Source: Escherichia coli
GTDB taxonomy: Bacteria; Pseudomonadota; Gammaproteobacteria; Enterobacterales; Enterobacteriaceae
Direction: 5' to 3' (one strand)
Assembly: GCF_001677475.2 (NCBI RefSeq)
Contig: NZ_CP015229.1
Length of the DNA stretch: 64,000 nucleotides
In this document: positions 1 through 64,000 of the stretch, one piece after another
Numbering within the stretch: position 1 is the first letter of the stretch
Layout of the letters: each line of letters opens with the position of its first letter
Notes under the pieces: generated by a model
Databases searched by the model: none
What the model saw: the letters and a program-made list of their open reading frames with translations, nothing else
What the model was told of the DNA's origin: nothing
Made by a program: the position numbers and the translations under genes

Positions 1-1393
1 CAGCCAGTGCACGTATAGCGGCGACAAAACAGGCCATCGGCGCAGTGGTGATCCCGGCACCAATTTGCCCGACTCCCGCTTGTTTGTGGGCGATACCCGT
101 ATTGATGACCGGTAAAATGCCGCGATCGGTAACTTTACGCGCATCAATCCCTGCTGCGGTGGGGGCAAAATTGAGGGCAGGAAGTGTAAATGCGGGGTTA
201 CCGCCGAGGGTGATTGCCTGCATCCGACGGCTGTTATTGGTGGCATCGGCAGGTGTGCCTCCCACAAATTTAACGATTGCCGGAGATGACGCCATCGCGA
301 AGCCACCTACACCAGCGGTTTCGGTAATTGCGCTATCGCCCAAGTCAGCAGCGGCGTCGTCAACGCCAAATCCAGGGAAGAACAGACCTTCAACTGCATT
401 GGCGGGAGCCTGGAACCAGCGATCGCCAGTACCGGAAAGCCGAATACCAAAATTCACCCCGTTACGCGCCATCACCGTAACCATTGAACTGAACGGTACA
501 TTGGCGGCGGCATCCATCATTGCTTTACAGGCAGCCATCGACAGATTGAGGAAGAAGTGATCGTTACCGGTGATAAATGCTACGACGCGCTGGATATGTT
601 CCTGTGGAAGAGAGCGGGCCAGCAATGCCGGGATCAGACGCTTAATCAGCAAACCGGTAGCGGCAGCATTGCGGTTATGAACTTCATCCCCCATATGTAG
701 CGCCTGCGCCATTAATGGCTTGAGTTCCAGCTCGCCGTGTTGTGCGATTGCTGCTTTCATTGCCGGAGCCAGTTCATCGCGCATCCAGGCCAGACGATTG
801 AGAACTTCGTCGTTATTGGCGCCAAAACGGAGAACCTTACCCAGACCTTCATTGAAATTACTAAAAGTACGATGACCGTTGGTTTTATTTTCCACCACCC
901 ATAACGGCATTGACGGGCTGATGATGCCTGCCATTGGTCCAACCGCGTGATAATGATGACAAGGGGCAAGGTCGATTTCGCCTGCGTTTATCTGGTTTTC
1001 TGCGTCTTGCTGGCTGGTGGCCCAACCTTCGTACAGCATGGCACCAATAATCGCCCCTTTTACCGGACCACACATCTCTTCCCAGGTAATCGGCGGGCCA
1101 GAGTGCAAAATACGTTTTTGTTCAGCCATTGCTGGAATGGCCTCTTTAGCGAGCATGACATCCACCAGCACGGGCTGTGCTTCGAGATAACGTGTCATGG
1201 CGATTTGGTTGGCATTTTCTACCAGTGGATGACGTAGCAACGATGCCAGATCCAATCCAGCGTCAATATCGCCTTGTGCTGGTGGCTGCCAGTTGAGTGC
1301 AATTGCGCTTCCCCCGGCATGTTGAATATTGTCAGCAAAACTGTGTAGTCCCGCGTTCACGACCTTCAAAGACTGATTAAATAAGGTATTCAT
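1..1393 (-). CDS. Putative YlbE/YahG-like protein (DUF1116 suggested by synteny), C-terminus beyond window start
   Basis: Hand translation of the minus strand from ATG at 1393-1391 (MNTLFNQSLKVVNAGLHSF...) stays open to position 1. Start overlaps the upstream stop as ATGA. Family assignment rests on position downstream of an fdrA-like gene, not on recognised motifs. Confidence 0.5.
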   Translation of the reverse strand, partial: MNTLFNQSLKVVNAGLHSFADNIQHAGGSAIALNWQPPAQGDIDAGLDLASLLRHPLVENANQIAMTRYLEAQPVLVDVMLAKEAIPAMAEQKRILHSGPPITWEEMCGPVKGAIIGAMLYEGWATSQQDAENQINAGEIDLAPCHHYHAVGPMAGIISPSMPLWVVENKTNGHRTFSNFNEGLGKVLRFGANNDEVLNRLAWMRDELAPAMKAAIAQHGELELKPLMAQALHMGDEVHNRNAAATGLLIKRLIPALLARSLPQEHIQRVVAFITGNDHFFLNLSMAACKAMMDAAANVPFSSMVTVMARNGVNFGIRLSGTGDRWFQAPANAVEGLFFPGFGVDDAAADLGDSAITETAGVGGFAMASSPAIVKFVGGTPADATNNSRRMQAITLGGNPAFTLPALNFAPTAAGIDARKVTDRGILPVINTGIAHKQAGVGQIGAGITTAPMACFVAAIRALA

Positions 1394-2949
1394 GCGTTTA
1401 GCCCCTTTTTCTGCAACTGAGTCTGTGCAACGGTGCTGGCCCATAGCGCCGCCTGTGCATTGCTGCTGGCGATGATGACCCCTGCATTTTGTAGTGCGCT
1501 TATCTGCTGGCTGCGTATTTGCGGATCAGCTTCCGTTCCGCAAACGTGCGCAATCAGCAACGGTGCGTTATTCATGTCGATGTGTGAAAGTTGGTCCAGT
1601 AATTCGCTGGCAGGCGTCGTGGAAGCGCCATAACCAAGTACCAGGTCGAATAACACGACGGCAGTGTGTGAGTCGTTGAGTTCGTTGAGCAGACGTTGAT
1701 TGCGCAGAGTCGGATCGATCATTGGATGCGGTTTGCCACGGGTGAAATCATCGTCGCCCATATCGATCAACGTGTGATCTTCGCTTTGCCAGATATTTGC
1801 CAGAGCACGATTACCCGCAACTGGCGTATTGGAAGCTGCGCTGAATCCCTTTTGTTGGCAGATAAGTTGCGCTTCGTAGCAGAAGGTTCCTCCGGCGAAA
1901 ACACCGCGTATCGCCTGGCGATGGGCTGGCAGGCGCTGGCAGGCGTTTTGTAACATTGTGAGATCGTCGCAGGGTACATCGGTTTCGACAGCCGGAAATG
2001 GCTGAGCATTCAGTAACGCCACAGCGATGTCGGCGGCGCTGGCAAGTGTGGTGGCGGCAGTGATATTGGGACGTGCCAGATCATGCGGATTCGCCCCGAG
2101 GAAATTCACCACCACGGGTTTTCCACAAGCCTCGGCGCGCTCCAGAATAGTCCGGGCAACGATCGGTGAAGGCGGTTTTGAAATAAGCACAATCACGCGA
2201 GTTTCATCGTCTTGCGCCAGCGCATCTAAAGCGAAGAGCATCGATATTCCACTAATCTCTTCACTGAGATCATGTCCGCCTGTTCCCAACGCCTGAGAAA
2301 TACCCGCTCCGAGCTGGTCGATTCGGCAAGTCACTTCCTGTAGCCCGGTGCCTGACGCGCCAATAACACCAATCGCTCCACGTTTCACCACATTGGCGAA
2401 GCCTAACGGAATGCCGTTAACGATGGCGGTTCCACAGTCAGGTCCCATTACGATGCGCTGACGTTCTCGGGCAAGTGTTTTGATGGATTTTTCCTGCGCG
2501 ATACTGACGTTATCGCTGAACATCATCACGTTCATTCCGAGGTTTAACGCTTTAATTGCTTCGGCGGCGGCGTAGTCTCCCGGTACAGAAATGAGTGCCA
2601 GGTTGGCTTCGGGTTCGGCTTCCAGTGCCATTTCCAGGCTGACCTTTTCCGGTGTTTTAATGCCACTACCCGTTTCATCATCGGGTTTGCTGGTCAGACG
2701 TTGCTGGGCCAGTACCAGTGCTTCATTGCAAATATCTTCTTCACCCATGACTGCAATCACTAAATCATTGGGACTGGCGTTGATTTCGTTACCCAGACCC
2801 ACATCGCGCAATTGTTCGAGATTATTGGGTGTTCCCATGACGACCGAAGCCTGTTGAATACCGGGCAATTTGCTGATTTGCGCGGAAATCTGCATCAGAG
2901 AAACCGAGTCCTGATAAAGATTGCTGAGAACTTTATGTTTAACTTTCAT
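1390..2949 (-). CDS. FdrA-like protein (succinyl-CoA synthetase alpha-like CoA-binding fold)
   Basis: 519 aa ORF; N-terminal YQDSVSLMQIS motif typical of FdrA/YahF; glycine-rich GVIGASGTG segment. Confidence 0.8.
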   Translation of the reverse strand: MKVKHKVLSNLYQDSVSLMQISAQISKLPGIQQASVVMGTPNNLEQLRDVGLGNEINASPNDLVIAVMGEEDICNEALVLAQQRLTSKPDDETGSGIKTPEKVSLEMALEAEPEANLALISVPGDYAAAEAIKALNLGMNVMMFSDNVSIAQEKSIKTLARERQRIVMGPDCGTAIVNGIPLGFANVVKRGAIGVIGASGTGLQEVTCRIDQLGAGISQALGTGGHDLSEEISGISMLFALDALAQDDETRVIVLISKPPSPIVARTILERAEACGKPVVVNFLGANPHDLARPNITAATTLASAADIAVALLNAQPFPAVETDVPCDDLTMLQNACQRLPAHRQAIRGVFAGGTFCYEAQLICQQKGFSAASNTPVAGNRALANIWQSEDHTLIDMGDDDFTRGKPHPMIDPTLRNQRLLNELNDSHTAVVLFDLVLGYGASTTPASELLDQLSHIDMNNAPLLIAHVCGTEADPQIRSQQISALQNAGVIIASSNAQAALWASTVAQTQLQKKGLNA

Positions 2950-3043
2950 GCTGTTACGCCTGTTTCATTCCGCCCGATAGTAAAATTCGGGCAAAGCATC
3001 CCCGTGTAGCGCCATAAATGAGCTACAGGAGAAAAGGTTGAAA

Positions 3044-3904
3044 TCAATTCATGGTGTTCAGGGTTCGAAAGCCATGCAGCATTCCTGCAAGGCAATCCAC
3101 TCCTGACGTTGCGCCAAATTGCATGACCTGTTCTGCACAGGATGCGATTGTCATTGCCGATGCGCCCCCAACCAGTTGTGCGAGTAACTGGCAAATCGGT
3201 TCTGAAAAATGCCCCCGAAGCGCACGCTCCAGATAATGACGACTGATGTCAGTGGTGTTGTGCGCATGTTGATCAATTGCCTGCTGCAACCGGTATTGAT
3301 GAGCGGCAAGTGGTGCAGGTAGTTGCCATAACCAGAGCGCTGCCAGATAGCCCAACAAATAGTCATCTCCATCGGGAGTTAAGCCTTTGCCAAAGCCGAT
3401 CAGTTGTGGCACCTGGCGTTCCAGCGCATCTGGATGTTCCATAATCTCTAATCCCTGGTGCGTGAGACTATCCGGCAGGTGCAATGTGCTTTGAACGTTA
3501 TGCTCCAGACAAAATAAAAGCCGTTGCGATGCCATCGTTGGGTAGTGCTGGAAAACCAAAGGGAACGCCTCAAGTGTCAGCCTTCCTCCCACAAATGACG
3601 GCTGCCAGAGCGTTGCGTTATCGAGAGCCACACAAAAGCGAGGTGTCTGCAGCAAGCCTGGGGTTAACTGAACGGGATCGGAATGGGCAATCTCTCTTCG
3701 CCAGTCCCAACGCTTAGGCAGCCAGACTCTGGCAGCATCAGGGAGATTCAGATACGTTTGCGCACACAACAGGGTGATGAATGTTCCCGCTTCTGAATAC
3801 AGATTTACCGCATGTTTAAAAGCACTGTGCAGACGTAAATCTTGCGTTTCATTCCACGGGAAAAGATATCCCAACGACGATGCGCAAAGCGTAACCTGTA
3901 CCAT
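3044..3904 (-). CDS. Putative YlbF/YahE-like protein (DUF2877 suggested)
   Basis: 286 aa ORF with a GKGLTPDGDD motif, sitting immediately upstream of the fdrA-like gene as in the fdrA-ylbE-ylbF and yahEFG paralogue sets. Confidence 0.5.
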   Translation of the reverse strand: MVQVTLCASSLGYLFPWNETQDLRLHSAFKHAVNLYSEAGTFITLLCAQTYLNLPDAARVWLPKRWDWRREIAHSDPVQLTPGLLQTPRFCVALDNATLWQPSFVGGRLTLEAFPLVFQHYPTMASQRLLFCLEHNVQSTLHLPDSLTHQGLEIMEHPDALERQVPQLIGFGKGLTPDGDDYLLGYLAALWLWQLPAPLAAHQYRLQQAIDQHAHNTTDISRHYLERALRGHFSEPICQLLAQLVGGASAMTIASCAEQVMQFGATSGVDCLAGMLHGFRTLNTMN

Positions 3905-3909
3905 CGGTG

Positions 3910-4578
3910 TTAGCCTTCCAGGCCTGCAATAATGGCTTTGGAATCAGTAACCCAACCGAAAATGGCACCTTGTGCTTTGATCATCTCCAGGGCGTATTTC
4001 TGGAATTCCGGGAAATAGGAGCCAACGCAATCTTCCGGGATGATGCACTCATAACCACGATCATTCGCTTCGCGCACGGTGGTGGTCACACAGACTTCCG
4101 TGGTTACTCCGCAAACAATCAGCGTTTTGATGCCGTGGTTTTGCAAAATCAGATGTAAGTCGGTTTGATAAAAAGCGCCTTTGCCGGGTTTATCAATCAC
4201 CGGTTCGCCTGCGACCGGGTACAGTTCAGGAATGATGTCATGACCTGCTTCACCTCTGACCAGAATGCGCCCCATCGGGCCTGCTTCACCAATAAAGGTT
4301 TTACCGCCGCGCGTCAGTTTGGCTGGTGGGCAGTCGCTTAAGTCTGCACGATGGCCTTCACGGGTATGAATAACCATAATTCCTTTTTGACGTGCGGCTG
4401 CCAGCACCTCTGTACATGGAGCGATAGCCGTGCGTACCAGTGAAACATCATTGCCCAGTGCCTCACCGAAGCCCCCTGCTTCGACAAAGTCACGCTGCAT
4501 GTCGATCATGACCAGTGCAGTTGTGCGCGGATCAAAAGGTAATTCAAAGGGTTGAGCCTGAAAAATGGATTGCGTCAT
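3910..4578 (-). CDS. Isochorismatase-family cysteine hydrolase (amidohydrolase-like)
   Basis: 222 aa ORF; MIDMQRDF aspartate motif near the N-terminus and LIVCGVTTEVCV cysteine motif; 5 nt from the next gene. Confidence 0.75.
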   Translation of the reverse strand: MTQSIFQAQPFELPFDPRTTALVMIDMQRDFVEAGGFGEALGNDVSLVRTAIAPCTEVLAAARQKGIMVIHTREGHRADLSDCPPAKLTRGGKTFIGEAGPMGRILVRGEAGHDIIPELYPVAGEPVIDKPGKGAFYQTDLHLILQNHGIKTLIVCGVTTEVCVTTTVREANDRGYECIIPEDCVGSYFPEFQKYALEMIKAQGAIFGWVTDSKAIIAGLEG

Positions 4579-4835
4579 GGTAAATCTCCTGTCTGATGTT
4601 TAAACGATCCAGTTGTTCTGAGAACGAGTATTCAGGAGAAAAGCGGCACAAAACAGGAAAAAAGTTTGCCGCACAGCAACGAAATTTTTGCATTCAGCAG
4701 GCGGCGTGATGACGAATGTGAAGGGGGTCAAATCGTGGCATACAGCAACAAAATTTTTGATGCTGTATGGTTTTGAGTTTAAAAAAATCGTTGAAATTGT
4801 GTGAGCTTAAGCACCTGAGTTAGCTGCTATGGTGG

Positions 4836-5645
4836 TTATTTTTTAACACCATACTGCTTAAACCACTCCAGCATACGCTGCCAGCCATCTTTTGCAGATG
4901 CGGCATGATAGCTCGGGCGATAATCAGCGTTGAATGCATGCCCGGCGTCCGGGTACACGATAATCTCTGCTTTCGCATTAGCAGCCCGCAGCGCCTGGCG
5001 CATGGTTTCAACGCTCTCCTGCGGAATGCTGTTATCCTGACCACCATATAAGCCGAGAACCGGCGCGTTAAGATCGGTTGCGATATCAACAGGTTGTTTC
5101 GGTGAATTCAGCGACTTATCGCCTGTCAGTTTGCCGTACCATGCCACCGCCGCTTTCAGTTGCGGGTTATGCGCAGCATACAGCCAGGTGATACGTCCAC
5201 CCCAGCAGAATCCGGTGATCATTAAACGATGAACATCGCCGCCGTTGCGGGAAGCCCAACTGGCGACATGATCGAGATCGGCCAGCACCTGCGAGTCAGG
5301 CACTTTTGCTACCAGACCGCTAAGCAACGTGGGGATATCGGCAAAATCATTCGGATCGCCTTCGCGGAAGTAAAGTTCAGGTGCGATAGCCAGATATCCC
5401 TCCAGCGCCAGACGGCGACAAATGTCGCGGATATGTTCATGCACGCCAAAAATTTCCTGCACTACAATGACCACTGGCAGTGGGCCATCGCTTTGCTTTG
5501 GTCTGGCATGGTAAGCAGGCATGTTATCCCCTTGTGAGGGGATAGAGGTGAAGCCCGCCGCAATCGCGTCGTCCGGGGTCTGAACGATGGTCGAAGCGAG
5601 AGGCGATGCAGCAGGTGCAAATCCAGATTGTTGTGTTGTTGCCAT
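4836..5645 (-). CDS. ysgA: Dienelactone hydrolase-family protein
   Basis: ORF 4836-5711; start placed at internal MATTQQSGF (about 270 aa); position upstream of udp matches K-12. Confidence 0.8.
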   Translation of the reverse strand: MATTQQSGFAPAASPLASTIVQTPDDAIAAGFTSIPSQGDNMPAYHARPKQSDGPLPVVIVVQEIFGVHEHIRDICRRLALEGYLAIAPELYFREGDPNDFADIPTLLSGLVAKVPDSQVLADLDHVASWASRNGGDVHRLMITGFCWGGRITWLYAAHNPQLKAAVAWYGKLTGDKSLNSPKQPVDIATDLNAPVLGLYGGQDNSIPQESVETMRQALRAANAKAEIIVYPDAGHAFNADYRPSYHAASAKDGWQRMLEWFKQYGVKK

Positions 5646-5765
5646 GGTATTCTCCGTACCCTTATAAAAATGTTGCGCAATGTTAACTATAGTCAGCATG
5701 CAACAAATCACATTGCCTGAATCGGCTCATCTTTTATGCAGTCCTGCAGAATGAAGAGTGATTTA

Positions 5766-5833
5766 TGTGATTTGCATCACTTTTGGTGGGTAAATTTATG
5801 CAACGCATTTGCGTCATGGTGATGAGTATCACG
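5766..5833 (+). promoter_or_regulatory. udp promoter region with two CRP-like sites about 52 bp apart
   Basis: TGTGAtttgcaTCACt at 5766-5781 and GTGAtgagtaTCAC at 5818-5833, upstream of udp. Confidence 0.6.
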
Positions 5834-5906
5834 AAAAAATGTTAAACCCTTCGGTAAAGTGTCTTTTTGCTTCTTCTGACTAAACCGATTCACAGAGGAG
5901 TTGTAT

Positions 5907-6668
5907 ATGTCCAAGTCTGATGTTTTTCATCTCGGCCTCACTAAAAACGATTTACAAGGGGCTACGCTTGCCATCGTCCCTGGCGACCCGGATCGTGTGG
6001 AAAAGATCGCCGCGCTGATGGATAAGCCGGTTAAGCTGGCATCTCACCGCGAATTCACCACCTGGCGTGCAGAGCTGGATGGTAAACCTGTTATCGTCTG
6101 CTCTACCGGTATCGGCGGCCCGTCTACCTCTATTGCTGTTGAAGAGCTGGCACAGCTGGGCATTCGCACCTTCCTGCGTATCGGTACAACGGGCGCTATT
6201 CAGCCGCATATTAATGTGGGTGATGTCCTGGTTACCACGGCGTCTGTCCGTCTGGATGGCGCGAGCCTGCACTTCGCACCGCTGGAATTCCCGGCTGTCG
6301 CTGATTTCGAATGTACGACTGCGCTGGTTGAGGCTGCGAAATCCATCGGCGCGACGACTCACGTTGGCGTGACGGCTTCTTCTGATACCTTCTACCCAGG
6401 TCAGGAACGTTACGATACTTACTCTGGTCGCGTAGTTCGTCACTTTAAAGGTTCTATGGAAGAGTGGCAGGCGATGGGCGTAATGAACTATGAAATGGAA
6501 TCTGCAACCCTGCTGACCATGTGTGCAAGTCAGGGTCTACGTGCCGGTATGGTAGCGGGTGTTATCGTTAACCGCACCCAGCAAGAGATCCCGAATGCTG
6601 AGACGATGAAACAAACTGAAAGCCAAGCGGTGAAAATCGTGGTGGAAGCGGCGCGTCGTCTGCTGTAA
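5907..6668 (+). CDS. udp: Uridine phosphorylase
   Basis: [36 protein letters not shown]-terminus; about 253 aa. Confidence 0.95.
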
Positions 6669-6686
6669 TCCTCTTCTCCTGTCTGA

Positions 6687-6717
6687 AGGCCGACGCGTTC
6701 GGCCTTTTGTATTTTTG
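6687..6717 (+). terminator. Intrinsic terminator after udp
   Basis: aaggccgacgcgttcggcctt hairpin followed by a T-rich tract. Confidence 0.7.
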
Positions 6718-6808
6718 CGTAGCGCCTCGCAGGAAATGCCTTTCCAACTGGACGTTTGTACAGCACAATTCTATTTTGTGCGGGTAAGTTGTTGCGTCAG
6801 GAGGCGTT

Positions 6809-8236
6809 GTGGATTTCTCAATCATGGTTTACGCAGTTATTGCGTTGGTGGGTGTGGCAATTGGCTGGCTGTTTGCCAGTTATCAACATGCGCAGCAAAA
6901 AGCCGAGCAATTAGCTGAACGTGAAGAGATGGTCGCGGAGTTAAGCGCGGCAAAACAACAAATTACCCAAAGTGAGCACTGGCGCGCTGAGTGCGAGTTA
7001 CTCAATAACGAAGTGCGCAGCCTGCAAAGTATTAACACCTCTCTGGAGGCCGATCTGCGTGAAGTAACCACGCGGATGGAAGCCGCACAGCAACATGCTG
7101 ACGATAAAATTCGCCAGATGATTAACAGCGAGCAGCGCCTCAGTGAGCAGTTTGAAAACCTCGCCAACCGTATTTTTGAGCACAGCAATCGCCGGGTTGA
7201 TGAGCAAAACCGTCAGAGTCTGAACAGCCTGTTGTCGCCGCTACGTGAACAACTGGACGGTTTCCGCCGTCAGGTTCAGGACAGCTTCGGTAAAGAAGCA
7301 CAAGAACGCCATACCCTGACCCACGAAATTCGCAATCTCCAGCAACTCAACGCGCAAATGGCCCAGGAGGCGATCAACCTGACGCGCGCGCTGAAAGGCG
7401 ACAATAAAACTCAGGGCAACTGGGGCGAGGTAGTATTGACGCGGGTGCTGGAGGCTTCCGGTCTGCGTGAAGGGTATGAATATGAAACCCAGGTCAGCAT
7501 CGAAAATGACGCCCGCTCGCGGATGCAGCCGGATGTCATCGTGCGGCTGCCGCAGGGAAAAGATGTGGTGATCGACGCCAAAATGACGCTGGTCGCCTAT
7601 GAACGCTATTTTAACGCCGATGACGACTACACCCGCGAAAGCGCGCTACAGGAACATATCGCGTCGGTGCGTAACCATATCCGTTTGCTGGGACGCAAAG
7701 ATTATCAACAGCTGCCGGGGCTGCGAACCCTGGATTACGTGCTGATGTTTATTCCCGTTGAACCCGCTTTTTTACTGGCGCTTGACCGCCAGCCGGAGCT
7801 GATCACCGAAGCGTTGAAAAACAATATCATGCTGGTTAGCCCGACCACGCTGCTGGTGGCGCTGCGCACTATCGCCAACCTCTGGCGCTATGAGCATCAA
7901 AGTCGTAACGCCCAGAAAATAGCCGATCACGCCAGCAAGCTGTACGACAAGATGCGTTTGTTCGTCGATGACATGTCAGCGATTGGTCAAAGTCTCGACA
8001 AAGCGCAGGATAACTACCGCCAGGCAATGAAAAAACTCTCTTCAGGTCGCGGAAATGTGCTGGCGCAGGCAGAAGCGTTCCGCGGTTTAGGAGTAGAAAT
8101 TAAACGCGAGATTAATCCGGATTTGGCTGAACAGGCGGTGAGCCAGGATGAAGAGTATCGACTTCGGTCGGTTCCGGAGCAGCCGAATGATGAAGCTTAT
8201 CAACGCGATGATGAATATAATCAGCAGTCGCGCTAG
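6809..8236 (+). CDS. rmuC: DNA recombination protein RmuC
   Basis: 475 aa ORF with N-terminal membrane anchor and long coiled-coil region; conserved position. Confidence 0.9.
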   Translation: MDFSIMVYAVIALVGVAIGWLFASYQHAQQKAEQLAEREEMVAELSAAKQQITQSEHWRAECELLNNEVRSLQSINTSLEADLREVTTRMEAAQQHADDKIRQMINSEQRLSEQFENLANRIFEHSNRRVDEQNRQSLNSLLSPLREQLDGFRRQVQDSFGKEAQERHTLTHEIRNLQQLNAQMAQEAINLTRALKGDNKTQGNWGEVVLTRVLEASGLREGYEYETQVSIENDARSRMQPDVIVRLPQGKDVVIDAKMTLVAYERYFNADDDYTRESALQEHIASVRNHIRLLGRKDYQQLPGLRTLDYVLMFIPVEPAFLLALDRQPELITEALKNNIMLVSPTTLLVALRTIANLWRYEHQSRNAQKIADHASKLYDKMRLFVDDMSAIGQSLDKAQDNYRQAMKKLSSGRGNVLAQAEAFRGLGVEIKREINPDLAEQAVSQDEEYRLRSVPEQPNDEAYQRDDEYNQQSR

Positions 8237-8330
8237 CCCATTGGGGGTAGTTAAGCCGGGTAGAAATCTAGGGCATCGACGCCCAATCTGTTACACTTCT
8301 GGAACAATTTTTTGATGAGCAGGCATTGAG

Positions 8331-9086
8331 ATGGTGGATAAGTCACAAGAAACGACGCACTTTGGTTTTCAGACCGTCGCGAAGGAACAAAAAGCGGATA
8401 TGGTCGCCCACGTTTTCCATTCCGTGGCATCAAAATACGATGTCATGAATGATTTGATGTCATTCGGTATTCATCGTTTGTGGAAGCGATTCACGATTGA
8501 TTGCAGCGGCGTACGTCGTGGGCAGACCGTGCTGGATCTGGCTGGTGGTACCGGTGACCTGACAGCGAAATTCTCCCGCCTGGTCGGTGAAACTGGCAAA
8601 GTGGTCCTTGCTGATATCAATGAATCTATGCTCAAAATGGGGCGCGAGAAACTGCGTAATATCGGCGTGATTGGCAACGTTGAGTATGTTCAGGCGAACG
8701 CCGAGGCGCTGCCGTTCCCGGATAACACCTTTGATTGCATCACCATTTCGTTTGGTCTGCGTAACGTCACCGACAAAGATAAAGCACTACGTTCAATGTA
8801 TCGCGTGCTGAAACCCGGCGGCCGCCTGCTGGTGCTTGAGTTCTCGAAACCGATTATCGAACCATTAAGCAAAGCTTATGACGCTTACTCCTTCCATGTT
8901 CTGCCGCGTATTGGCTCGCTGGTCGCGAATGACGCCGACAGCTACCGTTATCTGGCTGAATCCATCCGTATGCATCCCGATCAGGATACTCTGAAAGCCA
9001 TGATGCAAGATGCCGGATTCGAAAGTGTCGATTATTACAACCTGACGGCTGGCGTTGTGGCGCTGCATCGTGGGTATAAGTTCTGA
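8331..9086 (+). CDS. ubiE: Ubiquinone/menaquinone C-methyltransferase
   Basis: 251 aa; SAM-binding [11 protein letters not shown] motif. Confidence 0.95.
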
Positions 9087-9099
9087 CAGGAGACCGGAA

Positions 9100-11342
<2,243 letters not shown>

Positions 11343-11420
11343 TTTTTTCATCGCTCAAGGCGGGCCGTGTAACGTATAATGCGGCCTTGTTTAATCATCA
11401 TCTACCACAGAGGAACATGT

Positions 11421-11690
11421 ATGGGTGGTATCAGTATTTGGCAGTTATTGATTATTGCCGTCATCGTTGTACTGCTTTTTGGCACCAAAAAGCTCGGCTC
11501 CATCGGTTCCGATCTTGGTGCGTCGATCAAAGGCTTTAAAAAAGCAATGAGCGATGATGAACCAAAGCAGGATAAAACCAGTCAGGATGCTGATTTTACT
11601 GCGAAAACTATCGCCGATAAGCAGGCGGATACGAATCAGGAACAGGCTAAAACAGAAGACGCGAAGCGCCACGATAAAGAGCAGGTGTAA
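11421..11690 (+). CDS. tatA: Twin-arginine translocase subunit TatA
   Basis: [33 protein letters not shown], 89 aa. Confidence 0.95.
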
Positions 11691-11693
11691 TCC

Positions 11694-12209
11694 GTGTTTG
11701 ATATCGGTTTTAGCGAACTGCTATTGGTGTTCATCATCGGCCTCGTCGTTCTGGGGCCGCAACGACTGCCTGTGGCTGTAAAAACGGTCGCGGGCTGGAT
11801 TCGCGCGTTGCGTTCACTGGCGACAACGGTGCAGAACGAACTGACCCAGGAGTTAAAACTCCAGGAGTTTCAGGACAGTCTGAAAAAGGTTGAAAAGGCG
11901 AGCCTCACTAACCTGACGCCCGAACTGAAAGCGTCGATGGATGAACTACGCCAGGCCGCGGAGTCGATGAAGCGTTCCTACGTTGCAAACGATCCTGAAA
12001 AGGCGAGTGATGAAGCGCACACCATCCACAACCCGGTGGTGAAAGACAATGAAGCTGCGCATGAAGGCGTAACGCCTGCTGCTGCACAAACGCAGGCCAG
12101 TTCGCCGGAACAGAAGCCAGAAACCACGCCAGAGCCGGTGGTAAAACCTGCTGCGGACGCTGAACCGAAAACCGCTGCACCTTCCCCTTCGTCGAGTGAT
12201 AAACCGTAA
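11694..12209 (+). CDS. tatB: Twin-arginine translocase subunit TatB
   Basis: [26 protein letters not shown], 171 aa. Confidence 0.95.
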
Positions 12210-12211
12210 AC

Positions 12212-12988
12212 ATGTCTGTAGAAGATACTCAACCGCTTATCACGCATCTGATTGAGCTGCGTAAGCGTCTGCTGAACTGCATTATCGCGGTGATCGTGAT
12301 ATTCCTGTGTCTGGTCTATTTCGCCAATGACATCTATCACCTGGTATCCGCGCCATTGATCAAGCAGTTGCCGCAAGGTTCAACGATGATCGCCACCGAC
12401 GTGGCCTCACCGTTCTTTACGCCGATCAAGCTGACCTTTATGGTGTCGCTGATTCTGTCAGCGCCGGTGATTCTCTATCAGGTGTGGGCGTTTATCGCCC
12501 CAGCGCTGTATAAGCATGAACGTCGCCTGGTGGTGCCGCTGCTAGTTTCCAGCTCTCTGTTGTTTTATATCGGCATGGCGTTCGCCTACTTTGTGGTCTT
12601 TCCGCTGGCATTTGGCTTCCTTGCCAATACCGCGCCGGAAGGGGTACAGGTATCCACCGACATCGCCAGCTATTTAAGCTTCGTTATGGCGCTGTTTATG
12701 GCGTTTGGTGTCTCCTTTGAAGTGCCGGTGGCAATTGTGCTGTTGTGCTGGATGGGGATTACTTCGCCAGAGGATTTACGCAAAAAACGCCCGTATGTGC
12801 TGGTTGGCGCATTCGTTGTCGGGATGCTGCTGACGCCGCCGGATGTCTTCTCGCAAACGCTGTTGGCGATCCCGATGTACTGTCTGTTTGAAATCGGTGT
12901 CTTCTTCTCACGCTTTTACGTTGGTAAAGGGCGAAATCGGGAAGAGGAAAACGACGCTGAAGCAGAAAGCGAAAAAACTGAAGAATAA
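12212..12988 (+). CDS. tatC: Twin-arginine translocase subunit TatC
   Basis: 258 aa polytopic membrane protein in tatABC order. Confidence 0.95.
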
Positions 12989-13029
12989 ATTCAACCGCCC
13001 GTCAGGGCGGTTGTCATATGGAGTACAGG

Positions 13030-14342
<1,313 letters not shown>

Positions 14343-14463
14343 TTACGCTAAGTTAATTATATTCCCCAGTTTGCGTTGTACCGTCAGAGTTCACGCTAAT
14401 TTAACAAATTTACAGCATCGCAAAGATGAACGCCGTATAATGGGCGCAGATTAAGAGGCTACA

Positions 14464-15957
14464 ATGGACGCCATGAAATATAACGATTTACGCGACTTCT
14501 TGACGCTGCTTGAACAGCAGGGTGAGCTAAAACGTATCACGCTCCCGGTGGATCCGCATCTGGAAATCACTGAAATTGCTGACCGCACTTTGCGTGCCGG
14601 TGGGCCTGCGCTGTTGTTCGAAAACCCTAAAGGCTACTCAATGCCGGTGCTGTGCAACCTGTTCGGTACGCCAAAGCGCGTGGCGATGGGCATGGGGCAG
14701 GAAGATGTTTCGGCGCTGCGTGAAGTTGGTAAATTATTGGCGTTTCTGAAAGAGCCGGAGCCGCCAAAAGGTTTCCGCGACCTGTTTGATAAACTGCCAC
14801 AGTTTAAGCAAGTATTGAACATGCCGACAAAGCGGCTGCGTGGTGCGCCGTGTCAGCAAAAAATTATCTCCGGCGATGACGTCGATCTTCACCGTATCCC
14901 CATTATGACCTGCTGGCCGGAAGATGCCGCGCCACTGATTACCTGGGGGTTGACCGTGACGCGTGGCCCGCATAAAGAGCGGCAGAATCTGGGTATTTAT
15001 CGTCAACAGTTGATTGGTAAAAATAAGCTGATTATGCGCTGGCTGTCGCATCGCGGCGGCGCGCTGGATTTCCAGGAGTGGTGTGCGGCGCATCCGGGCG
15101 AACGTTTCCCGGTTTCTGTGGCGCTGGGTGCTGATCCCGCCACAATTCTCGGTGCAGTCACGCCCGTTCCAGATACGCTTTCAGAGTATGCGTTTGCCGG
15201 ATTGCTGCGCGGCACCAAGACCGAAGTGGTGAAGTGTATCTCCAATGACCTTGAAGTGCCCGCCAGTGCGGAGATTGTGCTGGAAGGGTATATCGAACAA
15301 GGCGAAACTGCGCCGGAAGGGCCGTATGGCGACCACACCGGTTACTATAACGAAGTCGATAGTTTCCCGGTATTTACCGTGACGCATATTACCCAGCGTG
15401 AAGATGCGATTTATCATTCCACCTATACCGGGCGTCCGCCGGATGAACCTGCGGTGCTGGGTGTCGCACTGAACGAAGTGTTTGTGCCGATTCTGCAAAA
15501 ACAGTTCCCGGAAATTGTCGATTTTTACCTGCCGCCGGAAGGCTGCTCTTATCGCCTGGCGGTAGTGACGATCAAAAAACAGTACGCCGGACACGCGAAG
15601 CGCGTCATGATGGGCGTCTGGTCGTTCTTACGCCAGTTTATGTACACTAAGTTTGTGATCGTTTGCGATGATGACGTCAACGCACGCGACTGGAACGATG
15701 TGATTTGGGCGATTACCACCCGTATGGACCCGGCGCGGGATACTGTTCTGGTAGAAAATACGCCTATTGATTATCTGGATTTTGCCTCGCCTGTCTCCGG
15801 GCTGGGTTCAAAAATGGGGCTGGATGCCACGAATAAATGGCCAGGGGAAACCCAGCGTGAATGGGGACGTCCCATCAAAAAAGATCCAGATGTTGTCGCG
15901 CATATTGACGCCATCTGGGATGAACTGGCTATTTTTAACAACGGTAAAAGCGCCTGA
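14464..15957 (+). CDS. ubiD: UbiD-family 3-octaprenyl-4-hydroxybenzoate decarboxylase
   Basis: 497 aa; conserved position. Confidence 0.95.
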
Positions 15958-16002
15958 TGCGCGTTTGTTTTGCCCTATTTATCGATCCGACAGAGAAAGC
16001 GC

Positions 16003-16704
16003 ATGACAACCTTAAGCTGTAAAGTGACCTCGGTAGAAGCTATCACGGATACCGTATATCGTGTCCGCATCGTGCCAGACGCGGCCTTTTCTTTTCGTGC
16101 TGGTCAGTATTTGATGGTAGTGATGGATGAGCGCGACAAACGTCCGTTCTCAATGGCCTCGACGCCGGATGAAAAAGGGTTTATCGAGCTGCATATTGGC
16201 GCTTCTGAAATCAACCTTTACGCAAAAGCAGTCATGGACCGCATCCTCAAAGATCATCAAATCGTGGTCGATATTCCCCACGGAGAAGCGTGGCTGCGCG
16301 ATGATGAAGAGCGTCCGATGATTTTGATTGCGGGCGGCACCGGGTTCTCTTATGCCCGCTCGATTTTGCTGACAGCGTTGGCGCGTAACCCAAACCGTGA
16401 TATCACCATTTACTGGGGCGGGCGTGAAGAGCAGCATCTGTATGATCTCTCCGAGCTTGAGGCGCTTTCGTTAAAGCACCCTGGTCTGCAAGTGGTGCCG
16501 GTGGTTGAACAACCGGAAGCGGGCTGGCGTGGGCGTACTGGCACCGTGTTAACGGCGGTATTGCAGGATCACGGTACGCTGGCAGAGCATGATATCTATA
16601 TTGCCGGACGTTTTGAGATGGCGAAAATCGCCCGTGATCTGTTTTGCAGTGAGCGTAATGCGCGGGAAGATCGCCTGTTTGGCGATGCGTTTGCATTTAT
16701 CTGA
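16003..16704 (+). CDS. fre: NAD(P)H-flavin reductase
   Basis: Start at [21 protein letters not shown] (233 aa); ferredoxin-NADP reductase fold. Confidence 0.9.
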
Positions 16705-16775
16705 GATATAAAAAACCCGCCCCTGACAGGCGGGAAGAACGGCAACTAAAACTTTATTCAGTGGCATTTAGATCT

Positions 16776-16884
16776 ATGTCGCATCCGGCAAACAATTGCC
16801 CGATGCGACGCTGTCGCGTCTTATCGTGCCTACAAATAGTTCTGAACCGTAGGCCGGATAAGGCGTTAACGCCGCATCCGGCAA
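16776..16884. repeat. REP/BIME-type palindromic repeat cluster
   Basis: gcatccggca...gcctacaaa...aggccggataaggcgttaacgccgcatccggca units between convergent fre and fadA. Confidence 0.8.
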
Positions 16885-16888
16885 GTGG

Positions 16889-18061
<1,173 letters not shown>

Positions 18062-20251
18062 TTAAGCCGTTTTCAGGTCGCCAACCGGACGGGCTGGCTC
18101 AACCGGGGGATAGTACGGTTCGTTATGACGTGCTTTATTACGCAGACCTTCCGGCACTTCATACAGCGGGCCGAGGTGCTGATATTGCTGTGCCATATCG
18201 AGGTATTTCGCGCTGCCGAGGGTGTCCAGCCAGCGGAACGCGCCGCCGTGGAACGGAGGGAAGCCCAGGCCGTAGACCAGCGCCATATCCGCTTCTGCCG
18301 GAGTGGCGATAATGCCCTCTTCCAGACAGCGCACCACTTCGTTGACCATCGGGATCATCATGCGGGCGATAATCTCTTCCTCGCTGAAATCGCGCTTCGG
18401 CTGGCTGACTTCTGCCAGCAGGTCGTCAACGGCGGCGTCTTCTTCTTTCTTCGGCTTACCTTTGCTGTCTTCTTTATAACGCCAGAAACCGAGGCCGTTC
18501 TTCTGACCAAAGCGGTTGGCATCAAACAGCGCGTCGATGGCATCGTGATAATCTTTCTGCATCCGCTGCGGGAAACCCGCTGCCATCACGGCCTGAGCGT
18601 GGTGCGCGGTATCAACCCCCACGACATCCAGCAGGTATGCCGGACCCATTGGCCAGCCGAACTGTTTTTCCATCACTTTGTCGATCTTGCGGAAATCCGC
18701 GCCGTCGCGCAGCAGCTGGCTGAAACCCGCGAAGTAGGGGAACAGCACGCGGTTAACGAAGAATCCGGGGCAGTCGTTAACCACAATCGGCGTTTTGCCC
18801 ATCTTGCTCGCCCAGGCGACGACTTTCGCGATAGTTTCGTCGGAGCTTTTCTCGCCGCGAATAATTTCCACCAACGGCATTCGGTGGACCGGGTTAAAGA
18901 AGTGCATCCCGCAGAAGTTTTCCGGACGTTCCAGCGCGTTGGCCAGCTCGCTGATAGGAATGGTTGAAGTGTTAGAGGCCAGCACGGTATCCGGGCGTAC
19001 TTTTTGTTCGGTTTCTGCCAGTACGGCTTTTTTCACTTTCGGGTTTTCAACAACCGCTTCTACCACAATATCCACGCGGTCAAATCCGGCGTAGTCGAGC
19101 GTTGGGTGGATCGTGGAGATCACGCCAGCCAGTTTCAGACCATCGATCTTGCCGCGCTCAAGCTGCTTGTTCAGCAGTTTCGCGGCTTCGGTCATGCCGA
19201 GGGTTAACGACTTGTCGTTAATATCTTTCATAACAACCGGCACGCCTTTCCATGCAGACTGGTAAGCGATGCCGCCGCCCATAATGCCTGCGCCCAGCAC
19301 AGCGGCCTGTTTTGGGGTTTCAACGTCTTTGGTGAGTTTCTTCGCTTTGCCTTTTACATATTGATCGTTAAGGAAAATGCCGACCAGTGCGCGAGCTTCG
19401 TTGGTATGCGCCAGCGGGACAAAACTTTTGTTTTCCAGATTTAAGGCTTCTTCACGACCAAAACGGGCCGCCGCTTCAATGGTTTTTACTGCGGTGATGG
19501 GGGCCGGATAATGTTTCCCCGCCGTTTGTGCGACCATCCCTTTAGCGATGGTGAAACTCATGGTGGCTTCAATCTTGCTCAGTTTTAGCGGTTCCAGCTT
19601 CGGCTGACGTTTCGCTTTCCAGTCGAGGTCGCCGTTAATGGCCTGGCGTAAAATCGCTATCGCCCCTTCAATCAGTTTTTCTGCTTTGACTACGCCATCC
19701 ACCAAACCGATTTTCAGCGCCTGATCCGCGCCGACATCTTTACCGGCGGCAATGATCTCCAGCGCACTGTCAGCGCCCAGCATACGTGGCATACGTACAG
19801 AACCGCCAAAGCCCGGCATGATGCCCAGTTTGGTTTCCGGCAGACCGATGCGCAGATCCGGCGTCGCCAGACGATAATCGGTCGCCAGCACGCATTCGCA
19901 GCCACCGCCCAGCGCATAGCCGTTGACGGCGGCAATGGTCGGCACCGGCAGATCTTCCAGGCGATTAAACACGCTATTGGCAAAGTGCAGCCATTGACTT
20001 AACTGTTCTTCAGGAACGAGGAACAGGGACAAAAATTCGGTGATATCAGCACCGACGATAAAGGCTGCTTTGTTCGAACGCAGCAGCAGCCCTTTTAGAT
20101 CTGATTGCTGTTCCAGCACGCCGATGGCCTCGCCGAGGCTGGCGACGGTCGCAGTGTCGAGTTTATTAACTGAACCTGGGGCATCAAATACCAGTTCGGC
20201 AATGCCATCTTCCAGCCAGTCAAGGTACAGGGTGTCGCCTTTGTAAAGCAT
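18062..20251 (-). CDS. fadB: Fatty acid oxidation complex alpha subunit
   Basis: Start at [16 protein letters not shown] (729 aa); the ORF track begins 42 codons upstream. Confidence 0.95.
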
Positions 20252-20276
20252 GTCAGTCTCCTGAATCCGCAAGGTG

Positions 20277-20293
20277 ATCTGGTCGTACCAGAT
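20277..20293. promoter_or_regulatory. FadR operator of the fadBA promoter
   Basis: atctggtcgtaccagat, a 17-bp palindrome matching the known fadB FadR site, 26 bp upstream of the fadB start. Confidence 0.8.
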
Positions 20294-20440
20294 GCATCGA
20301 AGTGTGTATTTTGTGTTAAAAATATGCAAATAAAAGATTAAAGAAATGCCGATCTGATCACGCTCGGCAGAAATCACGCTCTGGATGAACGATGTGCTAA
20401 GATGCGGAGACTTAAGGTCAAAAAAACAGAAGGGTAAAAA

Positions 20441-21772
20441 ATGGAATCACTGGCCTCGCTCTATAAAAATCATATAGCTACCTTACAAGAACGGACTCGC
20501 GATGCGCTGGCGCGCTTCAAACTGGATGCGTTACTTATTCACTCCGGCGAACTGTTCAACGTTTTTCTCGACGATCATCCCTATCCGTTTAAAGTGAACC
20601 CGCAATTCAAAGCGTGGGTGCCGGTAACTCAGGTGCCAAACTGCTGGTTGCTGGTGGATGGCGTGAACAAGCCGAAACTGTGGTTTTATCTGCCGGTTGA
20701 TTACTGGCACAACGTCGAACCGCTGCCGACCTCCTTCTGGACTGAAGATGTAGAAGTGATCGCGCTGCCGAAAGCCGATGGCATTGGTAGCCTGCTGCCT
20801 GCTGCGCGCGGGAATATCGGTTATATCGGTCCGGTGCCGGAGCGTGCGCTGCAACTGGGTATTGAGGCCAGCAACATCAACCCGAAAGGGGTGATCGACT
20901 ACCTGCATTACTACCGCTCCTTCAAAACCGAGTACGAACTGGCCTGTATGCGTGAAGCGCAGAAAATGGCGGTCAACGGTCATCGCGCGGCAGAAGAAGC
21001 GTTCCGTTCTGGCATGAGCGAGTTCGATATCAATATTGCCTATCTGACCGCGACCGGTCATCGTGATACCGACGTACCTTACAGCAACATTGTAGCGCTT
21101 AACGAACACGCTGCGGTGTTGCATTACACCAAACTGGACCACCAGGCACCGGAAGAGATGCGCAGCTTCCTGCTGGATGCCGGGGCCGAATATAACGGCT
21201 ATGCGGCTGACCTGACCCGTACCTGGTCGGCAAAAAGCGATAACGACTACGCACAGCTGGTGAAAGACGTAAATGATGAACAACTGGCGCTGATCGCCAC
21301 CATGAAAGCAGGCGTCAGCTATGTGGATTACCACATCCAGTTCCATCAGCGCATCGCCAAATTGCTGCGTAAACATCAAATCATCACCGATATGAGTGAA
21401 GAAGCGATGGTCGAAAACGATCTCACCGGACCGTTTATGCCGCACGGTATCGGTCATCCGCTGGGCCTGCAGGTGCATGACGTAGCTGGCTTTATGCAAG
21501 ATGATAGCGGTACGCACCTCGCGGCACCGGCAAAATATCCGTACCTGCGCTGCACCCGTATTCTCCAGCCGGGCATGGTGTTAACCATCGAGCCGGGTAT
21601 CTACTTCATCGAATCGCTACTGGCACCGTGGCGTGAAGGGCAGTTCAGTAAACACTTTAACTGGCAGAAAATTGAAGCACTGAAACCGTTCGGCGGCATT
21701 CGTATCGAAGACAACGTGGTGATCCACGAAAACAACGTGGAAAACATGACCCGGGATCTGAAACTGGCGTGA
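20441..21772 (+). CDS. pepQ: Xaa-Pro dipeptidase
   Basis: 443 aa M24 peptidase; divergent from fadB. Confidence 0.95.
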
Positions 21773-22386
21773 TGGAAAGCTGGTTAATTCCTGCGGCACC
21801 AGTCACGGTCGTTGAAGAGATCAAAAAGAGCCGCTTCATAACGATGTTGGCGCATACCGATGGCGTTGAGGCGGCGAAAGCGTTTGTTGAATCGGTGCGG
21901 GCAGAACACCCCGATGCCCGCCACCATTGCGTGGCGTGGGTGGCGGGTGCGCCGGATGATTCTCAACAGCTCGGTTTCTCTGACGACGGGGAACCGGCGG
22001 GAACGGCCGGTAAACCGATGCTCGCCCAACTAATGGGCAGCGGCGTCGGGGAAATTACCGCTGTGGTGGTGCGCTACTACGGCGGCATATTGCTTGGTAC
22101 CGGTGGGTTAGTGAAAGCGTATGGCGGCGGAGTGAATCAGGCGCTGCGCCAGCTAACGACCCAACGCAAGACGCCATTAACCGAATATACTTTGCAATGT
22201 GAATATAGTCAGTTAACCGGCATTGAAGCGTTGCTGGGGCAGTGTGACGGCAAAATTATCAACAGTGATTATCAGGCATTCGTTCTGCTGCGGGTGGCGC
22301 TTCCGGCGGCGAAAGTGGATGAATTTTCCGCAAAGCTGGCGGATTTTAGCCGTGGTTCATTGCAATTGTTAGCGATTGAAGAATAA
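21769..22386 (+). CDS. yigZ: IMPACT-family protein YigZ
   Basis: 205 aa; overlaps the pepQ stop. Confidence 0.85.
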
Positions 22387-22424
22387 TCCCCACTTCGTTT
22401 TGCAGAACTAAGGAAGCGGCAGAG

Positions 22425-23876
22425 ATGCATTTTCGCGCCATTACCCGAATCGTTGGACTACTGGTCATCTTATTTTCAGGGACCATGATTATCCCTGGGC
22501 TGGTAGCACTCATCTACCGGGATGGAGCGGGCCGCGCTTTTACCCAGACCTTTTTTGTCGCCCTCGCCATTGGCTCTATGCTGTGGTGGCCGAACCGCAA
22601 AGAGAAGGGCGAACTGAAATCCCGTGAGGGGTTTCTGATAGTGGTGCTGTTCTGGACCGTGCTGGGTAGTGTCGGTGCGCTCCCTTTTATCTTCTCGGAA
22701 AGCCCGAACCTCACGATTACCGATGCGTTTTTTGAATCTTTCTCTGGCCTGACCACCACCGGGGCCACTACGCTGGTGGGGCTGGATTCGCTCCCTCATG
22801 CCATCCTCTTTTATCGCCAGATGCTGCAATGGTTTGGCGGGATGGGGATCATCGTGTTAGCGGTTGCGATACTGCCTATCCTCGGCGTGGGTGGGATGCA
22901 GCTCTATCGCGCAGAAATGCCCGGCCCGCTGAAAGATAACAAAATGCGCCCGCGAATTGCGGAAACGGCGAAAACCCTGTGGTTGATTTATGTCTTGCTG
23001 ACCGTCGCCTGTGCGCTGGCGTTGTGGTTTGCCGGAATGGATGCCTTTGATGCCATCGGCCATAGCTTTGCGACTATCGCTATTGGCGGCTTCTCGACAC
23101 ATGATGCCAGTATCGGTTATTTCGACAGCCCGACTATTAACACTATCATTGCTATCTTTCTGCTGATCTCCGGCTGTAACTACGGTCTGCACTTTTCACT
23201 GTTAAGTGGGCGTAGTCTGAAGGTTTATTGGCGCGATCCGGAATTTCGCATGTTTATCGGCGTACAGTTTACGCTGGTGGTTATTTGTACACTCGTACTG
23301 TGGTTTCATAATGTCTACAGTTCGGCGCTGATGACAATTAACCAGGCGTTTTTCCAGGTGGTATCGATGGCGACAACCGCCGGGTTTACGACTGACAGCA
23401 TTGCCCGCTGGCCGCTCTTTTTGCCGGTACTGCTTTTATGTTCAGCTTTTATCGGCGGTTGCGCCGGGTCAACGGGCGGTGGCCTGAAAGTGATCCGCAT
23501 CCTGCTGCTGTTTAAGCAGGGGAACCGTGAGCTGAAACGACTGGTGCATCCGAACGCCGTCTATAGCATTAAGCTGGGGAATCGCGCACTGCCGGAACGT
23601 ATCCTCGAAGCCGTGTGGGGATTTTTCTCCGCCTATGCATTGGTGTTTATTGTCAGTATGCTGGCGATTATCGCCACGGGCGTGGATGACTTTTCTGCCT
23701 TTGCCTCGGTTGTTGCGACATTGAATAACCTGGGGCCAGGGCTTGGCGTGGTTGCTGATAACTTTACCAGTATGAACCCGGTGGCTAAATGGATCCTGAT
23801 TGCCAACATGCTGTTTGGTCGTCTCGAGGTCTTTACATTGCTGGTGCTCTTTACCCCGACTTTCTGGCGTGAATGA
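22425..23876 (+). CDS. trkH: Potassium uptake protein TrkH
   Basis: 483 aa polytopic membrane protein. Confidence 0.95.
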   Translation: MHFRAITRIVGLLVILFSGTMIIPGLVALIYRDGAGRAFTQTFFVALAIGSMLWWPNRKEKGELKSREGFLIVVLFWTVLGSVGALPFIFSESPNLTITDAFFESFSGLTTTGATTLVGLDSLPHAILFYRQMLQWFGGMGIIVLAVAILPILGVGGMQLYRAEMPGPLKDNKMRPRIAETAKTLWLIYVLLTVACALALWFAGMDAFDAIGHSFATIAIGGFSTHDASIGYFDSPTINTIIAIFLLISGCNYGLHFSLLSGRSLKVYWRDPEFRMFIGVQFTLVVICTLVLWFHNVYSSALMTINQAFFQVVSMATTAGFTTDSIARWPLFLPVLLLCSAFIGGCAGSTGGGLKVIRILLLFKQGNRELKRLVHPNAVYSIKLGNRALPERILEAVWGFFSAYALVFIVSMLAIIATGVDDFSAFASVVATLNNLGPGLGVVADNFTSMNPVAKWILIANMLFGRLEVFTLLVLFTPTFWRE

Positions 23877-23887
23877 TGGAGTAATAC

Positions 23888-24433
23888 GTGAAAACATTAA
23901 TTCTTTTCTCAACAAGGGACGGACAAACGCGCGAGATTGCCTCCTACCTGGCTTCGGAACTGAAAGAACTGGGGATCCAGACGGATGTCGCCAATGTGCA
24001 CCGCATTGAAGAACCACAATGGGAAAACTATGACCGTGTGGTCATTGGTGCTTCTATTCGCTATGGTCACTACCACTCTGCGTTCCAGGAATTTGTCAAA
24101 AAACATGCGACGCGACTGAATTCGATGCCGAGCGCCTTTTACTCCGTGAATCTGGTGGCGCGCAAACCGGAGAAGCGTACTCCACAGACCAACAGCTACG
24201 CGCGGAAGTTTCTGATGAACTCGCAATGGCGTCCCGATCGCTGCGCGGTCATTGCCGGGGCGCTGCGTTACCCACGTTATCGCTGGTACGACCGTTTTAT
24301 GATCAAGCTGATTATGAAGATGTCAGGCGGTGAAACGGATACGCGCAAAGAAGTTGTCTATACCGATTGGGAGCAGGTGGCGAATTTCGCCCGAGAAATC
24401 GCCCATTTAACCGACAAACCGACGCTGAAATAA
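23888..24433 (+). CDS. hemG: Protoporphyrinogen oxidase (flavodoxin-like)
   Basis: [22 protein letters not shown] flavodoxin N-terminus, 181 aa. Confidence 0.95.
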
Positions 24434-24460
24434 GCATAAAGAATAAAAAACGCGCATTCG

Positions 24461-24510
24461 GAAAATTATTTTAAATTTCCTCTTGTCAGGCCGGAATAAC
24501 TCCCTATAAT
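24461..24510 (+). promoter_or_regulatory. rRNA promoter P1 with UP element
   Basis: A/T-rich UP element 24461-24481; -35 ttgtca 24483-24488; -10 tataat 24505-24510; about 293 nt upstream of mature 16S. Confidence 0.85.
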
Positions 24511-24601
24511 GCGCCACCACTGACACGGAACAACGGCAAACACGCCGCCGGGTCAGCGGGGTTCTCCTGAGAATCTCAACAGAGAAAAGCAAAAAAAATG
24601 C

Positions 24602-24629
24602 TTGACTCTGTAGCGGGAAAGCGTATTAT
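24602..24629 (+). promoter_or_regulatory. rRNA promoter P2
   Basis: -35 ttgact 24602-24607 and -10 tattat 24624-24629. Confidence 0.8.
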
Positions 24630-24666
24630 GCACACCCCGCGCCGCTGAGAAAAAGCGAAGCGGCAC

Positions 24667-24679
24667 TGCTCTTTAACAA
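24667..24679 (+). promoter_or_regulatory. boxA antitermination element in rRNA leader
   Basis: tgctctttaacaa. Confidence 0.85.
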
Positions 24680-24810
24680 TTTATCAGACAATCTGTGTGG
24701 GCACTCGAAGATACGGATTCTTAACGTCGCAAGACGAAAAATGAATACCAAGTCTCAAGAGTGAACACGTAATTCATTACGAAGTTTAATTCTTTGAGCA
24801 TCAAACTTTT

Positions 24811-26352
<1,542 letters not shown>

Positions 26353-26420
26353 CCTTAAAGAACTGTGCTTTGCAGTGCTCACACAGATTGTCTGATGAAA
26401 ATGAGCAGTAAAACCTCTAC

Positions 26421-26497
<77 letters not shown>

Positions 26498-26539
26498 AAT
26501 TTGCACCGCAAATTTGAAGAGGTTTTAACTACATGTTAT

Positions 26540-26615
26540 GGGGCTATAGCTCAGCTGGGAGAGCGCCTGCTTTGCACGCAGGAGGTCTGCGGTTCGATCC
26601 CGCATAGCTCCACCA
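26540..26615 (+). tRNA. alaT: tRNA-Ala (UGC)
   Basis: ggggctatagctcagctgggagagcgcctgctttgcacgcagg...gctccacca, 76 nt. Confidence 0.97.
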
Positions 26616-26798
26616 TCTCTGTAGTGATTAAATAAAAAATACTTCAGAGTGTACCTGCAAAGGTTCACTGCGAAGTTTTGCTCTTTAAAAATCTGGATCA
26701 AGCTGAAAATTGAAACACTGAACAACGAAAGTTGTTCGTGAGTCTCTCAAATTTTCGCAACACGATGATGAATCGAAAGAAACATCTTCGGGTTGTGA

Positions 26799-29701
<2,903 letters not shown>

Positions 29702-29798
29702 ACAACGCCGAAGCTGTTTTGGCGGATGAGAGAAGATTTTCAGCCTGATACAGATTAAATCGACAGGTCAGAACATGACGTGTTGATAAAACAGAATT

Positions 29799-29918
29799 TG
29801 CCTGGCGGCCGTAGCGCGGTGGTCCCACCTGACCCCATGCCGAACTCAGAAGTGAAACGCCGTAGCGCCGATGGTAGTGTGGGGTCTCCCCATGCGAGAG
29901 TAGGGAACTGCCAGGCAT
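29799..29918 (+). rRNA. rrfA: 5S ribosomal RNA
   Basis: tgcctggcggccgtagcgcggtgg...gggaactgccaggcat, 120 nt. Confidence 0.98.
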
Positions 29919-29930
29919 CAAATTAAGCGA

Positions 29931-29957
29931 AAGGCCATCCGTCAGGGTGGCCTTTTT
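29931..29957 (+). terminator. rRNA operon intrinsic terminator
   Basis: ggccatccgtcagggtggcc hairpin followed by ttttt. Confidence 0.8.
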
Positions 29958-29975
29958 GCATTGGCGCAGAAAAAA

Positions 29976-30014
29976 ATGCCGGATGCGACGCTGGCGCGTC
30001 TTATCCAGCCTACT
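29976..30014. repeat. REP element
   Basis: tgccggatgcgacgctggcgcgtcttatccagcctac. Confidence 0.75.
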
Positions 30015-30019
30015 CTTGC

Positions 30020-30547
30020 TTATCCGTTCTGCTTTTGCATCCACTCCACCACAAAATCAGCCAGCCCCTCAACATCATTAATATCCAGTAATGCGACATC
30101 AAGATTAAGCGGCACATCACTGGCTACAGCAATAACATGCCTGTCTATCACTAATTCTTCAGGTCGATGTCCGGCTCCATCGCGAAACAGCACAATCTTT
30201 GCGATCTCTTCATGCTTAAACCCTTCGACCAGAATCAAATCCAGCTTTGAGGTATCCATTCGACTTGCGAGAAACTGTAGATCCAGCTCTTCTTCGTCTG
30301 GTGTTTCCGTCATCAAGGCCCATCGTTGCTGGCTGGCAACGATGGTTTGTGCCGCGCCAGCCTTGCGCAGCTCATAGCTATCTTTGCCAGGCTTATCAAC
30401 ATCCATATCATGGTGCGTATGCTTAATCAGCCCTGGACGGATCCCTCTGGCGCATAATGCCGGGATCAGTTTTTTCAAAAGCGTAGTTTTTCCGGTACCA
30501 CTCCACGCGGCAAAGGCGAGTAACGGTATCATCGTTTTTCCTGCCAT
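30020..30547 (-). CDS. mobB: Molybdopterin-guanine dinucleotide biosynthesis adapter MobB
   Basis: P-loop GTGKTT, 175 aa. Confidence 0.9.
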
Positions 30548-31113
30548 CGGGCAAGCTCCTCTGGCGTATTCACGTTAACAAATGCATCTTTATGATCGCT
30601 GAAATCAACCGCATGACCGCCAGCCAGACGCATAAATGCCATTACCCGGCGTTCTCCTGTTTGCAGATATTCTAGTAATAAAGGCTCAATTGCGCGGTTT
30701 ACCAGAGCAATAGTCGGGTGATCGCGTTCACCGTCGTGGACCCACACGACAGGCGCATCTTTGCGCTGATGATTAAGCCGGGCGGCTAAATCATGGGGAA
30801 TGTAAGGCGTATCGCACGGGCAAAACAAAAACCACTCACCCGCTTCCTGCTGCATTACTGAAAGCATTCCTGCCAGAGGGCCTGGGTAATCCGCCAGTGA
30901 ATCTTCAATCACTTTCAGACCGCTTGCCTGATAAATTTCCTGATGACGATTAGCATTAACAACGACGTGAGAGAGCTGCGTCATAAGCGCGTCAGCGACA
31001 TGTTGCCATAATGGTTTGCCGTTTAATTCAAGCAATCCTTTATCTACGCCGCCCATTCGTCTGGCTTTACCGCCCGCCAGCACAACGCCTGTTATCGTCG
31101 TCATCAGATTCAC
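30529..31113 (-). CDS. mobA: Molybdenum cofactor guanylyltransferase MobA
   Basis: 194 aa; [11 protein letters not shown] motif; overlaps mobB by 19 nt. Confidence 0.95.
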
Positions 31114-31182
31114 CGATATCGCCTCTTTTATTGTGGGATTGACCCTGCTAACGTGTCTGTCTCAAGAGTAAGGAGCATCACT

Positions 31183-31452
31183 ATGAAATGTAAACGTCTG
31201 AATGAAGTTATTGAACTCCTCCAGCCAGCCTGGCAAAAAGAGCCAGACCTTAACCTGCTGCAATTTTTGCAGAAACTGGCGAAAGAGTCAGGTTTTGACG
31301 GCGAACTGGCGGATTTGACGGATGACATTCTGATCTATCACCTGAAAATGCGTGATTCCGCGAAAGATGCGGTGATCCCGGGTTTGCAGAAAGATTATGA
31401 AGAAGACTTCAAAACGGCGCTGTTACGCGCTCGCGGCGTAATTAAAGAGTAA
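31183..31452 (+). CDS. yihD: DUF1040 protein YihD
   Basis: Start at [18 protein letters not shown], 89 aa. Confidence 0.85.
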
Positions 31453-31528
31453 AAGCTTGTAAGCGGCGCCACCAAAATCATCGTGAAATGATATCCTTCA
31501 TCATTCGTAATGTTTTCCGGATGATGGG

Positions 31529-32515
31529 ATGAATAACAGCGCTTTTACTTTCCAGACACTACACCCGGATACCATCATGGACGCTCTGTTTGAGCAAGGG
31601 ATCCGGGTGGATTCCGGTCTTACCCCGCTTAACAGCTATGAAAACCGTGTCTATCAATTTCAGGACGAAGATCGTCGACGTTTTGTCGTCAAATTTTATC
31701 GCCCTGAACGTTGGACAGCCGATCAAATCCTCGAAGAACATCAATTTGCGTTGCAGCTGGTAAATGATGAAGTTCCGGTCGCAGCACCTGTGGCCTTTAA
31801 CGGTCAGACTTTATTGAATCATCAGGGATTTTATTTCGCTGTTTTTCCAAGCGTCGGTGGTCGCCAGTTCGAAGCTGATAATATCGATCAGATGGAAGCG
31901 GTTGGGCGTTATTTAGGGCGTATGCACCAGACGGGGCGCAAACAGCTTTTTATCCATCGCCCGACCATCGGTCTGAATGAATATCTCATTGAGCCACGCA
32001 AGCTGTTTGAGGACGCTACACTGATACCTTCCGGGTTGAAAGCGGCATTCCTGAAAGCGACAGATGAGCTGATCGCCGCCGTTACAGCACACTGGCGGGA
32101 AGATTTCACCGTTCTGCGGCTACATGGAGACTGCCACGCCGGGAATATTCTCTGGCGCGATGGTCCAATGTTTGTTGATCTGGATGATGCACGTAATGGT
32201 CCAGCTATTCAGGATTTGTGGATGTTGCTCAATGGCGATAAAGCCGAGCAGCGGATGCAACTGGAAACTATTATTGAAGCTTATGAAGAATTTAGCGAGT
32301 TCGACACCGCTGAAATCGGACTGATTGAACCTTTACGCGCCATGCGTTTGGTTTATTATCTTGCCTGGCTAATGCGGCGTTGGGCTGATCCCGCGTTCCC
32401 GAAAAATTTCCCGTGGTTAACCGGGGAAGATTACTGGCTGCGACAGACGGCGACTTTTATAGAACAGGCAAAAGTTATACAAGAACCCCCTTTGCAATTA
32501 AGACCAATGTATTAA
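31529..32515 (+). CDS. srkA: Stress-response Ser/Thr kinase SrkA (RdoA)
   Basis: 328 aa; HGDCHAGNILW kinase motif. Confidence 0.9.
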   Translation: MNNSAFTFQTLHPDTIMDALFEQGIRVDSGLTPLNSYENRVYQFQDEDRRRFVVKFYRPERWTADQILEEHQFALQLVNDEVPVAAPVAFNGQTLLNHQGFYFAVFPSVGGRQFEADNIDQMEAVGRYLGRMHQTGRKQLFIHRPTIGLNEYLIEPRKLFEDATLIPSGLKAAFLKATDELIAAVTAHWREDFTVLRLHGDCHAGNILWRDGPMFVDLDDARNGPAIQDLWMLLNGDKAEQRMQLETIIEAYEEFSEFDTAEIGLIEPLRAMRLVYYLAWLMRRWADPAFPKNFPWLTGEDYWLRQTATFIEQAKVIQEPPLQLRPMY

Positions 32516-32531
32516 TCGGAGAGAGTAGATC

Positions 32532-33158
32532 ATGAAAAAGATTTGGCTGGCGCTGGCTGGTTTAGTTTTAGCGTTTAGCGCATCGGCGGCGCAGTATGAA
32601 GATGGTAAACAGTACACTACCCTGGAAAAACCGGTAGCTGGCGCGCCGCAAGTGCTGGAGTTTTTCTCTTTCTTCTGCCCGCACTGCTATCAGTTTGAAG
32701 AAGTTCTGCATATTTCTGATAACGTGAAGAAAAAACTGCCGGAAGGCGTGAAGATGACTAAATACCACGTCAACTTCATGGGTGGTGACCTGGGCAAAGA
32801 TCTGACTCAGGCATGGGCAGTGGCGATGGCACTGGGCGTGGAAGACAAAGTCACTGTTCCGCTGTTTGAAGGCGTACAGAAAACCCAGACCATTCGTTCA
32901 GCATCTGATATCCGCGATGTATTTATCAACGCAGGTATTAAAGGTGAAGAGTACGACGCGGCGTGGAACAGCTTCGTGGTGAAATCTCTGGTCGCTCAGC
33001 AGGAAAAAGCCGCAGCTGACGTGCAATTGCGTGGTGTTCCGGCGATGTTTGTTAACGGTAAATATCAGCTGAATCCGCAGGGTATGGATACCAGCAATAT
33101 GGATGTTTTTGTTCAGCAGTATGCTGATACTGTGAAATATCTGTCCGAGAAAAAATAA
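32532..33158 (+). CDS. dsbA: Periplasmic thiol:disulfide oxidoreductase DsbA
   Basis: Signal peptide and CPHC active site ([13 protein letters not shown]), 208 aa. Confidence 0.97.
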
Positions 33159-33176
33159 TTCAATGTAAATTACATA

Positions 33177-33205
33177 AAGCCCGTGAATATTCACGGGCTT
33201 TTTTT
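33177..33205 (+). terminator. Intrinsic terminator after dsbA
   Basis: agcccgtgaatattcacgggct hairpin plus T run. Confidence 0.8.
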
Positions 33206-33312
33206 ATTATTTAATAAATATAAATACATTCTGATAATGCATCCTGCCGCTGGACATTATTTCAGCATAAGTGGATATTCAAAGTTTTGCTGTTTTATCA
33301 GGGAATATTTAT

Positions 33313-34743
33313 ATGATACGTAAGTCAGCTACAGGTGTCATTGTTGCGTTAGCCGTTATCTGGGGTGGTGGCACATGGTACACAGGTACGCAAATTCAGC
33401 CAGGTGTCGAAAAGTTTATTAAAGATTTTAACGATGCTAAAAAGAAAGGTGAACATTCCTACGCGATGACATTAAGTTATAAAAATTTTGACAAAGGTTT
33501 TTTTAATTCCCATTTTCAGATGCAAATTATATTTGATAACGGTGCACCCGATCTCAATATCAAACCAGGCCAGAAAGTTGCATTTGATGTGGATGTTGAG
33601 CACGGTCCGTTACCCATCACAATGTTAATGCGTGGTAATGTCATCCCCGCACTGGTAGCGGCAAAAGTGAACTTAGTGAACAATGAACTGACACAACCGC
33701 TATTTATCGCCGCGAAAAATAAATCGCCCGTGGAAGCGACATTGCGATTCGCGTTTGGTGGCTCATTCTCTACGACATTAGATGTTGCCCCTGCAGAGTA
33801 TGGAAAGTTTTCTTTTGGTGAGGGCCAGTTTACTTTTAATGGTGATGGTAGTTCATTGTCTAACCTGGATATTGAAGGCAAAGTCGAAGATATTGTTCTG
33901 CAATTATCGCCATTGAACAAAGTAACGGCAAAAAGTTTTACCATTGATTCTCTGGCTCGATTAGAAGAAAAGAAATTTCCGGTTGGTGAAAGCGAGTCGA
34001 AATTTAATCAGATTAACATTATCAATCACGGGGAAGACGTTGCCCAAATCGATGCTTTCGTTGCAAAAACCAGGCTGGATCGCGTTAAAGACAAAGATTA
34101 TATCAATGTCAATCTGACCTACGAACTTGATAAGTTAACAAAAGGGAATCAGCAACTCGGTAGTGGTGAGTGGTCATTGATTGCTGAATCTATTGATCCC
34201 TCAGCGGTGCGCCAATTTATCATCCAGTATAACATTGCGATGCAGAAGCAGCTTGCTGCACACCCTGAGTTAGCAAACGATGAAGTTGCTCTGCAAGAAG
34301 TGAATGCTGCATTGTTCAAAGAGTATTTACCGTTATTACAAAAAAGTGAGCCGACCATTAAACAACCGGTAAGATGGAAGAATGCACTCGGCGAACTAAA
34401 TACCAATCTGGATATCAGTATTGCCGACCCAGCCAAATCCTCATCATCCACAAACAAAGATATTAAATCGCTTAATTTTGATGTGAAGTTACCGCTTAAT
34501 GTCGTCACAGAAACCGCAAAACAGCTTAATTTATCTGAAGGAATGGATGCGGAAAAAGCGCAAAAGCAGGCTGATAAACAAATCAGCGGGATGATGACAT
34601 TAGGTCAGATGTTTCAGTTAATCACGATTGACAACAATACCGCCTCGCTGCAGCTGCGTTATACACCGGGTAAAGTTGTTTTTAACGGACAGGAGATGAG
34701 CGAAGAAGAATTTATGTCTCGTGCCGGACGTTTTGTTCATTAA
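33313..34743 (+). CDS. yihF: DUF945 family protein YihF
   Basis: Start at MIRKSATGVIVALAVIWGGG (476 aa), signal-anchor N-terminus. Confidence 0.85.
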   Translation: MIRKSATGVIVALAVIWGGGTWYTGTQIQPGVEKFIKDFNDAKKKGEHSYAMTLSYKNFDKGFFNSHFQMQIIFDNGAPDLNIKPGQKVAFDVDVEHGPLPITMLMRGNVIPALVAAKVNLVNNELTQPLFIAAKNKSPVEATLRFAFGGSFSTTLDVAPAEYGKFSFGEGQFTFNGDGSSLSNLDIEGKVEDIVLQLSPLNKVTAKSFTIDSLARLEEKKFPVGESESKFNQINIINHGEDVAQIDAFVAKTRLDRVKDKDYINVNLTYELDKLTKGNQQLGSGEWSLIAESIDPSAVRQFIIQYNIAMQKQLAAHPELANDEVALQEVNAALFKEYLPLLQKSEPTIKQPVRWKNALGELNTNLDISIADPAKSSSSTNKDIKSLNFDVKLPLNVVTETAKQLNLSEGMDAEKAQKQADKQISGMMTLGQMFQLITIDNNTASLQLRYTPGKVVFNGQEMSEEEFMSRAGRFVH

Positions 34744-34752
34744 AATACTCAC

Positions 34753-34778
34753 TCGCCTCTGCTCATTCAGAGGCGAGT
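34753..34778. terminator. Hairpin between convergent yihF and yihG
   Basis: ctcgcctctg...cagaggcgag 10-bp stem. Confidence 0.6.
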
Positions 34779-34783
34779 AAAAC

Positions 34784-35716
34784 TTACTTATTCTGACGCT
34801 GTGATGACATGAGAGACGTCAGAAGTCGGTCCTTTTCCTGCCACAGTGAGTTCAGCCATTGCTGAAAATGGCGCTTAAAGCTTTTGTCATTGATGTAATC
34901 GCCATGTAACTCATCGGCAATAGGCTGTAAATCCACATGTACGACAATCCGCGTCAGTTTACCGCTTAACATATCGAAGAACGGCTGACGGTTATTGTCC
35001 GGATAACACAGCGTAACATTAAGCAGTTTATCGAATTGTTTACCCAGTACATTTAGCGCCATCGCAATGCCTGCCGCCTTTGGTGGCAACAAGTTTTGAA
35101 AAGTGGAGTGGGTTTGCTGATGTTTTTCTTGCGTGAAACGGGAGCCTTCAACGAAATTGACAATGGTGGTGGGATGCAGGCGAAACTTTTCACAAGAACG
35201 CCGAGTGGTTTCAACATCTTTACCACGTCGCTCCGGATGACGTAATAAATAAGCGCGGGAATAACGCTTCATAAACGGCATATCCAGCGCCCAGCACGCC
35301 AGGCCAAGAAATGGCACCCAGGCCAGTTGTTGCTTGAGGAAATATTTATTCATCGGAATGTGCTTACGAAACAGCACGCACAGTACGACAATATCTGCCC
35401 AACTACGGTGGTTACAAATAAGCAGATACCAGTTTTTCTTACTTAACCCTTCCAGCCCGTGAACTTCCCATTGCAGGTGTGGGTTCAGATGCAGTAATAC
35501 CGCCAGACCTTCACACCAGCAATACATCATAAAATCACAAAACCGCGAAACCTTTCGCCAAATGACTGGCACAGGTAGCAATAGTTTTACAATCCCGGCA
35601 ATGATGATCGGGACGGAACAAAAAATAGTGACCAAAATGGTCAATACGATACTCAGCAAAAGGGTTATCGCAGCGAGTATTCTCGTCATAATGAATTTAT
35701 TCAAAAGGTTAGCCAT
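34784..35716 (-). CDS. yihG: PlsC-family acyltransferase YihG
   Basis: Start at [10 protein letters not shown] (310 aa); ORF track extends to 35740. Confidence 0.85.
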
Positions 35717-35806
35717 AGACAGTACGCTAAAGAAGCGCAAGGCGCAGATTTTAGCAGAAAACGCCCCAAATAACGGATGATCCTTAAGGAGAAAAATAAT
35801 TCATAT

Positions 35807-35956
35807 CTATCCACATTAGAAAAAATCCCATTATCTCAATTATTAGGGAAGGCTTTATTTTTAACTGCATGAAAAACAAAGACAAACATCATACTGTAAA
35901 AAGCATGATAATAAATTAAAAGCGATGTAAATAATTTATGCACAAAGTTATCCACA
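35807..35956. promoter_or_regulatory. polA upstream region with DnaA boxes
   Basis: ctatccaca at 35807-35815 and perfect ttatccaca at 35948-35956. Confidence 0.7.
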
Positions 35957-36079
35957 TGACGATTTGCGAGCGATCCAGAAGATCTACAAAAGATTTTCAC
36001 GAAAAGCGGTGAAAAACTCATGTTTTCATCCTGTCTGTGGCATCCTTTACTCATAATCTGATAAACAGGCACGGACATT

Positions 36080-38866
36080 ATGGTTCAGATCCCCCAAAAT
36101 CCACTTATCCTTGTAGATGGTTCATCTTATCTTTATCGCGCATATCACGCGTTTCCCCCGCTGACTAACAGCGCAGGCGAGCCGACCGGTGCGATGTATG
36201 GTGTCCTCAACATGCTGCGCAGTCTGATCATGCAATATAAACCGACGCATGCAGCGGTGGTCTTTGACGCCAAGGGAAAAACCTTTCGTGATGAACTGTT
36301 TGAACATTACAAATCACATCGCCCGCCAATGCCGGACGATCTGCGAGCACAAATCGAACCTCTGCACGCGATGGTTAAAGCGATGGGACTGCCGCTGCTG
36401 GCGGTTTCTGGCGTAGAAGCGGACGACGTTATCGGTACTCTGGCGCGCGAAGCCGAAAAAGCCGGGCGTCCGGTGCTGATCAGCACTGGCGATAAAGATA
36501 TGGCGCAGCTGGTGACGCCAAATATTACGCTTATCAATACCATGACGAATACCATCCTCGGCCCGGAAGAGGTGGTGAATAAGTACGGCGTGCCGCCAGA
36601 ACTGATCATCGACTTCCTGGCGCTGATGGGTGACTCCTCTGATAACATTCCTGGCGTACCGGGTGTCGGTGAAAAAACCGCGCAGGCATTGCTGCAAGGT
36701 CTTGGCGGGCTGGATACGCTGTATGCCGAACCAGAAAAAATTGCTGGGTTGAGCTTCCGTGGCGCGAAAACAATGGCAGCGAAGCTCGAGCAAAACAAAG
36801 AAGTTGCTTATCTCTCATACCAGCTGGCGACGATTAAAACCGATGTTGAACTGGAGCTGACCTGTGAACAACTGGAAGTGCAGCAACCGGCAGCGGAAGA
36901 GTTGTTGGGGCTGTTCAAAAAATATGAGTTCAAACGCTGGACTGCTGATGTCGAAGCGGGCAAATGGTTACAGGCCAAAGGGGCAAAACCAGCCGCGAAG
37001 CCGCAGGAAACCAGTGTTGCAGACGAAGCACCAGAAGTGACGGCAACGGTGATTTCTTATGACAACTACGTCACCATCCTTGATGAAGAAACACTGAAAG
37101 CGTGGATTGCGAAGCTGGAAAAAACGCCGGTATTTGCATTTGATACTGAAACCGACAGCCTTGATAACATCTCTGCCAACCTGGTCGGGCTTTCTTTTGC
37201 TATCGAGCCAGGCGTAGCGGCATATATTCCGGTTGCTCATGATTATCTTGATGCGCCCGATCAAATCTCTCGCGAGCGTGCACTCGAGTTGCTAAAACCG
37301 CTGCTGGAAGATGAAAAGGCGCTGAAGGTCGGGCAAAACCTGAAATACGATCGCGGTATTCTGGCGAACTACGGCATTGAACTGCGTGGGATTGCGTTTG
37401 ATACCATGCTGGAGTCCTACATTCTCAATAGCGTTGCCGGGCGTCACGATATGGACAGCCTCGCGGAACGTTGGTTGAAGCACAAAACCATCACTTTTGA
37501 AGAGATTGCTGGTAAAGGCAAAAATCAACTGACCTTTAACCAGATTGCCCTCGAAGAGGCCGGACGTTACGCCGCCGAAGATGCTGATGTCACCTTGCAG
37601 TTGCATCTGAAAATGTGGCCGGACCTGCAAAAACACAAAGGGCCGTTGAACGTCTTCGAGAATATCGAAATGCCGCTGGTGCCGGTGCTTTCACGCATTG
37701 AACGTAACGGTGTGAAGATCGATCCGAAAGTTCTGCATAATCATTCTGAAGAGCTCACTCTGCGCCTGGCGGAGCTGGAAAAGAAAGCGCATGAAATTGC
37801 AGGTGAAGAATTTAACCTTTCTTCCACCAAGCAGTTACAAACCATTCTGTTTGAAAAACAGGGCATTAAACCGCTGAAGAAAACGCCGGGTGGCGCGCCG
37901 TCAACGTCGGAAGAGGTACTGGAAGAACTGGCGCTGGACTATCCGTTGCCAAAAGTGATTCTGGAGTATCGTGGTCTGGCGAAGCTGAAGTCGACTTACA
38001 CCGACAAGCTGCCGCTGATGATCAACCCGAAAACCGGGCGTGTGCATACCTCTTATCACCAGGCAGTAACTGCAACGGGACGTTTATCGTCAACCGATCC
38101 TAACCTGCAAAACATTCCGGTGCGTAACGAAGAAGGTCGTCGTATCCGCCAGGCGTTTATTGCGCCAGAGGATTATGTGATTGTCTCAGCGGACTACTCG
38201 CAGATTGAACTGCGCATTATGGCGCATCTCTCGCGTGACAAAGGCTTGCTGACCGCATTCGCGGAAGGAAAAGATATCCACCGAGCTACGGCGGCAGAAG
38301 TGTTTGGTTTGCCTCTGGAAACCGTCACCAGCGAGCAACGCCGTAGCGCGAAAGCGATCAACTTTGGTCTGATTTATGGCATGAGTGCTTTCGGTCTGGC
38401 GCGGCAATTGAACATTCCACGTAAAGAAGCGCAGAAGTACATGGACCTTTACTTCGAACGCTACCCTGGCGTGCTGGAGTATATGGAACGCACCCGTGCT
38501 CAGGCGAAAGAGCAGGGCTACGTTGAAACGCTGGACGGACGCCGTCTGTATCTGCCGGATATCAAATCCAGCAATGGTGCTCGTCGTGCAGCGGCTGAAC
38601 GTGCAGCTATTAACGCGCCAATGCAGGGAACCGCCGCCGACATTATCAAACGGGCGATGATTGCCGTTGATGCGTGGTTACAGGCTGAGCAACCGCGTGT
38701 GCGTATGATCATGCAGGTACACGATGAACTGGTATTTGAAGTTCATAAAGATGATGTCGATGCCGTCGCGAAGCAGATTCATCAACTGATGGAAAACTGT
38801 ACCCGTCTGGATGTGCCGTTGCTGGTGGAAGTGGGGAGTGGTGAAAACTGGGATCAGGCGCACTAA
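36080..38866 (+). CDS. polA: DNA polymerase I
   Basis: 928 aa; [25 protein letters not shown]-terminus. Confidence 0.98.
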
Positions 38867-39013
38867 GATTCGCCTGAACATGCCCTTTTTTCGTAAGTAA
38901 GCAACATAAGCTGTCACGTTTTGTGATGGCTATTAGAAATTCCTATGCAACAACTGAAAAAAAATTACAAAAAGTGCTTTCTGAACTGAACAAAAAAGAG
39001 TAAAGTTAGTCGC

Positions 39014-39122
39014 GTAGGGTACAGAGGTAAGATGTTCTATCTTTCAGACCTTTTACTTCACGTAATCGGATTTGGCTGAATATTTTAGCCGCCCCAGTCA
39101 GTAATGACTGGGGCGTTTTTTA
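39014..39122 (+). ncRNA. spf: Spot 42 small RNA
   Basis: gtagggtacagaggtaagatgttctatctttcagacc...gccccagtcagtaatgactggggcgtttttt, 109 nt with its own terminator. Confidence 0.95.
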
Positions 39123-39145
39123 TTGGGCGAAAGAAAAGATCCGTA

Positions 39146-39228
39146 ATGCCTGATACGCCATGTTTATCAGGCCAACGGTAAAATCGTAATCTATTGAATT
39201 TACGGGCCGGATATGCCACATCCGGCAC
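39146..39228. repeat. REP-like palindromic units
   Basis: gcctgatacgccatgtttatcaggc and gccggatatgccacatccggc hairpins. Confidence 0.65.
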
Positions 39229-39247
39229 AAGCATTAAGGCAAGAAAA

Positions 39248-39880
39248 TCATTCGCCGTCCTGCGTTTCTTCTACAGGCTGCATCTCGCTAAACCAGGTAT
39301 CCAGTTTCTGCCGCAGCTTGTCCACGCCTTGTTTCTTCAACGAAGAAAACGTTTCAACCTGCACATCACCGTTAAACGCCAGTACAGCTTCACGCACCAT
39401 ATTCAATTGCGCTTTACGTGCGCCGCTTGCCAGTTTGTCCGCTTTGGTCAGCAGCACCAGAACGGCGATATTGCTGTCTACCGCCCACTCAATCATCTGC
39501 TGATCCAAATCTTTCAGCGGATGGCGAATATCCATTAGCACCACCAGACCTTGCAGGCTCTGACGTTTTTCGAGGTATTCGCCGAGCGCGCGTTGCCATT
39601 TGCGCTTCATCTCTTCCGGGACTTCCGCGTAGCCATAGCCGGGCAGGTCAACCAGACGCTTGCCGTCAGCCACTTCAAACAGGTTGATAAGCTGGGTGCG
39701 CCCTGGGGTTTTTGAGGTACGAGCCAGGCTTTTCTGGTTAGTCAGCGTGTTCAGCGCGCTGGATTTACCTGCGTTGGAACGGCCTGCAAAAGCCACTTCA
39801 ATTCCGGTATCGGAAGGTAAGTGGCGAATATCAGGCGCACTCATCACAAAATGCGTCTGTTGATAATTCAAATTAGTCAA
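39248..39880 (-). CDS. engB: Ribosome biogenesis GTPase EngB (YihA)
   Basis: 210 aa; G1 motif GRSNAGKSS. Confidence 0.95.
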
Positions 39881-40150
39881 AGCGGTCGTCTCCGTCAGTC
39901 AAAGCTTTGCGGCGATTATACCTGAACCATAATAAAAGGCGGATTTTTCGGCGTGAGCGTTGTAAGTAAAAGCCATACGCTTTGTGAGACATTGCCGATA
40001 GTCTTTATGCGAAATAGCAGAGAAAATTCTGCGATGCATGTCAAATAAGCCATATAAATCAGTGAATTGCTTTTATATAAAACTCTGAAAATGTGCAAAT
40101 ACTGATGGCGGTTGATTGTTTGTTTAAAGCAAAGGCGTAAAGTAGCACCC

Positions 40151-40393
40151 ATAGAGCGAGGACGCTAACAGGAACAATGACTCAGGATGAGGGTCAGGAG
40201 CGCCAGGAGGCGAAGACAGAGGATTGTCAGGAAGACAAACGTCCGGAGACGTAATTAAACGGAAATGGAATCAACACGGATTGTTCCGGCTAATGGAAAA
40301 ACAGGGTGTGTTGGCGGCCTGCAAGGATTGTAAGACCCGTTAAGGGTTATGAGTCAGGAAAAAAGGCGACAGAGTAATCTGTCGCCTTTTTTC
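40151..40393 (+). ncRNA. csrC: CsrC small RNA (CsrA-sequestering)
   Basis: Many GGA motifs (caggatgagggtcaggagcgccaggaggcgaag...); ends in gcgacagagtaatctgtcgcctttttt terminator. Confidence 0.9.
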
Positions 40394-40461
40394 TTTGCTT
40401 GCTTTCTGTTAGATTCCGCCGCAAATCTATACTGAATAAAACGGCTAAAAGACGAACCATT

Positions 40462-40971
40462 ATGAAACCATCATCTTCAAACTCACGCAGCAAAGGTCAT
40501 GCAAAAGCGCGTCGAAAAACACGCGAGGAGCTGGATCAGGAAGCTCGTGACCGTAAGCGTCAGAAAAAACGTCGTGGTCATGCGCCGGGCAGCCGCGCAG
40601 CGGGCGGAAACACCACGTCAGGCAGCAAAGGCCAGAACGCACCGAAAGATCCACGTATTGGCAGTAAAACCCCTATTCCATTGGGCGTGACTGAAAAAGT
40701 CACCAAACAGCACAAACCGAAGAGTGAGAAACCTATGCTTTCACCGCAGGCGGAGTTGGAATTACTGGAAACGGATGAGCGTCTGGATGCGCTGCTGGAA
40801 CGTCTGGAAGCAGGCGAAACCCTGAGCGCCGAAGAGCAATCCTGGGTGGATGCTAAACTGGATCGTATTGATGAGTTGATGCAGAAACTCGGCCTCTCTT
40901 ATGACGATGACGAAGAAGAGGAAGAAGACGAGAAGCAAGAAGACATGATGCGTCTGCTACGGGGCAACTAA
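40462..40971 (+). CDS. yihI: Der GTPase-activating protein YihI
   Basis: Start at [19 protein letters not shown] (169 aa); basic N-terminus, acidic C-terminus. Confidence 0.9.
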
Positions 40972-41159
40972 CGGATTGCCGCCGTGGGCCTTCCCGTTCT
41001 GCTGATAACCCTTCCGGTTATATGTTATCTGGTGTGGTTATTCGTTAAACTACAGCGGTTGTCGCGGCGACAAAAGTGGCTGCGCAACCGGCTGATGACC
41101 CGAAACGGGCATCCGCCGGTACGCCGTAGCCGCCAGAGACGCCATCGGAAGGAGTGAGC

Positions 41160-42533
41160 ATGTCTGTACAGCAAATCGACTGGGATCTGGCCCTGATCCA
41201 GAAATATAACTATTCCGGGCCACGATACACCTCGTACCCGACCGCGCTGGAGTTTTCAGAAGACTTCGGCGAACAGGCGTTTTTACAAGCCGTGGCGCGC
41301 TATCCTGAGCGTCCATTATCTCTCTACGTACATATTCCGTTCTGCCATAAGCTTTGTTACTTCTGCGGTTGCAATAAGATTGTTACTCGCCAGCAGCACA
41401 AGGCCGATCAGTATCTGGACGCGCTGGAGCAAGAAATCGTCCATCGTGCACCGCTGTTCGCCGGGCGTCACGTCAGCCAATTGCACTGGGGCGGCGGAAC
41501 GCCGACGTATCTGAATAAAGCGCAAATCAGCCGCCTGATGAAGCTGCTGCGTGAAAACTTCCAGTTCAATGCCGATGCGGAGATTTCGATCGAAGTCGAT
41601 CCGCGGGAAATCGAACTGGATGTACTCGATCATTTACGCGCCGAAGGCTTTAATCGCCTGAGCATGGGCGTGCAGGACTTCAACAAAGAAGTGCAACGTC
41701 TGGTTAACCGCGAGCAGGATGAAGAGTTCATCTTTGCACTGCTTAACCATGCGCGTGAGATTGGTTTTACCTCCACCAACATCGACCTGATTTACGGCCT
41801 GCCGAAACAGACGCCGGAGAGTTTCGCCTTTACCCTGAAACGTGTGGCGGAGCTGAACCCCGATCGTCTGAGTGTCTTTAACTATGCGCATCTGCCGACC
41901 ATTTTTGCTGCTCAGCGCAAAATCAAAGATGCTGACCTGCCGAGTCCGCAGCAAAAACTCGATATCCTGCAGGAAACCATCGCCTTCCTGACGCAATCGG
42001 GCTATCAGTTTATCGGTATGGATCACTTTGCCCGTCCTGATGACGAGCTGGCGGTGGCCCAGCGTGAAGGCGTGCTGCATCGTAACTTCCAGGGCTACAC
42101 CACTCAGGGCGATACCGATCTGCTGGGGATGGGCGTTTCCGCCATCAGCATGATTGGCGACTGCTACGCGCAGAACCAGAAAGAGTTGAAGCAGTACTAT
42201 CAGCAAGTGGATGAACAAGGCAATGCGCTGTGGCGTGGTATTGCGCTAACGCGTGATGACTGTATTCGCCGCGATGTGATTAAGTCGCTCATCTGCAACT
42301 TCCGTCTGGATTACGCCCCTATTGAGCAACAGTGGGATTTGCACTTCGCAGATTACTTTGCGGAAGATCTCAAGCTGCTCGCCCCGTTAGCAAAAGATGG
42401 GCTGGTGGATGTGGATGAGAAGGGAATACAGGTGACGGCGAAAGGTCGCTTGCTGATCCGCAACATTTGCATGTGCTTTGATACCTATCTGCGCCAGAAA
42501 GCGCGGATGCAGCAGTTCTCTCGGGTGATTTAA
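41160..42533 (+). CDS. hemN: Oxygen-independent coproporphyrinogen III oxidase (radical SAM)
   Basis: MSVQQIDWDLALIQKYNYSGPRY; CxxxCxxC motif (CHKLCYFC). Confidence 0.95.
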   Translation: MSVQQIDWDLALIQKYNYSGPRYTSYPTALEFSEDFGEQAFLQAVARYPERPLSLYVHIPFCHKLCYFCGCNKIVTRQQHKADQYLDALEQEIVHRAPLFAGRHVSQLHWGGGTPTYLNKAQISRLMKLLRENFQFNADAEISIEVDPREIELDVLDHLRAEGFNRLSMGVQDFNKEVQRLVNREQDEEFIFALLNHAREIGFTSTNIDLIYGLPKQTPESFAFTLKRVAELNPDRLSVFNYAHLPTIFAAQRKIKDADLPSPQQKLDILQETIAFLTQSGYQFIGMDHFARPDDELAVAQREGVLHRNFQGYTTQGDTDLLGMGVSAISMIGDCYAQNQKELKQYYQQVDEQGNALWRGIALTRDDCIRRDVIKSLICNFRLDYAPIEQQWDLHFADYFAEDLKLLAPLAKDGLVDVDEKGIQVTAKGRLLIRNICMCFDTYLRQKARMQQFSRVI

Positions 42534-42600
42534 ATAGTGAATGGCGCTTCGTTTACAAAGTAGAAAACGAAAGCGCCATCAATGTGCTGAGAACAAGATT

Positions 42601-42688
42601 GCCTGATGCGCTACGCTTATCAGGCCTACAAAACCTGTTGAAAATATTGCTTTTGTAGGCCGGATAAGGCGTTCACGCCGCATCCGGC
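42601..42688. repeat. REP/BIME elements
   Basis: gcctgatgcgctacgcttatcaggcctac and gtaggccggataaggcgttcacgccgcatccggca. Confidence 0.8.
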
Positions 42689-42722
42689 ATGAACAAAGAG
42701 CACTTCATCAGCAATCTGAAAC

Positions 42723-42833
42723 TCAACTAAACAGCCCAATCATCGCGGCACACAGCACGGCAGCAACGGCAGTTTGCGGTGTGTGGCTGTCAACTGCGCC
42801 ACTCGATACCAGATTAATTATTGATTCCAGCAT
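42723..42833 (-). CDS. yshB: Small membrane protein (36 aa), YshB-like
   Basis: Minus-strand ORF MLESIINLVSSGAVDSHTPQTAVAAVLCAAMIGLFS; too short for the ORF track; sits between hemN and glnG. Confidence 0.6.
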   Translation of the reverse strand: MLESIINLVSSGAVDSHTPQTAVAAVLCAAMIGLFS

Positions 42834-42944
42834 AATGACTCTCCCCGTTTTCCGGGCAAGATCATACTGAACTTATCGGAACAGTAAAGCGCAAAATACC
42901 AGCAATTTGCGCTCAATAATCAATCTTTACACACAAGCCGTGAA

Positions 42945-44354
42945 TCACTCCATCCCCAGCTCTTTTAACTTCCGCGTCAGAGTGTTACGCCCCCAGCCGA
43001 GTAGCCGCGCCGCTTCCTGTTTATGTCCTTGCGTATATCGCAACGCGGTCGTCAGTAACGTCCGCTCCAGCTCAGGCTGCGCTTCGGAAAGCAGATTTTG
43101 ATGACCGGAACGCAGCGCCCTGTCTGCCCACTGCGCTAACAGCGTCGCCCAACTGTCCGGTTGCATTTGCGAAGTACTCTCCGCAACCGTTGATTCAAAC
43201 AGTTCACCGGGCAAATCCTGAATCAACACTTCCTGCCCGGCGGCCATCACCGTTAGCCAGCGGCAGGTGTTTTCCAGCTGGCGCACGTTGCCTGGCCACG
43301 CCAGACGCGTCAGAGCAGCTTCGGTTTCCGGATGCAGCAACTTCGCTTCTACGCCCAGTTCACGCGCGGCAACCTGTAAAAAATGGCGCGCCAGACGGGG
43401 AATATCTTCCCGACGTTCGCGCAGCGGCGGCAGATGAACGCGGATAACGTTCAGGCGGTGGAACAGATCCTCACGGAACTTGCCTTCCTGCACCCGCTGT
43501 TCAAGATTCTGGTGAGTGGCAGCGATAATCCGCACATCTACTTTCACCGGCGCATAGCCGCCAACGCGATAAAACTGACCATCTGCCAGTACGCGCAGCA
43601 AACGCGTCTGCACATCCAGCGGCATATCGCCAATTTCATCGAGGAATAATGTACCGCCATCAGCCTGTTCAAAACGCCCCTGACGAATGGTATTCGCGCC
43701 GGTAAACGCGCCTTTCTCGTGGCCAAACAGTTCTGATTCGATCAAATCTTTTGGGATAGCTGCCATATTCAGCGCGATAAACGGCGCTTTGGCGCGCGGA
43801 CTGTGGCGATGCAGGGCATGAGCGACCAGTTCTTTACCGGTACCGGATTCGCCGTTAATCAGCACGCTAATAGAAGAACGCGAAAGCCGACCGATAATAC
43901 GGAACACGTCCTGCATGGCTGGCGCTTCGCCGATGATATCGGTCGTTGGGCCGTTAAGCTGAACATTACGCGGCTGCTGCTGTTCCTGATAATGGCTGAT
44001 GGCGCGCTCAACCAGCGCCACGGCTTCGTCGATATCAAACGGTTTGGGCAGATAATCAAACGCCCCTTGTTGATAGGCGCTGACGGCAGCATCCAGATCG
44101 GAATGTGCGGTCATGATGATGACCGGAAGCATCGGATGGCGCTGTTTAATCTGCTTGAGCAGTGCCAGTCCGTCCATTCCCGGCATACGGATATCTGAAA
44201 GCAGCACATCCGGCGTTTTGCTCGCCAGCGCCTCCAGTACCTCCGCGCCGTTCTCAAATGTCGTACAGGTTAAACCCGCTCCAGCGAGCGCACGTTCAAG
44301 CACCCAACGGATGGAACTATCGTCATCGACTACCCAGACTATCCCTCGTTGCAT
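42945..44354 (-). CDS. glnG: Nitrogen regulation response regulator NtrC
   Basis: Start at [23 protein letters not shown] (469 aa); sigma54-activator AAA+ domain (GESGTGKE). Confidence 0.97.
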
Positions 44355-44365
44355 AAACGTCACCT

Positions 44366-45415
44366 TTATTTCCTGATAGGCAGGTAAACCGAGAACTCGG
44401 TATGCCCTGGCCAACTGGTAAATTCAATTTTGCCTGAATGCTGATCAATCAAATTACGAGCGATGGATAAGCCAAGCCCGGTGCCACCTTCGCGGCCGCT
44501 GACCATCGGGTAAAACAGCGTATCCTGCAAATGAGGCGGAATGCCCGGCCCGTTATCTTCCACATCAATCCGCGCCGCCAGCCGGTAGCGCTCGCCGTGT
44601 AAGGTCAGTTGAAACGCGGTGCGGGTACGCAGAATGATTTCACCGCCTTCCGGCCCCAGCGCCTGTAGCGCATTGCGCACAATATTCAGGAGCACTTGCT
44701 CAATTTGATCCGGGTCGTGCGCCAGTTCCGGCAGGCTGGGGTCGTAATCACGAATCAACCGCACGTTGTCCGGCAGTTCCATCGACACCAGCGTCACCAC
44801 ACGTTCAGCCACTTTATGAATACTTTCGGTAACGCGCGTACCGGGCAGCTGCGGCCCCAACAGACGGTCGACCAGATTTCGCAGCCGGTCCGCCTGTTCG
44901 ATAATCACTTTGGTATATTCGAGTAGTGACGGGTCAGGTAATGCTTTGCTGAGTAGCTGCGCCGCGCCCCGTAAACCGCCAAGCGGATTTTTAATCTCAT
45001 GTGCCAGGCCGCGCACTAAATCACGGGCAGCAACCTGCTGGGCGTGCTGTAGCTGTTCCTGACTTAAGCGGCGCTGGTTATCCATCGGTGCCATCTCCAG
45101 CAGGATCATGCCGTCCGGCATACGCTGGGCCGTCACAGAAAGGATATGCGAACGCCCGTCGATGACCAGCGTCACTTCGTTATCGGTAAAACCTTGCCCC
45201 GCCTCCAGACTTTCTTGCATCAGCTCGATATTTAATGAGAAGTAGCTCAACAGTTCCGGTAACGGCGTACCAAACAATTTGCGGGAGCTTTGGGCGAGCA
45301 GTTGTTGCGCGGCGGGGTTGGCGTAATGGATCGCCAGGTTGTCATCGATTAACAAAATACTGTTAATCAGCGAGTTGAGGATCTGCCCAGCATCGGGCTG
45401 CGTGCCTGTTGCCAT
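44366..45415 (-). CDS. glnL: Nitrogen regulation sensor kinase NtrB
   Basis: 349 aa; histidine kinase H box (HEIKNPL). Confidence 0.97.
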
Positions 45416-45436
45416 AAAGCAGTCTCCTGAACAGGT

Positions 45437-45453
45437 TGCACCATTTTAGTGCA
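45437..45453. promoter_or_regulatory. NtrC-binding palindrome at the glnL promoter
   Basis: tgcaccattttagtgca. Confidence 0.8.
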
Positions 45454-45503
45454 TTATAGCTTTTTACGGATAAAAAGCGCGAAGCATCAGAGAATTGACG
45501 GAG

Positions 45504-45733
45504 AAAAAAGCCCATGCAGAGATGGGCTGAAATTTCCACGGCAACTAAAAACCAGTCCCATCAGGCTATTTTATTTGCCATTTTGAACCTGGGCAGTGCT
45601 CGAACTCCTCACGTACCAGTGTACGCTCCGGGTTCTGCGCGCTGTCCGTGTTCAAACTGGCTGCAACAATTACGCCAGATGGGCCTGGTTTGAACCTCCG
45701 GCGTTGTTGCGCCGGGTAGTACAACTTCAACTA
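45504..45733 (-). ncRNA. glnA 3' UTR, candidate GlnZ-type 3'-derived sRNA
   Basis: Minus-strand terminator (agcccatctctgcatgggct plus T run, plus coordinates 45504-45529) lies about 200 nt beyond the glnA stop. Confidence 0.5.
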
Positions 45734-47143
45734 TTAGACGCTGTAGTACAGCTCAAACTCTACCGGATGCGGAGTCATACGCACGCGGTCATCTTCTTCG
45801 CGACGCAGAGCGATGTACGCATCGATCGCTTCATCCGTGAACACGCCACCGGCTTTCAGGAACTCGCGATCCAGATCCAGTTCGTTCAGTGCTTCTTCCA
45901 GAGAGCCTGCAACCTGTGGGATCTCTTTCGCTTCTTCTGGCGGCAGGTCATACAGGTTTTTGTCCATGGCTTCGCCCGGATGGATCTTGTTCTTGATACC
46001 ATCAAGACCGGCCATCAGCAGGGCAGCAAAGCACAGGTACGGGTTAGCCGCCGGGTCCGGGAAACGTACTTCGATACGACGTGCTTTCGGAGAAGAAACC
46101 ACCGGAATACGGATAGACGCAGAACGGTTACGCGCAGAGTAAGCCAGCATTACCGGTGCTTCGTAGCCCGGGACCAGACGCTTGTAAGAGTTGGTGGTCG
46201 GGTTTGCCAGGGCGTTAATCGCTTTAGCGTGTTTGATTACGCCGCCAATGTAGTACAGCGCCTGCTCAGACAGACCTGCGTATTTATCGCCCGCGAACAG
46301 GTTAACGCCGTTTTTAGACAGTGACATGTGGCAGTGCATACCGGAGCCGTTATCACCGAACATCGGTTTTGGCATAAAGGTCGCAGTTTTACCGAAGCGG
46401 TGCGCTACGTTGTGCACAACATATTTGTAGATCTGAATTTCGTCAGCTTTTTTGGTCATGGTATTGAAGCGGGTAGCCACTTCGTTCTGACCAGCAGTCG
46501 CTACTTCGTGGTGATGGGCTTCAACCACCAGACCCATCTGTTCCATCACCAGACACATTTCAGAACGAATATCCTGAGCAGAGTCTACCGGTGGAACCGG
46601 GAAGTAACCGCCTTTCACTGCCGGACGGTGACCTTTGTTACCACCTTCGTATTGGGTGGAGGAGTTCCATGCGCCTTCGATATCGTCGATAGCAACGTGG
46701 GAACCGGAGATAGATGATCCGAAACGGATGTCATCGAACAGGAAGAATTCAGGTTCTGGCCCGAACAGTACGGTGTCGGCAATGCCAGTGGAACGCAGGT
46801 AATCTTCGGCGCGCTTCGCAATAGAGCGCGGGTCACGGTCATAGCCTTGCAGGGTGCCAGGTTCAAGGATGTCGCAACGGATAATCAGGGTAGAGTCGGC
46901 GAAGAACGGGTCAATCACTGCGGTGGATGCGTCTGGCATCAGCACCATGTCGGATTCGTTAATGCCTTTCCAGCCGCCAATCGAGGAGCCGTCAAACATT
47001 TTGCCTTCTTCGAAGAATTCAGCATTCACCTGATGAGCAGGGATAGTGACGTGCTGTTCTTTACCTTTGGTATCGGTGAAGCGCAAATCAACAAACTTCA
47101 CTTCGTGCTCGTTCAGCATCGTCAGTACGTGTTCAGCGGACAT
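45734..47143 (-). CDS. glnA: Glutamine synthetase
   Basis: 469 aa; [31 protein letters not shown]. Confidence 0.98.
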
Positions 47144-47226
47144 ACTTTAACTCTCCTGGATTGGTCATTGTCGTCGTGGTAACGAAATCTGCAATTATTT
47201 TGGCCGTGTCGCCGTAAAAAAGATAA

Positions 47227-47243
47227 AGCGAAAACTGTGCCAA
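47227..47243 (-). promoter_or_regulatory. sigma54 promoter glnAp2
   Basis: Minus-strand TTGGCACAGTTTTCGCT with -24 GG and -12 GC, about 85 nt upstream of the glnA ATG. Confidence 0.85.
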
Positions 47244-47296
47244 CTTTTAAATTGCCCCTAAAAGGCGTTATCATGCTTAACATCGTGCAAAAGGGC

Positions 47297-47364
47297 TGCA
47301 CCATGATGTGAATGTTGCACCAATATAGTGCTTCAATGGAAACATTAAGCACCATATTGGTGCA
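47297..47364. promoter_or_regulatory. NtrC enhancer sites upstream of glnAp2
   Basis: tgcaccatgatgtg (47297-47310), tgcaccaatatagtgct (47316-47332) and gcaccatattggtgca (47349-47364), roughly 110 and 140 bp from the promoter. Confidence 0.8.
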
Positions 47365-47515
47365 ATGACCTTTGGATAACCCTTTTTATGCTCCGTGAAA
47401 GCGATCACAAAGGGACTCTGCAATACTTGTTTGCGGAGGATGTTTGTGATCCTGTTTTGTAGTGCGATTAATCCGTGTACAATAACGCGCTATTTCTAAT
47501 GCCTGAGGCAAAGTT

Positions 47516-49339
47516 GTGATCGAAAAATTGCGTAATATCGCCATCATCGCGCACGTAGACCATGGTAAAACCACCCTGGTAGACAAGCTGCTCCAACAAT
47601 CCGGTACGTTCGACTCTCGTGCCGAAACCCAAGAGCGCGTGATGGACTCCAACGATTTGGAGAAAGAGCGTGGGATTACCATCCTCGCGAAAAACACCGC
47701 TATCAAATGGAATGATTACCGTATCAACATCGTTGATACCCCGGGGCACGCCGACTTCGGTGGTGAAGTTGAACGTGTAATGTCCATGGTAGACTCAGTG
47801 CTGCTGGTGGTTGACGCATTTGACGGCCCGATGCCGCAAACGCGCTTCGTAACCAAAAAAGCGTTTGCTTACGGCCTGAAGCCGATTGTTGTTATCAACA
47901 AAGTTGACCGCCCTGGCGCGCGTCCTGACTGGGTTGTGGATCAGGTATTCGATCTGTTCGTTAACCTCGACGCGACCGACGAGCAGCTGGACTTCCCGAT
48001 CGTTTACGCTTCTGCGCTGAACGGTATCGCGGGTCTGGACCACGAAGATATGGCGGAAGACATGACTCCGCTGTATCAGGCGATTGTTGACCACGTTCCT
48101 GCGCCGGACGTTGACCTTGACGGTCCGTTCCAGATGCAGATTTCTCAGCTCGATTACAACAGCTATGTTGGCGTTATCGGCATTGGCCGCATCAAGCGCG
48201 GTAAAGTGAAGCCGAACCAGCAGGTTACTATCATCGATAGCGAAGGCAAAACCCGCAACGCGAAAGTCGGTAAAGTGCTGGGCCACCTCGGTCTGGAACG
48301 TATCGAAACTGATCTGGCGGAAGCTGGCGATATCGTTGCGATCACGGGCCTTGGCGAACTGAACATTTCTGACACCGTTTGCGACACGCAAAACGTTGAA
48401 GCGCTGCCGGCACTCTCCGTTGATGAGCCGACCGTTTCTATGTTCTTCTGCGTTAACACCTCACCGTTCTGCGGTAAAGAAGGTAAGTTCGTAACGTCTC
48501 GTCAGATCCTGGATCGTCTGAACAAAGAACTGGTACACAACGTTGCGCTGCGCGTAGAAGAAACCGAAGACGCCGATGCGTTCCGCGTTTCTGGTCGTGG
48601 CGAACTGCACCTGTCTGTTCTGATCGAAAACATGCGTCGTGAAGGTTTCGAACTGGCGGTATCCCGTCCGAAAGTTATCTTCCGTGAAATCGACGGTCGT
48701 AAACAAGAGCCGTATGAAAACGTGACTCTGGACGTTGAAGAACAGCATCAGGGTTCTGTAATGCAGGCGCTGGGCGAACGTAAAGGCGACCTGAAAAACA
48801 TGAATCCAGACGGTAAAGGCCGCGTACGTCTCGACTACGTGATCCCAAGCCGTGGTCTGATTGGCTTCCGTTCTGAGTTCATGACCATGACTTCCGGTAC
48901 TGGTCTGCTGTACTCCACCTTCAGCCACTACGACGACGTACGTCCGGGTGAAGTGGGTCAGCGTCAGAACGGCGTACTGATCTCTAACGGTCAGGGTAAA
49001 GCGGTCGCGTTCGCGCTGTTCGGTCTGCAGGATCGCGGTAAGCTGTTCCTCGGTCACGGTGCAGAAGTTTACGAAGGTCAGATTATCGGTATTCATAGCC
49101 GCTCTAACGACCTGACTGTAAACTGCCTGACCGGTAAGAAACTGACCAACATGCGTGCTTCCGGTACTGACGAAGCCGTTGTTCTGGTTCCGCCTATCCG
49201 CATGACTCTGGAACAAGCTCTGGAGTTCATCGATGATGACGAACTGGTAGAAGTGACTCCGACCTCTATCCGTATTCGTAAACGTCACCTGACGGAAAAT
49301 GATCGTCGTCGCGCTAACCGCGCACCGAAAGACGATTAA
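47516..49339 (+). CDS. typA: Ribosome-associated translational GTPase TypA/BipA
   Basis: GTG start; [17 protein letters not shown]1 motif; 607 aa. Confidence 0.97.
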
Positions 49340-49356
49340 TTTCGTTTTTTAGCCAT

Positions 49357-49389
49357 AAAAAACCTGCCAGCGATGGCAGGTTTTTTTTT
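49357..49389 (+). terminator. Intrinsic terminator after typA
   Basis: cctgccagcgatggcagg hairpin followed by nine T. Confidence 0.85.
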
Positions 49390-49555
49390 ACCTGTCGTGA
49401 GCGCACACCAATGCGAGTATCTCCCTTATAAGTCTGTGATTACGTCAATAGAGAGCTTTGTCACAATTATCTGCAAAGTCATACGCCGTTAATTGCTTTC
49501 TTTTTTGGCGTAAGCGTAAGATGCTTCATCTGGTTTAAACCAAAAGGATTAAACA

Positions 49556-50266
49556 ATGGCGGAGAATCAATCCACCGTAGAAAATGCAAAAGAGAAACTG
49601 GATCGGTGGTTGAAAGATGGCATCACCACGCCGGGTGGAAAACTCCCTTCAGAAAGAGAGCTGGGAGAACTGCTGGGCATTAAACGTATGACGCTGCGCC
49701 AGGCGTTGTTGAACCTCGAGGCAGAATCCAAAATCTTCCGTAAAGATCGTAAGGGGTGGTTCGTGACCCAGCCGCGATTTAATTACAGTCCGGAGCTGTC
49801 GGCGAGCTTTCAGCGGGCCGCAATTGAGCAAGGGCGAGAGCCTTCCTGGGGGTTTACCGAGAAAAACCGTACCAGCGATATTCCCGAGACGCTCGCGCCA
49901 CTGATTGCAGTGACGCCATCAACTGAACTCTATCGCATCACCGGCTGGGGGGCGCTGGAAGGACATAAAGTTTTCTATCACGAAACATATATTAATCCTG
50001 AAGTTGCTCCGGGTTTTATTGAACAACTTGAAAACCACTCATTTTCTGCAGTCTGGGAAAAGTGCTACCAAAAAGAGACGGTAGTAAAAAAATTGATTTT
50101 CAAACCCGTCAGAATGCCGGGCGATATCAGCAAGTATCTTGGCGGTTCTGCGGGTATGCCTGCGATCTTAATTGAAAAGCATCGCGCCGACCAGCAAGGC
50201 AATATTGTCCAGATAGATATTGAATATTGGCGATTTGAGGCCGTAGACCTCATCATTAATCTGTAG
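49556..50266 (+). CDS. yihL: Putative GntR-type transcriptional regulator YihL
   Basis: 236 aa; N-terminal HTH (LPSERELGELLGIKRMTLRQAL). Confidence 0.8.
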   Translation: MAENQSTVENAKEKLDRWLKDGITTPGGKLPSERELGELLGIKRMTLRQALLNLEAESKIFRKDRKGWFVTQPRFNYSPELSASFQRAAIEQGREPSWGFTEKNRTSDIPETLAPLIAVTPSTELYRITGWGALEGHKVFYHETYINPEVAPGFIEQLENHSFSAVWEKCYQKETVVKKLIFKPVRMPGDISKYLGGSAGMPAILIEKHRADQQGNIVQIDIEYWRFEAVDLIINL

Positions 50267-50273
50267 GTGTTTT

Positions 50274-51254
50274 ATGGTGACAATAAATAACGCAAGAAAG
50301 ATTCTACAACGTGTCGACACTCTTCCTCTTTATTTACATGCTTATGCCTTTCATTTAAATATGCGGCTGGAAAGAGTGTTGCCTGCTGATTTACTTGATA
50401 TCGCAAGTGAAAATAATCTACGTGGCGTCAAAATCCATGTTCTGGATGGCGAGCGTTTTTCTCTTGGTAATATGGACGATAAAGAACTCTCTGCCTTTGG
50501 GGATAAAGCCCGCCGTCTGAACCTTGATATTCATATTGAAACCAGTGCCTCAGATAAAAAATCTATTGACGAAGCCGTCGCCATCGCGTTGAAAACTGGG
50601 GCATCCTCCGTACGTTTTTATCCGCGTTATGAAGGTAATTTGCGCGACGTATTATCGATTATCGCTAACGACATTGCCTATGTACGGGAAACGTATCAGG
50701 ACAGCGGCCTGACTTTTACGATCGAGCAGCATGAAGATTTAAAAAGTCATGAGCTGGTGTCGCTGGTCAAAGAAAGTGAGATGGAGTCTCTTTCCTTACT
50801 GTTTGATTTTGCGAACATGATCAATGCAAATGAGCATCCCATCGACGCTTTAAAAACGATGGCACCGCATATTACCCAGGTCCATATCAAAGATGCCTTG
50901 ATCGTTAAAGAACAGGGTGGCCTGGGTCATAAAGCCTGTATTTCAGGTCAGGGGGATATGCCCTTCAAAGCGTTATTAACGCACCTTATCTGCCTGGGTG
51001 ATGATGAGCCGCAGGTGACGGCATATGGCCTGGAAGAAGAGGTTGATTATTATGCGCCGGCGTTCCGCTTTGAAGACGAAGATGATAATCCGTGGATCCC
51101 TTATCGCCAGATGAGTGAAACACCCCTACCAGAAAATCATTTACTGGATGCGCGGTTACGTAAAGAAAAAGAAGATGCAATTAATCAGATAAATCATGTG
51201 CGTAACGTACTACAACAAATCAAACAAGAGGCAAACTATCTTCTGAACCACTAA
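50274..51254 (+). CDS. yihM: Sugar phosphate isomerase/epimerase-family (TIM barrel) protein YihM
   Basis: 326 aa; conserved position. Confidence 0.8.
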   Translation: MVTINNARKILQRVDTLPLYLHAYAFHLNMRLERVLPADLLDIASENNLRGVKIHVLDGERFSLGNMDDKELSAFGDKARRLNLDIHIETSASDKKSIDEAVAIALKTGASSVRFYPRYEGNLRDVLSIIANDIAYVRETYQDSGLTFTIEQHEDLKSHELVSLVKESEMESLSLLFDFANMINANEHPIDALKTMAPHITQVHIKDALIVKEQGGLGHKACISGQGDMPFKALLTHLICLGDDEPQVTAYGLEEEVDYYAPAFRFEDEDDNPWIPYRQMSETPLPENHLLDARLRKEKEDAINQINHVRNVLQQIKQEANYLLNH

Positions 51255-51355
51255 TAAGTTTTAACTCATACGCAGTTAATAAAACCATTCCATATGAATG
51301 GTCGGTATCTTATTGCCTTTAAAACAGTGATTTTAAAAATCGCTTAGGGGATGTT

Positions 51356-52621
51356 ATGCTCACGAAAAAGAAATGGGCGTTATTTAGTCTATTAACACTG
51401 TGTGGCGGTACAATTTATAAATTACCGTCGCTGAAAGATGCGTTTTATATCCCGATGCAGGAATATTTCCATTTGACCAATGGTCAAATTGGTAATGCTA
51501 TGTCGGTAAACTCATTTGTCACCACAGTGGGCTTTTTTCTGTCTATTTATTTTGCCGATAAACTACCGCGCAGATACACCATGTCACTCTCACTCATTGC
51601 GACAGGATTACTGGGTGTTTATTTGACGACAATGCCGGGGTATTGGGGCATCCTCTTTGTCTGGGCGCTATTTGGCGTTACTTGCGACATGATGAACTGG
51701 CCGGTCTTGCTCAAGTCGGTAAGTCGATTGGGCAATAGCGAACAACAAGGTCGGTTGTTTGGCTTCTTCGAAACAGGGCGTGGCATTGTCGATACCGTGG
51801 TGGCATTTTCTGCGTTGGCAGTATTTACCTGGTTTGGCAGTGGCTTATTGGGTTTTAAAGCAGGCATCTGGTTCTATTCCCTTATTGTGATTGCCGTAGG
51901 CATTATTATTTTCTTTGTCCTGAATGACAAAGAAGAGGCACCGTCCGTTGAGGTGAAAAAAGAAGACGGAGCATCGCAAAACACCAGTATGACCTCGGTG
52001 CTGAGAGACAAAACCATCTGGCTTATCGCTTTCAACGTCTTCTTCGTTTACGCGGTTTACTGTGGCCTGACATTCTTCATTCCATTCCTGAAAAACATCT
52101 ATCTATTGCCCGTTGCGTTGGTGGGGGCTTACGGCATCATTAACCAATATTGTCTGAAAATGATTGGAGGACCGATTGGTGGCATGATTTCAGATAAGAT
52201 CCTGAAATCGCCGAGTAAATATCTATGCTACACCTTTATCATCAGTACCGCTGCGCTCGTACTGTTGATTATGCTGCCGCACGAAAGTATGCCGGTCTAT
52301 TTAGGGATGGCATGTACATTAGGCTTTGGCGCGATAGTCTTTACACAGCGAGCCGTATTTTTTGCACCTATCGGCGAAGCAAAAATTGCTGAAAATAAAA
52401 CAGGCGCGGCGATGGCGTTGGGTAGCTTTATTGGTTACGCCCCGGCGATGTTCTGCTTCAGTCTGTATGGCTACATTCTGGATTTAAATCCGGGGATTAT
52501 TGGCTACAAAATCGTGTTTGGCATTATGGCCTGCTTCGCATTCTGTGGTGCGGTGGTTTCCGTAATGCTGGTTAAGCGTATTAGCCAACGTAAGAAAGAG
52601 ATGCTGGCGGCTGAAGCTTAA
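51356..52621 (+). CDS. yihN: MFS transporter YihN
   Basis: 421 aa polytopic membrane protein. Confidence 0.85.
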   Translation: MLTKKKWALFSLLTLCGGTIYKLPSLKDAFYIPMQEYFHLTNGQIGNAMSVNSFVTTVGFFLSIYFADKLPRRYTMSLSLIATGLLGVYLTTMPGYWGILFVWALFGVTCDMMNWPVLLKSVSRLGNSEQQGRLFGFFETGRGIVDTVVAFSALAVFTWFGSGLLGFKAGIWFYSLIVIAVGIIIFFVLNDKEEAPSVEVKKEDGASQNTSMTSVLRDKTIWLIAFNVFFVYAVYCGLTFFIPFLKNIYLLPVALVGAYGIINQYCLKMIGGPIGGMISDKILKSPSKYLCYTFIISTAALVLLIMLPHESMPVYLGMACTLGFGAIVFTQRAVFFAPIGEAKIAENKTGAAMALGSFIGYAPAMFCFSLYGYILDLNPGIIGYKIVFGIMACFAFCGAVVSVMLVKRISQRKKEMLAAEA

Positions 52622-52626
52622 TTAAT

Positions 52627-52649
52627 GGCCGGATGTGCTTAATCCGGCC
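52627..52649. terminator. Hairpin between convergent yihN and the DeoR regulator gene
   Basis: ggccgga tgtgcttaa tccggcc, 7-bp stem. Confidence 0.5.
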
Positions 52650-52680
52650 AACGAAAACCGTATCAACCGAAGTTTCAATT

Positions 52681-53469
52681 TCAGGATACTTCTTGCTCAG
52701 CAACCACCAGTTCAACATTCTCTTCACTTAACAACTGGCAGAAAGAATTGGGAGGCGGGGCATCAGTAAAAAAAGCCCTGACATTCCGTGCATTGCCAAT
52801 TGAAACGGCAGCAGACGCGGCAAACTTCGTATGATCGGCCACTAACAATGTATTCCGCGCATGTTTAATCATCGTTCTTGCGACTAACGCTTCATTGACA
52901 TCAAATTCCAGTAGGGTGCCGTCATGTTCAATGGCACCTATACTGGTGATTAAATAATCTGCGCGGAAGCCTTCAATAAAATCCACGGCTCCTGGGCCGA
53001 TAATCCCGCCGTTATGAGCGCGTAAAGTGCCTCCCGGCACCATCACTTCAATATCCTGATTCTTATAAAGAATCTGTGCCACACGTAGGCTGTTAGTGAT
53101 AATGCGTAAATCACGACGGTTGAGTAATGCCCTGGCAACGGCTTCTACGGTTGTACCGATGGTGATAAAGACGGTACAGCGTTCGGGAAGGTAATCGGCG
53201 ACTGCCTCAGCGATCGCCCGTTTCTCGGCGGTGAGCGAAAGTTCCCGTTGCTCAAAAGCGGTATTCATGACGCTGGAGACGCGCCCGGCCCCTCCATGAT
53301 GACGGGTGATCAACCCCTGCTCACTGAGTTTTCGGATATCCCGGCGCACGGTTTGCGTTGAAACATCCAGCAGTTGTGCCAGTTCTTCAATATTCATATA
53401 ACCGCGTTCTGCGATTAGATGAACGAGTTGGTCATGGCGTGGATTACCTGTCACTTCGATGATACTCAT
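52681..53469 (-). CDS. DeoR-family transcriptional repressor (YihW/CsqR-like)
   Basis: 262 aa; N-terminal HTH (IEELAQLLDVSTQTVRRDIRKL) and sugar-phosphate-binding C-terminal domain; homologous but not identical to K-12 YihW as I recall it. Confidence 0.85.
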   Translation of the reverse strand: MSIIEVTGNPRHDQLVHLIAERGYMNIEELAQLLDVSTQTVRRDIRKLSEQGLITRHHGGAGRVSSVMNTAFEQRELSLTAEKRAIAEAVADYLPERCTVFITIGTTVEAVARALLNRRDLRIITNSLRVAQILYKNQDIEVMVPGGTLRAHNGGIIGPGAVDFIEGFRADYLITSIGAIEHDGTLLEFDVNEALVARTMIKHARNTLLVADHTKFAASAAVSIGNARNVRAFFTDAPPPNSFCQLLSEENVELVVAEQEVS

Positions 53470-53508
53470 GAATACTCCCTTGCCCCTCCTCGGTATATGT
53501 TTACCATT

Positions 53509-54405
53509 TTACGCATAAAGTGACAAAAATGATTCGGTTTGCTCACGATTAGGAATGCCGGCCCGACCGCCAGGCTGGGTACATTTCATCGCGGCAACCG
53601 CACTGGCAAAACGAATAGCCTCTTTTGTTGGCATTTTTTCTGCCAACGCTACCGCGAGTGCGCCGTGAAAAACATCGCCTGCTCCAGTGGTATCAACCAC
53701 ATTGACAGAAAATGCCTCCTGTTGACACAAATGATCATCTTCAATCCACAACGATCCTTCAGAACCCAGCGTAACATACACTTTACCTGCTGTTTGTGTC
53801 GTTGCCTGGAACAAACCTTCTTCAGGTGACTGCAGGCCAGTCATGCGTTTCAGCCCCGGTGTTGAGAACACGGCGTGATCGGCAAGCGCGACAAGTGGAG
53901 AAATATCCTGCGGTGTCATATCGGCGTCTAAAAGCGTTGTCACCCCCGCAAGGCGCGCTAGCGAGAATGCTTTTTCAGTACCGCTATGCCAGCGAACATC
54001 GGCCAGAATCAGATCATAACGAGAGAAATCGATCGCTTCTAACCATTCGGCATCAGTACCGAGATCGGGACTTGGATAATTAACGATAATCCGTTCGCCA
54101 TGCTGATCAACGAGGATCGCTGATTGCGACGAACGGGCGTTAGGATATCGGCGGCAAAATGCGGTATTGACGCCCCAACCCTCAAGTTCTGCAAGTAAGG
54201 TATTTCCACAACTGTCATCGCCGACGCGACCGATGAAATCAACCTCCACGCCAAGCTTTGCGATTGCAACAGCGGCTGTTGCTGCCGGGCCGCCACCAAT
54301 CTCAAGATAATGATTTGCCTGATATTTCCCGCCGCCATCCGGCAGAGTGAGCAAAGAATAAATCCTGTCCTGAACTGTGATACCCACGCATGCAATTTTT
54401 GTCAT
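53509..54405 (-). CDS. PfkB-family sugar kinase (YihV-like)
   Basis: Start at [16 protein letters not shown]; [11 protein letters not shown] and [12 protein letters not shown] motifs; ORF track extends to 54456. Confidence 0.85.
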
Positions 54406-54577
54406 ATTTGTCTTGTCCTGTTTAATTTTGTCGTCTTTGGTCAATTTAAATGACACAAATGATCAAATTAGTGATGTGTGTCGTGTTTTTGAACATAAAT
54501 TACAAATATGCTCAAAAACAGACGAAAACGAATTTTCAATTGTCATTATTTTGTCAATGTCAGACAGGAGAGTATTC

Positions 54578-55456
54578 ATGGCAACCATTGCATTTCTCGG
54601 GCTGGGGCAGATGGGTAGCCCAATGGCTAACAATCTATTGCGAAAAGGGCATTCATTGCAGGTATTTGATGTCAATGCACAGGCCGTCGATGCGCTAGTT
54701 ACGCAGGGGGCCACTGCGGCACAAACCCCAGCGGAAGCGGCAGCAGGCGCTGAATTTATCATCACTATGCTTCCCAATGGTGACATTGTTCGACAGGTTC
54801 TGTTGGGGGAAAAAGGCGTCTGTGAGGCTGTTTCATCTGACGCGTTATTGATTGATATGTCGACTATTCATCCCTTACAGACCGATGCATTAATACGGGA
54901 GTTACAAGAAAAAGGCATCAGTATGATGGACGCCCCCGTGGGCAGAACATCCGTGAATGCGATTGATGGCACATTGCTGATTTTAGCGGGTGGCACTGAT
55001 GAGCAGATTGCGCGTGCACGCCCGATTCTCATGTGCATGGGTAATGAGCTGGTCGAGGCTGGCGGCCCAGGAATGGGGATCCGCGTGAAGCTAATTAACA
55101 ACTATATGAGCATTGCGCTTAATGCGCTGTCCTCCGAGGCCGCTGTGTTATGTGAGTCACTGGGATTAAATCTTGATGTCGCAATTAAGGTGATGAGTGG
55201 TACGGCAGCAGGGAAAGGACATTTTACGACCACCTGGCCTGGCAAAGTGCTGAAAGGCGATCTTTCACCCGCCTTCATGGTGGATCTGGCGTTGAAAGAT
55301 CTGCGTATTGCAGTTGACGTCGCTCGGGAGACGGGGGCACCGCTCAATATGGGGATTGCAGCAGAAAGTTATTACGCCGCAGCAAGTCAAGACGGCAAAG
55401 GGCGGCAGGACTGGAGCGCCCTGCTAAATCAGGTTCGCCAGCAGGCTGGTCTTTAA
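54578..55456 (+). CDS. NAD-dependent beta-hydroxyacid dehydrogenase-family reductase (YihU-like)
   Basis: Start at [20 protein letters not shown] (Rossmann GLGQMG) with RBS caggagag upstream; about 292 aa. Confidence 0.85.
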
Positions 55457-55480
55457 TTTTATCTATTAACAGGAGTTTCT

Positions 55481-56368
55481 ATGTCATCCCACTTCACCCC
55501 ATTTACGCTGAAAGATATCTCCCGCCCAGGTGGTGGATTCGCCATGTTAGCTGTCGATCAGCGTGAGGCCATGCGCCTGATGTTTGCGGCAGCAGGGCAG
55601 CCCAAACCCATCGCCGACAGTGTACTCACCGATTTTAAAGTTGCCGCGACCCGAATCCTTTCTCCTTATGCTTCTGCCGTTCTGGCGGATAAACAATTTT
55701 GTCTTGAGCAAATAGTCGAGCAGGGCGCTGTTGCTAATTCTTGCGGCCTGATTGTCGCTGCCGATCTTTTTATCCCAGGTAATGGCATCCCGGTTGATAG
55801 CGTTGAAATAGATATGTCCGTCGACCCGCATAAAGCCCGTGAAATGGGGGCTAAGGCAATGAAATTACTTGTACTCTGGCGTGAAGATGAACCCGCAGAG
55901 GAACGTCTGGCAATGGTTGATAAATTTGTTCGTCGCTGCCGTAGTGCCGGACTGGTTAGCATTATTGAACCTGTGGTGCGTCCACCTCGTCGCGGTTGGG
56001 ACTTTGATCGTGAAAGCGCCATTGCCGCGGCCGCCGCAGAGCTTGGTGGAACAGAGGCTGATCTTTACAAAGCCGAGATGCCATTAGGGGGCAAAGGCGA
56101 TGAAAAAACCTTACTTGCCGCCTGTCAGCAACTTAACGATCAGATGAAGATGCCGTGGGTAATTCTTTCTTCTGGCGTTGATGCCGATATTTTTGGCCGT
56201 GCAGTAAGTATTGCCATGAAAGGTGGGGCGTCGGGCTTCCTGGCTGGACGAGCGGTTTGGGCGTCGGTTGTTGGTGCACAAGATCCACAAACTATGCTGC
56301 GCGATGTCTCCGTTCCACGCTTGCAACGGCTGGCTGAAATTGTCGATGAAGGTATCGCGCAACGCTAA
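55481..56368 (+). CDS. Class I (LacD-like) ketose-phosphate aldolase (YihT-like)
   Basis: 295 aa; [14 protein letters not shown] and [12 protein letters not shown] motifs. Confidence 0.85.
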
Positions 56369-56400
56369 TCCCCTATGGATATCGATTCTGGAGAATAACA

Positions 56401-57411
56401 ATGGATAAAAGTACCCAGGTTTTATTTTCAGATATTGGGAAAGTCACCACTCAATATGTTGAAGTACCACACCAGGAACTTAAACCGCACGAAGTGCGGA
56501 TTGCGCCTGTGTTCTATGGGATATGCGGTTCGGATCTGCATGTTCTGAAAGGCGGTCATCCGTTTGCCAAACCACCTGTCGTCCCCGGTCATGAAATTGC
56601 AGCGCGCGTTGCGGAAGTTGGCAGCGACGTTAAAAATGTACAGCCGGGCGATCATGTTGTGGTCGATCCCATCATGGCTTGCATGGAATGCCGAGCCTGC
56701 AAAGCAGGACGTTTTAATCTTTGTGAACCACCGCAGGTTGCTGGTTTTCGCGCACCGGGCTTTGCTCGCTCACAACACATTGTTCCTGCGCGTAATTGCC
56801 ATGTCGCACCAGCCTCTTTACCGCTAAAAGTGTTAGCCTTTGCCGAACCGGCGGCTTGTGCTCGTCACTGCGTTAACCGAATGCCGAAAGCTTCTCTGGA
56901 AAGCGTACTGGTGATTGGTGCCGGAACGATAGGCTTATCCATCGTGCAGGCACTGCGCATTATGGGGGCAGGTAAGATTACCGTGATTGAACCTGACGCT
57001 GCCAAACGCGCGCTGGCGTTAAAGCTGGGCGCAGCAGAAGTTTGGGCACCAGGTGAGCTGGCCGCAGATGTGCGATTTACGGGGGCGATTGATGTCGTTG
57101 CAGCGCAGGCCACGCTTAACGATGCATGTACCCGTGTATATGCCGGAGGCACCGTCGTGTGCATGGGCGTACCAAGTGGGCCGCGTGAAATACCATTACC
57201 TATGATGCAACGTTTCGAGCGTGACTTGCTCAACTCTGGCATGTACATCCCTGAAGATTTCGATGCTGTTATCGAATGGCTGGCGGATGGGCGGTTTGAT
57301 ACCAGTGAACTGGTTACCGATTTATTTGCCATTGAGGATGCAGCGGCGGCATTCGAACGCGCGCAGCAAAATGACTCCATAAAGGTCATGCTGCAATTTG
57401 CGCCGGAATGA
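56401..57411 (+). CDS. Zinc-dependent medium-chain dehydrogenase/reductase
   Basis: 336 aa; catalytic-zinc GHE motif (PVVPGHEIAARV), four-cysteine structural zinc cluster (CMECRACKAGRFNLC), Rossmann VIGAGTIGL. Confidence 0.85.
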   Translation: MDKSTQVLFSDIGKVTTQYVEVPHQELKPHEVRIAPVFYGICGSDLHVLKGGHPFAKPPVVPGHEIAARVAEVGSDVKNVQPGDHVVVDPIMACMECRACKAGRFNLCEPPQVAGFRAPGFARSQHIVPARNCHVAPASLPLKVLAFAEPAACARHCVNRMPKASLESVLVIGAGTIGLSIVQALRIMGAGKITVIEPDAAKRALALKLGAAEVWAPGELAADVRFTGAIDVVAAQATLNDACTRVYAGGTVVCMGVPSGPREIPLPMMQRFERDLLNSGMYIPEDFDAVIEWLADGRFDTSELVTDLFAIEDAAAAFERAQQNDSIKVMLQFAPE

Positions 57412-57480
57412 TTTTCTAAATCTCTGTCTGGCGCTGCGTCACGTCAGCGCCACCCTACAACAATTAAAAAGGACACTGCG

Positions 57481-58914
57481 ATGAGTCAAATCACCAGTCC
57501 TGCAACTTATTCAATTAGTCGGCCACAGGACGTAATTGATATTGTTAATAAGAACTCTGCAATCAACACCAGTATCGGCGTTATTTTTATTGCTTTGGGC
57601 GGCATATTGATTGATGCCTACCAGGCGGCGATGGTGGGGTTTGGTAATAAATACATTGCCGCTCAATTCGGCATTTCGCCGGGTCTTGCTGCAACCGTCA
57701 ATGCATCAGTATTAATCGCCGCGTTAATTGGCGGTTTATTAGCGAACCGAGTAATAAACCGCTTTGGGCAAAAGCGGGCATTTATTATTGGCATGGGGCT
57801 GTGCACCATCGGTGCTGCAGCGGTAGCTATTGCTCCCAGTATCTGGTGGGTGCTGGTGTGCCGCGTCATCATGGGCTTTGGTTTAGGCATCGACTTCCCT
57901 TTGGCAACCAATGCCGTGGCAGAGCTTCGTGGTTCAACGTCGAAGAAAACCGGAACGTCGGTCAACCTCTGGCAAATGGCCTGGTATGTTTCGACAACCG
58001 TTGTTTATTTGGTGCTTTTGCCGCTGCTTCTGTCGGGTATCGCTGAAGAACAATTGTGGCGTTACGGAATATTCATCGGAGCTATTTTTGCAGTCATCTT
58101 CATGATTTTGCGTTACTTCTTTATTGGTGAATCCGCAATGTGGGCTGCACGCGTCGGGCGTTACCAGGAAGCGTGCGACATTCTGGGAAAACGTTATGGT
58201 GTTCAGGCTCGCGTTGCGGCATCGGGTACAACAGAAGCGAAATTCTCGGAAAAAGCAGAGAATAAATACAGTGGTGGATATGGCATCTTATTTAATGATC
58301 GTTACCGCAAACGCACCATTCTTGGTTGTGTCGTGGCAACCATGCAGGCGTGGCAATATAACGCCGTAGGTGTTTATCTTCCTCTTACGTTGGCGGGAAT
58401 AATAAGTGGCGGGCTTACTGGCGCGTTGACCGGTTCTGCCGTCGTGAATGCCCTTTGTGGGGTGACAGGTGGGATGATCGGCTCGTTTATTCTCCAACGA
58501 CTGGGTACTCGCCGACAGTCGATGTATGGATTTGCTGTTGTGACCTTAGCATTGCTGTCGTTAGGCGCACTGGCAACGACTAATCCCTGGCTGTCTTTAG
58601 GGTTATTGGGATCAATTATTTTCTTCCATTCAGCGGGTCCTGGTGGGCTGGGCATGACCATTGCCACACTCTCTTATCCTCCCGCTATTCGTCCTACTGG
58701 GGTCGGATTTGCCCGCGCTATTATGCGCACAGGGGCAATTGCAGGACTCATTTTCTGGCCGATGCTGTGGGGTACGTTGAAAACTGAAGCGTTTTATTGG
58801 TTGGCAATTGTGCCATTCCTGGGGTTCCTGACCTGCGTATTGATTAATTGGGAACCTTTGGGAGCAAATGTTGATGCTGAGGATGCAGAGGTTCTGGCTG
58901 AATTGAAGAAATAA
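57481..58914 (+). CDS. MFS transporter, subfamily unclear
   Basis: 477 aa polytopic membrane protein with a central hydrophilic loop. Confidence 0.8.
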   Translation: MSQITSPATYSISRPQDVIDIVNKNSAINTSIGVIFIALGGILIDAYQAAMVGFGNKYIAAQFGISPGLAATVNASVLIAALIGGLLANRVINRFGQKRAFIIGMGLCTIGAAAVAIAPSIWWVLVCRVIMGFGLGIDFPLATNAVAELRGSTSKKTGTSVNLWQMAWYVSTTVVYLVLLPLLLSGIAEEQLWRYGIFIGAIFAVIFMILRYFFIGESAMWAARVGRYQEACDILGKRYGVQARVAASGTTEAKFSEKAENKYSGGYGILFNDRYRKRTILGCVVATMQAWQYNAVGVYLPLTLAGIISGGLTGALTGSAVVNALCGVTGGMIGSFILQRLGTRRQSMYGFAVVTLALLSLGALATTNPWLSLGLLGSIIFFHSAGPGGLGMTIATLSYPPAIRPTGVGFARAIMRTGAIAGLIFWPMLWGTLKTEAFYWLAIVPFLGFLTCVLINWEPLGANVDAEDAEVLAELKK

Positions 58915-58951
58915 ATTAATGCGCATCGGCTTAAACCGATGCGCATTAATT
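58914..58951. repeat. 16-bp perfect inverted repeat (stem-loop or operator)
   Basis: aattaatgcgcatcgg cttaaa ccgatgcgcattaatt, starting at the stop codon of the upstream transporter gene. Confidence 0.8.
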
Positions 58952-59012
58952 CAAACTGCCCACGTTTAGTGGTTCGTATCCCAGATTTCTCGCCTACCAG
59001 GAGAGGAAAATT

Positions 59013-60362
59013 ATGTCTGAAAAGTTACCCGCACCGCGTGAAGGGCTTTCCGGTAAAGCCATGAGACGTGTCGTTATGGGCAGTTTCGCAGGCGCGTTAA
59101 TGGAATGGTATGACTTCTTTATTTTTGGCACGGCAGCAGGACTGGTATTTGCACCGCTGTTTTATCCAGACAGCGATCCTTTTATAGGTCTTATAGCTTC
59201 CTTTGCGACCTTTGGTGTCGGTTTTCTGACTCGTCCTTTAGGTGGCATCGTCTTTGGTCATTTTGGCGATAAAATCGGGCGAAAAATAACACTTATCTGG
59301 ACGCTGGCTATTGTCGGTTGCTCCACATTTTTGATTGGTTTTATTCCGACGTATCAGGAAATTGGCATTTGGGCACCGCTTGTATTAATGGTGCTGCGTT
59401 TGATTCAGGGCTTTGGTCTTGGTGGCGAGTACGGCGGAGCGGCATTGATGACCATAGAATCAGCGCCCGAATCCCGACGCGGATTTTTAGGTTCACTCCC
59501 GCAAACGGCTGCGTCTGTGGGTATTATGCTGGCAACCGGTATTTTTGCTCTCTGTAACCATTTTCTTACTTCGGAGCAGTTTCTCTCCTGGGGATGGCGC
59601 ATTCCGTTTTGGCTTTCTGCGGTGATGTTGATCGTTGGGCTGTTTATCCGCCTGCATACCGAAGAAACGCTGGATTTTCAAAAGCAAAAAACGACGAATA
59701 ATAAAGAAAAGTCCGTTCCTCCGTTGATTGAATTATTCAAAAAACATCCACGAAATATTTTATTGGCACTGGGTGCGAGGCTGGCGGAAAGTGTCTCCTC
59801 TAATATTATTAACGCCTTTGGTATTGTCTATATTTCCAGCCAATTAGCATTGTCGCGAGATATTCCCCTGACGGGTATGTTGATTGCCTCGGCGATCGGT
59901 ATTTTCAGTTGTCCATTGGTTGGATGGTTATCAGATCGTATAGGTCAAAAAAGTCTGTATTTGTCGGGAGCAGGATTTTGTGTCCTGTTCGCGTTTCCTT
60001 TCTTCTTATTACTGGATAGCAAAAGTACGCTCATCATCTGGTGCAGTATGATCCTCGGCTACAACTTAGGTCCGACGATGATGTTTGCCGTGCAGCCAAC
60101 ACTTTTCACCCGCATGTTCGGTACCAAAGTACGATATACCGGCCTTTCTTTTGCTTATCAATTTTCCGCGATTCTTGGCGGACTAAGCCCCCTTATCGCC
60201 TCAAGTTTGCTGGCGCTAGGGGGAGGAAAACCGTGGTATGTCGCTCTGTTTTTATTTGCTGTCTCAGTTCTTTCCTTTGTTTGCGTCTGGCTGATTGAGC
60301 CGACCGATGAACAAGAAACCGCTTCTTACCGCTACATCAGGGAACAATCTCATGAAAACTGA
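59013..60362 (+). CDS. MFS transporter of metabolite:H+ symporter type (ProP/KgtP/ShiA-like)
   Basis: 449 aa; WYDFFIFG and GLGGEYGGAALM signature segments. Confidence 0.8.
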   Translation: MSEKLPAPREGLSGKAMRRVVMGSFAGALMEWYDFFIFGTAAGLVFAPLFYPDSDPFIGLIASFATFGVGFLTRPLGGIVFGHFGDKIGRKITLIWTLAIVGCSTFLIGFIPTYQEIGIWAPLVLMVLRLIQGFGLGGEYGGAALMTIESAPESRRGFLGSLPQTAASVGIMLATGIFALCNHFLTSEQFLSWGWRIPFWLSAVMLIVGLFIRLHTEETLDFQKQKTTNNKEKSVPPLIELFKKHPRNILLALGARLAESVSSNIINAFGIVYISSQLALSRDIPLTGMLIASAIGIFSCPLVGWLSDRIGQKSLYLSGAGFCVLFAFPFFLLLDSKSTLIIWCSMILGYNLGPTMMFAVQPTLFTRMFGTKVRYTGLSFAYQFSAILGGLSPLIASSLLALGGGKPWYVALFLFAVSVLSFVCVWLIEPTDEQETASYRYIREQSHEN

Positions 60363-61239
60363 ACGAAAAAACGAGCATTACCTGGCGCTACAACAGGCGT
60401 TTGACGCGCCATGGCCTGGGCCTGTAGGAGAGTTAGTGACGCTGGAAAAAGGCAATATTCACCTGCAGATTTATCCGCATGATGGTGCCAGGATAACCTC
60501 GTTAAAGGCATTTGGTTCTGAAGTATTACGCCAATGGCAGCCGCAGCGCAGAGCTTTTCAGTATGGCTGTTTCCCAATGGTGCCGTGGGCAGGGCGACTG
60601 GGGAATGCGACGCTGAATGCTGGTGGGCAATGTTATTCTTTACCCGCCAATAAACCACCACATGCGTTGCATGGTATGGCTTGTTACTCAACGTGGGAAA
60701 TCATCGACAAAACAATAGATTCCCTGACTTTACGTATGCCCCTGGCTTCACCGTGGCCCTGGCAAGGGGAAGTGATTCAGACTTTTTTGCTGGAGAACGA
60801 TGCGCTGGTTTTGCAACTGGAAATCCATTCACATACCGATACATTCCCGGCCTCTGCAGGCTGGCATCCGTGGTTTGCGAAAAAGCTGACTCCGCAAAAT
60901 ACAGAATCGTTGCAGGTGCTTTTTGATGCGGACTGGCAAGAGGAAGCGGGTAGTGATGAACTGCCAACTGGAAATCGCATCTCTCCTCAAGCTGGTCCCT
61001 GGGATGACTGTTTTGGTTTTTATGACGGGGTGAAGGTTAAGTTACTGTGGCCTGGTAAACTCACGATGACCATGACCTCTTCTGCAAACAGTCTGGTGGT
61101 ATTTGATAAACAGCCCGATGCCACCTGTGTTAATCCGCTTACTCAGGCACCTAACGCAATAAATCTAACGCCGGAATTGGTGACATCAGATAAGCCGCTG
61201 GTCATCGAAACTCGTTGGCAATTTACACCTGAATCTTAA
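60352..61239 (+). CDS. Aldose 1-epimerase family protein (YihR-like mutarotase)
   Basis: Start at MKTERKNEHYLALQQAFD, overlapping the upstream transporter stop by 11 nt; ORF track starts at 60295. Confidence 0.75.
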   Translation: MKTERKNEHYLALQQAFDAPWPGPVGELVTLEKGNIHLQIYPHDGARITSLKAFGSEVLRQWQPQRRAFQYGCFPMVPWAGRLGNATLNAGGQCYSLPANKPPHALHGMACYSTWEIIDKTIDSLTLRMPLASPWPWQGEVIQTFLLENDALVLQLEIHSHTDTFPASAGWHPWFAKKLTPQNTESLQVLFDADWQEEAGSDELPTGNRISPQAGPWDDCFGFYDGVKVKLLWPGKLTMTMTSSANSLVVFDKQPDATCVNPLTQAPNAINLTPELVTSDKPLVIETRWQFTPES

Positions 61240-61249
61240 CCATTCATCT

Positions 61250-61290
61250 ATTGCGAAAAAGCCAGTGAAATTACTCTGCTTTTTCGCAAT
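61250..61290. repeat. 13-bp perfect inverted repeat with 15-nt loop
   Basis: attgcgaaaaagc cagtgaaattactct gctttttcgcaat, 11 nt after the mutarotase stop. Confidence 0.75.
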
Positions 61291-61379
61291 CAGCATCACA
61301 AGATTACCCTTATTGCCACATAGCCAAACCCATCCTTTCCCGCTACAGTTAATTTCTTGTGGCGCGAAAGGAGGCAAAA

Positions 61380-61979
61380 ATGCTCTATATCTTTGATTTA
61401 GGTAATGTGATTGTCGATATCGACTTTAACCGTGTGCTGGGAGCCTGGAGCGATTTAACGCGTATTCCGCTGGCATCTCTTAAGAAGAGTTTTCATATGG
61501 GGGAGGCGTTTCATCAGCATGAGCGTGGGGAAATTAGCGACGAAGCGTTCGCAGAGGCGCTGTGTCATGAGATGGCTCTACCGCTAAGCTACGAGCAGTT
61601 CTCCCACGGTTGGCAGGCAGTGTTTGTCGCGCTGCGCCCGGAAGTGATCGCCATCATGCATAAACTGCGTGAGCAGGGGCATCGCGTGGTGGTGCTTTCC
61701 AATACCAACCGCCTGCATACCACCTTCTGGCCGGAAGAATACCCGGAAATTCGTGATGCTGCTGACCATATCTATCTGTCGCAAGATCTGGGGATGCGCA
61801 AACCTGAAGCACGAATTTACCAGCATGTTTTGCAGGCGGAAGGTTTTTCACCCAGCGATACGGTCTTTTTCGACGATAACGCCGATAATATAGAAGGAGC
61901 CAATCAGCTGGGCATTACCAGCATTCTGGTGAAAGATAAAACCACCATCCCGGACTATTTCGCGAAGGTGTTATGCTAA
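61380..61979 (+). CDS. yihX: HAD-family alpha-D-glucose-1-phosphate phosphatase YihX
   Basis: Start at [16 protein letters not shown] (199 aa); HAD motif I. Confidence 0.9.
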
Positions 61980-62845
61980 AAACCATTCAGGACAAAGCCA
62001 GGCACCGTACCCGTCCACTATGGGCCTGGCTAAAACTACTCTGGCAACGCATTGATGAGGACAACATGACAACCCTGGCAGGTAACCTTGCCTATGTGTC
62101 GTTGCTCTCATTAGTGCCGCTGGTTGCCGTTGTTTTTGCGCTTTTCGCCGCTTTTCCCATGTTTTCCGACGTCAGCATTCAGTTGCGTCACTTTATTTTT
62201 GCCAACTTTCTGCCTGCTACTGGCGATGTTATTCAGCGGTATATCGAACAATTTGTTGCCAATTCCAACAAGATGACCGCCGTTGGCGCGTGCGGGCTGA
62301 TCGTCACAGCGCTATTGTTGATGTACTCCATCGATAGCGCGTTGAATACCATCTGGCGCAGTAAACGAGCGCGACCAAAAATTTACTCGTTTGCCGTGTA
62401 CTGGATGATTTTAACGCTGGGGCCGCTGCTGGCAGGGGCCAGTCTGGCGATCAGTTCCTATTTGCTCTCCCTGCGCTGGGCGAGCGATCTCAATACTGTC
62501 ATCGACAACGTGCTGCGTATTTTTCCGTTGCTGTTGTCGTGGATCTCCTTCTGGTTGCTGTACAGCATTGTTCCTACCATCCGCGTACCTAACCGCGACG
62601 CGATTGTCGGCGCGTTTGTCGCCGCGCTCCTGTTCGAAGCAGGAAAGAAAGGTTTCGCGCTTTATATCACCATGTTCCCGTCATATCAGCTCATTTACGG
62701 TGTGCTGGCGGTGATCCCCATTCTCTTCGTCTGGGTCTACTGGACATGGTGTATCGTCTTGCTTGGCGCGGAAATTACTGTCACTCTCGGGGAATACCGC
62801 AAACTAAAACAAGCTGCTGAACAAGAAGAAGACGACGAACCATGA
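61973..62845 (+). CDS. yihY: YihY/BrkB-family inner membrane protein
   Basis: 290 aa polytopic membrane protein; overlaps the yihX stop. Confidence 0.9.
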
Positions 62846-63279
62846 TTGCATTAATTCAACGCGTAACCCGTGCCAGCGTCACCGTGGAGGGAGAAGTGAC
62901 GGGCGAAATTGGCGCGGGACTTTTGGTGTTATTGGGTGTCGAAAAGGATGACGACGAACAGAAAGCAAACCGTCTGTGCGAGCGTGTGCTCGGCTACCGC
63001 ATCTTTAGCGATGCCGAAGGCAAGATGAATCTCAACGTGCAACAGGCGGGCGGCAGTGTACTGGTGGTTTCCCAGTTTACCCTCGCCGCAGATACCGAAC
63101 GGGGGATGCGCCCAAGTTTCTCCAAAGGCGCATCACCGGATCGCGCAGAGGCGTTATATGACTATTTCGTCGAACGCTGCCGCCAGCAAGAGATGAACAC
63201 GCAAACAGGACGCTTCGCTGCCGATATGCAAGTATCGCTGGTCAATGATGGCCCCGTGACATTCTGGTTGCAGGTATGA
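62842..63279 (+). CDS. dtd: D-aminoacyl-tRNA deacylase
   Basis: 145 aa; [19 protein letters not shown]-terminus and SQFTLAAD motif. Confidence 0.95.
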
Positions 63280-64000
63280 GCCAGCTTCCAGGGTTGTCAC
63301 GGGAAACAAGAGAGAGTATCGCTATGTATCACCTTCGGGTTCCACAAACAGAAGAAGAATTAGAGCGTTACTATCAGTTTCGCTGGGAAATGTTGCGTAA
63401 GCCCCTGCATCAACCAAAAGGTTCGGAACGCGACGCGTGGGATGCGATGGCGCATCACCAGATGGTCGTCGACGAGCAGGGTAATTTGGTGGCAGTAGGG
63501 CGGCTGTATATTAATGCCGACAATGAAGCGTCCATTCGCTTTATGGCCGTTCATCCCGACGTGCAGGACAAAGGGCTAGGAACGCTGATGGCGATGACCC
63601 TGGAGTCGGTGGCGCGTCAGGAAGGCGTTAAGCGCGTGACCTGTAGCGCCCGTGAAGACGCGGTGGAGTTTTTCGCCAAGCTGGGTTTTGTTAATCAGGG
63701 AGAAATCACCACGCCAACCACCACGCCGATTCGCCATTTTTTGATGATTAAACCTGTCGCCACTCTGGATGATATTTTGCATCGCGGCGACTGGTGCGCG
63801 CAGCTGCAACAGGCGTGGTACGAACATATCCCGCTAAGCGAAAAAATGGGCGTGCGCATTCAACAATATACCGGGCAAAAATTTATCACTACCATGCCAG
63901 AAACCGGCAATCAGAATCCGCACCATACGCTGTTTGCCGGGAGTTTATTCTCACTGGCAACGCTCACCGGTTGGGGGCTTATCTGGCTGATGCTGCGCGA
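63276..64000 (+). CDS. yiiD: GNAT acetyltransferase/thioesterase fusion protein YiiD, 5' part only
   Basis: ATG at 63276 overlaps the dtd stop (ATGA); [35 protein letters not shown]...; frame stays open to the window end. Confidence 0.8.

What the first reader, a model, noticed from the sequence alone, without database searches (positions are those of the whole stretch)
57481..60362. Two non-GPH MFS transporters, one of the organic-anion symporter type
The K-12 cluster uses GPH-family glycoside transporters (YihO, YihP). Here the second transporter (59013-60362) has the WYDFFIFG and GEYGG segments typical of the metabolite:H+ symporter family, whose known members carry organic anions or zwitterions. 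That would fit an anionic substrate or product such as a sulfonate or sugar acid rather than a neutral glycoside.
Basis: partly seen in the sequence, partly recalled or inferred. Interest (0 to 1): 0.5.

Follow-up and report, generated by a model that had tools for sequence, protein, structure and literature searches.

The report
Sulfonate transporters of variant yih cassette
The two transporter genes are real and most likely bring a sulfonated sugar into the cell and send its three-carbon sulfonate waste out, as part of an undescribed sulfosugar-breakdown cassette carried by about a quarter of E. coli strains.

Summary
Both ORFs are intact, conserved 12-helix MFS genes, and neither is a GPH transporter. 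K-12 YihO and YihP score 529 and 537 bits on the GPH model. MFS2 (59013-60362) is an MHS-family protein: 41% identical to ShiA, and WYDFFIFG and GEYGG are present. MFS1 (57481-58914) fits no curated subfamily.

They lie in an eight-gene cassette: YihW-, YihV-, YihU- and YihT-like genes, a Zn-dependent dehydrogenase, MFS1, MFS2 and an epimerase-like gene. The cassette replaces ompL-yihOPQRS in 1327 of 5426 complete E. coli genomes. The only paper on this locus calls it a truncated "yihTUVW" cassette and ignores the other four genes.

The same cassette occurs in Alpha-, Beta- and Gammaproteobacteria and Actinomycetota. MFS2 homologues (56-60%) sit in sulfo-ED clusters with a sulfoquinovose 1-dehydrogenase orthologue and a TauE exporter. 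MFS1 homologues take YihP's place in canonical clusters, and TauE replaces MFS1 elsewhere.

Best reading, inferred and not shown: MFS2 imports free sulfoquinovose or a close sulfosugar, and MFS1 exports DHPS. The dehydrogenase stands where the isomerase YihS should be, and its reaction is unknown.

The parts
52681..53469 (-). DeoR-family regulator, YihW/CsqR-like
   Evidence: 72% identical to K-12 CsqR. RefSeq annotation. The Nissle orthologue binds the yihU/V region and is released by SQ more weakly than the K-12 protein (PMC12608037).
53509..54405 (-). PfkB kinase, YihV-like (predicted sulfofructose kinase)
   Evidence: 67% identical to K-12 YihV. The sulfonate triad K27/N109/R138 and D13, S95 and D244 are conserved (residues from PMC8006165). 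The start follows RefSeq; the ORF listing extends the ORF to 54456.
54406..54577 (.). Divergent intergenic control region between the kinase and reductase genes
   Evidence: Sequence. It corresponds to the yihU/V region bound by YihW in EMSA (PMC12608037). The consensus scan found no promoter-like site here.
54578..55456 (+). YihU-like sulfolactaldehyde reductase
   Evidence: 580 bits on the SLA reductase equivalog NF012005, cut-off 348. 72% identical to YihU. R123, N174 and S178 are conserved.
55481..56368 (+). Class I aldolase, YihT-like (predicted sulfofructose-1-phosphate aldolase)
   Evidence: 67% identical to K-12 YihT. K193, S226, S227, R253 and A26 are conserved here and in every class I orthologue examined.
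56401..57411 (+). Zn-dependent, probably NAD-preferring, polyol-dehydrogenase-type enzyme in the position of the missing isomerase
   Evidence: Catalytic Zn ligands C42/H64/E65/E149 and structural Zn cysteines C94/97/100/108 are invariant. The nearest solved structures are RspB, ketose reductase, sorbitol dehydrogenase and GatD. It is always found with MFS1, MFS2 or both, and never with YihS.
57481..58914 (+). MFS1: orphan Sugar_tr-type MFS transporter, predicted DHPS (C3-sulfonate) exporter
   Evidence: Pfam Sugar_tr 104 bits. Best NCBIfam match is the aromatic-acid:H+ family at 104.6 bits against a cut-off of 418. 28 of 30 genome loci place it in the same cassette. Homologues replace YihP next to YihS and YihO in Gilliamella and L042. 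TauE takes its place in L040.
58912..58953 (.). 19-bp inverted repeat overlapping the MFS1 stop codon and extending into the MFS1-MFS2 spacer
   Evidence: No T-run follows on the + strand, so it is not an obvious terminator for the operon. Its function was not examined.
59013..60362 (+). MFS2: MHS-family transporter, predicted H+-coupled importer of sulfoquinovose or a close sulfosugar
   Evidence: Family evidence. Homologues at 56-60% identity are the only importer candidates in the sulfo-ED clusters L037 and L038 and in the ADH clusters L039 and L040.
60352..61239 (+). Aldose-1-epimerase-fold protein whose start overlaps the MFS2 stop by 11 nt
   Evidence: RefSeq annotation. Orthologues carry Pfam Aldose_epim. 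Only 27% identical to YihR. Both His and the Asp are conserved, but the catalytic Glu of the 'EP' motif is Asn in the E. coli clade.

Best explanation
The two genes are the uptake and efflux arms of an eight-gene sulfosugar catabolic cassette. This cassette is the alternative allele of the K-12 ompL-yihOPQRSTUVW locus.

MFS2 is an MHS-family proton symporter. It is proposed to import a free, anionic 6-sulfonated hexose, most likely sulfoquinovose released by other organisms; the cassette has no sulfoquinovosidase. An unknown step involving the Zn-dependent dehydrogenase yields sulfofructose or an epimer. The YihV-like kinase, YihT-like aldolase and YihU-like reductase then give DHAP and DHPS. 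MFS1 is proposed to export the DHPS.

What is shown: the gene content, the family assignments, the conserved sulfonate-binding residues and the cross-cluster associations.

What is inferred: the substrates, the direction of each transporter and the reaction of the dehydrogenase.
For: 1. MFS2 belongs to the MHS family, whose characterised members take up organic anions or zwitterions with H+. The family placement rests; the substrate range is established knowledge.

2. MFS2 homologues at 56-60% identity lie in the clusters of Azospirillum thermophilum and Deefgea piscis. These hold an ILVD_EDD dehydratase, an HpcH aldolase, a lactonase, an epimerase, a beta-hydroxyacid reductase, TauE, and an SDR that matches PDB 9gwu 'sulfoquinovose 1-dehydrogenase' at E=1e-95. 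With TauE as the exporter, the MHS protein is the only importer candidate.

3. The minimal Prauserella cluster has MFS2 as its only transporter. The Streptomyces rapamycinicus-type cluster has MFS2 plus TauE and no MFS1.

4. MFS1 homologues (45-51%) sit beside YihS and a single GPH YihO in SQ-glycerol clusters that lack YihP. A 37% homologue sits among GabD-type, beta-HAD and ComC-family (Ldh_2) dehydrogenases.

5. MFS2 and the epimerase gene are adjacent in nearly every cassette locus (gene order swapped in L015) and overlap in the window. Where the reductase is not YihU-like, it lies between MFS1 and MFS2.

6. The sulfonate-binding residues of YihV, YihT and YihU are all conserved.

7. All genes are under purifying selection, and the block is present in 1327 of 5426 E. 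coli genomes.

8. E. coli Nissle 1917 carries this cassette and lacks yihOPQRS, yet is reported to grow on SQ about as well as K-12 (PMC12608037).
Against: - No transport, growth or enzyme data exist for these proteins.
- In Nissle 1917 the yihTUVW genes of this cassette were not induced by SQ, and yihU looked repressed. The authors concluded the cassette is not involved in SQ use, and growth was poor with a starvation-like transcriptome.
- A polyol-type Zn dehydrogenase is not known to convert an aldose to a ketose, so a key step is unexplained.
- A Zn dehydrogenase next to a PfkB kinase and a PF01791 aldolase in Paracoccus wurundjeri had no activity on sulfolactaldehyde, and its role is unknown. 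Its homology to this dehydrogenase could not be checked (PMC12421959).
- The epimerase-like protein lacks the catalytic Glu in E. coli.
- Transporters at 56-60% identity can differ in substrate.
- The direction of MFS1 is inferred only from which transporters replace which.
Confidence: 0.55

Rival explanations
1. The pathway is as proposed, but the imported compound is not sulfoquinovose. It could be a 6-deoxy-6-sulfo-hexitol oxidised to sulfofructose by ordinary polyol-dehydrogenase chemistry, much as GatD oxidises galactitol-1-phosphate. It could also be another sulfosugar such as sulfofucose or sulforhamnose.
For: - The dehydrogenase's nearest relatives are polyol and aldonate dehydrogenases: RspB, ketose reductase, sorbitol dehydrogenase and GatD. 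JGI labels some orthologues L-gulonate 5-dehydrogenase.
- SQ does not induce the cassette in Nissle.
- The actinobacterial versions lack the epimerase gene, and the E. coli epimerase-like protein lacks the catalytic Glu.
- The class II aldolase variants score high on GatY-type tagatose-bisphosphate aldolase models, best or second-best hit depending on the locus.
- The P. wurundjeri dehydrogenase rose in abundance on sulfofucose.
Against: - A search of the paper library found no report of a sulfo-hexitol.
- MFS2 homologues serve clusters built around a sulfoquinovose 1-dehydrogenase orthologue.
- Most cassettes keep an epimerase-fold gene, which points to a ring-forming sugar.
- SQ still releases Nissle YihW from DNA.
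Confidence: 0.25
2. The transporter roles are reversed or redundant: MFS1 imports the sulfosugar and MFS2 exports the sulfonate product, or both are importers.
For: - MFS transporters can run in either direction.
- The 37% MFS1 homologue in Amycolatopsis sits in what looks like a C3-sulfonate catabolic cluster, where it would import.
- No direction has been measured.
Against: - In clusters with TauE, MFS2 is retained and MFS1 is absent.
- In clusters with the importer YihO, MFS1 is retained and MFS2 is absent.
- The minimal cluster keeps only MFS2.
- Characterised MHS members are uptake systems (established knowledge).
Confidence: 0.12
3. The cassette handles a non-sulfonated anionic sugar, such as a keto-uronate or an aldonate-derived ketose. 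On this view the transporters carry sugar acids, and the reductase acts on tartronate semialdehyde or a similar aldehyde.
For: - The dehydrogenase resembles aldonate and polyol dehydrogenases.
- The nearest characterised relative of MFS2 carries shikimate.
- The reductases of the alphaproteobacterial and actinobacterial cassettes score about equally on the SLA reductase, tartronate semialdehyde reductase and L-threonate dehydrogenase models.
- SQ does not induce the cassette.
Against: - The E. coli reductase passes the curated SLA reductase equivalog (580 bits against 348).
- The kinase keeps the K27/N109/R138 sulfonate triad, and all class I aldolases keep R253.
- TauE, a sulfite/sulfonate exporter family, occurs in a dehydrogenase-type cluster.
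- MFS2 homologues lie in sulfo-ED clusters.
Confidence: 0.1
4. In E. coli the cassette is a silent or decaying remnant, as suggested in PMC12608037, and the transporters have no current role.
For: - The cassette shows no transcriptional response to SQ in Nissle, and YihW binds weakly at 37 C.
- The catalytic Glu of the epimerase-like protein is replaced by Asn.
- That gene carries 9 amino-acid changes in 14 nucleotide differences between two E. coli strains.
Against: - All eight ORFs are intact in the window and in strain C4.
- The two transporters show almost only synonymous differences within E. coli.
- dN is small against a saturated dS in comparison with Citrobacter.
- The block is kept at 95-99% identity in 1327 genomes.
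- The same gene set is conserved across phyla.
Confidence: 0.08

Closest known systems
E. coli K-12 sulfo-EMP cluster (ompL-yihOPQRSTUVW; Denger 2014, Sharma 2021)
   Same: Same chromosomal site between yihN and yihX. The regulator, kinase, aldolase and reductase are homologous at 67-72% identity, with all sulfonate-binding residues kept. Both have one predicted importer and one predicted exporter.
   Different: There is no porin, no sulfoquinovosidase and no YihS isomerase. The GPH transporters YihO and YihP are replaced by an MHS protein and an orphan MFS protein. A Zn dehydrogenase is added. The epimerase is only 27% identical to YihR. The orientation is reversed. SQ does not induce it in Nissle.
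'Short yih cassette (yihTUVW)' of Kaznadzey et al. 2025 (PMC12608037)
   Same: It is the same locus and allele, found in Nissle 1917 and many pathogenic strains. The YihW identity to K-12 is 72% both in the paper and here.
   Different: The paper treats the cassette as a four-gene truncation. Its text and supplement do not mention the dehydrogenase, the two MFS genes or the epimerase gene. Here the cassette is an eight-gene unit conserved across phyla.
Metabolite:H+ symporter family (TC 2.A.1.6), e.g. ShiA, ProP, KgtP, TcuC
   Same: MFS2 aligns over its full length with the family profile and is 41% identical to ShiA. It shares the WYDF and GGE(Y/W)GG segments and motif A.
   Different: It is below the curated cut-offs of every named member, for example 409.7 against 538 for ShiA. 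It forms its own clade tied to sulfosugar clusters. No sulfonate substrate is known to me for this family, and a library search linking MHS and sulfoquinovose found nothing.
Sulfo-ED clusters with a TauE exporter (Azospirillum thermophilum and Deefgea piscis loci; SQ dehydrogenase as in P. putida SQ1, PDB 9gwu)
   Same: They share an MFS2-type MHS transporter at 56-60% identity, a beta-hydroxyacid reductase and an epimerase-fold gene.
   Different: The core chemistry differs: dehydrogenase, lactonase, dehydratase and KDSG-type aldolase. TauE stands in for MFS1. The epimerase and reductase are only 27-33% identical to those of the cassette.
Galactitol (gat) and ydj-type pathways of E. coli
   Same: They combine a Zn-dependent polyol or aldonate dehydrogenase, a PfkB-type kinase, a ketose-phosphate aldolase, a DeoR regulator and, in the ydj cluster, two MFS transporters. 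This resemblance comes from established knowledge and was not tested beyond the profile hits.
   Different: Their substrates carry phosphate or carboxylate groups. Here the kinase, aldolase and reductase bear sulfonate-specific residues.

Membership tests
Metabolite:H+ symporter (MHS) family, for MFS2 | Full-length match to the family profile TIGR00883 at or above the curated cut-off | tested here: inconclusive
   406.8 bits, E=1e-121, covering model positions 1-399 of 400, but the cut-off is 443.45. NCBI names near-identical E. coli proteins 'MHS family MFS transporter'.
Metabolite:H+ symporter (MHS) family, for MFS2 | Full-length homology to a characterised member | tested here: met
   41% identity and 63% positives over 428 residues with K-12 ShiA, E=2e-117.
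Metabolite:H+ symporter (MHS) family, for MFS2 | Family-typical segments and a 6+6 helix layout | tested here: met
   WYDFFIFG at 32-39, GEYGG at 138-142, motif A at 82-91 and again at 304-313, with 11 hydropathy peaks flanking a central loop. ShiA has DWYDFLLYG and GGEWGG at the aligned places.
Metabolite:H+ symporter (MHS) family, for MFS2 | Proton-coupled uptake of an organic anion or zwitterion | not testable with these tools
   This needs transport assays.
Glycoside-pentoside-hexuronide (GPH) family, both proteins | Match to TIGR00792 above the cut-off of 231.35, as for YihO and YihP | tested here: not met
   YihO scores 529 and YihP 537 bits. MFS1 gives no hit and MFS2 a partial 42.4 bits. 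Pfam MFS_2 is marginal. BLASTP against YihO and YihP gives E>=0.004.
Sugar porter family (neutral sugars), both proteins | Match to TIGR00879 above the cut-off of 237.8 | tested here: not met
   71.2 bits for MFS1 and 52 bits for MFS2. MFS1 has no PE[ST] motif.
Aromatic acid:H+ symporter family, for MFS1 | Match to TIGR00895 above the cut-off of 418.55 | tested here: not met
   104.6 bits. This is the best of all curated families for MFS1 and spans almost the whole protein. Homologues score 114-120 bits. MFS1 is therefore an unassigned Sugar_tr-type clade.
Sulfo-EMP gene cluster | Sulfofructose kinase with the K27/N109/R138 sulfonate triad | tested here: met
   67% identical to YihV, with all seven checked residues conserved.
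Sulfo-EMP gene cluster | Class I SFP aldolase with Schiff-base K193 and sulfonate/phosphate R253 | tested here: met
   67% identical to YihT, with residues conserved in all 25 orthologues examined.
Sulfo-EMP gene cluster | SLA reductase | tested here: met
   580 bits on NF012005 against a cut-off of 348, with R123, N174 and S178 conserved.
Sulfo-EMP gene cluster | SQ-SF isomerase (YihS, PF07221, or SqvD) | tested here: not met
   No YihS homologue lies in the window cassette or within 10 kb in any of the 28 cassette loci. YihS is found only where the dehydrogenase is absent. The paper reports no yihS elsewhere in short-cassette genomes.
Sulfo-EMP gene cluster | Sulfoquinovosidase | tested here: not met
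   No YihQ homologue is present in cassette loci.
Sulfo-EMP gene cluster | SQ mutarotase with catalytic His, His, Asp and Glu | tested here: inconclusive
   An epimerase-fold gene is present. Both His and the Asp are conserved, but the Glu is Asn in the E. coli clade and Glu in other orthologues.
Sulfo-EMP gene cluster | Induction by, and growth on, sulfoquinovose | not testable with these tools
   The literature is mixed. The Nissle cassette is not induced by SQ, yet the strain is reported to grow on SQ (PMC12608037).

The most novel reading that the evidence does not exclude
The cassette could be a seventh, isomerase-free route of sulfoglycolysis. In it a Zn/NAD-dependent polyol-type dehydrogenase makes sulfofructose from sulfoquinovose, either through a sulfo-hexitol or by an internal hydride relay. 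An MHS-family protein would be the first identified secondary importer of free sulfoquinovose, and MFS1 would found a new family of DHPS exporters. This would explain how E. coli Nissle 1917 and many ExPEC strains grow on SQ without yihS, yihO or yihP.
Probability: 0.3. Interest if true: 0.8.

Novelty: new variant of a known kind. Interest (0 to 1): 0.62.

Why it matters
Sulfoquinovose is among the most abundant organosulfur compounds. Its breakdown by gut bacteria feeds DHPS to sulfite-respiring, H2S-producing organisms. About a quarter of complete E. coli genomes carry this allele rather than the K-12 cluster, including the ST131 strain JJ1886; Nissle 1917 carries it according to PMC12608037. 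The only paper on the allele reads it as a truncated, non-functional remnant.

If the eight genes form a working pathway with their own importer and exporter, three things would follow:
- Predictions of which E. coli strains use sulfosugars would change.
- There would be candidate genes for the still unproven steps of SQ uptake and DHPS export.
- There would be an enzyme that replaces the isomerase.

Each of these can be tested directly with knockouts, complementation and LC-MS.

Tried and rejected
- **Shared MFS2-epimerase module.** I tested whether the MFS2 plus epimerase pair is shared as a unit with sulfo-ED clusters. It is not: the epimerases are only 27% identical and the reductases 30-33%. 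Only MFS2 is shared.
- **Solved structures of the transporters.** These gave only weak hits to phosphate transporters and GlcP, which say nothing about substrate.
- **Literature.** Searches for any sulfo-hexitol name found no papers. Searches for a dehydrogenase-containing sulfoglycolysis variant or an MHS-type SQ importer found nothing relevant. The library covers open-access papers only.
- **The dehydrogenase as an SLA dehydrogenase.** A Zn dehydrogenase in the same gene context in P. wurundjeri had no activity on SLA. Every cassette already has a reductase or an aldehyde dehydrogenase.
- **The dehydrogenase as an SQ 1-dehydrogenase.** I rejected this because the cassette has no dehydratase or KDSG-type aldolase, and the kinase keeps all residues that contact sulfofructose.
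- **dN/dS.** Exact values could not be obtained because dS is saturated against other genera. Only upper bounds and within-species counts are given.
- **Sulfonate residues in distant cassettes.** In the roughly 30%-identity kinases and reductases of the alphaproteobacterial and actinobacterial cassettes these residues are not conserved, or the alignment is unreliable. Those enzymes neither support nor refute a sulfonate substrate.
- **Promoter scan.** It found fewer sites than in shuffled sequence, so no promoter is claimed.


Full report
**1. The observation**

The window is E. coli chromosome running from the rrnA operon through polA, glnALG and typA to yihLMN, yihXY and dtd.

ORFs 57481-58914 (477 aa, "MFS1") and 59013-60362 (449 aa, "MFS2") are complete. 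They coincide with RefSeq genes annotated only as "MFS transporter".

WYDFFIFG lies at residues 32-39 and GEYGG at 138-142. MFS motif A occurs at 82-91 and again at 304-313. Hydropathy gives 12 peaks for MFS1 and 11 for MFS2, in two groups of about six around a central loop.

**2. Family assignment**

- K-12 YihO and YihP score 529 and 537 bits on the GPH model TIGR00792, whose cut-off is 231.
- MFS1 does not hit that model. MFS2 gives only a partial 42 bits. BLASTP of either protein against YihO and YihP is not significant.
- Neither protein reaches the sugar-porter model: 71 and 52 bits against a cut-off of 238.
- MFS2 matches the metabolite:H+ symporter model TIGR00883 end to end (406.8 bits, E=1e-121). 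This is slightly below the curated cut-off of 443 and below the cut-offs of all named members.
- MFS2 is 41% identical to the shikimate:H+ symporter ShiA over 428 residues. NCBI and JGI call its close homologues "MHS family".
- The best curated match for MFS1 is the aromatic-acid:H+ family, at 104.6 bits against a cut-off of 418. In Pfam it is simply Sugar_tr/MFS_1. It belongs to no described subfamily.

The observation and the family call are therefore confirmed.

**3. Context in the window**

The two genes lie in this gene order:

| Position | Strand | Gene |
|---|---|---|
| 52681-53469 | - | DeoR regulator |
| 53509-54405 | - | PfkB kinase |
| 54578-55456 | + | beta-hydroxyacid reductase |
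| 55481-56368 | + | class I aldolase |
| 56401-57411 | + | Zn-dependent dehydrogenase |
| 57481-58914 | + | MFS1 |
| 59013-60362 | + | MFS2 |
| 60352-61239 | + | aldose-1-epimerase-fold protein |

The cassette sits between yihN and yihX. In K-12 the same site holds ompL-yihOPQRSTUVW.

Identities to the K-12 proteins are 72% for the regulator (CsqR), 67% for the kinase (YihV), 72% for the reductase (YihU) and 67% for the aldolase (YihT). The epimerase is only 27% identical to YihR.

The published sulfonate-binding residues come from PMC8006165. They are YihV K27/N109/R138, YihT R253/A26 with Schiff-base K193, and YihU R123/N174/S178. All are conserved in the window proteins. The reductase also passes the curated sulfolactaldehyde reductase equivalog, at 580 bits against 348.

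The dehydrogenase-MFS1-MFS2-epimerase block is present at 95-99% identity in 1327 of 5426 complete E. coli genomes.

**4. What the literature says**

Kaznadzey et al. 2025 (PMC12608037) describe this allele as a "short yihTUVW cassette". They find it in Nissle 1917 and many pathogenic strains, in reversed orientation.

They report that its genes are not induced by sulfoquinovose (SQ). Its YihW binds DNA more weakly than the K-12 protein and is released less completely by SQ. Nissle nevertheless grows on SQ about as well as K-12.

Neither the main text nor the supplement mentions the dehydrogenase, the two MFS genes or the epimerase gene. A January 2026 review lists six SQ pathways and none has this gene content. 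Other searches found nothing on it.

**5. Related loci**

MFS1 homologues at 60-92% identity occur in these groups:
- Enterobacterales;
- Alphaproteobacteria (Rhodovastum, Roseospira, Pleomorphomonas, Telmatospirillum, Rhodopseudomonas);
- Betaproteobacteria (Propionivibrio, Sutterella);
- Succinivibrionaceae and Vibrio;
- Actinomycetota (Streptomyces, Schaalia, Propionibacteriaceae).

In 28 of 30 species-level genome loci, MFS1 lies in the same cassette.

The constant part is the dehydrogenase, MFS1, MFS2 and, in most loci, the epimerase, at 45-94% identity. The other functions are filled by non-orthologous proteins:
- There are three kinase types. Only the YihV-like type keeps the full sulfonate triad.
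- The aldolase is either class I YihT-type or class II ketose-bisphosphate type.
- The reductase is either YihU-like or a roughly 30%-identity type.

Displacement of this kind around a fixed core is what a complete, self-contained pathway would show. No cassette locus contains a YihS or YihQ homologue.

**6. Evidence on the role of MFS2**

MFS2 homologues of 56-60% identity lie in clusters of Azospirillum thermophilum and Deefgea piscis. Each cluster contains an ILVD_EDD dehydratase, an HpcH/HpaI aldolase, an epimerase, an SGL lactonase, a beta-hydroxyacid reductase, an SDR, TauE, the MHS transporter and a LacI regulator.

The SDR matches PDB 9gwu, "sulfoquinovose 1-dehydrogenase", at E=1e-95. 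These are therefore sulfo-ED clusters for free SQ. TauE belongs to a sulfite/sulfonate exporter family, which leaves the MHS protein as the only importer candidate.

A Prauserella contig has kinase, aldolase, dehydrogenase (45%) and MFS2-like (56%) genes with no other transporter in that gene run (a TRAP system lies on the opposite strand downstream). A Streptomyces rapamycinicus-type locus has an aldehyde dehydrogenase, a DeoR regulator, kinase, aldolase, TauE, dehydrogenase (43%) and MFS2-like (58%) genes.

In the window, the MFS2 stop overlaps the start of the epimerase gene. The two genes are adjacent in almost every cassette locus, in swapped order in L015.

**7. Evidence on the role of MFS1**

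In Gilliamella (two loci) and on one further contig, an MFS1 homologue (45-51%) lies between YihS and a single GPH YihO. This is inside a cluster with YihQ, YihT, YihU, YihV, CsqR and glycerol/dihydroxyacetone genes. That cluster has no dehydrogenase, no MFS2 and no second GPH protein. There MFS1 occupies the place of YihP, the putative DHPS exporter.

Where MFS1 is missing from clusters that contain MFS2, TauE is present.

A 37% homologue in Amycolatopsis sits between a GabD-type aldehyde dehydrogenase and beta-HAD, 2-hydroxyacid and Ldh_2 (ComC-family) dehydrogenases. That set resembles C3-sulfonate metabolism.

These complementary patterns point to a C3 sulfonate as the MFS1 substrate. In this cassette the direction would be export.

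**8. The unexplained step**

The dehydrogenase is a standard medium-chain Zn enzyme. Its catalytic ligands are C42/H64/E65/E149 and its structural cysteines are C94/97/100/108. It has a GAGTIG nucleotide motif followed by an acidic residue, which suggests a preference for NAD.

Its closest solved relatives are RspB, ketose reductase, sorbitol dehydrogenase, threonine dehydrogenase and GatD. It never co-occurs with YihS. It therefore stands where the isomerase should be, but how it would supply a 2-ketose is unknown. There are two options:
- It oxidises a 6-sulfo-hexitol. That is ordinary chemistry for this family, by analogy with GatD. No such compound has been reported.
- It converts SQ itself through a reduction-oxidation sequence or an internal hydride relay. 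That would be new enzymology.

A related published observation concerns Paracoccus wurundjeri. There a "threonine dehydrogenase" lies next to a PfkB kinase and a PF01791 aldolase, with no isomerase in the cluster. It rose in abundance on sulfofucose and had no activity on sulfolactaldehyde (PMC12421959). I could not retrieve that sequence to test whether it is an orthologue.

**9. Is the cassette alive in E. coli?**

All eight ORFs are intact in the window and in strain C4.

Against Citrobacter, dN is 0.05-0.19 with dS at 1.4 or higher, or saturated. Between two E. coli strains, MFS1 has 1 amino-acid change in 16 nucleotide differences and MFS2 has 1 in 7.

The exception is the epimerase-like gene, with 9 amino-acid changes in 14 differences. 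Its catalytic Glu in the "EP" motif is Asn in the Escherichia/Citrobacter clade and several other lineages, while other orthologues keep Glu. That gene may be under relaxed or altered constraint.

**10. Conclusion**

The genes are non-GPH transporters, one is MHS type, and both fit an anionic sulfonate.

My best explanation has confidence 0.55. MFS2 imports free SQ or a close sulfosugar, and MFS1 exports DHPS, within an isomerase-free variant of sulfo-EMP.

The main weaknesses are the lack of SQ induction in Nissle, the unexplained dehydrogenase step and the absence of any transport data.

At the level of family names the annotation already exists. What is new is the recognition that this is a complete eight-gene cassette conserved across phyla, with its own candidate importer and exporter.

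Noticed in passing
window 60352-61239: In the epimerase-like protein, the conserved catalytic Glu of the aldose-1-epimerase 'xxEPxx' motif is Asn (TCVNPLTQ). The same holds in Citrobacter, Mixta, Erwinia, Vibrio, Sutterella and Propionivibrio orthologues. Alphaproteobacterial, actinobacterial, Leminorella and Budvicia orthologues keep Glu. Both His and the Asp are conserved. The gene also carries 9 amino-acid changes in 14 nucleotide differences between two E. coli strains.
   Followed up: partly
window 58912-58953: A 19-bp near-perfect inverted repeat (TAAATTAATGCGCATCGG...CCGATGCGCATTAATT) overlaps the MFS1 stop codon and extends into the 98-nt spacer before MFS2. No T-run follows on the + strand, though there is one on the - strand. 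It could be an mRNA-processing or stabilising hairpin.
   Followed up: no
window 56401-61239, versus PMC12608037: The published 'short yihTUVW cassette' omits four co-oriented, closely spaced genes downstream of yihT: the dehydrogenase, MFS1, MFS2 and the epimerase gene. The public RNA-seq data could be re-read for them.
   Followed up: partly
L013, L021, L022, L024, L025, L026, L031, L035: In these cassettes the class I YihT-type aldolase is replaced by a class II ketose-bisphosphate aldolase; the GatY model is the second-best hit in L026 (313 bits). In L022, L024 and L035 the kinase and aldolase have moved downstream of the epimerase gene.
   Followed up: partly
L022 and L031 (Citrobacter sp. 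NCU1): One genome carries two diverged copies of the cassette on different contigs. Their MFS1 proteins are 63% and 62% identical to the window protein, and the two copies differ in gene order.
   Followed up: no
L030/L032 (Gilliamella) 5358-8125: The canonical SQ cluster of Gilliamella also encodes glycerol dehydrogenase and DhaK/DhaL. This would let the glycerol released from sulfoquinovosyl glycerol be used as well.
   Followed up: no
L040 (Streptomyces rapamycinicus-type locus) 2658-5269: A GabD-type aldehyde dehydrogenase and an enolase-superfamily (MR_MLE) gene lie divergently next to the kinase-aldolase-TauE-dehydrogenase-MFS2 cluster. Transposase genes flank the cluster.
   Followed up: no
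window 53509-54456: The mechanical ORF for the kinase starts 17 codons upstream of the RefSeq start at 54405. The alignment with YihV begins at the RefSeq start.
   Followed up: yes
window 9454-49392: The rest of the window is ordinary E. coli core genome. It holds an rRNA operon (24811-29916) with two spacer tRNAs, Spot 42 (39004-39122), CsrC (40151-40404) and the sRNA matches Erse, ES222 and STnc370. The low-GC stretch at 32-36 kb is the conserved yihF-yihG-polA region, present in 5417 of 5426 genomes.
   Followed up: yes

What the first reader, a model, noticed from the sequence alone, without database searches (positions are those of the whole stretch)
58914..58951. Perfect 16-bp inverted repeat between the two transporter genes
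aattaatgcgcatcgg cttaaa ccgatgcgcattaatt begins exactly at the stop codon of the first transporter gene and lies 61 nt before the next start. A perfect 16-bp stem is unusually long for an intra-operon spacer and has no following T run, so it is not a classical intrinsic terminator. It could be an RNA stability or processing element that sets differential expression of the two halves of the operon, or a DNA operator.
Basis: seen in the sequence. Interest (0 to 1): 0.5.

Follow-up and report, generated by a model that had tools for sequence, protein, structure and literature searches.

The report
Conserved mRNA hairpin between two transporter genes
The perfect 16-bp palindrome is real and is the E. 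coli version of an RNA stem-loop that related bacteria keep at the same spot between these two transporter genes, most likely an ordinary device that shields the upstream part of the operon's mRNA from degradation.

Summary
Arms 58914-58929 and 58936-58951 are perfectly complementary, with loop CTTAAA. The first base is the last A of the MFS1 stop codon, and the MFS2 ATG lies 61 nt downstream. About 1e-4 such repeats are expected by chance in the window.

The window is E. coli, in the "short yih cassette" carried by about a quarter of complete genomes. The palindrome is single-copy and found only at this locus, so it is not a REP-like repeat. It matches no Rfam family. It has no U-tract on the sense strand and no counterpart in the cassette's promoter region.

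In 30 of 33 distinct orthologous spacers of at least 40 nt, from Citrobacter to Vibrio, a stem of at least 6 pairs begins within a few bases of the MFS1 stop (24-35 nt downstream in two lineages). The sequence changes but the pairing is kept. A-U, G·U and G-C alternate at several positions. Mismatches inside the stems are G·T on the coding strand (17 versus 4 A·C). That pattern points to selection on the sense mRNA, not on DNA.

The spacer also holds a second hairpin and a third one that buries the MFS2 ribosome-binding site.

Best reading: an intercistronic protective stem-loop of the malE-malF type. This is a new member of a known kind. The mechanism is inferred, not shown.

The parts
57481..58914 (+). 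MFS1: 477-aa sugar-porter-type MFS transporter gene. Its TAA stop (58912-58914) abuts the hairpin.
   Evidence: ORF list, translation, RefSeq annotation 'MFS transporter', Pfam Sugar_tr/MFS_1 in orthologues.
58914..58929 (+). HP1 5' arm, AATTAATGCGCATCGG.
58930..58935 (+). HP1 loop, CTTAAA. It is polymorphic in E. coli: TTTAAG in B2 strains and CTTAAG in 23 genomes.
58936..58951 (+). HP1 3' arm, CCGATGCGCATTAATT.
   Evidence: RNA fold -24.7 kcal/mol, z = -8.6. Structure conserved across genera.
58952..58959 (+). Unpaired linker (CAAACTGC) between HP1 and HP2. It is a candidate site for endonucleolytic cleavage, which is an inference only.
   Evidence: Unpaired in the minimum-free-energy folds. 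The corresponding linkers in relatives are A-rich.
58960..58972 (+). HP2: a small 4-bp hairpin, CCAC GTTTA GTGG. Its counterpart in Phytobacter, Pantoea and others is an 8-11-bp stem followed by TTTTCTC.
58986..59008 (+). HP3: TTTCTC/CCT pairs with AGG/GAGGAA and sequesters the MFS2 Shine-Dalgarno sequence (GGAGAGG, 59000-59006).
   Evidence: RNAalifold recovers its outer stem. 96% of cells are paired in 23 sequences, with one covarying pair.
59013..60362 (+). MFS2: 449-aa MFS transporter gene of the metabolite:H+ symporter type. Its end overlaps the start of the aldose 1-epimerase gene.

Best explanation
The palindrome is transcribed as part of the yihU-aldolase-ADH-MFS1-MFS2-epimerase mRNA. 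There it folds into a very stable stem-loop (HP1) that begins at the MFS1 stop codon. It is the E. coli form, lengthened by A-U pairs, of a stem-loop that Enterobacteriaceae and more distant Gammaproteobacteria maintain at this junction. The most likely function is that of an intercistronic protective 3' structure. After endonucleolytic cleavage in the unpaired spacer or in the poorly translated MFS2 segment, 3'-to-5' exonucleases (PNPase, RNase II) digest back to HP1 and stall. The upstream segment, ending with MFS1, therefore outlives the MFS2-epimerase segment. Together with the downstream hairpin that buries the MFS2 ribosome-binding site, this would set MFS1 above MFS2 in expression. What is shown: the hairpin exists, it is non-random, it is single-copy, and it is conserved as a structure with a sense-strand signature. 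What is inferred: the exonuclease-barrier mechanism and the direction of the expression difference.
For: The hairpin is real and far beyond chance. No promoter-like site lies in the 98-nt spacer. MFS1-MFS2 adjacency is conserved: both genes were found in 27 of the 28 genome loci (the 28th contig ends about 600 bp after MFS1), they are directly adjacent in 22, and a 1-2 kb insert separates them in 5. So the hairpin lies inside a transcription unit. In the 33 distinct orthologous spacers of at least 40 nt, 30 have a hairpin with at least 6 Watson-Crick pairs. It starts -3 to +12 nt from the stop in 27 of them, and the stem sequences differ between lineages. 29 of these 33 spacers fold with z < -2 against dinucleotide shuffles. 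On a 16-sequence alignment of the homologous Enterobacteriaceae hairpins, 80.4% of cells are paired, against 68.4% in shuffles (0 of 500 as high) and 24-39% when the partner is slid. The top 8 pairs contain no unpaired cell. The pair series G-C/G·U/A-U, U-A/U·G/C-G and C-G/U-A are seen. Escherichia sp. L004 differs from E. coli by a double A-T to C-G change. A strand-neutral count gives 17 G·T versus 4 A·C mismatches inside stems, and the A·C cases are all in the outermost positions. The + strand fold is 4-11 kcal/mol more stable than the - strand fold in 9 distinct spacers (L005, L006, L008, L015, L019, L024, L025, L033, L037). [quoted passage not shown]
Against: There are no transcript 3'-end, half-life or abundance data for this locus. 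The one RNA-seq study of the cassette reports it as not induced and gives no values for the MFS genes. In the window allele the - strand hairpin is slightly more stable than the + strand one (-27.7 versus -24.7 kcal/mol). Compensatory changes in palindromes can arise in one step by template switching, so they are weaker evidence of selection than in ordinary helices. The alignment used was registered by hand on the stem top. Three distant cassettes (L020, L022, L031) have 15-19-nt spacers with no hairpin. In the Phytobacter group and in L040 HP1 is degenerate, with no stem longer than 4 contiguous pairs in the first 50 nt.
Confidence: 0.5

Rival explanations
1. Partial transcription terminator or pause site on the sense strand. 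A fraction of RNA polymerases stop at HP1 (or at HP2 in relatives), so MFS2 and the epimerase gene are transcribed less than the upstream genes.
For: HP1 is a strong hairpin within the operon. In Vibrio rhodolitus the equivalent hairpin is followed by ACTTTTTCC, and in a Succinivibrionaceae genome by TTTACC. In Phytobacter, Pantoea and L042-L045 the second hairpin is followed by TTTTCTC.
Against: E. coli and nearly all Enterobacteriaceae have no U-tract after HP1; the following bases are CAAACTG, CTTAAC, ATAAAT or AAGTAA. The + strand terminator scan finds nothing at HP1, nor at HP2 in L042 or L029. By established knowledge, E. coli RNA polymerase needs the U-tract for efficient intrinsic termination.
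Confidence: 0.12
2. Translational element. HP1 is one module of a three-hairpin spacer whose job is to control translation of MFS2. It would insulate the SD-sequestering hairpin HP3 from upstream sequence and from terminating ribosomes, or block re-initiation, so that MFS2 is translated independently of MFS1 and at a low level.
For: HP3 buries the MFS2 Shine-Dalgarno sequence and is conserved in all 23 Enterobacteriaceae spacers. HP1 starts at the stop codon, so a terminating ribosome must melt it (and established ribosome footprint size). The whole spacer folds with z of about -6.
Against: HP1 lies about 35 nt upstream of HP3 and no conserved alternative pairing between them was found. Lineages with quite different spacers (Budvicia, Leminorella, Vibrio) keep a hairpin after the stop but have no HP3-like element.
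Confidence: 0.12
3. No selected function for the perfection or length of the E. coli stem. An ordinary short hairpin was lengthened and perfected by palindrome-associated mutation (template switching), or the stem-loop is a relic of a former operon end.
For: Window bases 58915-58935 are the exact reverse complement of bases 58930-58950 of the majority allele, so one template switch could produce all three differences. L037 carries an 18-nt tandem duplication inside the hairpin, which shows that the site is mutationally active. The 16-bp perfect form is found in only 439 of 1328 genomes.
Against: A hairpin persists at this junction across families with unrelated stem sequences and with a sense-strand G·U bias. 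The stepwise intermediates between the E. coli alleles exist. Within Escherichia, substitutions in the spacer fall mostly in loops and linkers.
Confidence: 0.1
4. Terminator for antisense transcription. Read on the - strand, the hairpin followed by TTATTTCTTC stops transcripts that run backwards out of MFS2 into MFS1.
For: The - strand scan flags it as terminator-like, with 19 pairs and tail TTTCTTCAAT. The same holds for L042. The - strand fold of the window allele is -27.7 kcal/mol. A weak promoter-like site exists on the - strand at 59830-59802.
Against: The T-rich tail is the complement of the lysine and stop codons (AAG AAA TAA) and needs no other explanation. Mismatches in relatives are G·T on the + strand, which weakens the - strand hairpin by 4-11 kcal/mol. 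Distant lineages have no T-run on the - strand. No convergent gene is present.
Confidence: 0.06
5. DNA operator. A dimeric regulator, such as the cassette's DeoR-family YihW/CsqR, binds the palindrome as double-stranded DNA and blocks or modulates transcription into MFS2.
For: It is a perfect palindrome, and each arm contains the 8-bp self-palindrome ATGCGCAT.
Against: The core half-site is not enriched in the window (27 matches versus 29 expected), and none of the matches lies in the yihV/yihU promoter spacer, which has a different inverted repeat, TGTTTTTGAACATA-N9-TATGCTCAAAAACA. [quoted passage not shown] What is conserved across genera is pairing, not sequence, with asymmetric G·T changes that break DNA dyad symmetry. 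A 16-bp arm is far longer than a half-site.
Confidence: 0.04

Closest known systems
Intercistronic protective 3' stem-loops of polycistronic mRNAs: the malE-malF REP hairpin, and the 'protective RNA 3' structures' of Dar & Sorek 2018 (PMC5927463)
   Same: It is a stable stem-loop just after the stop codon of an upstream cistron, inside an operon, with no U-tract. The structure is conserved between related species, and more than one hairpin occurs in the same operon (there is also one in the ADH-MFS1 spacer).
   Different: It is not a REP copy. It is unique in the genome, and its sequence is unrelated to the REP consensus. No 3'-end or decay data exist for it. Most structures reported by Dar & Sorek lie inside the coding sequence of the downstream gene, whereas this one lies in a 98-nt spacer.
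Intrinsic (Rho-independent) terminators
   Same: It has a GC-cored stem-loop of similar or greater stability. On the - strand it even has a T-rich tail.
   Different: It has no U-tract on the sense strand. It lies between two co-oriented genes whose adjacency is conserved, with no promoter-like site between them.
REP/BIME and other extragenic palindromic repeat families of E. coli
   Same: It is an extragenic, palindromic sequence placed right after a stop codon.
   Different: It is single-copy. It is found in 1328 genomes only at this locus and not at all in the 4098 complete genomes that lack the cassette.
SD-sequestering hairpins, such as fourU-type RNA thermometers and translational-coupling hairpins (relevant to the neighbouring HP3, not to HP1)
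   Same: A U-rich strand (UUUCUC) pairs with the Shine-Dalgarno sequence of the downstream gene.
   Different: There is no evidence of temperature or ligand response. HP1 itself does not touch the ribosome-binding site.

Membership tests
Protective intercistronic 3' stem-loop (malE-malF type) | A stable stem-loop at the 3' boundary of an upstream cistron within one transcription unit | tested here: met
   The fold is -24.7 kcal/mol with z = -8.6. It starts at the stop codon. No promoter-like site lies in the spacer. The gene pair is conserved.
Protective intercistronic 3' stem-loop (malE-malF type) | The structure, rather than the sequence, is conserved in related species | tested here: met
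   Searches show compensatory and G·U-intermediate changes, and 29 of 33 spacers fold with z < -2.
Protective intercistronic 3' stem-loop (malE-malF type) | RNA 3' ends accumulate at the base of the hairpin, and the upstream segment has a longer half-life than the downstream one | not testable with these tools
   No Term-seq or decay data are available for strains with this cassette. The supplement of PMC12608037 holds no values for these genes.
Intrinsic terminator | A U-tract immediately 3' of the stem on the transcribed strand | tested here: not met
   The following bases are CAAACTGCCC. The + strand scan is negative. The feature is met only on the - strand.
Intrinsic terminator | Located at the end of a transcription unit | tested here: not met
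   MFS2 and the epimerase gene follow in the same orientation, and the order is conserved across orders of bacteria. The operon-end hairpin is at 61250-61290.
REP/BIME-type repeat family | Many dispersed copies per genome | tested here: not met
   Every one of the 1328 positive genomes has exactly two 'places', read here as the two strands of the one palindrome (the coordinates of the second place were not shown). Genomes lacking the cassette have none. No other copy occurs in the window or in the 45 loci.
Transcription-factor operator (DeoR/YihW) | The half-site recurs in the regulated promoter region, and sequence rather than pairing is conserved | tested here: not met
   Searches find no half-site in 54407-54578. 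Searches show that pairing is conserved with asymmetric G·T changes.
Any curated RNA family (Rfam 15) | A match to a covariance model | tested here: not met
   No match up to E = 10 in 57000-61000 on either strand.
RNase III processing stem | About two helical turns (about 20 bp) of double-stranded RNA, conserved | tested here: inconclusive
   The E. coli stem is 14-16 bp, or up to 19 bp with G·U pairs on the - strand. Orthologues have only 7-12 bp. Cleavage itself cannot be tested here.

The most novel reading that the evidence does not exclude
The three hairpins of the MFS1-MFS2 spacer together form an undescribed cis-regulatory RNA. They are HP1 at the stop codon, HP2 with a U-rich tail, and HP3 burying the MFS2 ribosome-binding site. 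The element would be conserved in a widespread, uncharacterised yihU/yihT-type sugar or sulfosugar cassette. It would respond to a signal (metabolite, temperature or upstream translation) to set the ratio of the two transporters. HP1 would be an integral, specifically recognised part of it and not a generic decay barrier.
Probability: 0.08. Interest if true: 0.55.

Novelty: new member of a known kind. Interest (0 to 1): 0.27.

Why it matters
If the reading is right, this is one more case of an operon whose gene ratios are tuned after transcription by a conserved stem-loop. Here it would set the balance of two different MFS transporters in a cassette whose substrate is still unknown. The cassette sits in about a quarter of E. 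coli strains, including Nissle 1917 and many ExPEC. The comparative data give a clean, testable example: A-U/G·U/G-C series and a strand-specific mismatch bias. They also show that the so-called truncated yih cassette is really a conserved eight-gene unit. None of this changes current understanding of mRNA decay or termination.

Tried and rejected
- **Repeat family.** blastn of the 56-nt region against 5426 complete E. coli genomes found only this locus. Mismatch searches in the window and a degenerate pattern search in all fetched loci found no other copies.
- **Known RNA family.** An Rfam scan at E up to 10 found nothing.
- **Sense-strand terminator.** The scan was negative for HP1, and also for the stronger HP2 of relatives.
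- **Operator.** The half-site is at chance frequency, none of its matches lies in the promoter spacer, and that spacer has a different inverted repeat.
- **Unbiased consensus structure.** MAFFT plus RNAalifold on the whole spacer recovered only the outer stem of HP3, because HP1 and HP2 were misaligned. I therefore registered the HP1 sequences by hand. I backed this with per-sequence folds and a strand-neutral inverted-repeat search that do not depend on the alignment.
- **Crude strand comparison.** Total G·U counts in 48-nt folds of the two strands were uninformative, 37 versus 30. I replaced this with the stem-interior count.
- **Expression data.** The only paper on the cassette (PMC12608037) does not mention the ADH, MFS or epimerase genes or any hairpin. 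Its supplement has no values for them.
- **Loop inversion by template switching.** I considered this as the origin of the window allele but could not prefer it over stepwise substitution, because the intermediates exist.
- **Not done.** I did not scan metagenome contigs for the arm motif. It would mostly have returned E. coli itself.

Full report
**Observation**

The window reads ...GAA TTG AAG AAA TAA|ATTAATGCGCATCGG CTTAAA CCGATGCGCATTAATT CAAACTG....
- The arms are 58914-58929 and 58936-58951, complementary at 16 of 16 positions. The loop is 58930-58935.
- Base 58914 is the last A of the stop codon of the 477-aa ORF 57481-58914.
- The next ORF (449 aa) starts with ATG at 59013, which is 61 nt after the right arm.
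- With the window's base composition, 1.2e-4 perfect stems of at least 16 bp are expected. The longest in 40 dinucleotide shuffles was 13 bp.
- As RNA the hairpin has -24.7 kcal/mol, z = -8.6.

**Where this is**

The 3-kb region matches 1342 of 5426 complete E. coli genomes at 95% identity or more. RefSeq annotation places it between typA and yihX. The gene order is a DeoR regulator and a sugar kinase on one strand, then yihU, aldolase, Zn-alcohol dehydrogenase, MFS transporter, MFS transporter and aldose 1-epimerase on the other.

NCBIfam names the first gene of the operon a sulfolactaldehyde 3-reductase equivalog. The second transporter is of the metabolite:H+ symporter type. This is the "short yih cassette" of Kaznadzey et al. 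2025 (PMC12608037). That paper reports it in Nissle 1917 and many pathogenic strains and finds it is not induced by sulfoquinovose. It does not mention the four downstream genes.

**Is it a repeat family, a known RNA or an operator?**

- *Repeat family.* The 56 nt around the palindrome are found in 1328 genomes, always under the MFS gene. Each genome has exactly two "places", which I read as the two strands of the one palindrome. The other 4098 genomes have no match. The window has no other copy.
- *Known RNA.* Rfam gives nothing up to E = 10.
- *Operator.* The 11-nt core of the arm occurs 27 times with up to 2 mismatches, against 29 expected. None of these matches lies in the divergent yihV/yihU promoter spacer (54407-54578). 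That spacer carries a different inverted repeat, TGTTTTTGAACATA-N9-TATGCTCAAAAACA, at 54484-54520. [quoted passage not shown]
- *Promoter.* No promoter-like site lies in the MFS1-MFS2 spacer.

**Variation inside E. coli**

Three alleles account for nearly all genomes.
- The window form (A at 58915, loop CTTAAA) occurs in 439 genomes.
- The B2 form (T at 58915, loop TTTAAG) occurs in 866. It has 14 Watson-Crick pairs plus a closing U·G pair.
- An intermediate with loop CTTAAG occurs in 23.

The perfect 16-bp stem is therefore a minority allele. A cryptic Escherichia lineage (L004) has TTCATG...CATGAA where E. coli has TTAATG...CATTAA, a double change that keeps the pair.

**Comparative evidence**

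A scan of one genome per species with an MFS1 profile returned 28 loci, and twelve contig look-ups added more.
- Both genes were found in 27 of the 28 genome loci; the 28th contig ends about 600 bp after MFS1.
- They are directly adjacent in 22 loci: Enterobacterales, Vibrio, Sutterella and Succinivibrionaceae.
- In 5 loci (Alpha- and Betaproteobacteria) a 1-2 kb insert lies between them, beginning with a yihU-like gene.

In Enterobacteriaceae the spacer has a common three-hairpin plan.
- HP1 lies right after the stop codon.
- HP2 is variable: 4 bp in E. coli, 8-11 bp followed by UUUUCUC in Phytobacter, Pantoea and L042-L045, and absent in Trabulsiella.
- HP3 pairs UUUCUC/CCN with NGG/GAGGAA and buries the MFS2 Shine-Dalgarno sequence.

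29 of 33 distinct spacers fold with z < -2 against dinucleotide shuffles.

HP1 is recognisably homologous across Enterobacteriaceae, with core GCGC(R)(Y)CGG ... CCG(R)(Y)GCGC. More distant lineages (Budvicia, Leminorella, Vibrio, two Citrobacter-like paralogous cassettes, Edaphovirga and Succinivibrionaceae) have unrelated hairpins in the same spacer. Most of these start within about 10 nt of the stop; in Edaphovirga and Succinivibrionaceae the stem starts 24-35 nt downstream.

**Pairing statistics for HP1**

I used a 16-sequence alignment registered on the top of the stem.
- 80.4% of cells are standard pairs, against 68.4% in shuffles (0 of 500 as high) and 24-39% when the 3' partner is slid by 1-3 columns.
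- The eight loop-proximal pairs have no unpaired cell.
- Pair series include GC:10/AU:5/GU:1, UA:10/CG:3/UG:3 and GC:7/GU:7/AU:2.

**Which strand?**

A protein-binding DNA palindrome or a - strand RNA would not favour G·T over A·C on the + strand. I ran a search that treats both transition mismatches alike. Stem-interior mismatches were 17 G·T against 4 A·C, and the four A·C all lie in the outermost positions of AT-rich stem bases.

In nine distinct spacers the + strand hairpin is 4-11 kcal/mol more stable than its complement. The clearest case is L015, with -19.7 versus -8.7 kcal/mol.

The window allele is the exception. Its - strand version (19 pairs, two of them G·U, followed by TTTCTTCAAT) is 3 kcal/mol more stable and is flagged as terminator-like. 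That T-rich tail is simply the complement of AAG AAA TAA.

**Mechanism**

Taken together, HP1 is a selected structure of the sense mRNA, inside an operon, without a U-tract, next to an unpaired linker, and upstream of a cistron whose ribosome-binding site is sequestered. This matches the established model for differential decay within operons. In that model a 3' stem-loop shields the upstream segment from PNPase and RNase II after endonucleolytic cleavage downstream, and poorly translated downstream cistrons decay faster (Dar & Sorek 2018; malE-malF).

I put 0.5 on this specific mechanism and about 0.75 on the broader statement that HP1 acts as an RNA structure on the sense transcript.

The rivals are:
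- partial termination (0.12);
- a role within a translational control module together with HP3 (0.12);
- a mutational by-product or relic, as regards the E. coli-specific length and perfection (0.10);
- an antisense terminator (0.06);
- a DNA operator (0.04).

**Limits**

- No experimental transcript data exist for this locus.
- The HP1 alignment was hand-registered.
- The sequences are related, so shuffle counts are not probabilities.
- Palindromes can acquire "compensatory" changes in a single template-switch event. Window bases 58915-58935 equal the reverse complement of bases 58930-58950 of the B2 allele. This could mean that one such event created the perfect stem, although all stepwise intermediates are also observed.

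**Verdict**

The feature is real and is a conserved RNA structure not previously described. It belongs to a well-known kind and would not surprise a specialist in bacterial mRNA decay.

Noticed in passing
window 58986-59008: Hairpin HP3 pairs UUUCUC/CCU with AGG/GAGGAA and sequesters the Shine-Dalgarno sequence (59000-59006) of the second transporter gene. It is present in all 23 Enterobacteriaceae spacers examined (96% of cells paired), with one covarying pair (G-C/G·U/U-A). It resembles fourU-type or coupling hairpins. Its function was not tested.
   Followed up: partly
window 58960-58972; L042 3468-3496, L029 and L027 equivalents: The second hairpin is only 4 bp in E. coli. It is an 8-11-bp GC-rich stem followed by UUUUCUC in Phytobacter, Pantoea and several metagenome relatives, with U-A/U·G/C-G covariation. 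The U-rich tail doubles as the anti-SD strand of HP3. The simple terminator scan does not flag it. Strength seems to trade off between the two hairpins: lineages with a weak HP1 have a strong HP2, and the reverse.
   Followed up: partly
window 57429-57452: Another intercistronic hairpin, TGGCGCTG-CGTCACGT-CAGCGCCA, lies in the 69-nt spacer between the alcohol dehydrogenase gene and the first transporter gene.
   Followed up: no
window 54407-54578: The divergent promoter spacer between the sugar kinase gene and yihU holds an inverted repeat, TGTTTTTGAACATA-N9-TATGCTCAAAAACA (54484-54520), and many TTTGTC repeats. These are candidate YihW/CsqR operators and are unrelated to the palindrome under study.
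   Followed up: partly
window 58915-58935 versus L002 (EC958) 3026-3046: The loop of the window allele (CTTAAA) is the reverse complement of the loop of the majority B2 allele (TTTAAG). The 21 nt 58915-58935 equal the reverse complement of positions 58930-58950 of that allele. A single template-switch event could explain all three differences, but the stepwise intermediates also exist.
   Followed up: partly
L037 3935-4054: A metagenome relative of the Mixta/Citrobacter-type spacer carries an 18-nt tandem duplication (GCGCGTCGGCCCGCGTCG) inside HP1, which lengthens the spacer from 102 to 120 nt.
   Followed up: no
window 52681-61239; loci L004-L045: The published 'short (truncated) yih cassette', yihTUVW, is followed by Zn-alcohol dehydrogenase, two MFS transporters and an aldose epimerase. 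This eight-gene order is conserved across Enterobacterales, and the transporter pair is conserved as far as Vibrio, Sutterella and Succinivibrionaceae. It therefore looks like a complete, distinct catabolic cassette of unknown substrate and not a remnant. It has no yihS isomerase and no yihQ sulfoquinovosidase.
   Followed up: partly
window 61250-61290: The 13-bp inverted repeat ATTGCGAAAAAGC ... GCTTTTTCGCAAT lies 11 nt after the epimerase stop codon. It is the likely terminator of the operon and is bidirectional in form.
   Followed up: no
window 40358-40393: This is the only other perfect 16-bp inverted repeat in the window, GAAAAAAGGCGACAGA / TCTGTCGCCTTTTTTC. It has A and T runs on both sides, which is the form of a bidirectional intrinsic terminator.
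   Followed up: no

What the first reader, a model, noticed from the sequence alone, without database searches (positions are those of the whole stretch)
60352..60362. Transporter and mutarotase genes overlap by 11 nt
The mutarotase ATG at 60352 lies inside the last codons of the transporter gene, whose stop is at 60360-60362. This suggests translational coupling between uptake and anomer conversion of the incoming sugar. The ORF track offers an earlier start at 60295, but the MKTERKNEHY start gives a more typical mutarotase N-terminus.
Basis: seen in the sequence. Interest (0 to 1): 0.25.

Follow-up and report, generated by a model that had tools for sequence, protein, structure and literature searches.

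The report
Ordinary 11-base overlap of operon genes
A transporter gene and the mutarotase-like gene after it in this E. coli operon do overlap by 11 bases, but the overlap is routine, already annotated in public genomes, and not kept in related species.

Summary
The MFS transporter ORF (59013..60362) ends at TGA 60360-60362. The downstream PF01263 epimerase-like gene starts at ATG 60352, so 11 nt are shared (ATGAAAACTGA).

- All homologues begin at this Met.
- In seven orthologous loci, in-frame stops just upstream leave no start codon before the homologous ATG.
- TTG 60295 is TTA in the closest relative.
- Only 60352 has a Shine-Dalgarno-like site (AGGGAA, -5.1 kcal/mol).

RefSeq annotates the same geometry, and the junction is at least 99% identical in 1342 of 5426 complete E. 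coli genomes.

Translational coupling is plausible but not shown, and it is not conserved. Across the window and 15 orthologous loci the junction ranges from -11 to +84 nt. The conserved element is the epimerase's initiation region, while the stop of the transporter's variable tail drifts.

Two labels need correcting:
- The protein is not a YihR orthologue (27% identity). Asn261 replaces the catalytic Glu of mutarotases.
- The transporter belongs to the metabolite:H+ symporter type, and its direction of transport is unknown.

The pair sits in a conserved, uncharacterised eight-gene sulfosugar-like module. The literature calls this module the truncated 'short yih cassette'.

Low interest; already known.

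The parts
59013..60362 (+). MFS transporter gene ('MFS2', 449 aa), metabolite:H+ symporter type; its hydrophilic C-terminal tail ...IEPTDEQETASYRYIREQSHEN runs over the start of the next gene
   Evidence: ORF list; Pfam Sugar_tr/MFS_1; NCBIfam best matches are shikimate transporter 409.7 bits and TIGR00883 406.8 bits, both below cut-off; annotated 'MFS transporter' in RefSeq
60352..61239 (+). Aldose-1-epimerase-family (PF01263) gene, 295 aa, start ATG 60352; His107, His172 and Asp218 are present, but Asn261 (AAT 61132-61134) sits where mutarotases have the catalytic Glu
   Evidence: AlphaFold2 model pLDDT 94 with mutarotase fold; RefSeq WP_001298595.1 (295 aa), annotated with the same -11 geometry in strain 2014C-4423
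60352..60362 (+). The 11-nt overlap ATGAAAACTGA (downstream ATG to upstream TGA)
   Evidence: same geometry in L003, L005, L008, L009 and L010
60339..60344 (+). Shine-Dalgarno-like AGGGAA inside the transporter coding region, 7-8 nt before ATG 60352
   Evidence: Duplex with the 16S 3' end ACCUCCUUA -5.1 kcal/mol, against -1.9 (60307) and -1.5 (60295); conserved purine block TCAGnGAA in alignment A4
60295..60309 (+). Rejected alternative starts: TTG 60295-60297 and ATG 60307-60309
   Evidence: TTG is TTA in Escherichia sp. L003; in-frame stops lie between these positions and the homologous ATG in L004, L006, L008, L010, L011, L012 and L013; no SD; no homologue carries the extension
58914..59008 (+). 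MFS1-MFS2 spacer with two conserved hairpins: a 16-bp stem right after the MFS1 stop (58914-58951) and a stem pairing UUUCUC with the MFS2 SD GGAGAGG (58986-59008). This sets MFS2 and the epimerase gene apart as a sub-unit of the operon
   Evidence: Fold -38 kcal/mol, z -5.6; present in orthologues; consensus structure with 5 compensatory pairs
52681..58914 (.). Rest of the module: DeoR regulator (52681-53469, -), PfkB kinase (53509-54405, -), SLA-reductase-like (54578-55456, +), class I aldolase (55481-56368, +), Zn-dependent dehydrogenase (56401-57411, +), MFS1 (57481-58914, +)
   Evidence: same order in RefSeq genomes and in other genera
61250..61290 (+). Strong hairpin after the epimerase stop, in the 140-nt gap before yihX; probable end of the operon
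   Evidence: Fold -45.3 kcal/mol for 61230-61385, z -5.9

Best explanation
This is a genuine but ordinary operon-internal junction. The epimerase-like gene starts at ATG 60352, 11 nt before the TGA of the preceding MFS transporter gene. Shown: the coordinates, the start-codon assignment, the invariance within E. coli, and the variability of the junction between genera. Inferred: the overlap exists because the transporter's poorly conserved cytoplasmic tail reads through the epimerase's translation-initiation region (SD-like AGGGAA plus ATGAA) until the next in-frame stop. That stop drifts in evolution, while the initiation region is what is conserved. Ribosomes finishing the transporter 8 nt downstream of the ATG probably help initiation at the modest SD, by termination-reinitiation or by keeping the site unfolded. 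The downstream gene can probably also initiate on its own, and precise coupling is not a conserved requirement. The pair is the last two genes of a conserved module that shares a kinase, an aldolase and a reductase with the sulfoquinovose (sulfo-EMP) pathway, all with intact sulfonate-binding residues. The module has a Zn-dehydrogenase, two anion-type MFS transporters and this atypical epimerase-like protein in place of YihS, YihQ, YihR, YihO and YihP.
For: Geometry. Start: all 33 family homologues in alignment A1 begin at the Met equivalent to 60352, with the conserved block ALQQAFDxPWPGP just after it. In-frame stops upstream of the homologous ATG, with no other start codon, occur in seven loci; TTG 60295 is TTA in L003. 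SD energy is -5.1 kcal/mol for 60352 against -1.9 and -1.5 for the alternatives, and an SD-like block is present in every orthologue. YihR residue 18 aligns with residue 26 of the short form. Annotation and population. Drift of the stop: junctions are -11 (window, L003, L005, L008, L009, L010), -4 (L011, L014), +2, +4, +15, +19, +30 (two loci), +38 and +84. In alignment A4 the island TCAGnGAA...ATGAA stays aligned even where the transporter stops 30 nt earlier. Operon context: no promoter-like or terminator-like site at the junction; the other gaps in the cluster are 24-98 nt. Module conservation. Sulfonate-binding residues: K27/N109/R138 in the kinase, K193/R253 in the aldolase, R123/N174/S178 in the reductase, as defined in PMC8006165.
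Against: There is no direct measurement of translation here (no ribosome profiling or N-terminal data), so how much coupling contributes is unknown. The -11 arrangement recurs in six of the 16 sequences compared (window plus 15 loci), across several genera, together with a semi-conserved tail (YRYIREQSHEN / YHFLRKQSHEQ). Some selection on the overlapped arrangement in that clade therefore cannot be excluded. Annotated starts of homologues come from gene callers and are not independent evidence; the in-frame stops are.
Confidence: 0.8

Rival explanations
1. One reading: the overlap is a selected device that couples synthesis of a sugar importer to that of the mutarotase acting on the imported sugar.
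For: Same strand, -11 overlap, and only a modest SD lying inside the upstream gene. The arrangement is fixed in E. coli and shared with five loci from other genera. MFS2's own SD is sequestered in a conserved hairpin, so the two genes could be controlled as one unit. PMC5902678 discusses mutarotases re-equilibrating anomers after import.
Against: The junction is +15 to +84 nt in six orthologous loci, distances at which reinitiation is almost abolished in tested E. coli pairs. Tight overlaps are enriched for subunits of complexes, and nothing found here suggests this pair forms one. The catalytic Glu is Asn, so mutarotase activity is itself unproven. Which of the two MFS proteins imports and which exports is unknown.
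Confidence: 0.2
2. The protein starts earlier (TTG 60295 or ATG 60307), giving a 56-68 nt overlap and a 15-19 aa N-terminal extension.
For: The ORF is open from 60295. ATG 60307 is conserved in Escherichia sp. L003. One gene call in a public assembly (P0115) used the MNKKPLL... start.
Against: No homologue has the extension. In-frame stops exclude it in seven orthologous loci, and TTG is TTA in L003. There is no SD (-1.5 and -1.9 kcal/mol). PGAP uses 60352.
Confidence: 0.03
3. The overlap is an artefact: a sequencing or frameshift error lengthened the transporter ORF.
For: None found. Some strains do carry damaged copies of neighbouring genes (MFS1 frameshift; fusion and frameshift variants P0033 and P0081).
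Against: The junction is at least 99% identical in 1342 independent complete genomes. The same -11 geometry occurs in Citrobacter sedlakii, Phytobacter, Erwinia typographi and Enterobacter.
Confidence: 0.01
4. The downstream product is not a working mutarotase. It is a mutarotase-fold protein with another role (sugar binding, or a different isomerisation) in an uncharacterised sulfosugar pathway.
For: Asn261 aligns with YihR's Glu in GLAVEP, a motif that matches GalM's GLALES around Glu309, and with the CPEP and CIEP Glu of 4BZF and 3OS7. PMC5902678 names this Glu as a catalytic residue conserved in all hexose mutarotases. E304Q and E304A mutants of L. lactis GalM were made to probe it (entries listed). 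Among 111 homologues the column holds N in 73, E in 36 and A in 1, with at least 6 switches on a tree. The NCBIfam aldose-1-epimerase equivalog is failed. The cluster lacks the YihS isomerase and was not induced by SQ in Nissle 1917 (PMC12608037).
Against: The fold, both His residues and Asp218 are intact. Glu and Asn forms occur in the same gene context, which fits a function that tolerates either residue. No biochemical data exist.
Confidence: 0.4

Closest known systems
Short same-strand gene overlaps with termination-reinitiation coupling (Huber et al. 2019, 2023; PMC6728339, PMC10666635)
   Same: Co-directional genes on one transcript, the downstream start lying inside the upstream ORF, and an overlap in the favoured phase (-8, -11, -14).
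   Different: -11 lies just outside the -8 to +10 window those authors treat as predictive. The pair is not a known protein complex. The junction is not conserved between genera.
galK-galM in the E. coli gal operon
   Same: A mutarotase-family gene is the last gene of a sugar operon and overlaps the preceding gene (7 nt in K-12).
   Different: The upstream gene is a kinase, not a transporter. GalM has the catalytic Glu309, whereas the protein here has Asn.
E. coli K-12 YihR (putative sulfoquinovose mutarotase) in the long yih cassette
   Same: The same Pfam family (PF01263) and the same chromosomal neighbourhood (next to yihT/U/V/W homologues and yihX).
   Different: Only 27% identity. It fails NCBI's aldose-1-epimerase equivalog model, the only NCBIfam hit. 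Glu is replaced by Asn. K-12 yihR does not overlap its neighbours (gaps of 113 and 198 nt) and follows the isomerase gene, not a transporter gene.
'Short yih cassette' (yihTUVW) of E. coli Nissle 1917 and many pathogenic strains (Kaznadzey et al. 2025, PMC12608037)
   Same: The same locus: reversed orientation relative to K-12, 67-72% identity of YihT/U/V/W, present in about a quarter of E. coli genomes.
   Different: The paper treats the cassette as truncated and says it found no yihR homologue. It does not mention the dehydrogenase, the two MFS genes or the epimerase-like gene that follow yihT. These genes are conserved with it across genera.

Membership tests
Overlapping co-directional gene pair coupled by termination-reinitiation | Same strand, with the downstream start inside or next to the upstream stop | tested here: met
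   ATG 60352, TGA 60360-60362
Overlapping co-directional gene pair coupled by termination-reinitiation | Distance within the window associated with efficient reinitiation (-8 to about +10 nt) | tested here: not met
   -11 nt, just outside; long overlaps are about four-fold rarer, although the -11 phase is favoured (PMC10666635)
Overlapping co-directional gene pair coupled by termination-reinitiation | The arrangement is conserved in orthologues | tested here: not met
   -11 in 6 of the 16 sequences compared (window plus 15 loci); the others range from -4 to +84 nt
Overlapping co-directional gene pair coupled by termination-reinitiation | Downstream translation depends on upstream translation | not testable with these tools
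   Needs reporter fusions or ribosome profiling
Aldose 1-epimerase / mutarotase (PF01263) | Domain match above the Pfam gathering score, and a mutarotase fold | tested here: met
   79.4 bits against a cut-off of 27; AlphaFold2 pLDDT 94; Foldseek TM 0.73-0.80 to 3NRE, 4BZE and 1L7K
Aldose 1-epimerase / mutarotase (PF01263) | The two conserved His residues (GalM His104 and His175) | tested here: met
   His107 and His172, invariant in 111 homologues
Aldose 1-epimerase / mutarotase (PF01263) | The conserved catalytic Glu (GalM Glu309, HsSQM Glu254) | tested here: not met
   Asn261 (AAT 61132-61134) in the column of YihR's GLAVEP Glu; that motif matches GalM's GLALES around Glu309. The profile column also aligns with the Glu of 4BZF and 3OS7. 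The Glu's role is from PMC5902678. The direct alignments to GalM stop before Glu309, so that link rests on the motif match
YihR-type sulfoquinovose mutarotase (orthologue of K-12 YihR) | Scores above the cut-off of NCBI's aldose-1-epimerase equivalog model, or shows high identity to YihR | tested here: not met
   PRK15172 33.8 bits against a cut-off of 251; 27% identity over 164 residues
Sulfo-EMP1 gene cluster (PF01263 + PF07221 + PF00294 + PF01791, as defined in PMC10665668) | SQ isomerase (PF07221, YihS) is present | tested here: not met
   No YihS, YihQ, YihO, YihP or OmpL homologue anywhere in the 64-kb window
Sulfo-EMP1 gene cluster (PF01263 + PF07221 + PF00294 + PF01791, as defined in PMC10665668) | SF kinase, SFP aldolase and SLA reductase with sulfonate-binding residues | tested here: met
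   K27/N109/R138; K193/R253; R123/N174/S178; the reductase passes the NCBIfam equivalog model (580 bits against 348); residues as defined in PMC8006165
Metabolite:H+ symporter family of MFS transporters (TIGR00883) | Score above the subfamily cut-off | tested here: inconclusive
   406.8 bits against a cut-off of 443.45; the best equivalog model (shikimate transporter) scores 409.7 against 538; the general MFS and Sugar_tr Pfam models are passed

The most novel reading that the evidence does not exclude
The overlapping pair is the tail of a self-contained, horizontally mobile eight-gene module: DeoR regulator, SF-kinase-like, SLA-reductase-like, class I or class II aldolase, Zn-dehydrogenase, two anion-type MFS transporters, and a mutarotase-fold protein that toggles between Glu and Asn at the catalytic-base position. 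On this reading the module encodes an undescribed route feeding a sulfonated sugar other than sulfoquinovose, or sulfoquinovose by a route without the isomerase, into sulfofructose-1-phosphate cleavage. The published 'truncated short yih cassette' of Nissle 1917, CFT073 and about a quarter of E. coli would then be a complete pathway of unknown substrate, and the 'mutarotase' would work non-canonically.
Probability: 0.35. Interest if true: 0.55.

Novelty: already known. Interest (0 to 1): 0.12.

Why it matters
The overlap itself matters little. It confirms a start codon that public annotation already uses, and it illustrates how overlaps arise when a stop codon drifts across the next gene's initiation region. 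The context is the useful by-product. About a quarter of E. coli genomes, including CFT073, and Nissle 1917 according to the literature, carry a conserved module here instead of the K-12 sulfoquinovose genes. The literature calls that module a truncated cassette. Its epimerase-like protein lacks the catalytic glutamate of mutarotases. Calling the gene 'yihR' or 'mutarotase', and reasoning about anomer conversion from that name, is therefore unsafe.

Tried and rejected
1. RNA structure that might link the two genes: 60290-60410 folds no better than shuffles (z +0.59), so there is no structure-based coupling signal.
2. Promoter and terminator scan of 52000-62500: nothing at the junction, and fewer promoter-like sites than in shuffles.
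3. SD scoring with a 13-nt 16S tail gave a misleading -5.9 kcal/mol for ATG 60307, through pairing with GAUCA outside the CCUCC core. It was redone with the 9-nt core.
4. Literature searches for the module (sulfolactaldehyde reductase + aldose 1-epimerase + MFS + alcohol dehydrogenase) and for sulfonated alditols or ketoses found nothing relevant.
5. The supplement of PMC12608037 lists no aldose-1-epimerase among genes that respond to SQ in Nissle 1917.
6. The gene context of the actinobacterial (Glu-type) homologues in Streptomyces sp. SirexAA-E is unrelated (aminotransferases, spermidine synthase, class II FBP aldolase) and gave no functional hint.
7. The HMM and hhalign alignments to E. coli GalM stop before Glu309, because GalM has a longer loop there. 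The Glu column was therefore assigned from the YihR alignment (YihR's GLAVEP matches GalM's GLALES), B. subtilis GalM and 3OS7.

Full report
**The observation**

The window is E. coli-type chromosome: an rrn operon, Spot 42, CsrC, glnALG, typA, yihLMN ... yihX-yihY-dtd. The ORF 59013..60362 encodes a 449-aa MFS transporter that ends ...YRYIREQSHEN followed by TGA at 60360-60362. In the +2 frame, ATG 60352 opens MKTERKNEHYLALQQAFDAPWPGP... and runs to 61239. The shared stretch is ATGAAAACTGA, 11 nt. The mechanical ORF list extends the downstream ORF to TTG 60295, and a further in-frame ATG lies at 60307.

**Which start codon is used**

Four lines of evidence agree on 60352.

- Homologue lengths. 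A database search with the long (314-aa) form found 446 homologues. Nearly all full-length ones are 288-309 aa and cover 89-95% of the query, so they lack the first 19 residues.
- Homologue N-termini. In an alignment of 33 of them (43-75% identity) every sequence begins at the Met equivalent to 60352. The nearly invariant block F-D-x-x-W-x-G-P follows within 25 residues, which rules out any start further downstream.
- In-frame stops. These do not depend on gene callers. In the orthologous loci from Citrobacter Cu233 and MGH106, Phytobacter, Enterobacter sp. 10-1, Trabulsiella, Budvicia and Pantoea, an in-frame stop lies between the position of the upstream candidates and the homologous ATG, with no other start codon. 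In the closest relative (Escherichia sp., 94% identity) TTG 60295 is TTA.
- Shine-Dalgarno pairing. Against the core 3' end of this window's own 16S rRNA, the score is -5.1 kcal/mol for 60352 (AGGGAA at 60339-60344), -1.9 for 60307 and -1.5 for 60295. A purine-rich SD-like block sits 3-9 nt before the homologous ATG in every orthologue.

K-12 YihR residue 18 aligns with residue 26 of the short form. RefSeq/PGAP uses the same start and the same -11 geometry.

**Artefact or chance?**

A 241-nt query across the junction is at least 99% identical in all 1342 complete E. coli genomes that have it, out of 5426. This rules out a sequencing error.

The overlap is not statistically remarkable. In 2.66 million co-directional gene pairs, -4, -1 and -8 dominate. 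Longer overlaps are about four-fold rarer, and among them the -8, -11, -14 phase is several-fold favoured (PMC10666635). In this same window yihX/yihY overlap by 7 nt and yihY/dtd by 4 nt. In K-12, galK/galM overlap by 7 nt.

**How the overlap behaves in evolution**

The gene order reductase-aldolase-dehydrogenase-MFS1-MFS2-epimerase is largely conserved in Citrobacter, Phytobacter, Erwinia typographi, Enterobacter, Trabulsiella, Edaphovirga, Budvicia, Pantoea, Pleomorphomonas (Alphaproteobacteria) and Sutterella (Betaproteobacteria).

The MFS2-epimerase junction is not conserved. Counting the window and 15 orthologous loci:

| Junction (nt) | Where |
|---|---|
| -11 | window, L003, L005, L008, L009, L010 |
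| -4 | L011, L014 |
| +2, +4, +15, +19, +38, +84 | one locus each |
| +30 | two loci (Citrobacter Cu233 and MGH106) |

A DNA alignment shows a conserved island, TCAGnGAA followed by ATGAA. This is the epimerase's initiation region. It stays aligned even in the two Citrobacter loci where the transporter stops 30 nt earlier. The transporter's tail after the last membrane segment (...VWLIEP) varies in length and sequence.

The simplest reading is that the initiation region is the constrained element, and the overlap appears or disappears as the stop codon of a dispensable tail drifts.

**Translational coupling**

Coupling is plausible. The two genes share a strand, no promoter-like or terminator-like site lies at the junction, the SD is only moderate, and ribosomes terminate 8 nt past the ATG.

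Nothing indicates that coupling is required:
- The junction RNA is unstructured (z +0.59).
- Six orthologues have gaps of 15-84 nt. In tested E. coli pairs, gaps of about 20 nt almost abolish reinitiation.
- Tight overlaps are enriched for subunits of complexes, and nothing found here suggests this pair forms one.

One point favours treating the pair as a unit. The 98-nt MFS1-MFS2 spacer carries a conserved 16-bp hairpin and a conserved stem that pairs the MFS2 SD (GGAGAGG) with UUUCUC.

**What the two genes are**

The transporter passes the general MFS models. It is closest to the metabolite:H+ symporter subfamily and the shikimate transporter model, but scores below both cut-offs. MFS1 is closest to aromatic-acid:H+ symporters. 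Which of the two imports a substrate and which exports a product cannot be told from sequence.

The downstream protein is a confident mutarotase fold (pLDDT 94; TM 0.73-0.80 to 3NRE, B. subtilis GalM and L. lactis GalM) and passes Pfam PF01263. It is not a YihR orthologue: identity is 27%, and NCBI's aldose-1-epimerase equivalog model, the only NCBIfam hit, gives 33.8 bits against a cut-off of 251.

His107, His172 and Asp218 are invariant. The column that holds the catalytic Glu holds Asn261 here (ATCVNPLTQAPN; codon AAT 61132-61134). That column is occupied by:
- the Glu in K-12 YihR's GLAVEP, a motif that matches E. coli GalM's GLALES around Glu309;
- the CPEP and CIEP Glu of 4BZF and 3OS7.

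The direct HMM and hhalign alignments to GalM stop before Glu309, so the GalM link rests on this motif match.

PMC5902678 describes this Glu, together with the two His residues, as conserved in all hexose mutarotases and as an acid/base catalyst. Among 111 homologues the column is N in 73, E in 36 and A in 1, with at least six switches on a neighbour-joining tree. 'Anomer conversion' is therefore an assumption, not a finding.

**Context**

The locus is the variant that Kaznadzey et al. (PMC12608037) call the 'short yih cassette (yihTUVW)'. They describe it as truncated, not induced by sulfoquinovose in Nissle 1917, and without detectable homologues of yihO, yihP, yihQ, yihR or yihS. The paper does not mention the four genes that follow yihT.

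The window has no homologue of OmpL, YihO, YihP, YihQ or YihS. The sulfonate-binding residues defined in PMC8006165 are nonetheless intact in the kinase (K27/N109/R138), the aldolase (K193/R253) and the reductase (R123/N174/S178).

In Budvicia a class II aldolase replaces the class I enzyme within the same module, and an integrase gene flanks it. The module therefore looks like a complete, mobile pathway for an unidentified, probably sulfonated, substrate. This is a lead, not a result.

**Verdict**

Coupling is possible but neither shown nor conserved. The names 'YihR' and 'mutarotase' overstate what is known. The overlap is ordinary and already annotated.

Noticed in passing
window 61132-61134 (codon 261 of the gene at 60352..61239): Asn (AAT) occupies the position of the catalytic Glu of mutarotases. 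Across 111 homologues this column holds N in 73, E in 36 and A in 1, with at least 6 switches on a tree and no Asp or Lys, although going from Glu to Asn takes two base changes.
   Followed up: partly
window 52681-61239: The published 'short yih cassette' is an eight-gene module that also contains a Zn-dehydrogenase, two MFS genes and an epimerase-like gene. It is largely conserved across Gamma-, Alpha- and Betaproteobacteria, has intact sulfonate-binding residues in the kinase, aldolase and reductase, and has no isomerase or sulfoquinovosidase. Its substrate is unknown.
   Followed up: partly
window 58914-59008: The MFS1-MFS2 spacer holds a perfect 16-bp hairpin right after the MFS1 stop and a second conserved stem that pairs the MFS2 Shine-Dalgarno sequence GGAGAGG with UUUCUC (z -5.6). 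Both recur in other genera with some compensatory changes. They may act as a translational or mRNA-stability control point inside the operon.
   Followed up: partly
window 61250-61290: A strong hairpin (AUUGCGAAAAAGC...GCUUUUUCGCAAU) lies just after the epimerase stop, in the 140-nt gap before yihX (z -5.9 for 61230-61385). The simple scan did not flag it as a terminator.
   Followed up: no
L012 (Budvicia diplopodorum) 413-10918: The same module, but with a class II (PF01116) aldolase in place of the class I YihT-like enzyme. A phage-type integrase gene lies at one end and lptF/G at the other, which suggests a mobile island and non-orthologous displacement of the aldolase.
   Followed up: partly
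L001 7586-9015; proteins P0033, P0081, P0115: Decayed copies exist. MFS1 is frameshifted in strain 2014C-4423. P0033 fuses the N-terminal part of the dehydrogenase to the epimerase from residue ~98 onwards, consistent with a deletion of about 3.9 kb removing both MFS genes. P0081 and P0115 are frameshifted or rearranged epimerase genes.
   Followed up: no
window 54377-54578 and 61359-61380: The mechanical ORF list over-extends two neighbouring genes. The reductase is listed from GTG 54377, but the homology-supported and annotated start is ATG 54578. yihX is listed from GTG 61359, but K-12 YihX matches from ATG 61380.
   Followed up: partly
window 61973-61979 and 62842-62845; L083 4832-4838: Other short overlaps nearby: yihX/yihY by 7 nt and yihY/dtd by 4 nt (ATGA). 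In K-12, galK/galM overlap by 7 nt. These are useful comparators showing that such junctions are routine.
   Followed up: yes
window 58900-61400: The best complete-genome match over these 2.5 kb is only 99.3% identical, although the 241-nt junction is 100% identical to many strains. The window's strain is not among the complete RefSeq genomes, or this stretch is a recombinant mosaic.
   Followed up: no

What the first reader, a model, noticed from the sequence alone, without database searches (positions are those of the whole stretch)
61250..61290. 13-bp perfect inverted repeat at the end of the variant cluster
attgcgaaaaagc, a 15-nt loop, then gctttttcgcaat, 11 nt after the mutarotase stop and about 90 nt before yihX. 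It likely marks the 3' boundary of the variant operon, though it lacks a T tract. Together with the 58914-58951 palindrome and a weaker hairpin at 57430-57451 (ggcgctgcgtcacgtcagcgcc), three of the intergenic spacers in this island carry strong stem-loops.
Basis: seen in the sequence. Interest (0 to 1): 0.35.

Follow-up and report, generated by a model that had tools for sequence, protein, structure and literature searches.

The report
Decayed terminator hairpin ending an operon
The 13-bp inverted repeat is real and belongs to the variant sugar-catabolism gene cluster; it is the remodelled remnant of that operon's transcription terminator, an ordinary kind of operon-end RNA stem-loop and not a new kind of element.

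Summary
It is far beyond chance. The refutation test fails. K-12-type genomes share sequence only from 61313 onward, so the hairpin lies in variant-specific DNA. It is single-copy and identical in 1380 of 1384 E. coli genomes that carry it. Its core (A5-GCCAGTGAAATTACTCTGC-T5) is 23/29 identical to a canonical intrinsic terminator that follows the orthologous epimerase gene in a related cluster. In Escherichia the GC stem next to the T-tract has decayed (-0.7 versus about -10 kcal/mol). The A-tract, the T-tract and an extra ATTGCG/CGCAAT now form the stem, so no free U-tail remains. Right after it comes the second-strongest C-over-G tract of the whole window. That matches the published architecture of Rho-dependent transcript 3' ends protected by a U-less stem-loop. 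I take this as the most likely mechanism, but it is inferred, not shown. Verdict: ordinary, a new member of a known kind, low interest.

The parts
60352..61239 (+). Aldose 1-epimerase (mutarotase-like) gene. It is the last gene of the variant 8-gene cluster, its stop TAA is at 61237-61239, and it overlaps the end of MFS2 by 11 nt.
   Evidence: ORF list; RefSeq annotation of the identical locus L001; last gene of the conserved cluster in 20+ other genomes.
61250..61262 (+). 5' arm of the hairpin, ATTGCGAAAAAGC. AAAAAGC corresponds to the A-tract and stem base of the ancestral terminator. ATTGCG is the outer extension.
   Evidence: homology alignments.
61263..61277 (+). 15-nt 'loop' CAGTGAAATTACTCT, the decayed upper stem and tetraloop of the ancestral terminator. 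It still forms a 4-bp mini-helix (61264-61267 with 61272-61275) around the tetraloop AAAT.
   Evidence: Fold. 23/29 identity of 61256-61284 to the L033 terminator CAAAAGCCGCTGAAATTAGCGGCTTTTT. The only Escherichia substitution here, 61271 T>G in L004, falls in the tetraloop.
61278..61290 (+). 3' arm GCTTTTTCGCAAT. It contains the former U-tract (T5), now fully paired with the A5 run, followed by the outer extension CGCAAT.
61291..61350 (+). C-rich, G-poor tract right after the hairpin (22 C, 6 G in 60 nt); a candidate Rho-loading (rut-like) region. It overlaps the start of the conserved yihX flank.
   Evidence: C/G 3.67; the 78-nt window starting at 61269 has a C-minus-G excess of 0.256, the second highest of the 64-kb window (99.96th percentile).
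61313..61379 (+). Start of the sequence shared with K-12-type genomes: the conserved yihX upstream region. It holds a possible promoter, TAGCCA (61321-61326), 17 nt, TACAGT (61344-61349), and the inverted repeat 61333-61372 that includes the yihX Shine-Dalgarno sequence.
   Evidence: Breakpoint. Conservation across genera. The promoter assignment is my reading of the sequence; the pattern scan did not flag it.
61380..61979 (+). yihX (glucose-1-phosphatase), the first gene of the conserved downstream flank.
   Evidence: 100% identical to the K-12 protein.
57430..57451 (+). Intercistronic hairpin between the Zn-dependent dehydrogenase and MFS1 genes. It has no U-tail.
   Evidence: Conserved in 10 genomes, and 5 of 12 predicted pairs keep pairing through double changes.
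58914..58951 (+). Intercistronic palindrome/hairpin between MFS1 and MFS2. It starts at the last base of the MFS1 stop codon and has no U-tail on the + strand.
   Evidence: Conserved in 14 genomes, and 6 of 8 predicted pairs keep pairing through double changes.

Best explanation
The repeat is an RNA stem-loop in the 3' untranslated end of the variant yih-type operon (yihU-like reductase, aldolase, Zn-dehydrogenase, MFS1, MFS2, epimerase). It descends from the operon's intrinsic terminator. In the Escherichia lineage the GC-rich upper stem decayed. The A-tract, the T-tract and six further complementary bases on each side now form a 13-bp stem that buries the former U-tract. It therefore no longer works as a classical hairpin-plus-U-tail terminator. 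The most likely present role is as follows. Transcripts that pass the epimerase stop codon become ribosome-free. Rho loads on the C-rich, G-poor RNA right after the hairpin and stops transcription further downstream. 3'-to-5' exonucleases then trim back to the base of the stem, which protects the operon mRNA. Any RNA polymerase that Rho does not stop reads on into yihX. Shown here: position, structure, island membership, homology to terminators, conservation, downstream base composition. Inferred: Rho involvement, the exonuclease-barrier role and read-through. The confidence of 0.55 is for the whole mechanism; that the element is a terminator-derived operon-end stem-loop of the variant cluster I hold at about 0.85.
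For: (1) Structure and non-randomness.
(2) It belongs to the variant cluster, not to the yihX flank.
(3) Homology to terminators. Positions 61256-61284 are 23/29 identical to the canonical terminator behind the orthologous epimerase in L033/L034, and 0 of 2000 shuffles reach that score. They are 19/29 identical to the one in C. amalonaticus L016. Other orthologous clusters also end with GC-stem plus T-tract terminators (L007, L032, L038, L006, L011, L020).
(4) Decay. The stem directly 5' of the T-tract is -0.7 kcal/mol here, against -8.5 to -12.6 in relatives and -11.9 and -15.9 for two canonical terminators of this window. The tail after the full 13-bp stem scores 0.07.
(5) The downstream 78 nt has the second-highest C-over-G excess of the 64-kb window. 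Term-seq work in E. coli found that Rho-dependent transcripts end right after stable stem-loops that lack U-rich tails and are followed by C-over-G enrichment, and that these stems protect against PNPase and RNase II (PMC6061677).
(6) Constraint. 1380 of 1384 E. coli genomes are identical over 61246-61294. Across six Escherichia sequences plus the window there are no variable sites in the arms and only 2 in 61194-61330, against about 10 per 100 nt in the flanking coding sequence. A cryptic-clade Escherichia with 13.5% third-codon-position divergence in the epimerase gene has 1 change in the 73-nt spacer, in the tetraloop.
(7) The operon's other spacers carry U-less hairpins conserved with compensatory changes. 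RNA stem-loops are therefore a recurring feature of this transcript.
Against: There are no transcript data, so Rho dependence, the position of the 3' end and any effect on stability are untested. The hairpin is dispensable in close relatives: Citrobacter L005, L008 and L037 have the same epimerase-yihX junction with no hairpin, and L035 has lost most of it. Most of the C-rich tract lies in the conserved yihX promoter region, which K-12-type genomes also have, so it may be conserved for another reason. Only 89 nt separate the stem from the yihX start, which is tight for Rho loading before ribosomes engage. The conservation extends over the whole intergenic region, so it is not specific to the stem. 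Stem pairs never vary within Escherichia, so there is no covariation for this hairpin itself.
Confidence: 0.55

Rival explanations
1. It is a functionless relic. The terminator decayed after the cluster came to sit directly upstream of the co-oriented yihX operon, where read-through is harmless. The perfect 13-bp stem was made by mutation, through intrastrand template switching that 'corrects' quasi-palindromes, and not by selection.
For: Relatives with the same junction lack any hairpin (L005, L008, L037). L035 shows partial deletion of the L009-type hairpin. Compared with relatives whose T-tract is followed directly by (C/T)ATCACAA (L032, L007, L038), E. coli has about 9 extra bases (CGCAATCAG) between TTTTT and CATCACAA. 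Six of them are the exact complement of ATTGCG on the other side. That is what template switching would produce. Quasi-palindrome template-switch mutagenesis is established in E. coli (my own knowledge; Ripley 1982; work from the Lovett laboratory).
Against: The arms are invariant in 1380 of 1384 E. coli genomes from several phylogroups and in a cryptic Escherichia clade with 13.5% synonymous-site divergence next door. A neutral 41-nt element would be expected to have picked up several changes. This could also reflect a local recombination patch or constraint on neighbouring promoter DNA.
Confidence: 0.2
2. It still works as an intrinsic (Rho-independent) terminator, perhaps a weak or factor-assisted one. 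It would use the T5 run as U-tract and the small inner helix plus GC pairs as the hairpin, or the whole stem together with NusA/NusG.
For: It is homologous to canonical terminators, and its T-tract score of 3.7 equals theirs. The A-tract/T-tract arrangement is that of bidirectional terminators. The tool's pattern scan misses this class even when canonical, so a negative scan is not informative.
Against: The hairpin available while T5 is still in the RNA:DNA hybrid is only -0.7 kcal/mol, against -8.5 to -12.6 in working-type relatives. After the full 13-bp stem the next 9 nt are CAGCAUCAC, with a tail score of 0.07. The loop is 15 nt, against the usual 3-8.
Confidence: 0.15
3. It is a DNA site: a palindromic operator for a dimeric regulator. 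That regulator could be the cluster's DeoR-family repressor, or a factor acting on the yihX promoter, which begins about 30 bp downstream.
For: It is a perfect 13-bp palindrome with a 15-bp spacer, centred about 85 bp upstream of the presumed yihX transcription start. An 11/13 copy of the arm lies at 54637-54649 near the start of the yihU-like gene, and a 12/13 copy lies at 60874-60886.
Against: There is no arm-like sequence in the divergent promoter region 54406-54577, where the repressor should act. Matches with up to 2 mismatches are only modestly above chance (8 against 3.9 expected, and 1 of 100 shuffles also gave 8). Citrobacter clusters whose regulator is 92% identical lack the palindrome. 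The element is homologous to RNA terminators, and its Citrobacter R56-type counterparts keep the structure while changing the sequence. The 12/13 copy is coding sequence (WFAKKL).
Confidence: 0.05
4. It is a copy of a dispersed repeat or the end of a mobile element (REP/BIME, MITE, IS end, recombinase site) that created the island boundary.
For: It lies 22 nt from the breakpoint between the two cluster types. One strain (O157:H7 TR01) has a junction exactly at the loop/3'-arm border.
Against: There is exactly one place per genome in all 1384-1386 carrier genomes, and no other copy in the window. There is no Rfam family hit. The spacer of 15 does not fit tyrosine-recombinase core sites (6-8 bp; my own knowledge). 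Homologues sit at the same place behind the same gene in other genera, whatever lies downstream.
Confidence: 0.02

Closest known systems
[quoted passage not shown]
   Same: A stable stem-loop just after a stop codon, no U-rich tail, and C-over-G enrichment right downstream. Its energy is in the range of terminator hairpins (-18 kcal/mol).
   Different: Rho dependence and exonuclease trimming are untested here. This hairpin keeps an A-rich tract inside its 5' arm, whereas the published class is described as not associated with upstream A-tracts. That reflects its descent from an intrinsic terminator.
Canonical intrinsic terminators with A-tract, GC stem and T-tract, such as those behind the orthologous epimerase genes (L033, L016, L007, L032) and at 40358-40393 and 49357-49386 of this window
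   Same: Same position behind the last gene of the operon. The core is homologous (23/29 identical to L033), with an A5 run, a T5 run and the same AAAT tetraloop.
   Different: The GC stem next to the T-tract is lost (-0.7 against about -10 kcal/mol). The T-tract is fully buried in a longer stem extended by ATTGCG/CGCAAT. The formal loop is 15 nt, and no U-rich sequence follows the stem.
Intercistronic and 3' mRNA-stabilising stem-loops such as REP sequences in malE-malF (Newbury et al. 1987; my own knowledge)
   Same: A U-less stem-loop after a coding region that would block 3'-to-5' exonucleases. The operon has two more such hairpins between cistrons.
   Different: It is single-copy and unrelated in sequence to REP, so it is not part of a dispersed family.

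Membership tests
Intrinsic (Rho-independent) terminator | Stable GC-rich stem immediately 5' of the U-tract | tested here: not met
   The stem available 5' of T5 is GCCAGTGAAATTACTCTGC at -0.7 kcal/mol, against -8.5 to -12.6 in orthologous terminators and -11.9 and -15.9 for two canonical terminators of the window.
Intrinsic (Rho-independent) terminator | U-rich tract directly after the completed hairpin | tested here: not met
   After the 13-bp stem comes CAGCATCACAAGATT, with a tail score of 0.07. On the minus strand the score is 0.26. The T5 run is inside the 3' arm.
Intrinsic (Rho-independent) terminator | Short loop (3-8 nt) | tested here: inconclusive
   The formal loop is 15 nt. A 4-bp inner helix leaves an AAAT tetraloop but has bulges on both sides.
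Intrinsic (Rho-independent) terminator | Descent from, and same position as, terminators in orthologous operons | tested here: met
   23/29 identity to the L033 terminator, with 0 of 2000 shuffles as good. It occupies the same place after the epimerase stop.
Intrinsic (Rho-independent) terminator | Factor-independent transcript release in vitro | not testable with these tools
   Needs single-round transcription assays.
Rho-dependent 3'-end module (protective stem-loop plus downstream rut) | Energetically stable stem-loop without a U-rich tail | tested here: met
   -18.1 kcal/mol; z = -4.5 in context; tail score 0.07.
Rho-dependent 3'-end module (protective stem-loop plus downstream rut) | C-over-G enrichment immediately downstream | tested here: met
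   C/G is 3.67 over 61291-61350. The 78-nt window from 61269 is at the 99.96th percentile of the 64-kb window.
Rho-dependent 3'-end module (protective stem-loop plus downstream rut) | Steady-state 3' end at the stem base, bicyclomycin-sensitive, extended in exonuclease mutants | not testable with these tools
   Needs Term-seq with and without bicyclomycin, and pnp/rnb mutants, in a carrier strain.
REP/BIME or other dispersed palindromic repeats | Many copies per genome | tested here: not met
   One place per genome in every carrier genome. The window holds no further copy beyond near-matches at roughly chance level.
Curated RNA families (Rfam 15) | Match to a covariance model | tested here: not met
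   No match at E <= 1 in 54000-64000 on either strand.
Operator of the cluster's DeoR-family regulator | The same half-site present in the regulated promoter region and conserved with the regulator | tested here: not met
   No arm-like site in 54406-54577. It is absent from Citrobacter clusters whose regulator is 92% identical.

The most novel reading that the evidence does not exclude
The change from a GC-stem terminator to a long A/U-rich stem that buries its own U-tract might be an adaptive rewiring and not decay. It would abolish intrinsic termination so that the yihX-yihY-dtd-fabY genes are co-expressed with the catabolic operon when the latter is induced. The stem would be kept as an mRNA-stabilising cap for processed transcripts. 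Together with the two covarying intercistronic hairpins, it would form a conserved set of RNA 'punctuation' that sets the relative levels of the segments of an as yet uncharacterised sulfo-sugar-type catabolic operon.
Probability: 0.1. Interest if true: 0.35.

Novelty: new member of a known kind. Interest (0 to 1): 0.15.

Why it matters
The main value is for annotation. The hairpin fixes the 3' end of the variant cluster's transcription unit. It also shows that the right-hand breakpoint between the two alternative yih-type clusters of E. coli lies at 61313, just upstream of the yihX promoter region. It is a clean natural example of how an intrinsic terminator decays into a U-less stem-loop. 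That bears on the origin of the protective hairpins seen at Rho-dependent 3' ends, and it warns that terminator predictors will miss this operon end. If the cluster is studied functionally, the three hairpins are the obvious elements to test for segmental mRNA stability. The cluster is present in about a quarter of E. coli, including Nissle 1917, ST131 and ATCC 25922. None of this would surprise a specialist.

Tried and rejected
- Rfam scan of 54000-64000 at E <= 1 found nothing.
- Consensus promoter/terminator scans of 56000-64000 and 61150-61450 flagged nothing at the hairpin. The same scan also fails on the clearly canonical L033 terminator, because it extends stems through A/T tracts. I therefore replaced it with explicit stem-energy and T-tail calculations.
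- The search for further arm copies in the window gave 8 hits with up to 2 mismatches against 3.9 expected. The 12/13 copy at 60874-60886 is coding sequence (WFAKKL) and I treat it as coincidence.
- Operator hypothesis: no support.
- Dispersed-repeat hypothesis: rejected on copy number.
- Covariation for the terminal hairpin itself was not possible. The arms never vary in Escherichia, and outside Escherichia the element is too remodelled for a column-by-column test. MAFFT misaligned the Citrobacter R56-type sequences, so I compared them pairwise.
- The protein search did not return full-length E. coli copies of the epimerase. The best full-length hit was 75% identical, so no lineages intermediate between Escherichia and Citrobacter were found.
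- Literature searches found no description of this variant cluster or of its hairpins.
- Covariation of the yihX leader stem was inconclusive.
- I did not run a metagenome DNA-pattern scan. It would mostly have returned identical E. coli copies.

Full report
**Observation**

The sequence is as described. ATTGCGAAAAAGC lies at 61250-61262, a 15-nt loop CAGTGAAATTACTCT at 61263-61277, and GCTTTTTCGCAAT at 61278-61290. The arms are 13/13 complementary (pair I2).

The stop codon of the preceding gene is at 61237-61239. The yihX ATG is at 61380, 89 nt after the stem.

As RNA, the 41 nt fold at -18.1 kcal/mol on either strand. A 4-bp inner helix (61264-61267 with 61272-61275) caps the stem with an AAAT tetraloop. 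In 91 nt of context the fold is -20.9 kcal/mol, with z = -4.5 and none of 200 shuffles as stable.

The window holds 4 perfect inverted repeats with arms of at least 13 nt and loops of 3-20 nt. Sixty dinucleotide shuffles gave a mean of 0.017. The repeat is therefore not chance. Two of the other three repeats (40358-40393 and 49357-49386) are textbook A-tract/GC-stem/T-tract terminators. The fourth is the 58914-58951 palindrome.

**Surroundings**

RefSeq annotation of an identical locus (L001), the ORFs and NCBIfam give the following gene order.

| Gene | Coordinates | Strand |
|---|---|---|
| yihN | 51356-52621 | + |
| DeoR/GlpR-family regulator | 52681-53469 | - |
| PfkB-type sugar kinase | 53509-54405 | - |
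| YihU-like reductase | 54578-55456 | + |
| Class I aldolase | 55481-56368 | + |
| Zn-dependent dehydrogenase | 56401-57411 | + |
| MFS transporter 1 | 57481-58914 | + |
| MFS transporter 2 | 59013-60362 | + |
| Aldose 1-epimerase | 60352-61239 | + |
| yihX, then yihY, dtd | from 61380 | + |

- The YihU-like reductase passes the sulfolactaldehyde 3-reductase equivalog model with 580 bits against a cut-off of 348.
- The regulator, kinase and reductase are only 66-76% identical to K-12 CsqR, YihV and YihU.
- The hairpin therefore follows the last gene of a six-gene, co-oriented transcription unit.

**Island or conserved flank?**

Megablast of 61100-61500 against 5,426 complete E. coli genomes matches 5,423 of them. 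Only 1,344 cover the whole query. K-12-type genomes align from query position 214 onward, which is window 61313. Direct alignment with K-12 shows identity starting at TTGCCACATAGCC and no similarity upstream.

- The 87 nt at 61226-61312 occur in 1,386 genomes (25.5%), once per genome. In 1,334 of them the match is 100% identical.
- The 49 nt centred on the hairpin are identical in 1,380 of 1,384 genomes. These include ATCC 8739, 55989, ATCC 25922, Nissle 1917 and ST131 strains.
- One of the four variants has C61262A, which breaks the innermost pair.

So the hairpin is island DNA, 22 nt from the breakpoint, and the refutation condition is not met.

The only K-12-type genome with any of it is O157:H7 strain TR01. 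There, 37 nt of the variant spacer (3' arm plus 22 nt) replace the last 37 nt before the shared flank and remove the csqR stop codon. This is a one-off mosaic.

**Comparative evidence**

A scan of one genome per species with the epimerase protein returned 24 loci. tblastn with all cluster proteins shows that the same eight-gene cluster, with the epimerase last, occurs in these groups:

- Citrobacter, Mixta, Phytobacter, Trabulsiella, Budvicia, Leminorella and Edaphovirga;
- Vibrio;
- several alpha- and beta-proteobacteria;
- Succinivibrionaceae.

In Citrobacter the cluster occupies the same yihN-yihX locus.

Downstream of the epimerase stop, the loci fall into four states.

| Locus or loci | State after the epimerase stop |
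|---|---|
| Cryptic-clade Escherichia (L004) | The E. coli hairpin with one change, 61271 T>G, in the tetraloop |
| Citrobacter sp. R56 (L009) and a relative (L040) | A hairpin of the same build: a 13-bp A-run/T-run stem, a one-base bulge, a 3-bp inner helix. It starts 9 nt after the stop and is followed by the same CAGCA |
| L035 | Most of that hairpin deleted |
| L033/L034, L016, L007, L032, L038, L039, L006, L011, L020 | Ordinary terminators |
| L005, L008, L037 | No hairpin; the conserved yihX flank begins 12-28 nt after the stop |

**What it is**

The core of the E. coli element, AAAAAGCCAGTGAAATTACTCTGCTTTTT (61256-61284), aligns with the terminator CAAAAGCCGCTGAAATTAGCGGCTTTTT of L033 at 23 of 29 positions. 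None of 2,000 shuffles reach that score. It aligns with the C. amalonaticus terminator at 19 of 29.

The differences are concentrated in the GC stem: GCCGCTG/TAGCGGC has become GCCAGTG/TACTCTGC. The table compares the stem immediately 5' of the T-tract.

| Sequence | Stem energy (kcal/mol) |
|---|---|
| L033 | -10.5 |
| L016 | -12.6 |
| L032 | -8.5 |
| L007 | -9.6 |
| E. coli (this window) | -0.7 |
| L009 | -1.8 |
| L040 | 0.0 |

The T-tract score is the same in E. coli and in relatives (3.7 against 3.9). In E. coli the stability comes from A5GC pairing with GCT5, plus ATTGCG pairing with CGCAAT.

Relatives have the T-tract followed directly by (C/T)ATCACAA. E. coli has about nine extra bases (CGCAATCAG) before CATCACAA. 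This suggests, by inference only, that the outer 3' arm was added by copying from the 5' side (quasi-palindrome template switching).

The element is thus a remodelled descendant of the operon's intrinsic terminator.

**How it probably works now**

As a classical terminator it fails on the defining features. No strong stem is available while the T-run is still in the RNA:DNA hybrid. After the full stem the tail is CAGCAUCAC, with a score of 0.07.

What follows the hairpin is notable. Positions 61291-61350 have 22 C and 6 G. The 78-nt window starting at 61269 has the second-highest C-minus-G excess of the whole 64-kb window, at the 99.96th percentile.

Dar and Sorek (PMC6061677) reported the following for E. 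coli Rho-dependent transcripts:

- They end precisely after stable stem-loops with reduced uridine content.
- C-over-G enrichment follows these stem-loops.
- The stems protect the transcripts from PNPase and RNase II.

The present element fits that description. I therefore propose the following sequence of events. Ribosomes leave at 61239. Rho loads on the C-rich RNA and terminates further downstream. Exonucleases trim back to about 61290. The stem then stabilises the operon mRNA, and polymerases that escape Rho read into yihX.

Every step after "fits the description" is inference.

**Evidence for constraint**

- Among the window, five other E. coli and the cryptic-clade Escherichia, only 61240 and 61271 vary within 61194-61330. 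The flanking coding sequence has about ten variable sites per 100 nt.
- Against the cryptic clade, third-codon positions of the epimerase differ at 13.5%, but the 73-nt spacer has a single change.
- This argues against a purely neutral relic.
- The low diversity extends over the entire intergenic region, including the yihX promoter, so it is not specific to the stem.

**Rivals**

- Neutral relic made perfect by template switching: about 0.2.
- Residual intrinsic termination: about 0.15.
- Protein operator: about 0.05. There is no arm-like site in the divergent promoter region, and the palindrome is absent from Citrobacter clusters whose regulator is 92% identical.
- Dispersed repeat or mobile-element end: about 0.02. 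It is single-copy and has no Rfam hit.

**The other two hairpins**

Both are real and lack U-tails on the + strand. Unlike the terminal hairpin, they keep their position across genera and show compensatory changes.

- MFS1-MFS2 hairpin: 6 of 8 predicted pairs retain pairing through changes on both sides, in 14 sequences.
- Dehydrogenase-MFS1 hairpin: 5 of 12 pairs, in 10 sequences.

They are good candidates for intercistronic mRNA-stability or processing elements.

**Verdict**

The element is an operon-end RNA stem-loop derived from an intrinsic terminator. It is a new member of a known kind, of low general interest, and useful for annotating the variant cluster's transcription unit.

Noticed in passing
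L003 (NZ_CP033605.1, E. coli O157:H7 TR01) 2990-3040; corresponds to window 61276-61312: A K-12-type csqR gene is fused to the variant spacer's last 37 nt (3' arm of the hairpin plus 22 nt). These replace exactly 37 nt of K-12-type sequence and remove the csqR stop codon, so the protein is annotated as longer. It is a single mosaic among 5,426 genomes. It could be a real recombinant or an assembly error.
   Followed up: partly
window 57430-57451 and 58914-58951: Both intercistronic hairpins of the operon are conserved in position across Escherichia, Citrobacter, Mixta, Phytobacter, Trabulsiella and metagenome relatives, with compensatory base changes (5 of 12 and 6 of 8 pairs). Neither has a U-tail. 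They look like conserved RNA elements for mRNA stability or processing.
   Followed up: partly
window 52681-61239: The 'variant' cluster is an eight-gene unit found at the yihN-yihX locus in 25.5% of complete E. coli genomes and in Citrobacter. It occurs with the same gene order in Vibrio, alpha- and beta-proteobacteria and Succinivibrionaceae. It has a YihU-equivalog reductase, an aldolase, a kinase and an epimerase. It has a Zn-dependent dehydrogenase and two non-GPH MFS transporters, and no YihQ glycosidase, YihS isomerase or OmpL. I found no description of it in the papers searched; its substrate is unknown.
   Followed up: partly
window 61333-61372: An inverted repeat in the conserved yihX leader pairs UCCUUUC with the yihX Shine-Dalgarno GAAAGGA. 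The pairing potential is kept in Citrobacter and Phytobacter, but without clear covariation. The 5' half overlaps a probable -10 element (TACAGT, 61344-61349). The anti-SD strand might therefore be present only in read-through transcripts from upstream.
   Followed up: partly
window 60874-60886: A 12/13 copy of the hairpin's 5' arm (TTTGCGAAAAAGC) lies inside the epimerase coding sequence, 364 nt upstream, and encodes WFAKKL. A match this close is unexpected by chance (about 0.08 expected in the window by my estimate), but I have no functional reading for it.
   Followed up: no
L009 10397-13135, L007 10397-13141, L035 2889-3876: In some Citrobacter a gene for a MisL-like autotransporter adhesin of about 912 aa is inserted between the epimerase gene and yihX. 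The operon-end hairpin or terminator stays with the epimerase side.
   Followed up: partly
E. coli genome search: Two of the roughly 1,385 occurrences of the spacer are on records labelled as plasmids. I did not examine them.
   Followed up: no
window 60352-60362: The epimerase start overlaps the end of MFS2 by 11 nt, which suggests translational coupling of the last two genes.
   Followed up: no
(protein database): The search with the epimerase returned no full-length E. coli protein above 90% identity, only fragments at 96-99%, although a quarter of E. coli genomes encode it. The closest full-length hits were 75% identical.
   Followed up: no
hit H30 (NZ_LR898868.1): At least one E. coli genome aligns only from window 61406 onward, inside yihX. 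A third kind of junction therefore exists at this locus.
   Followed up: no
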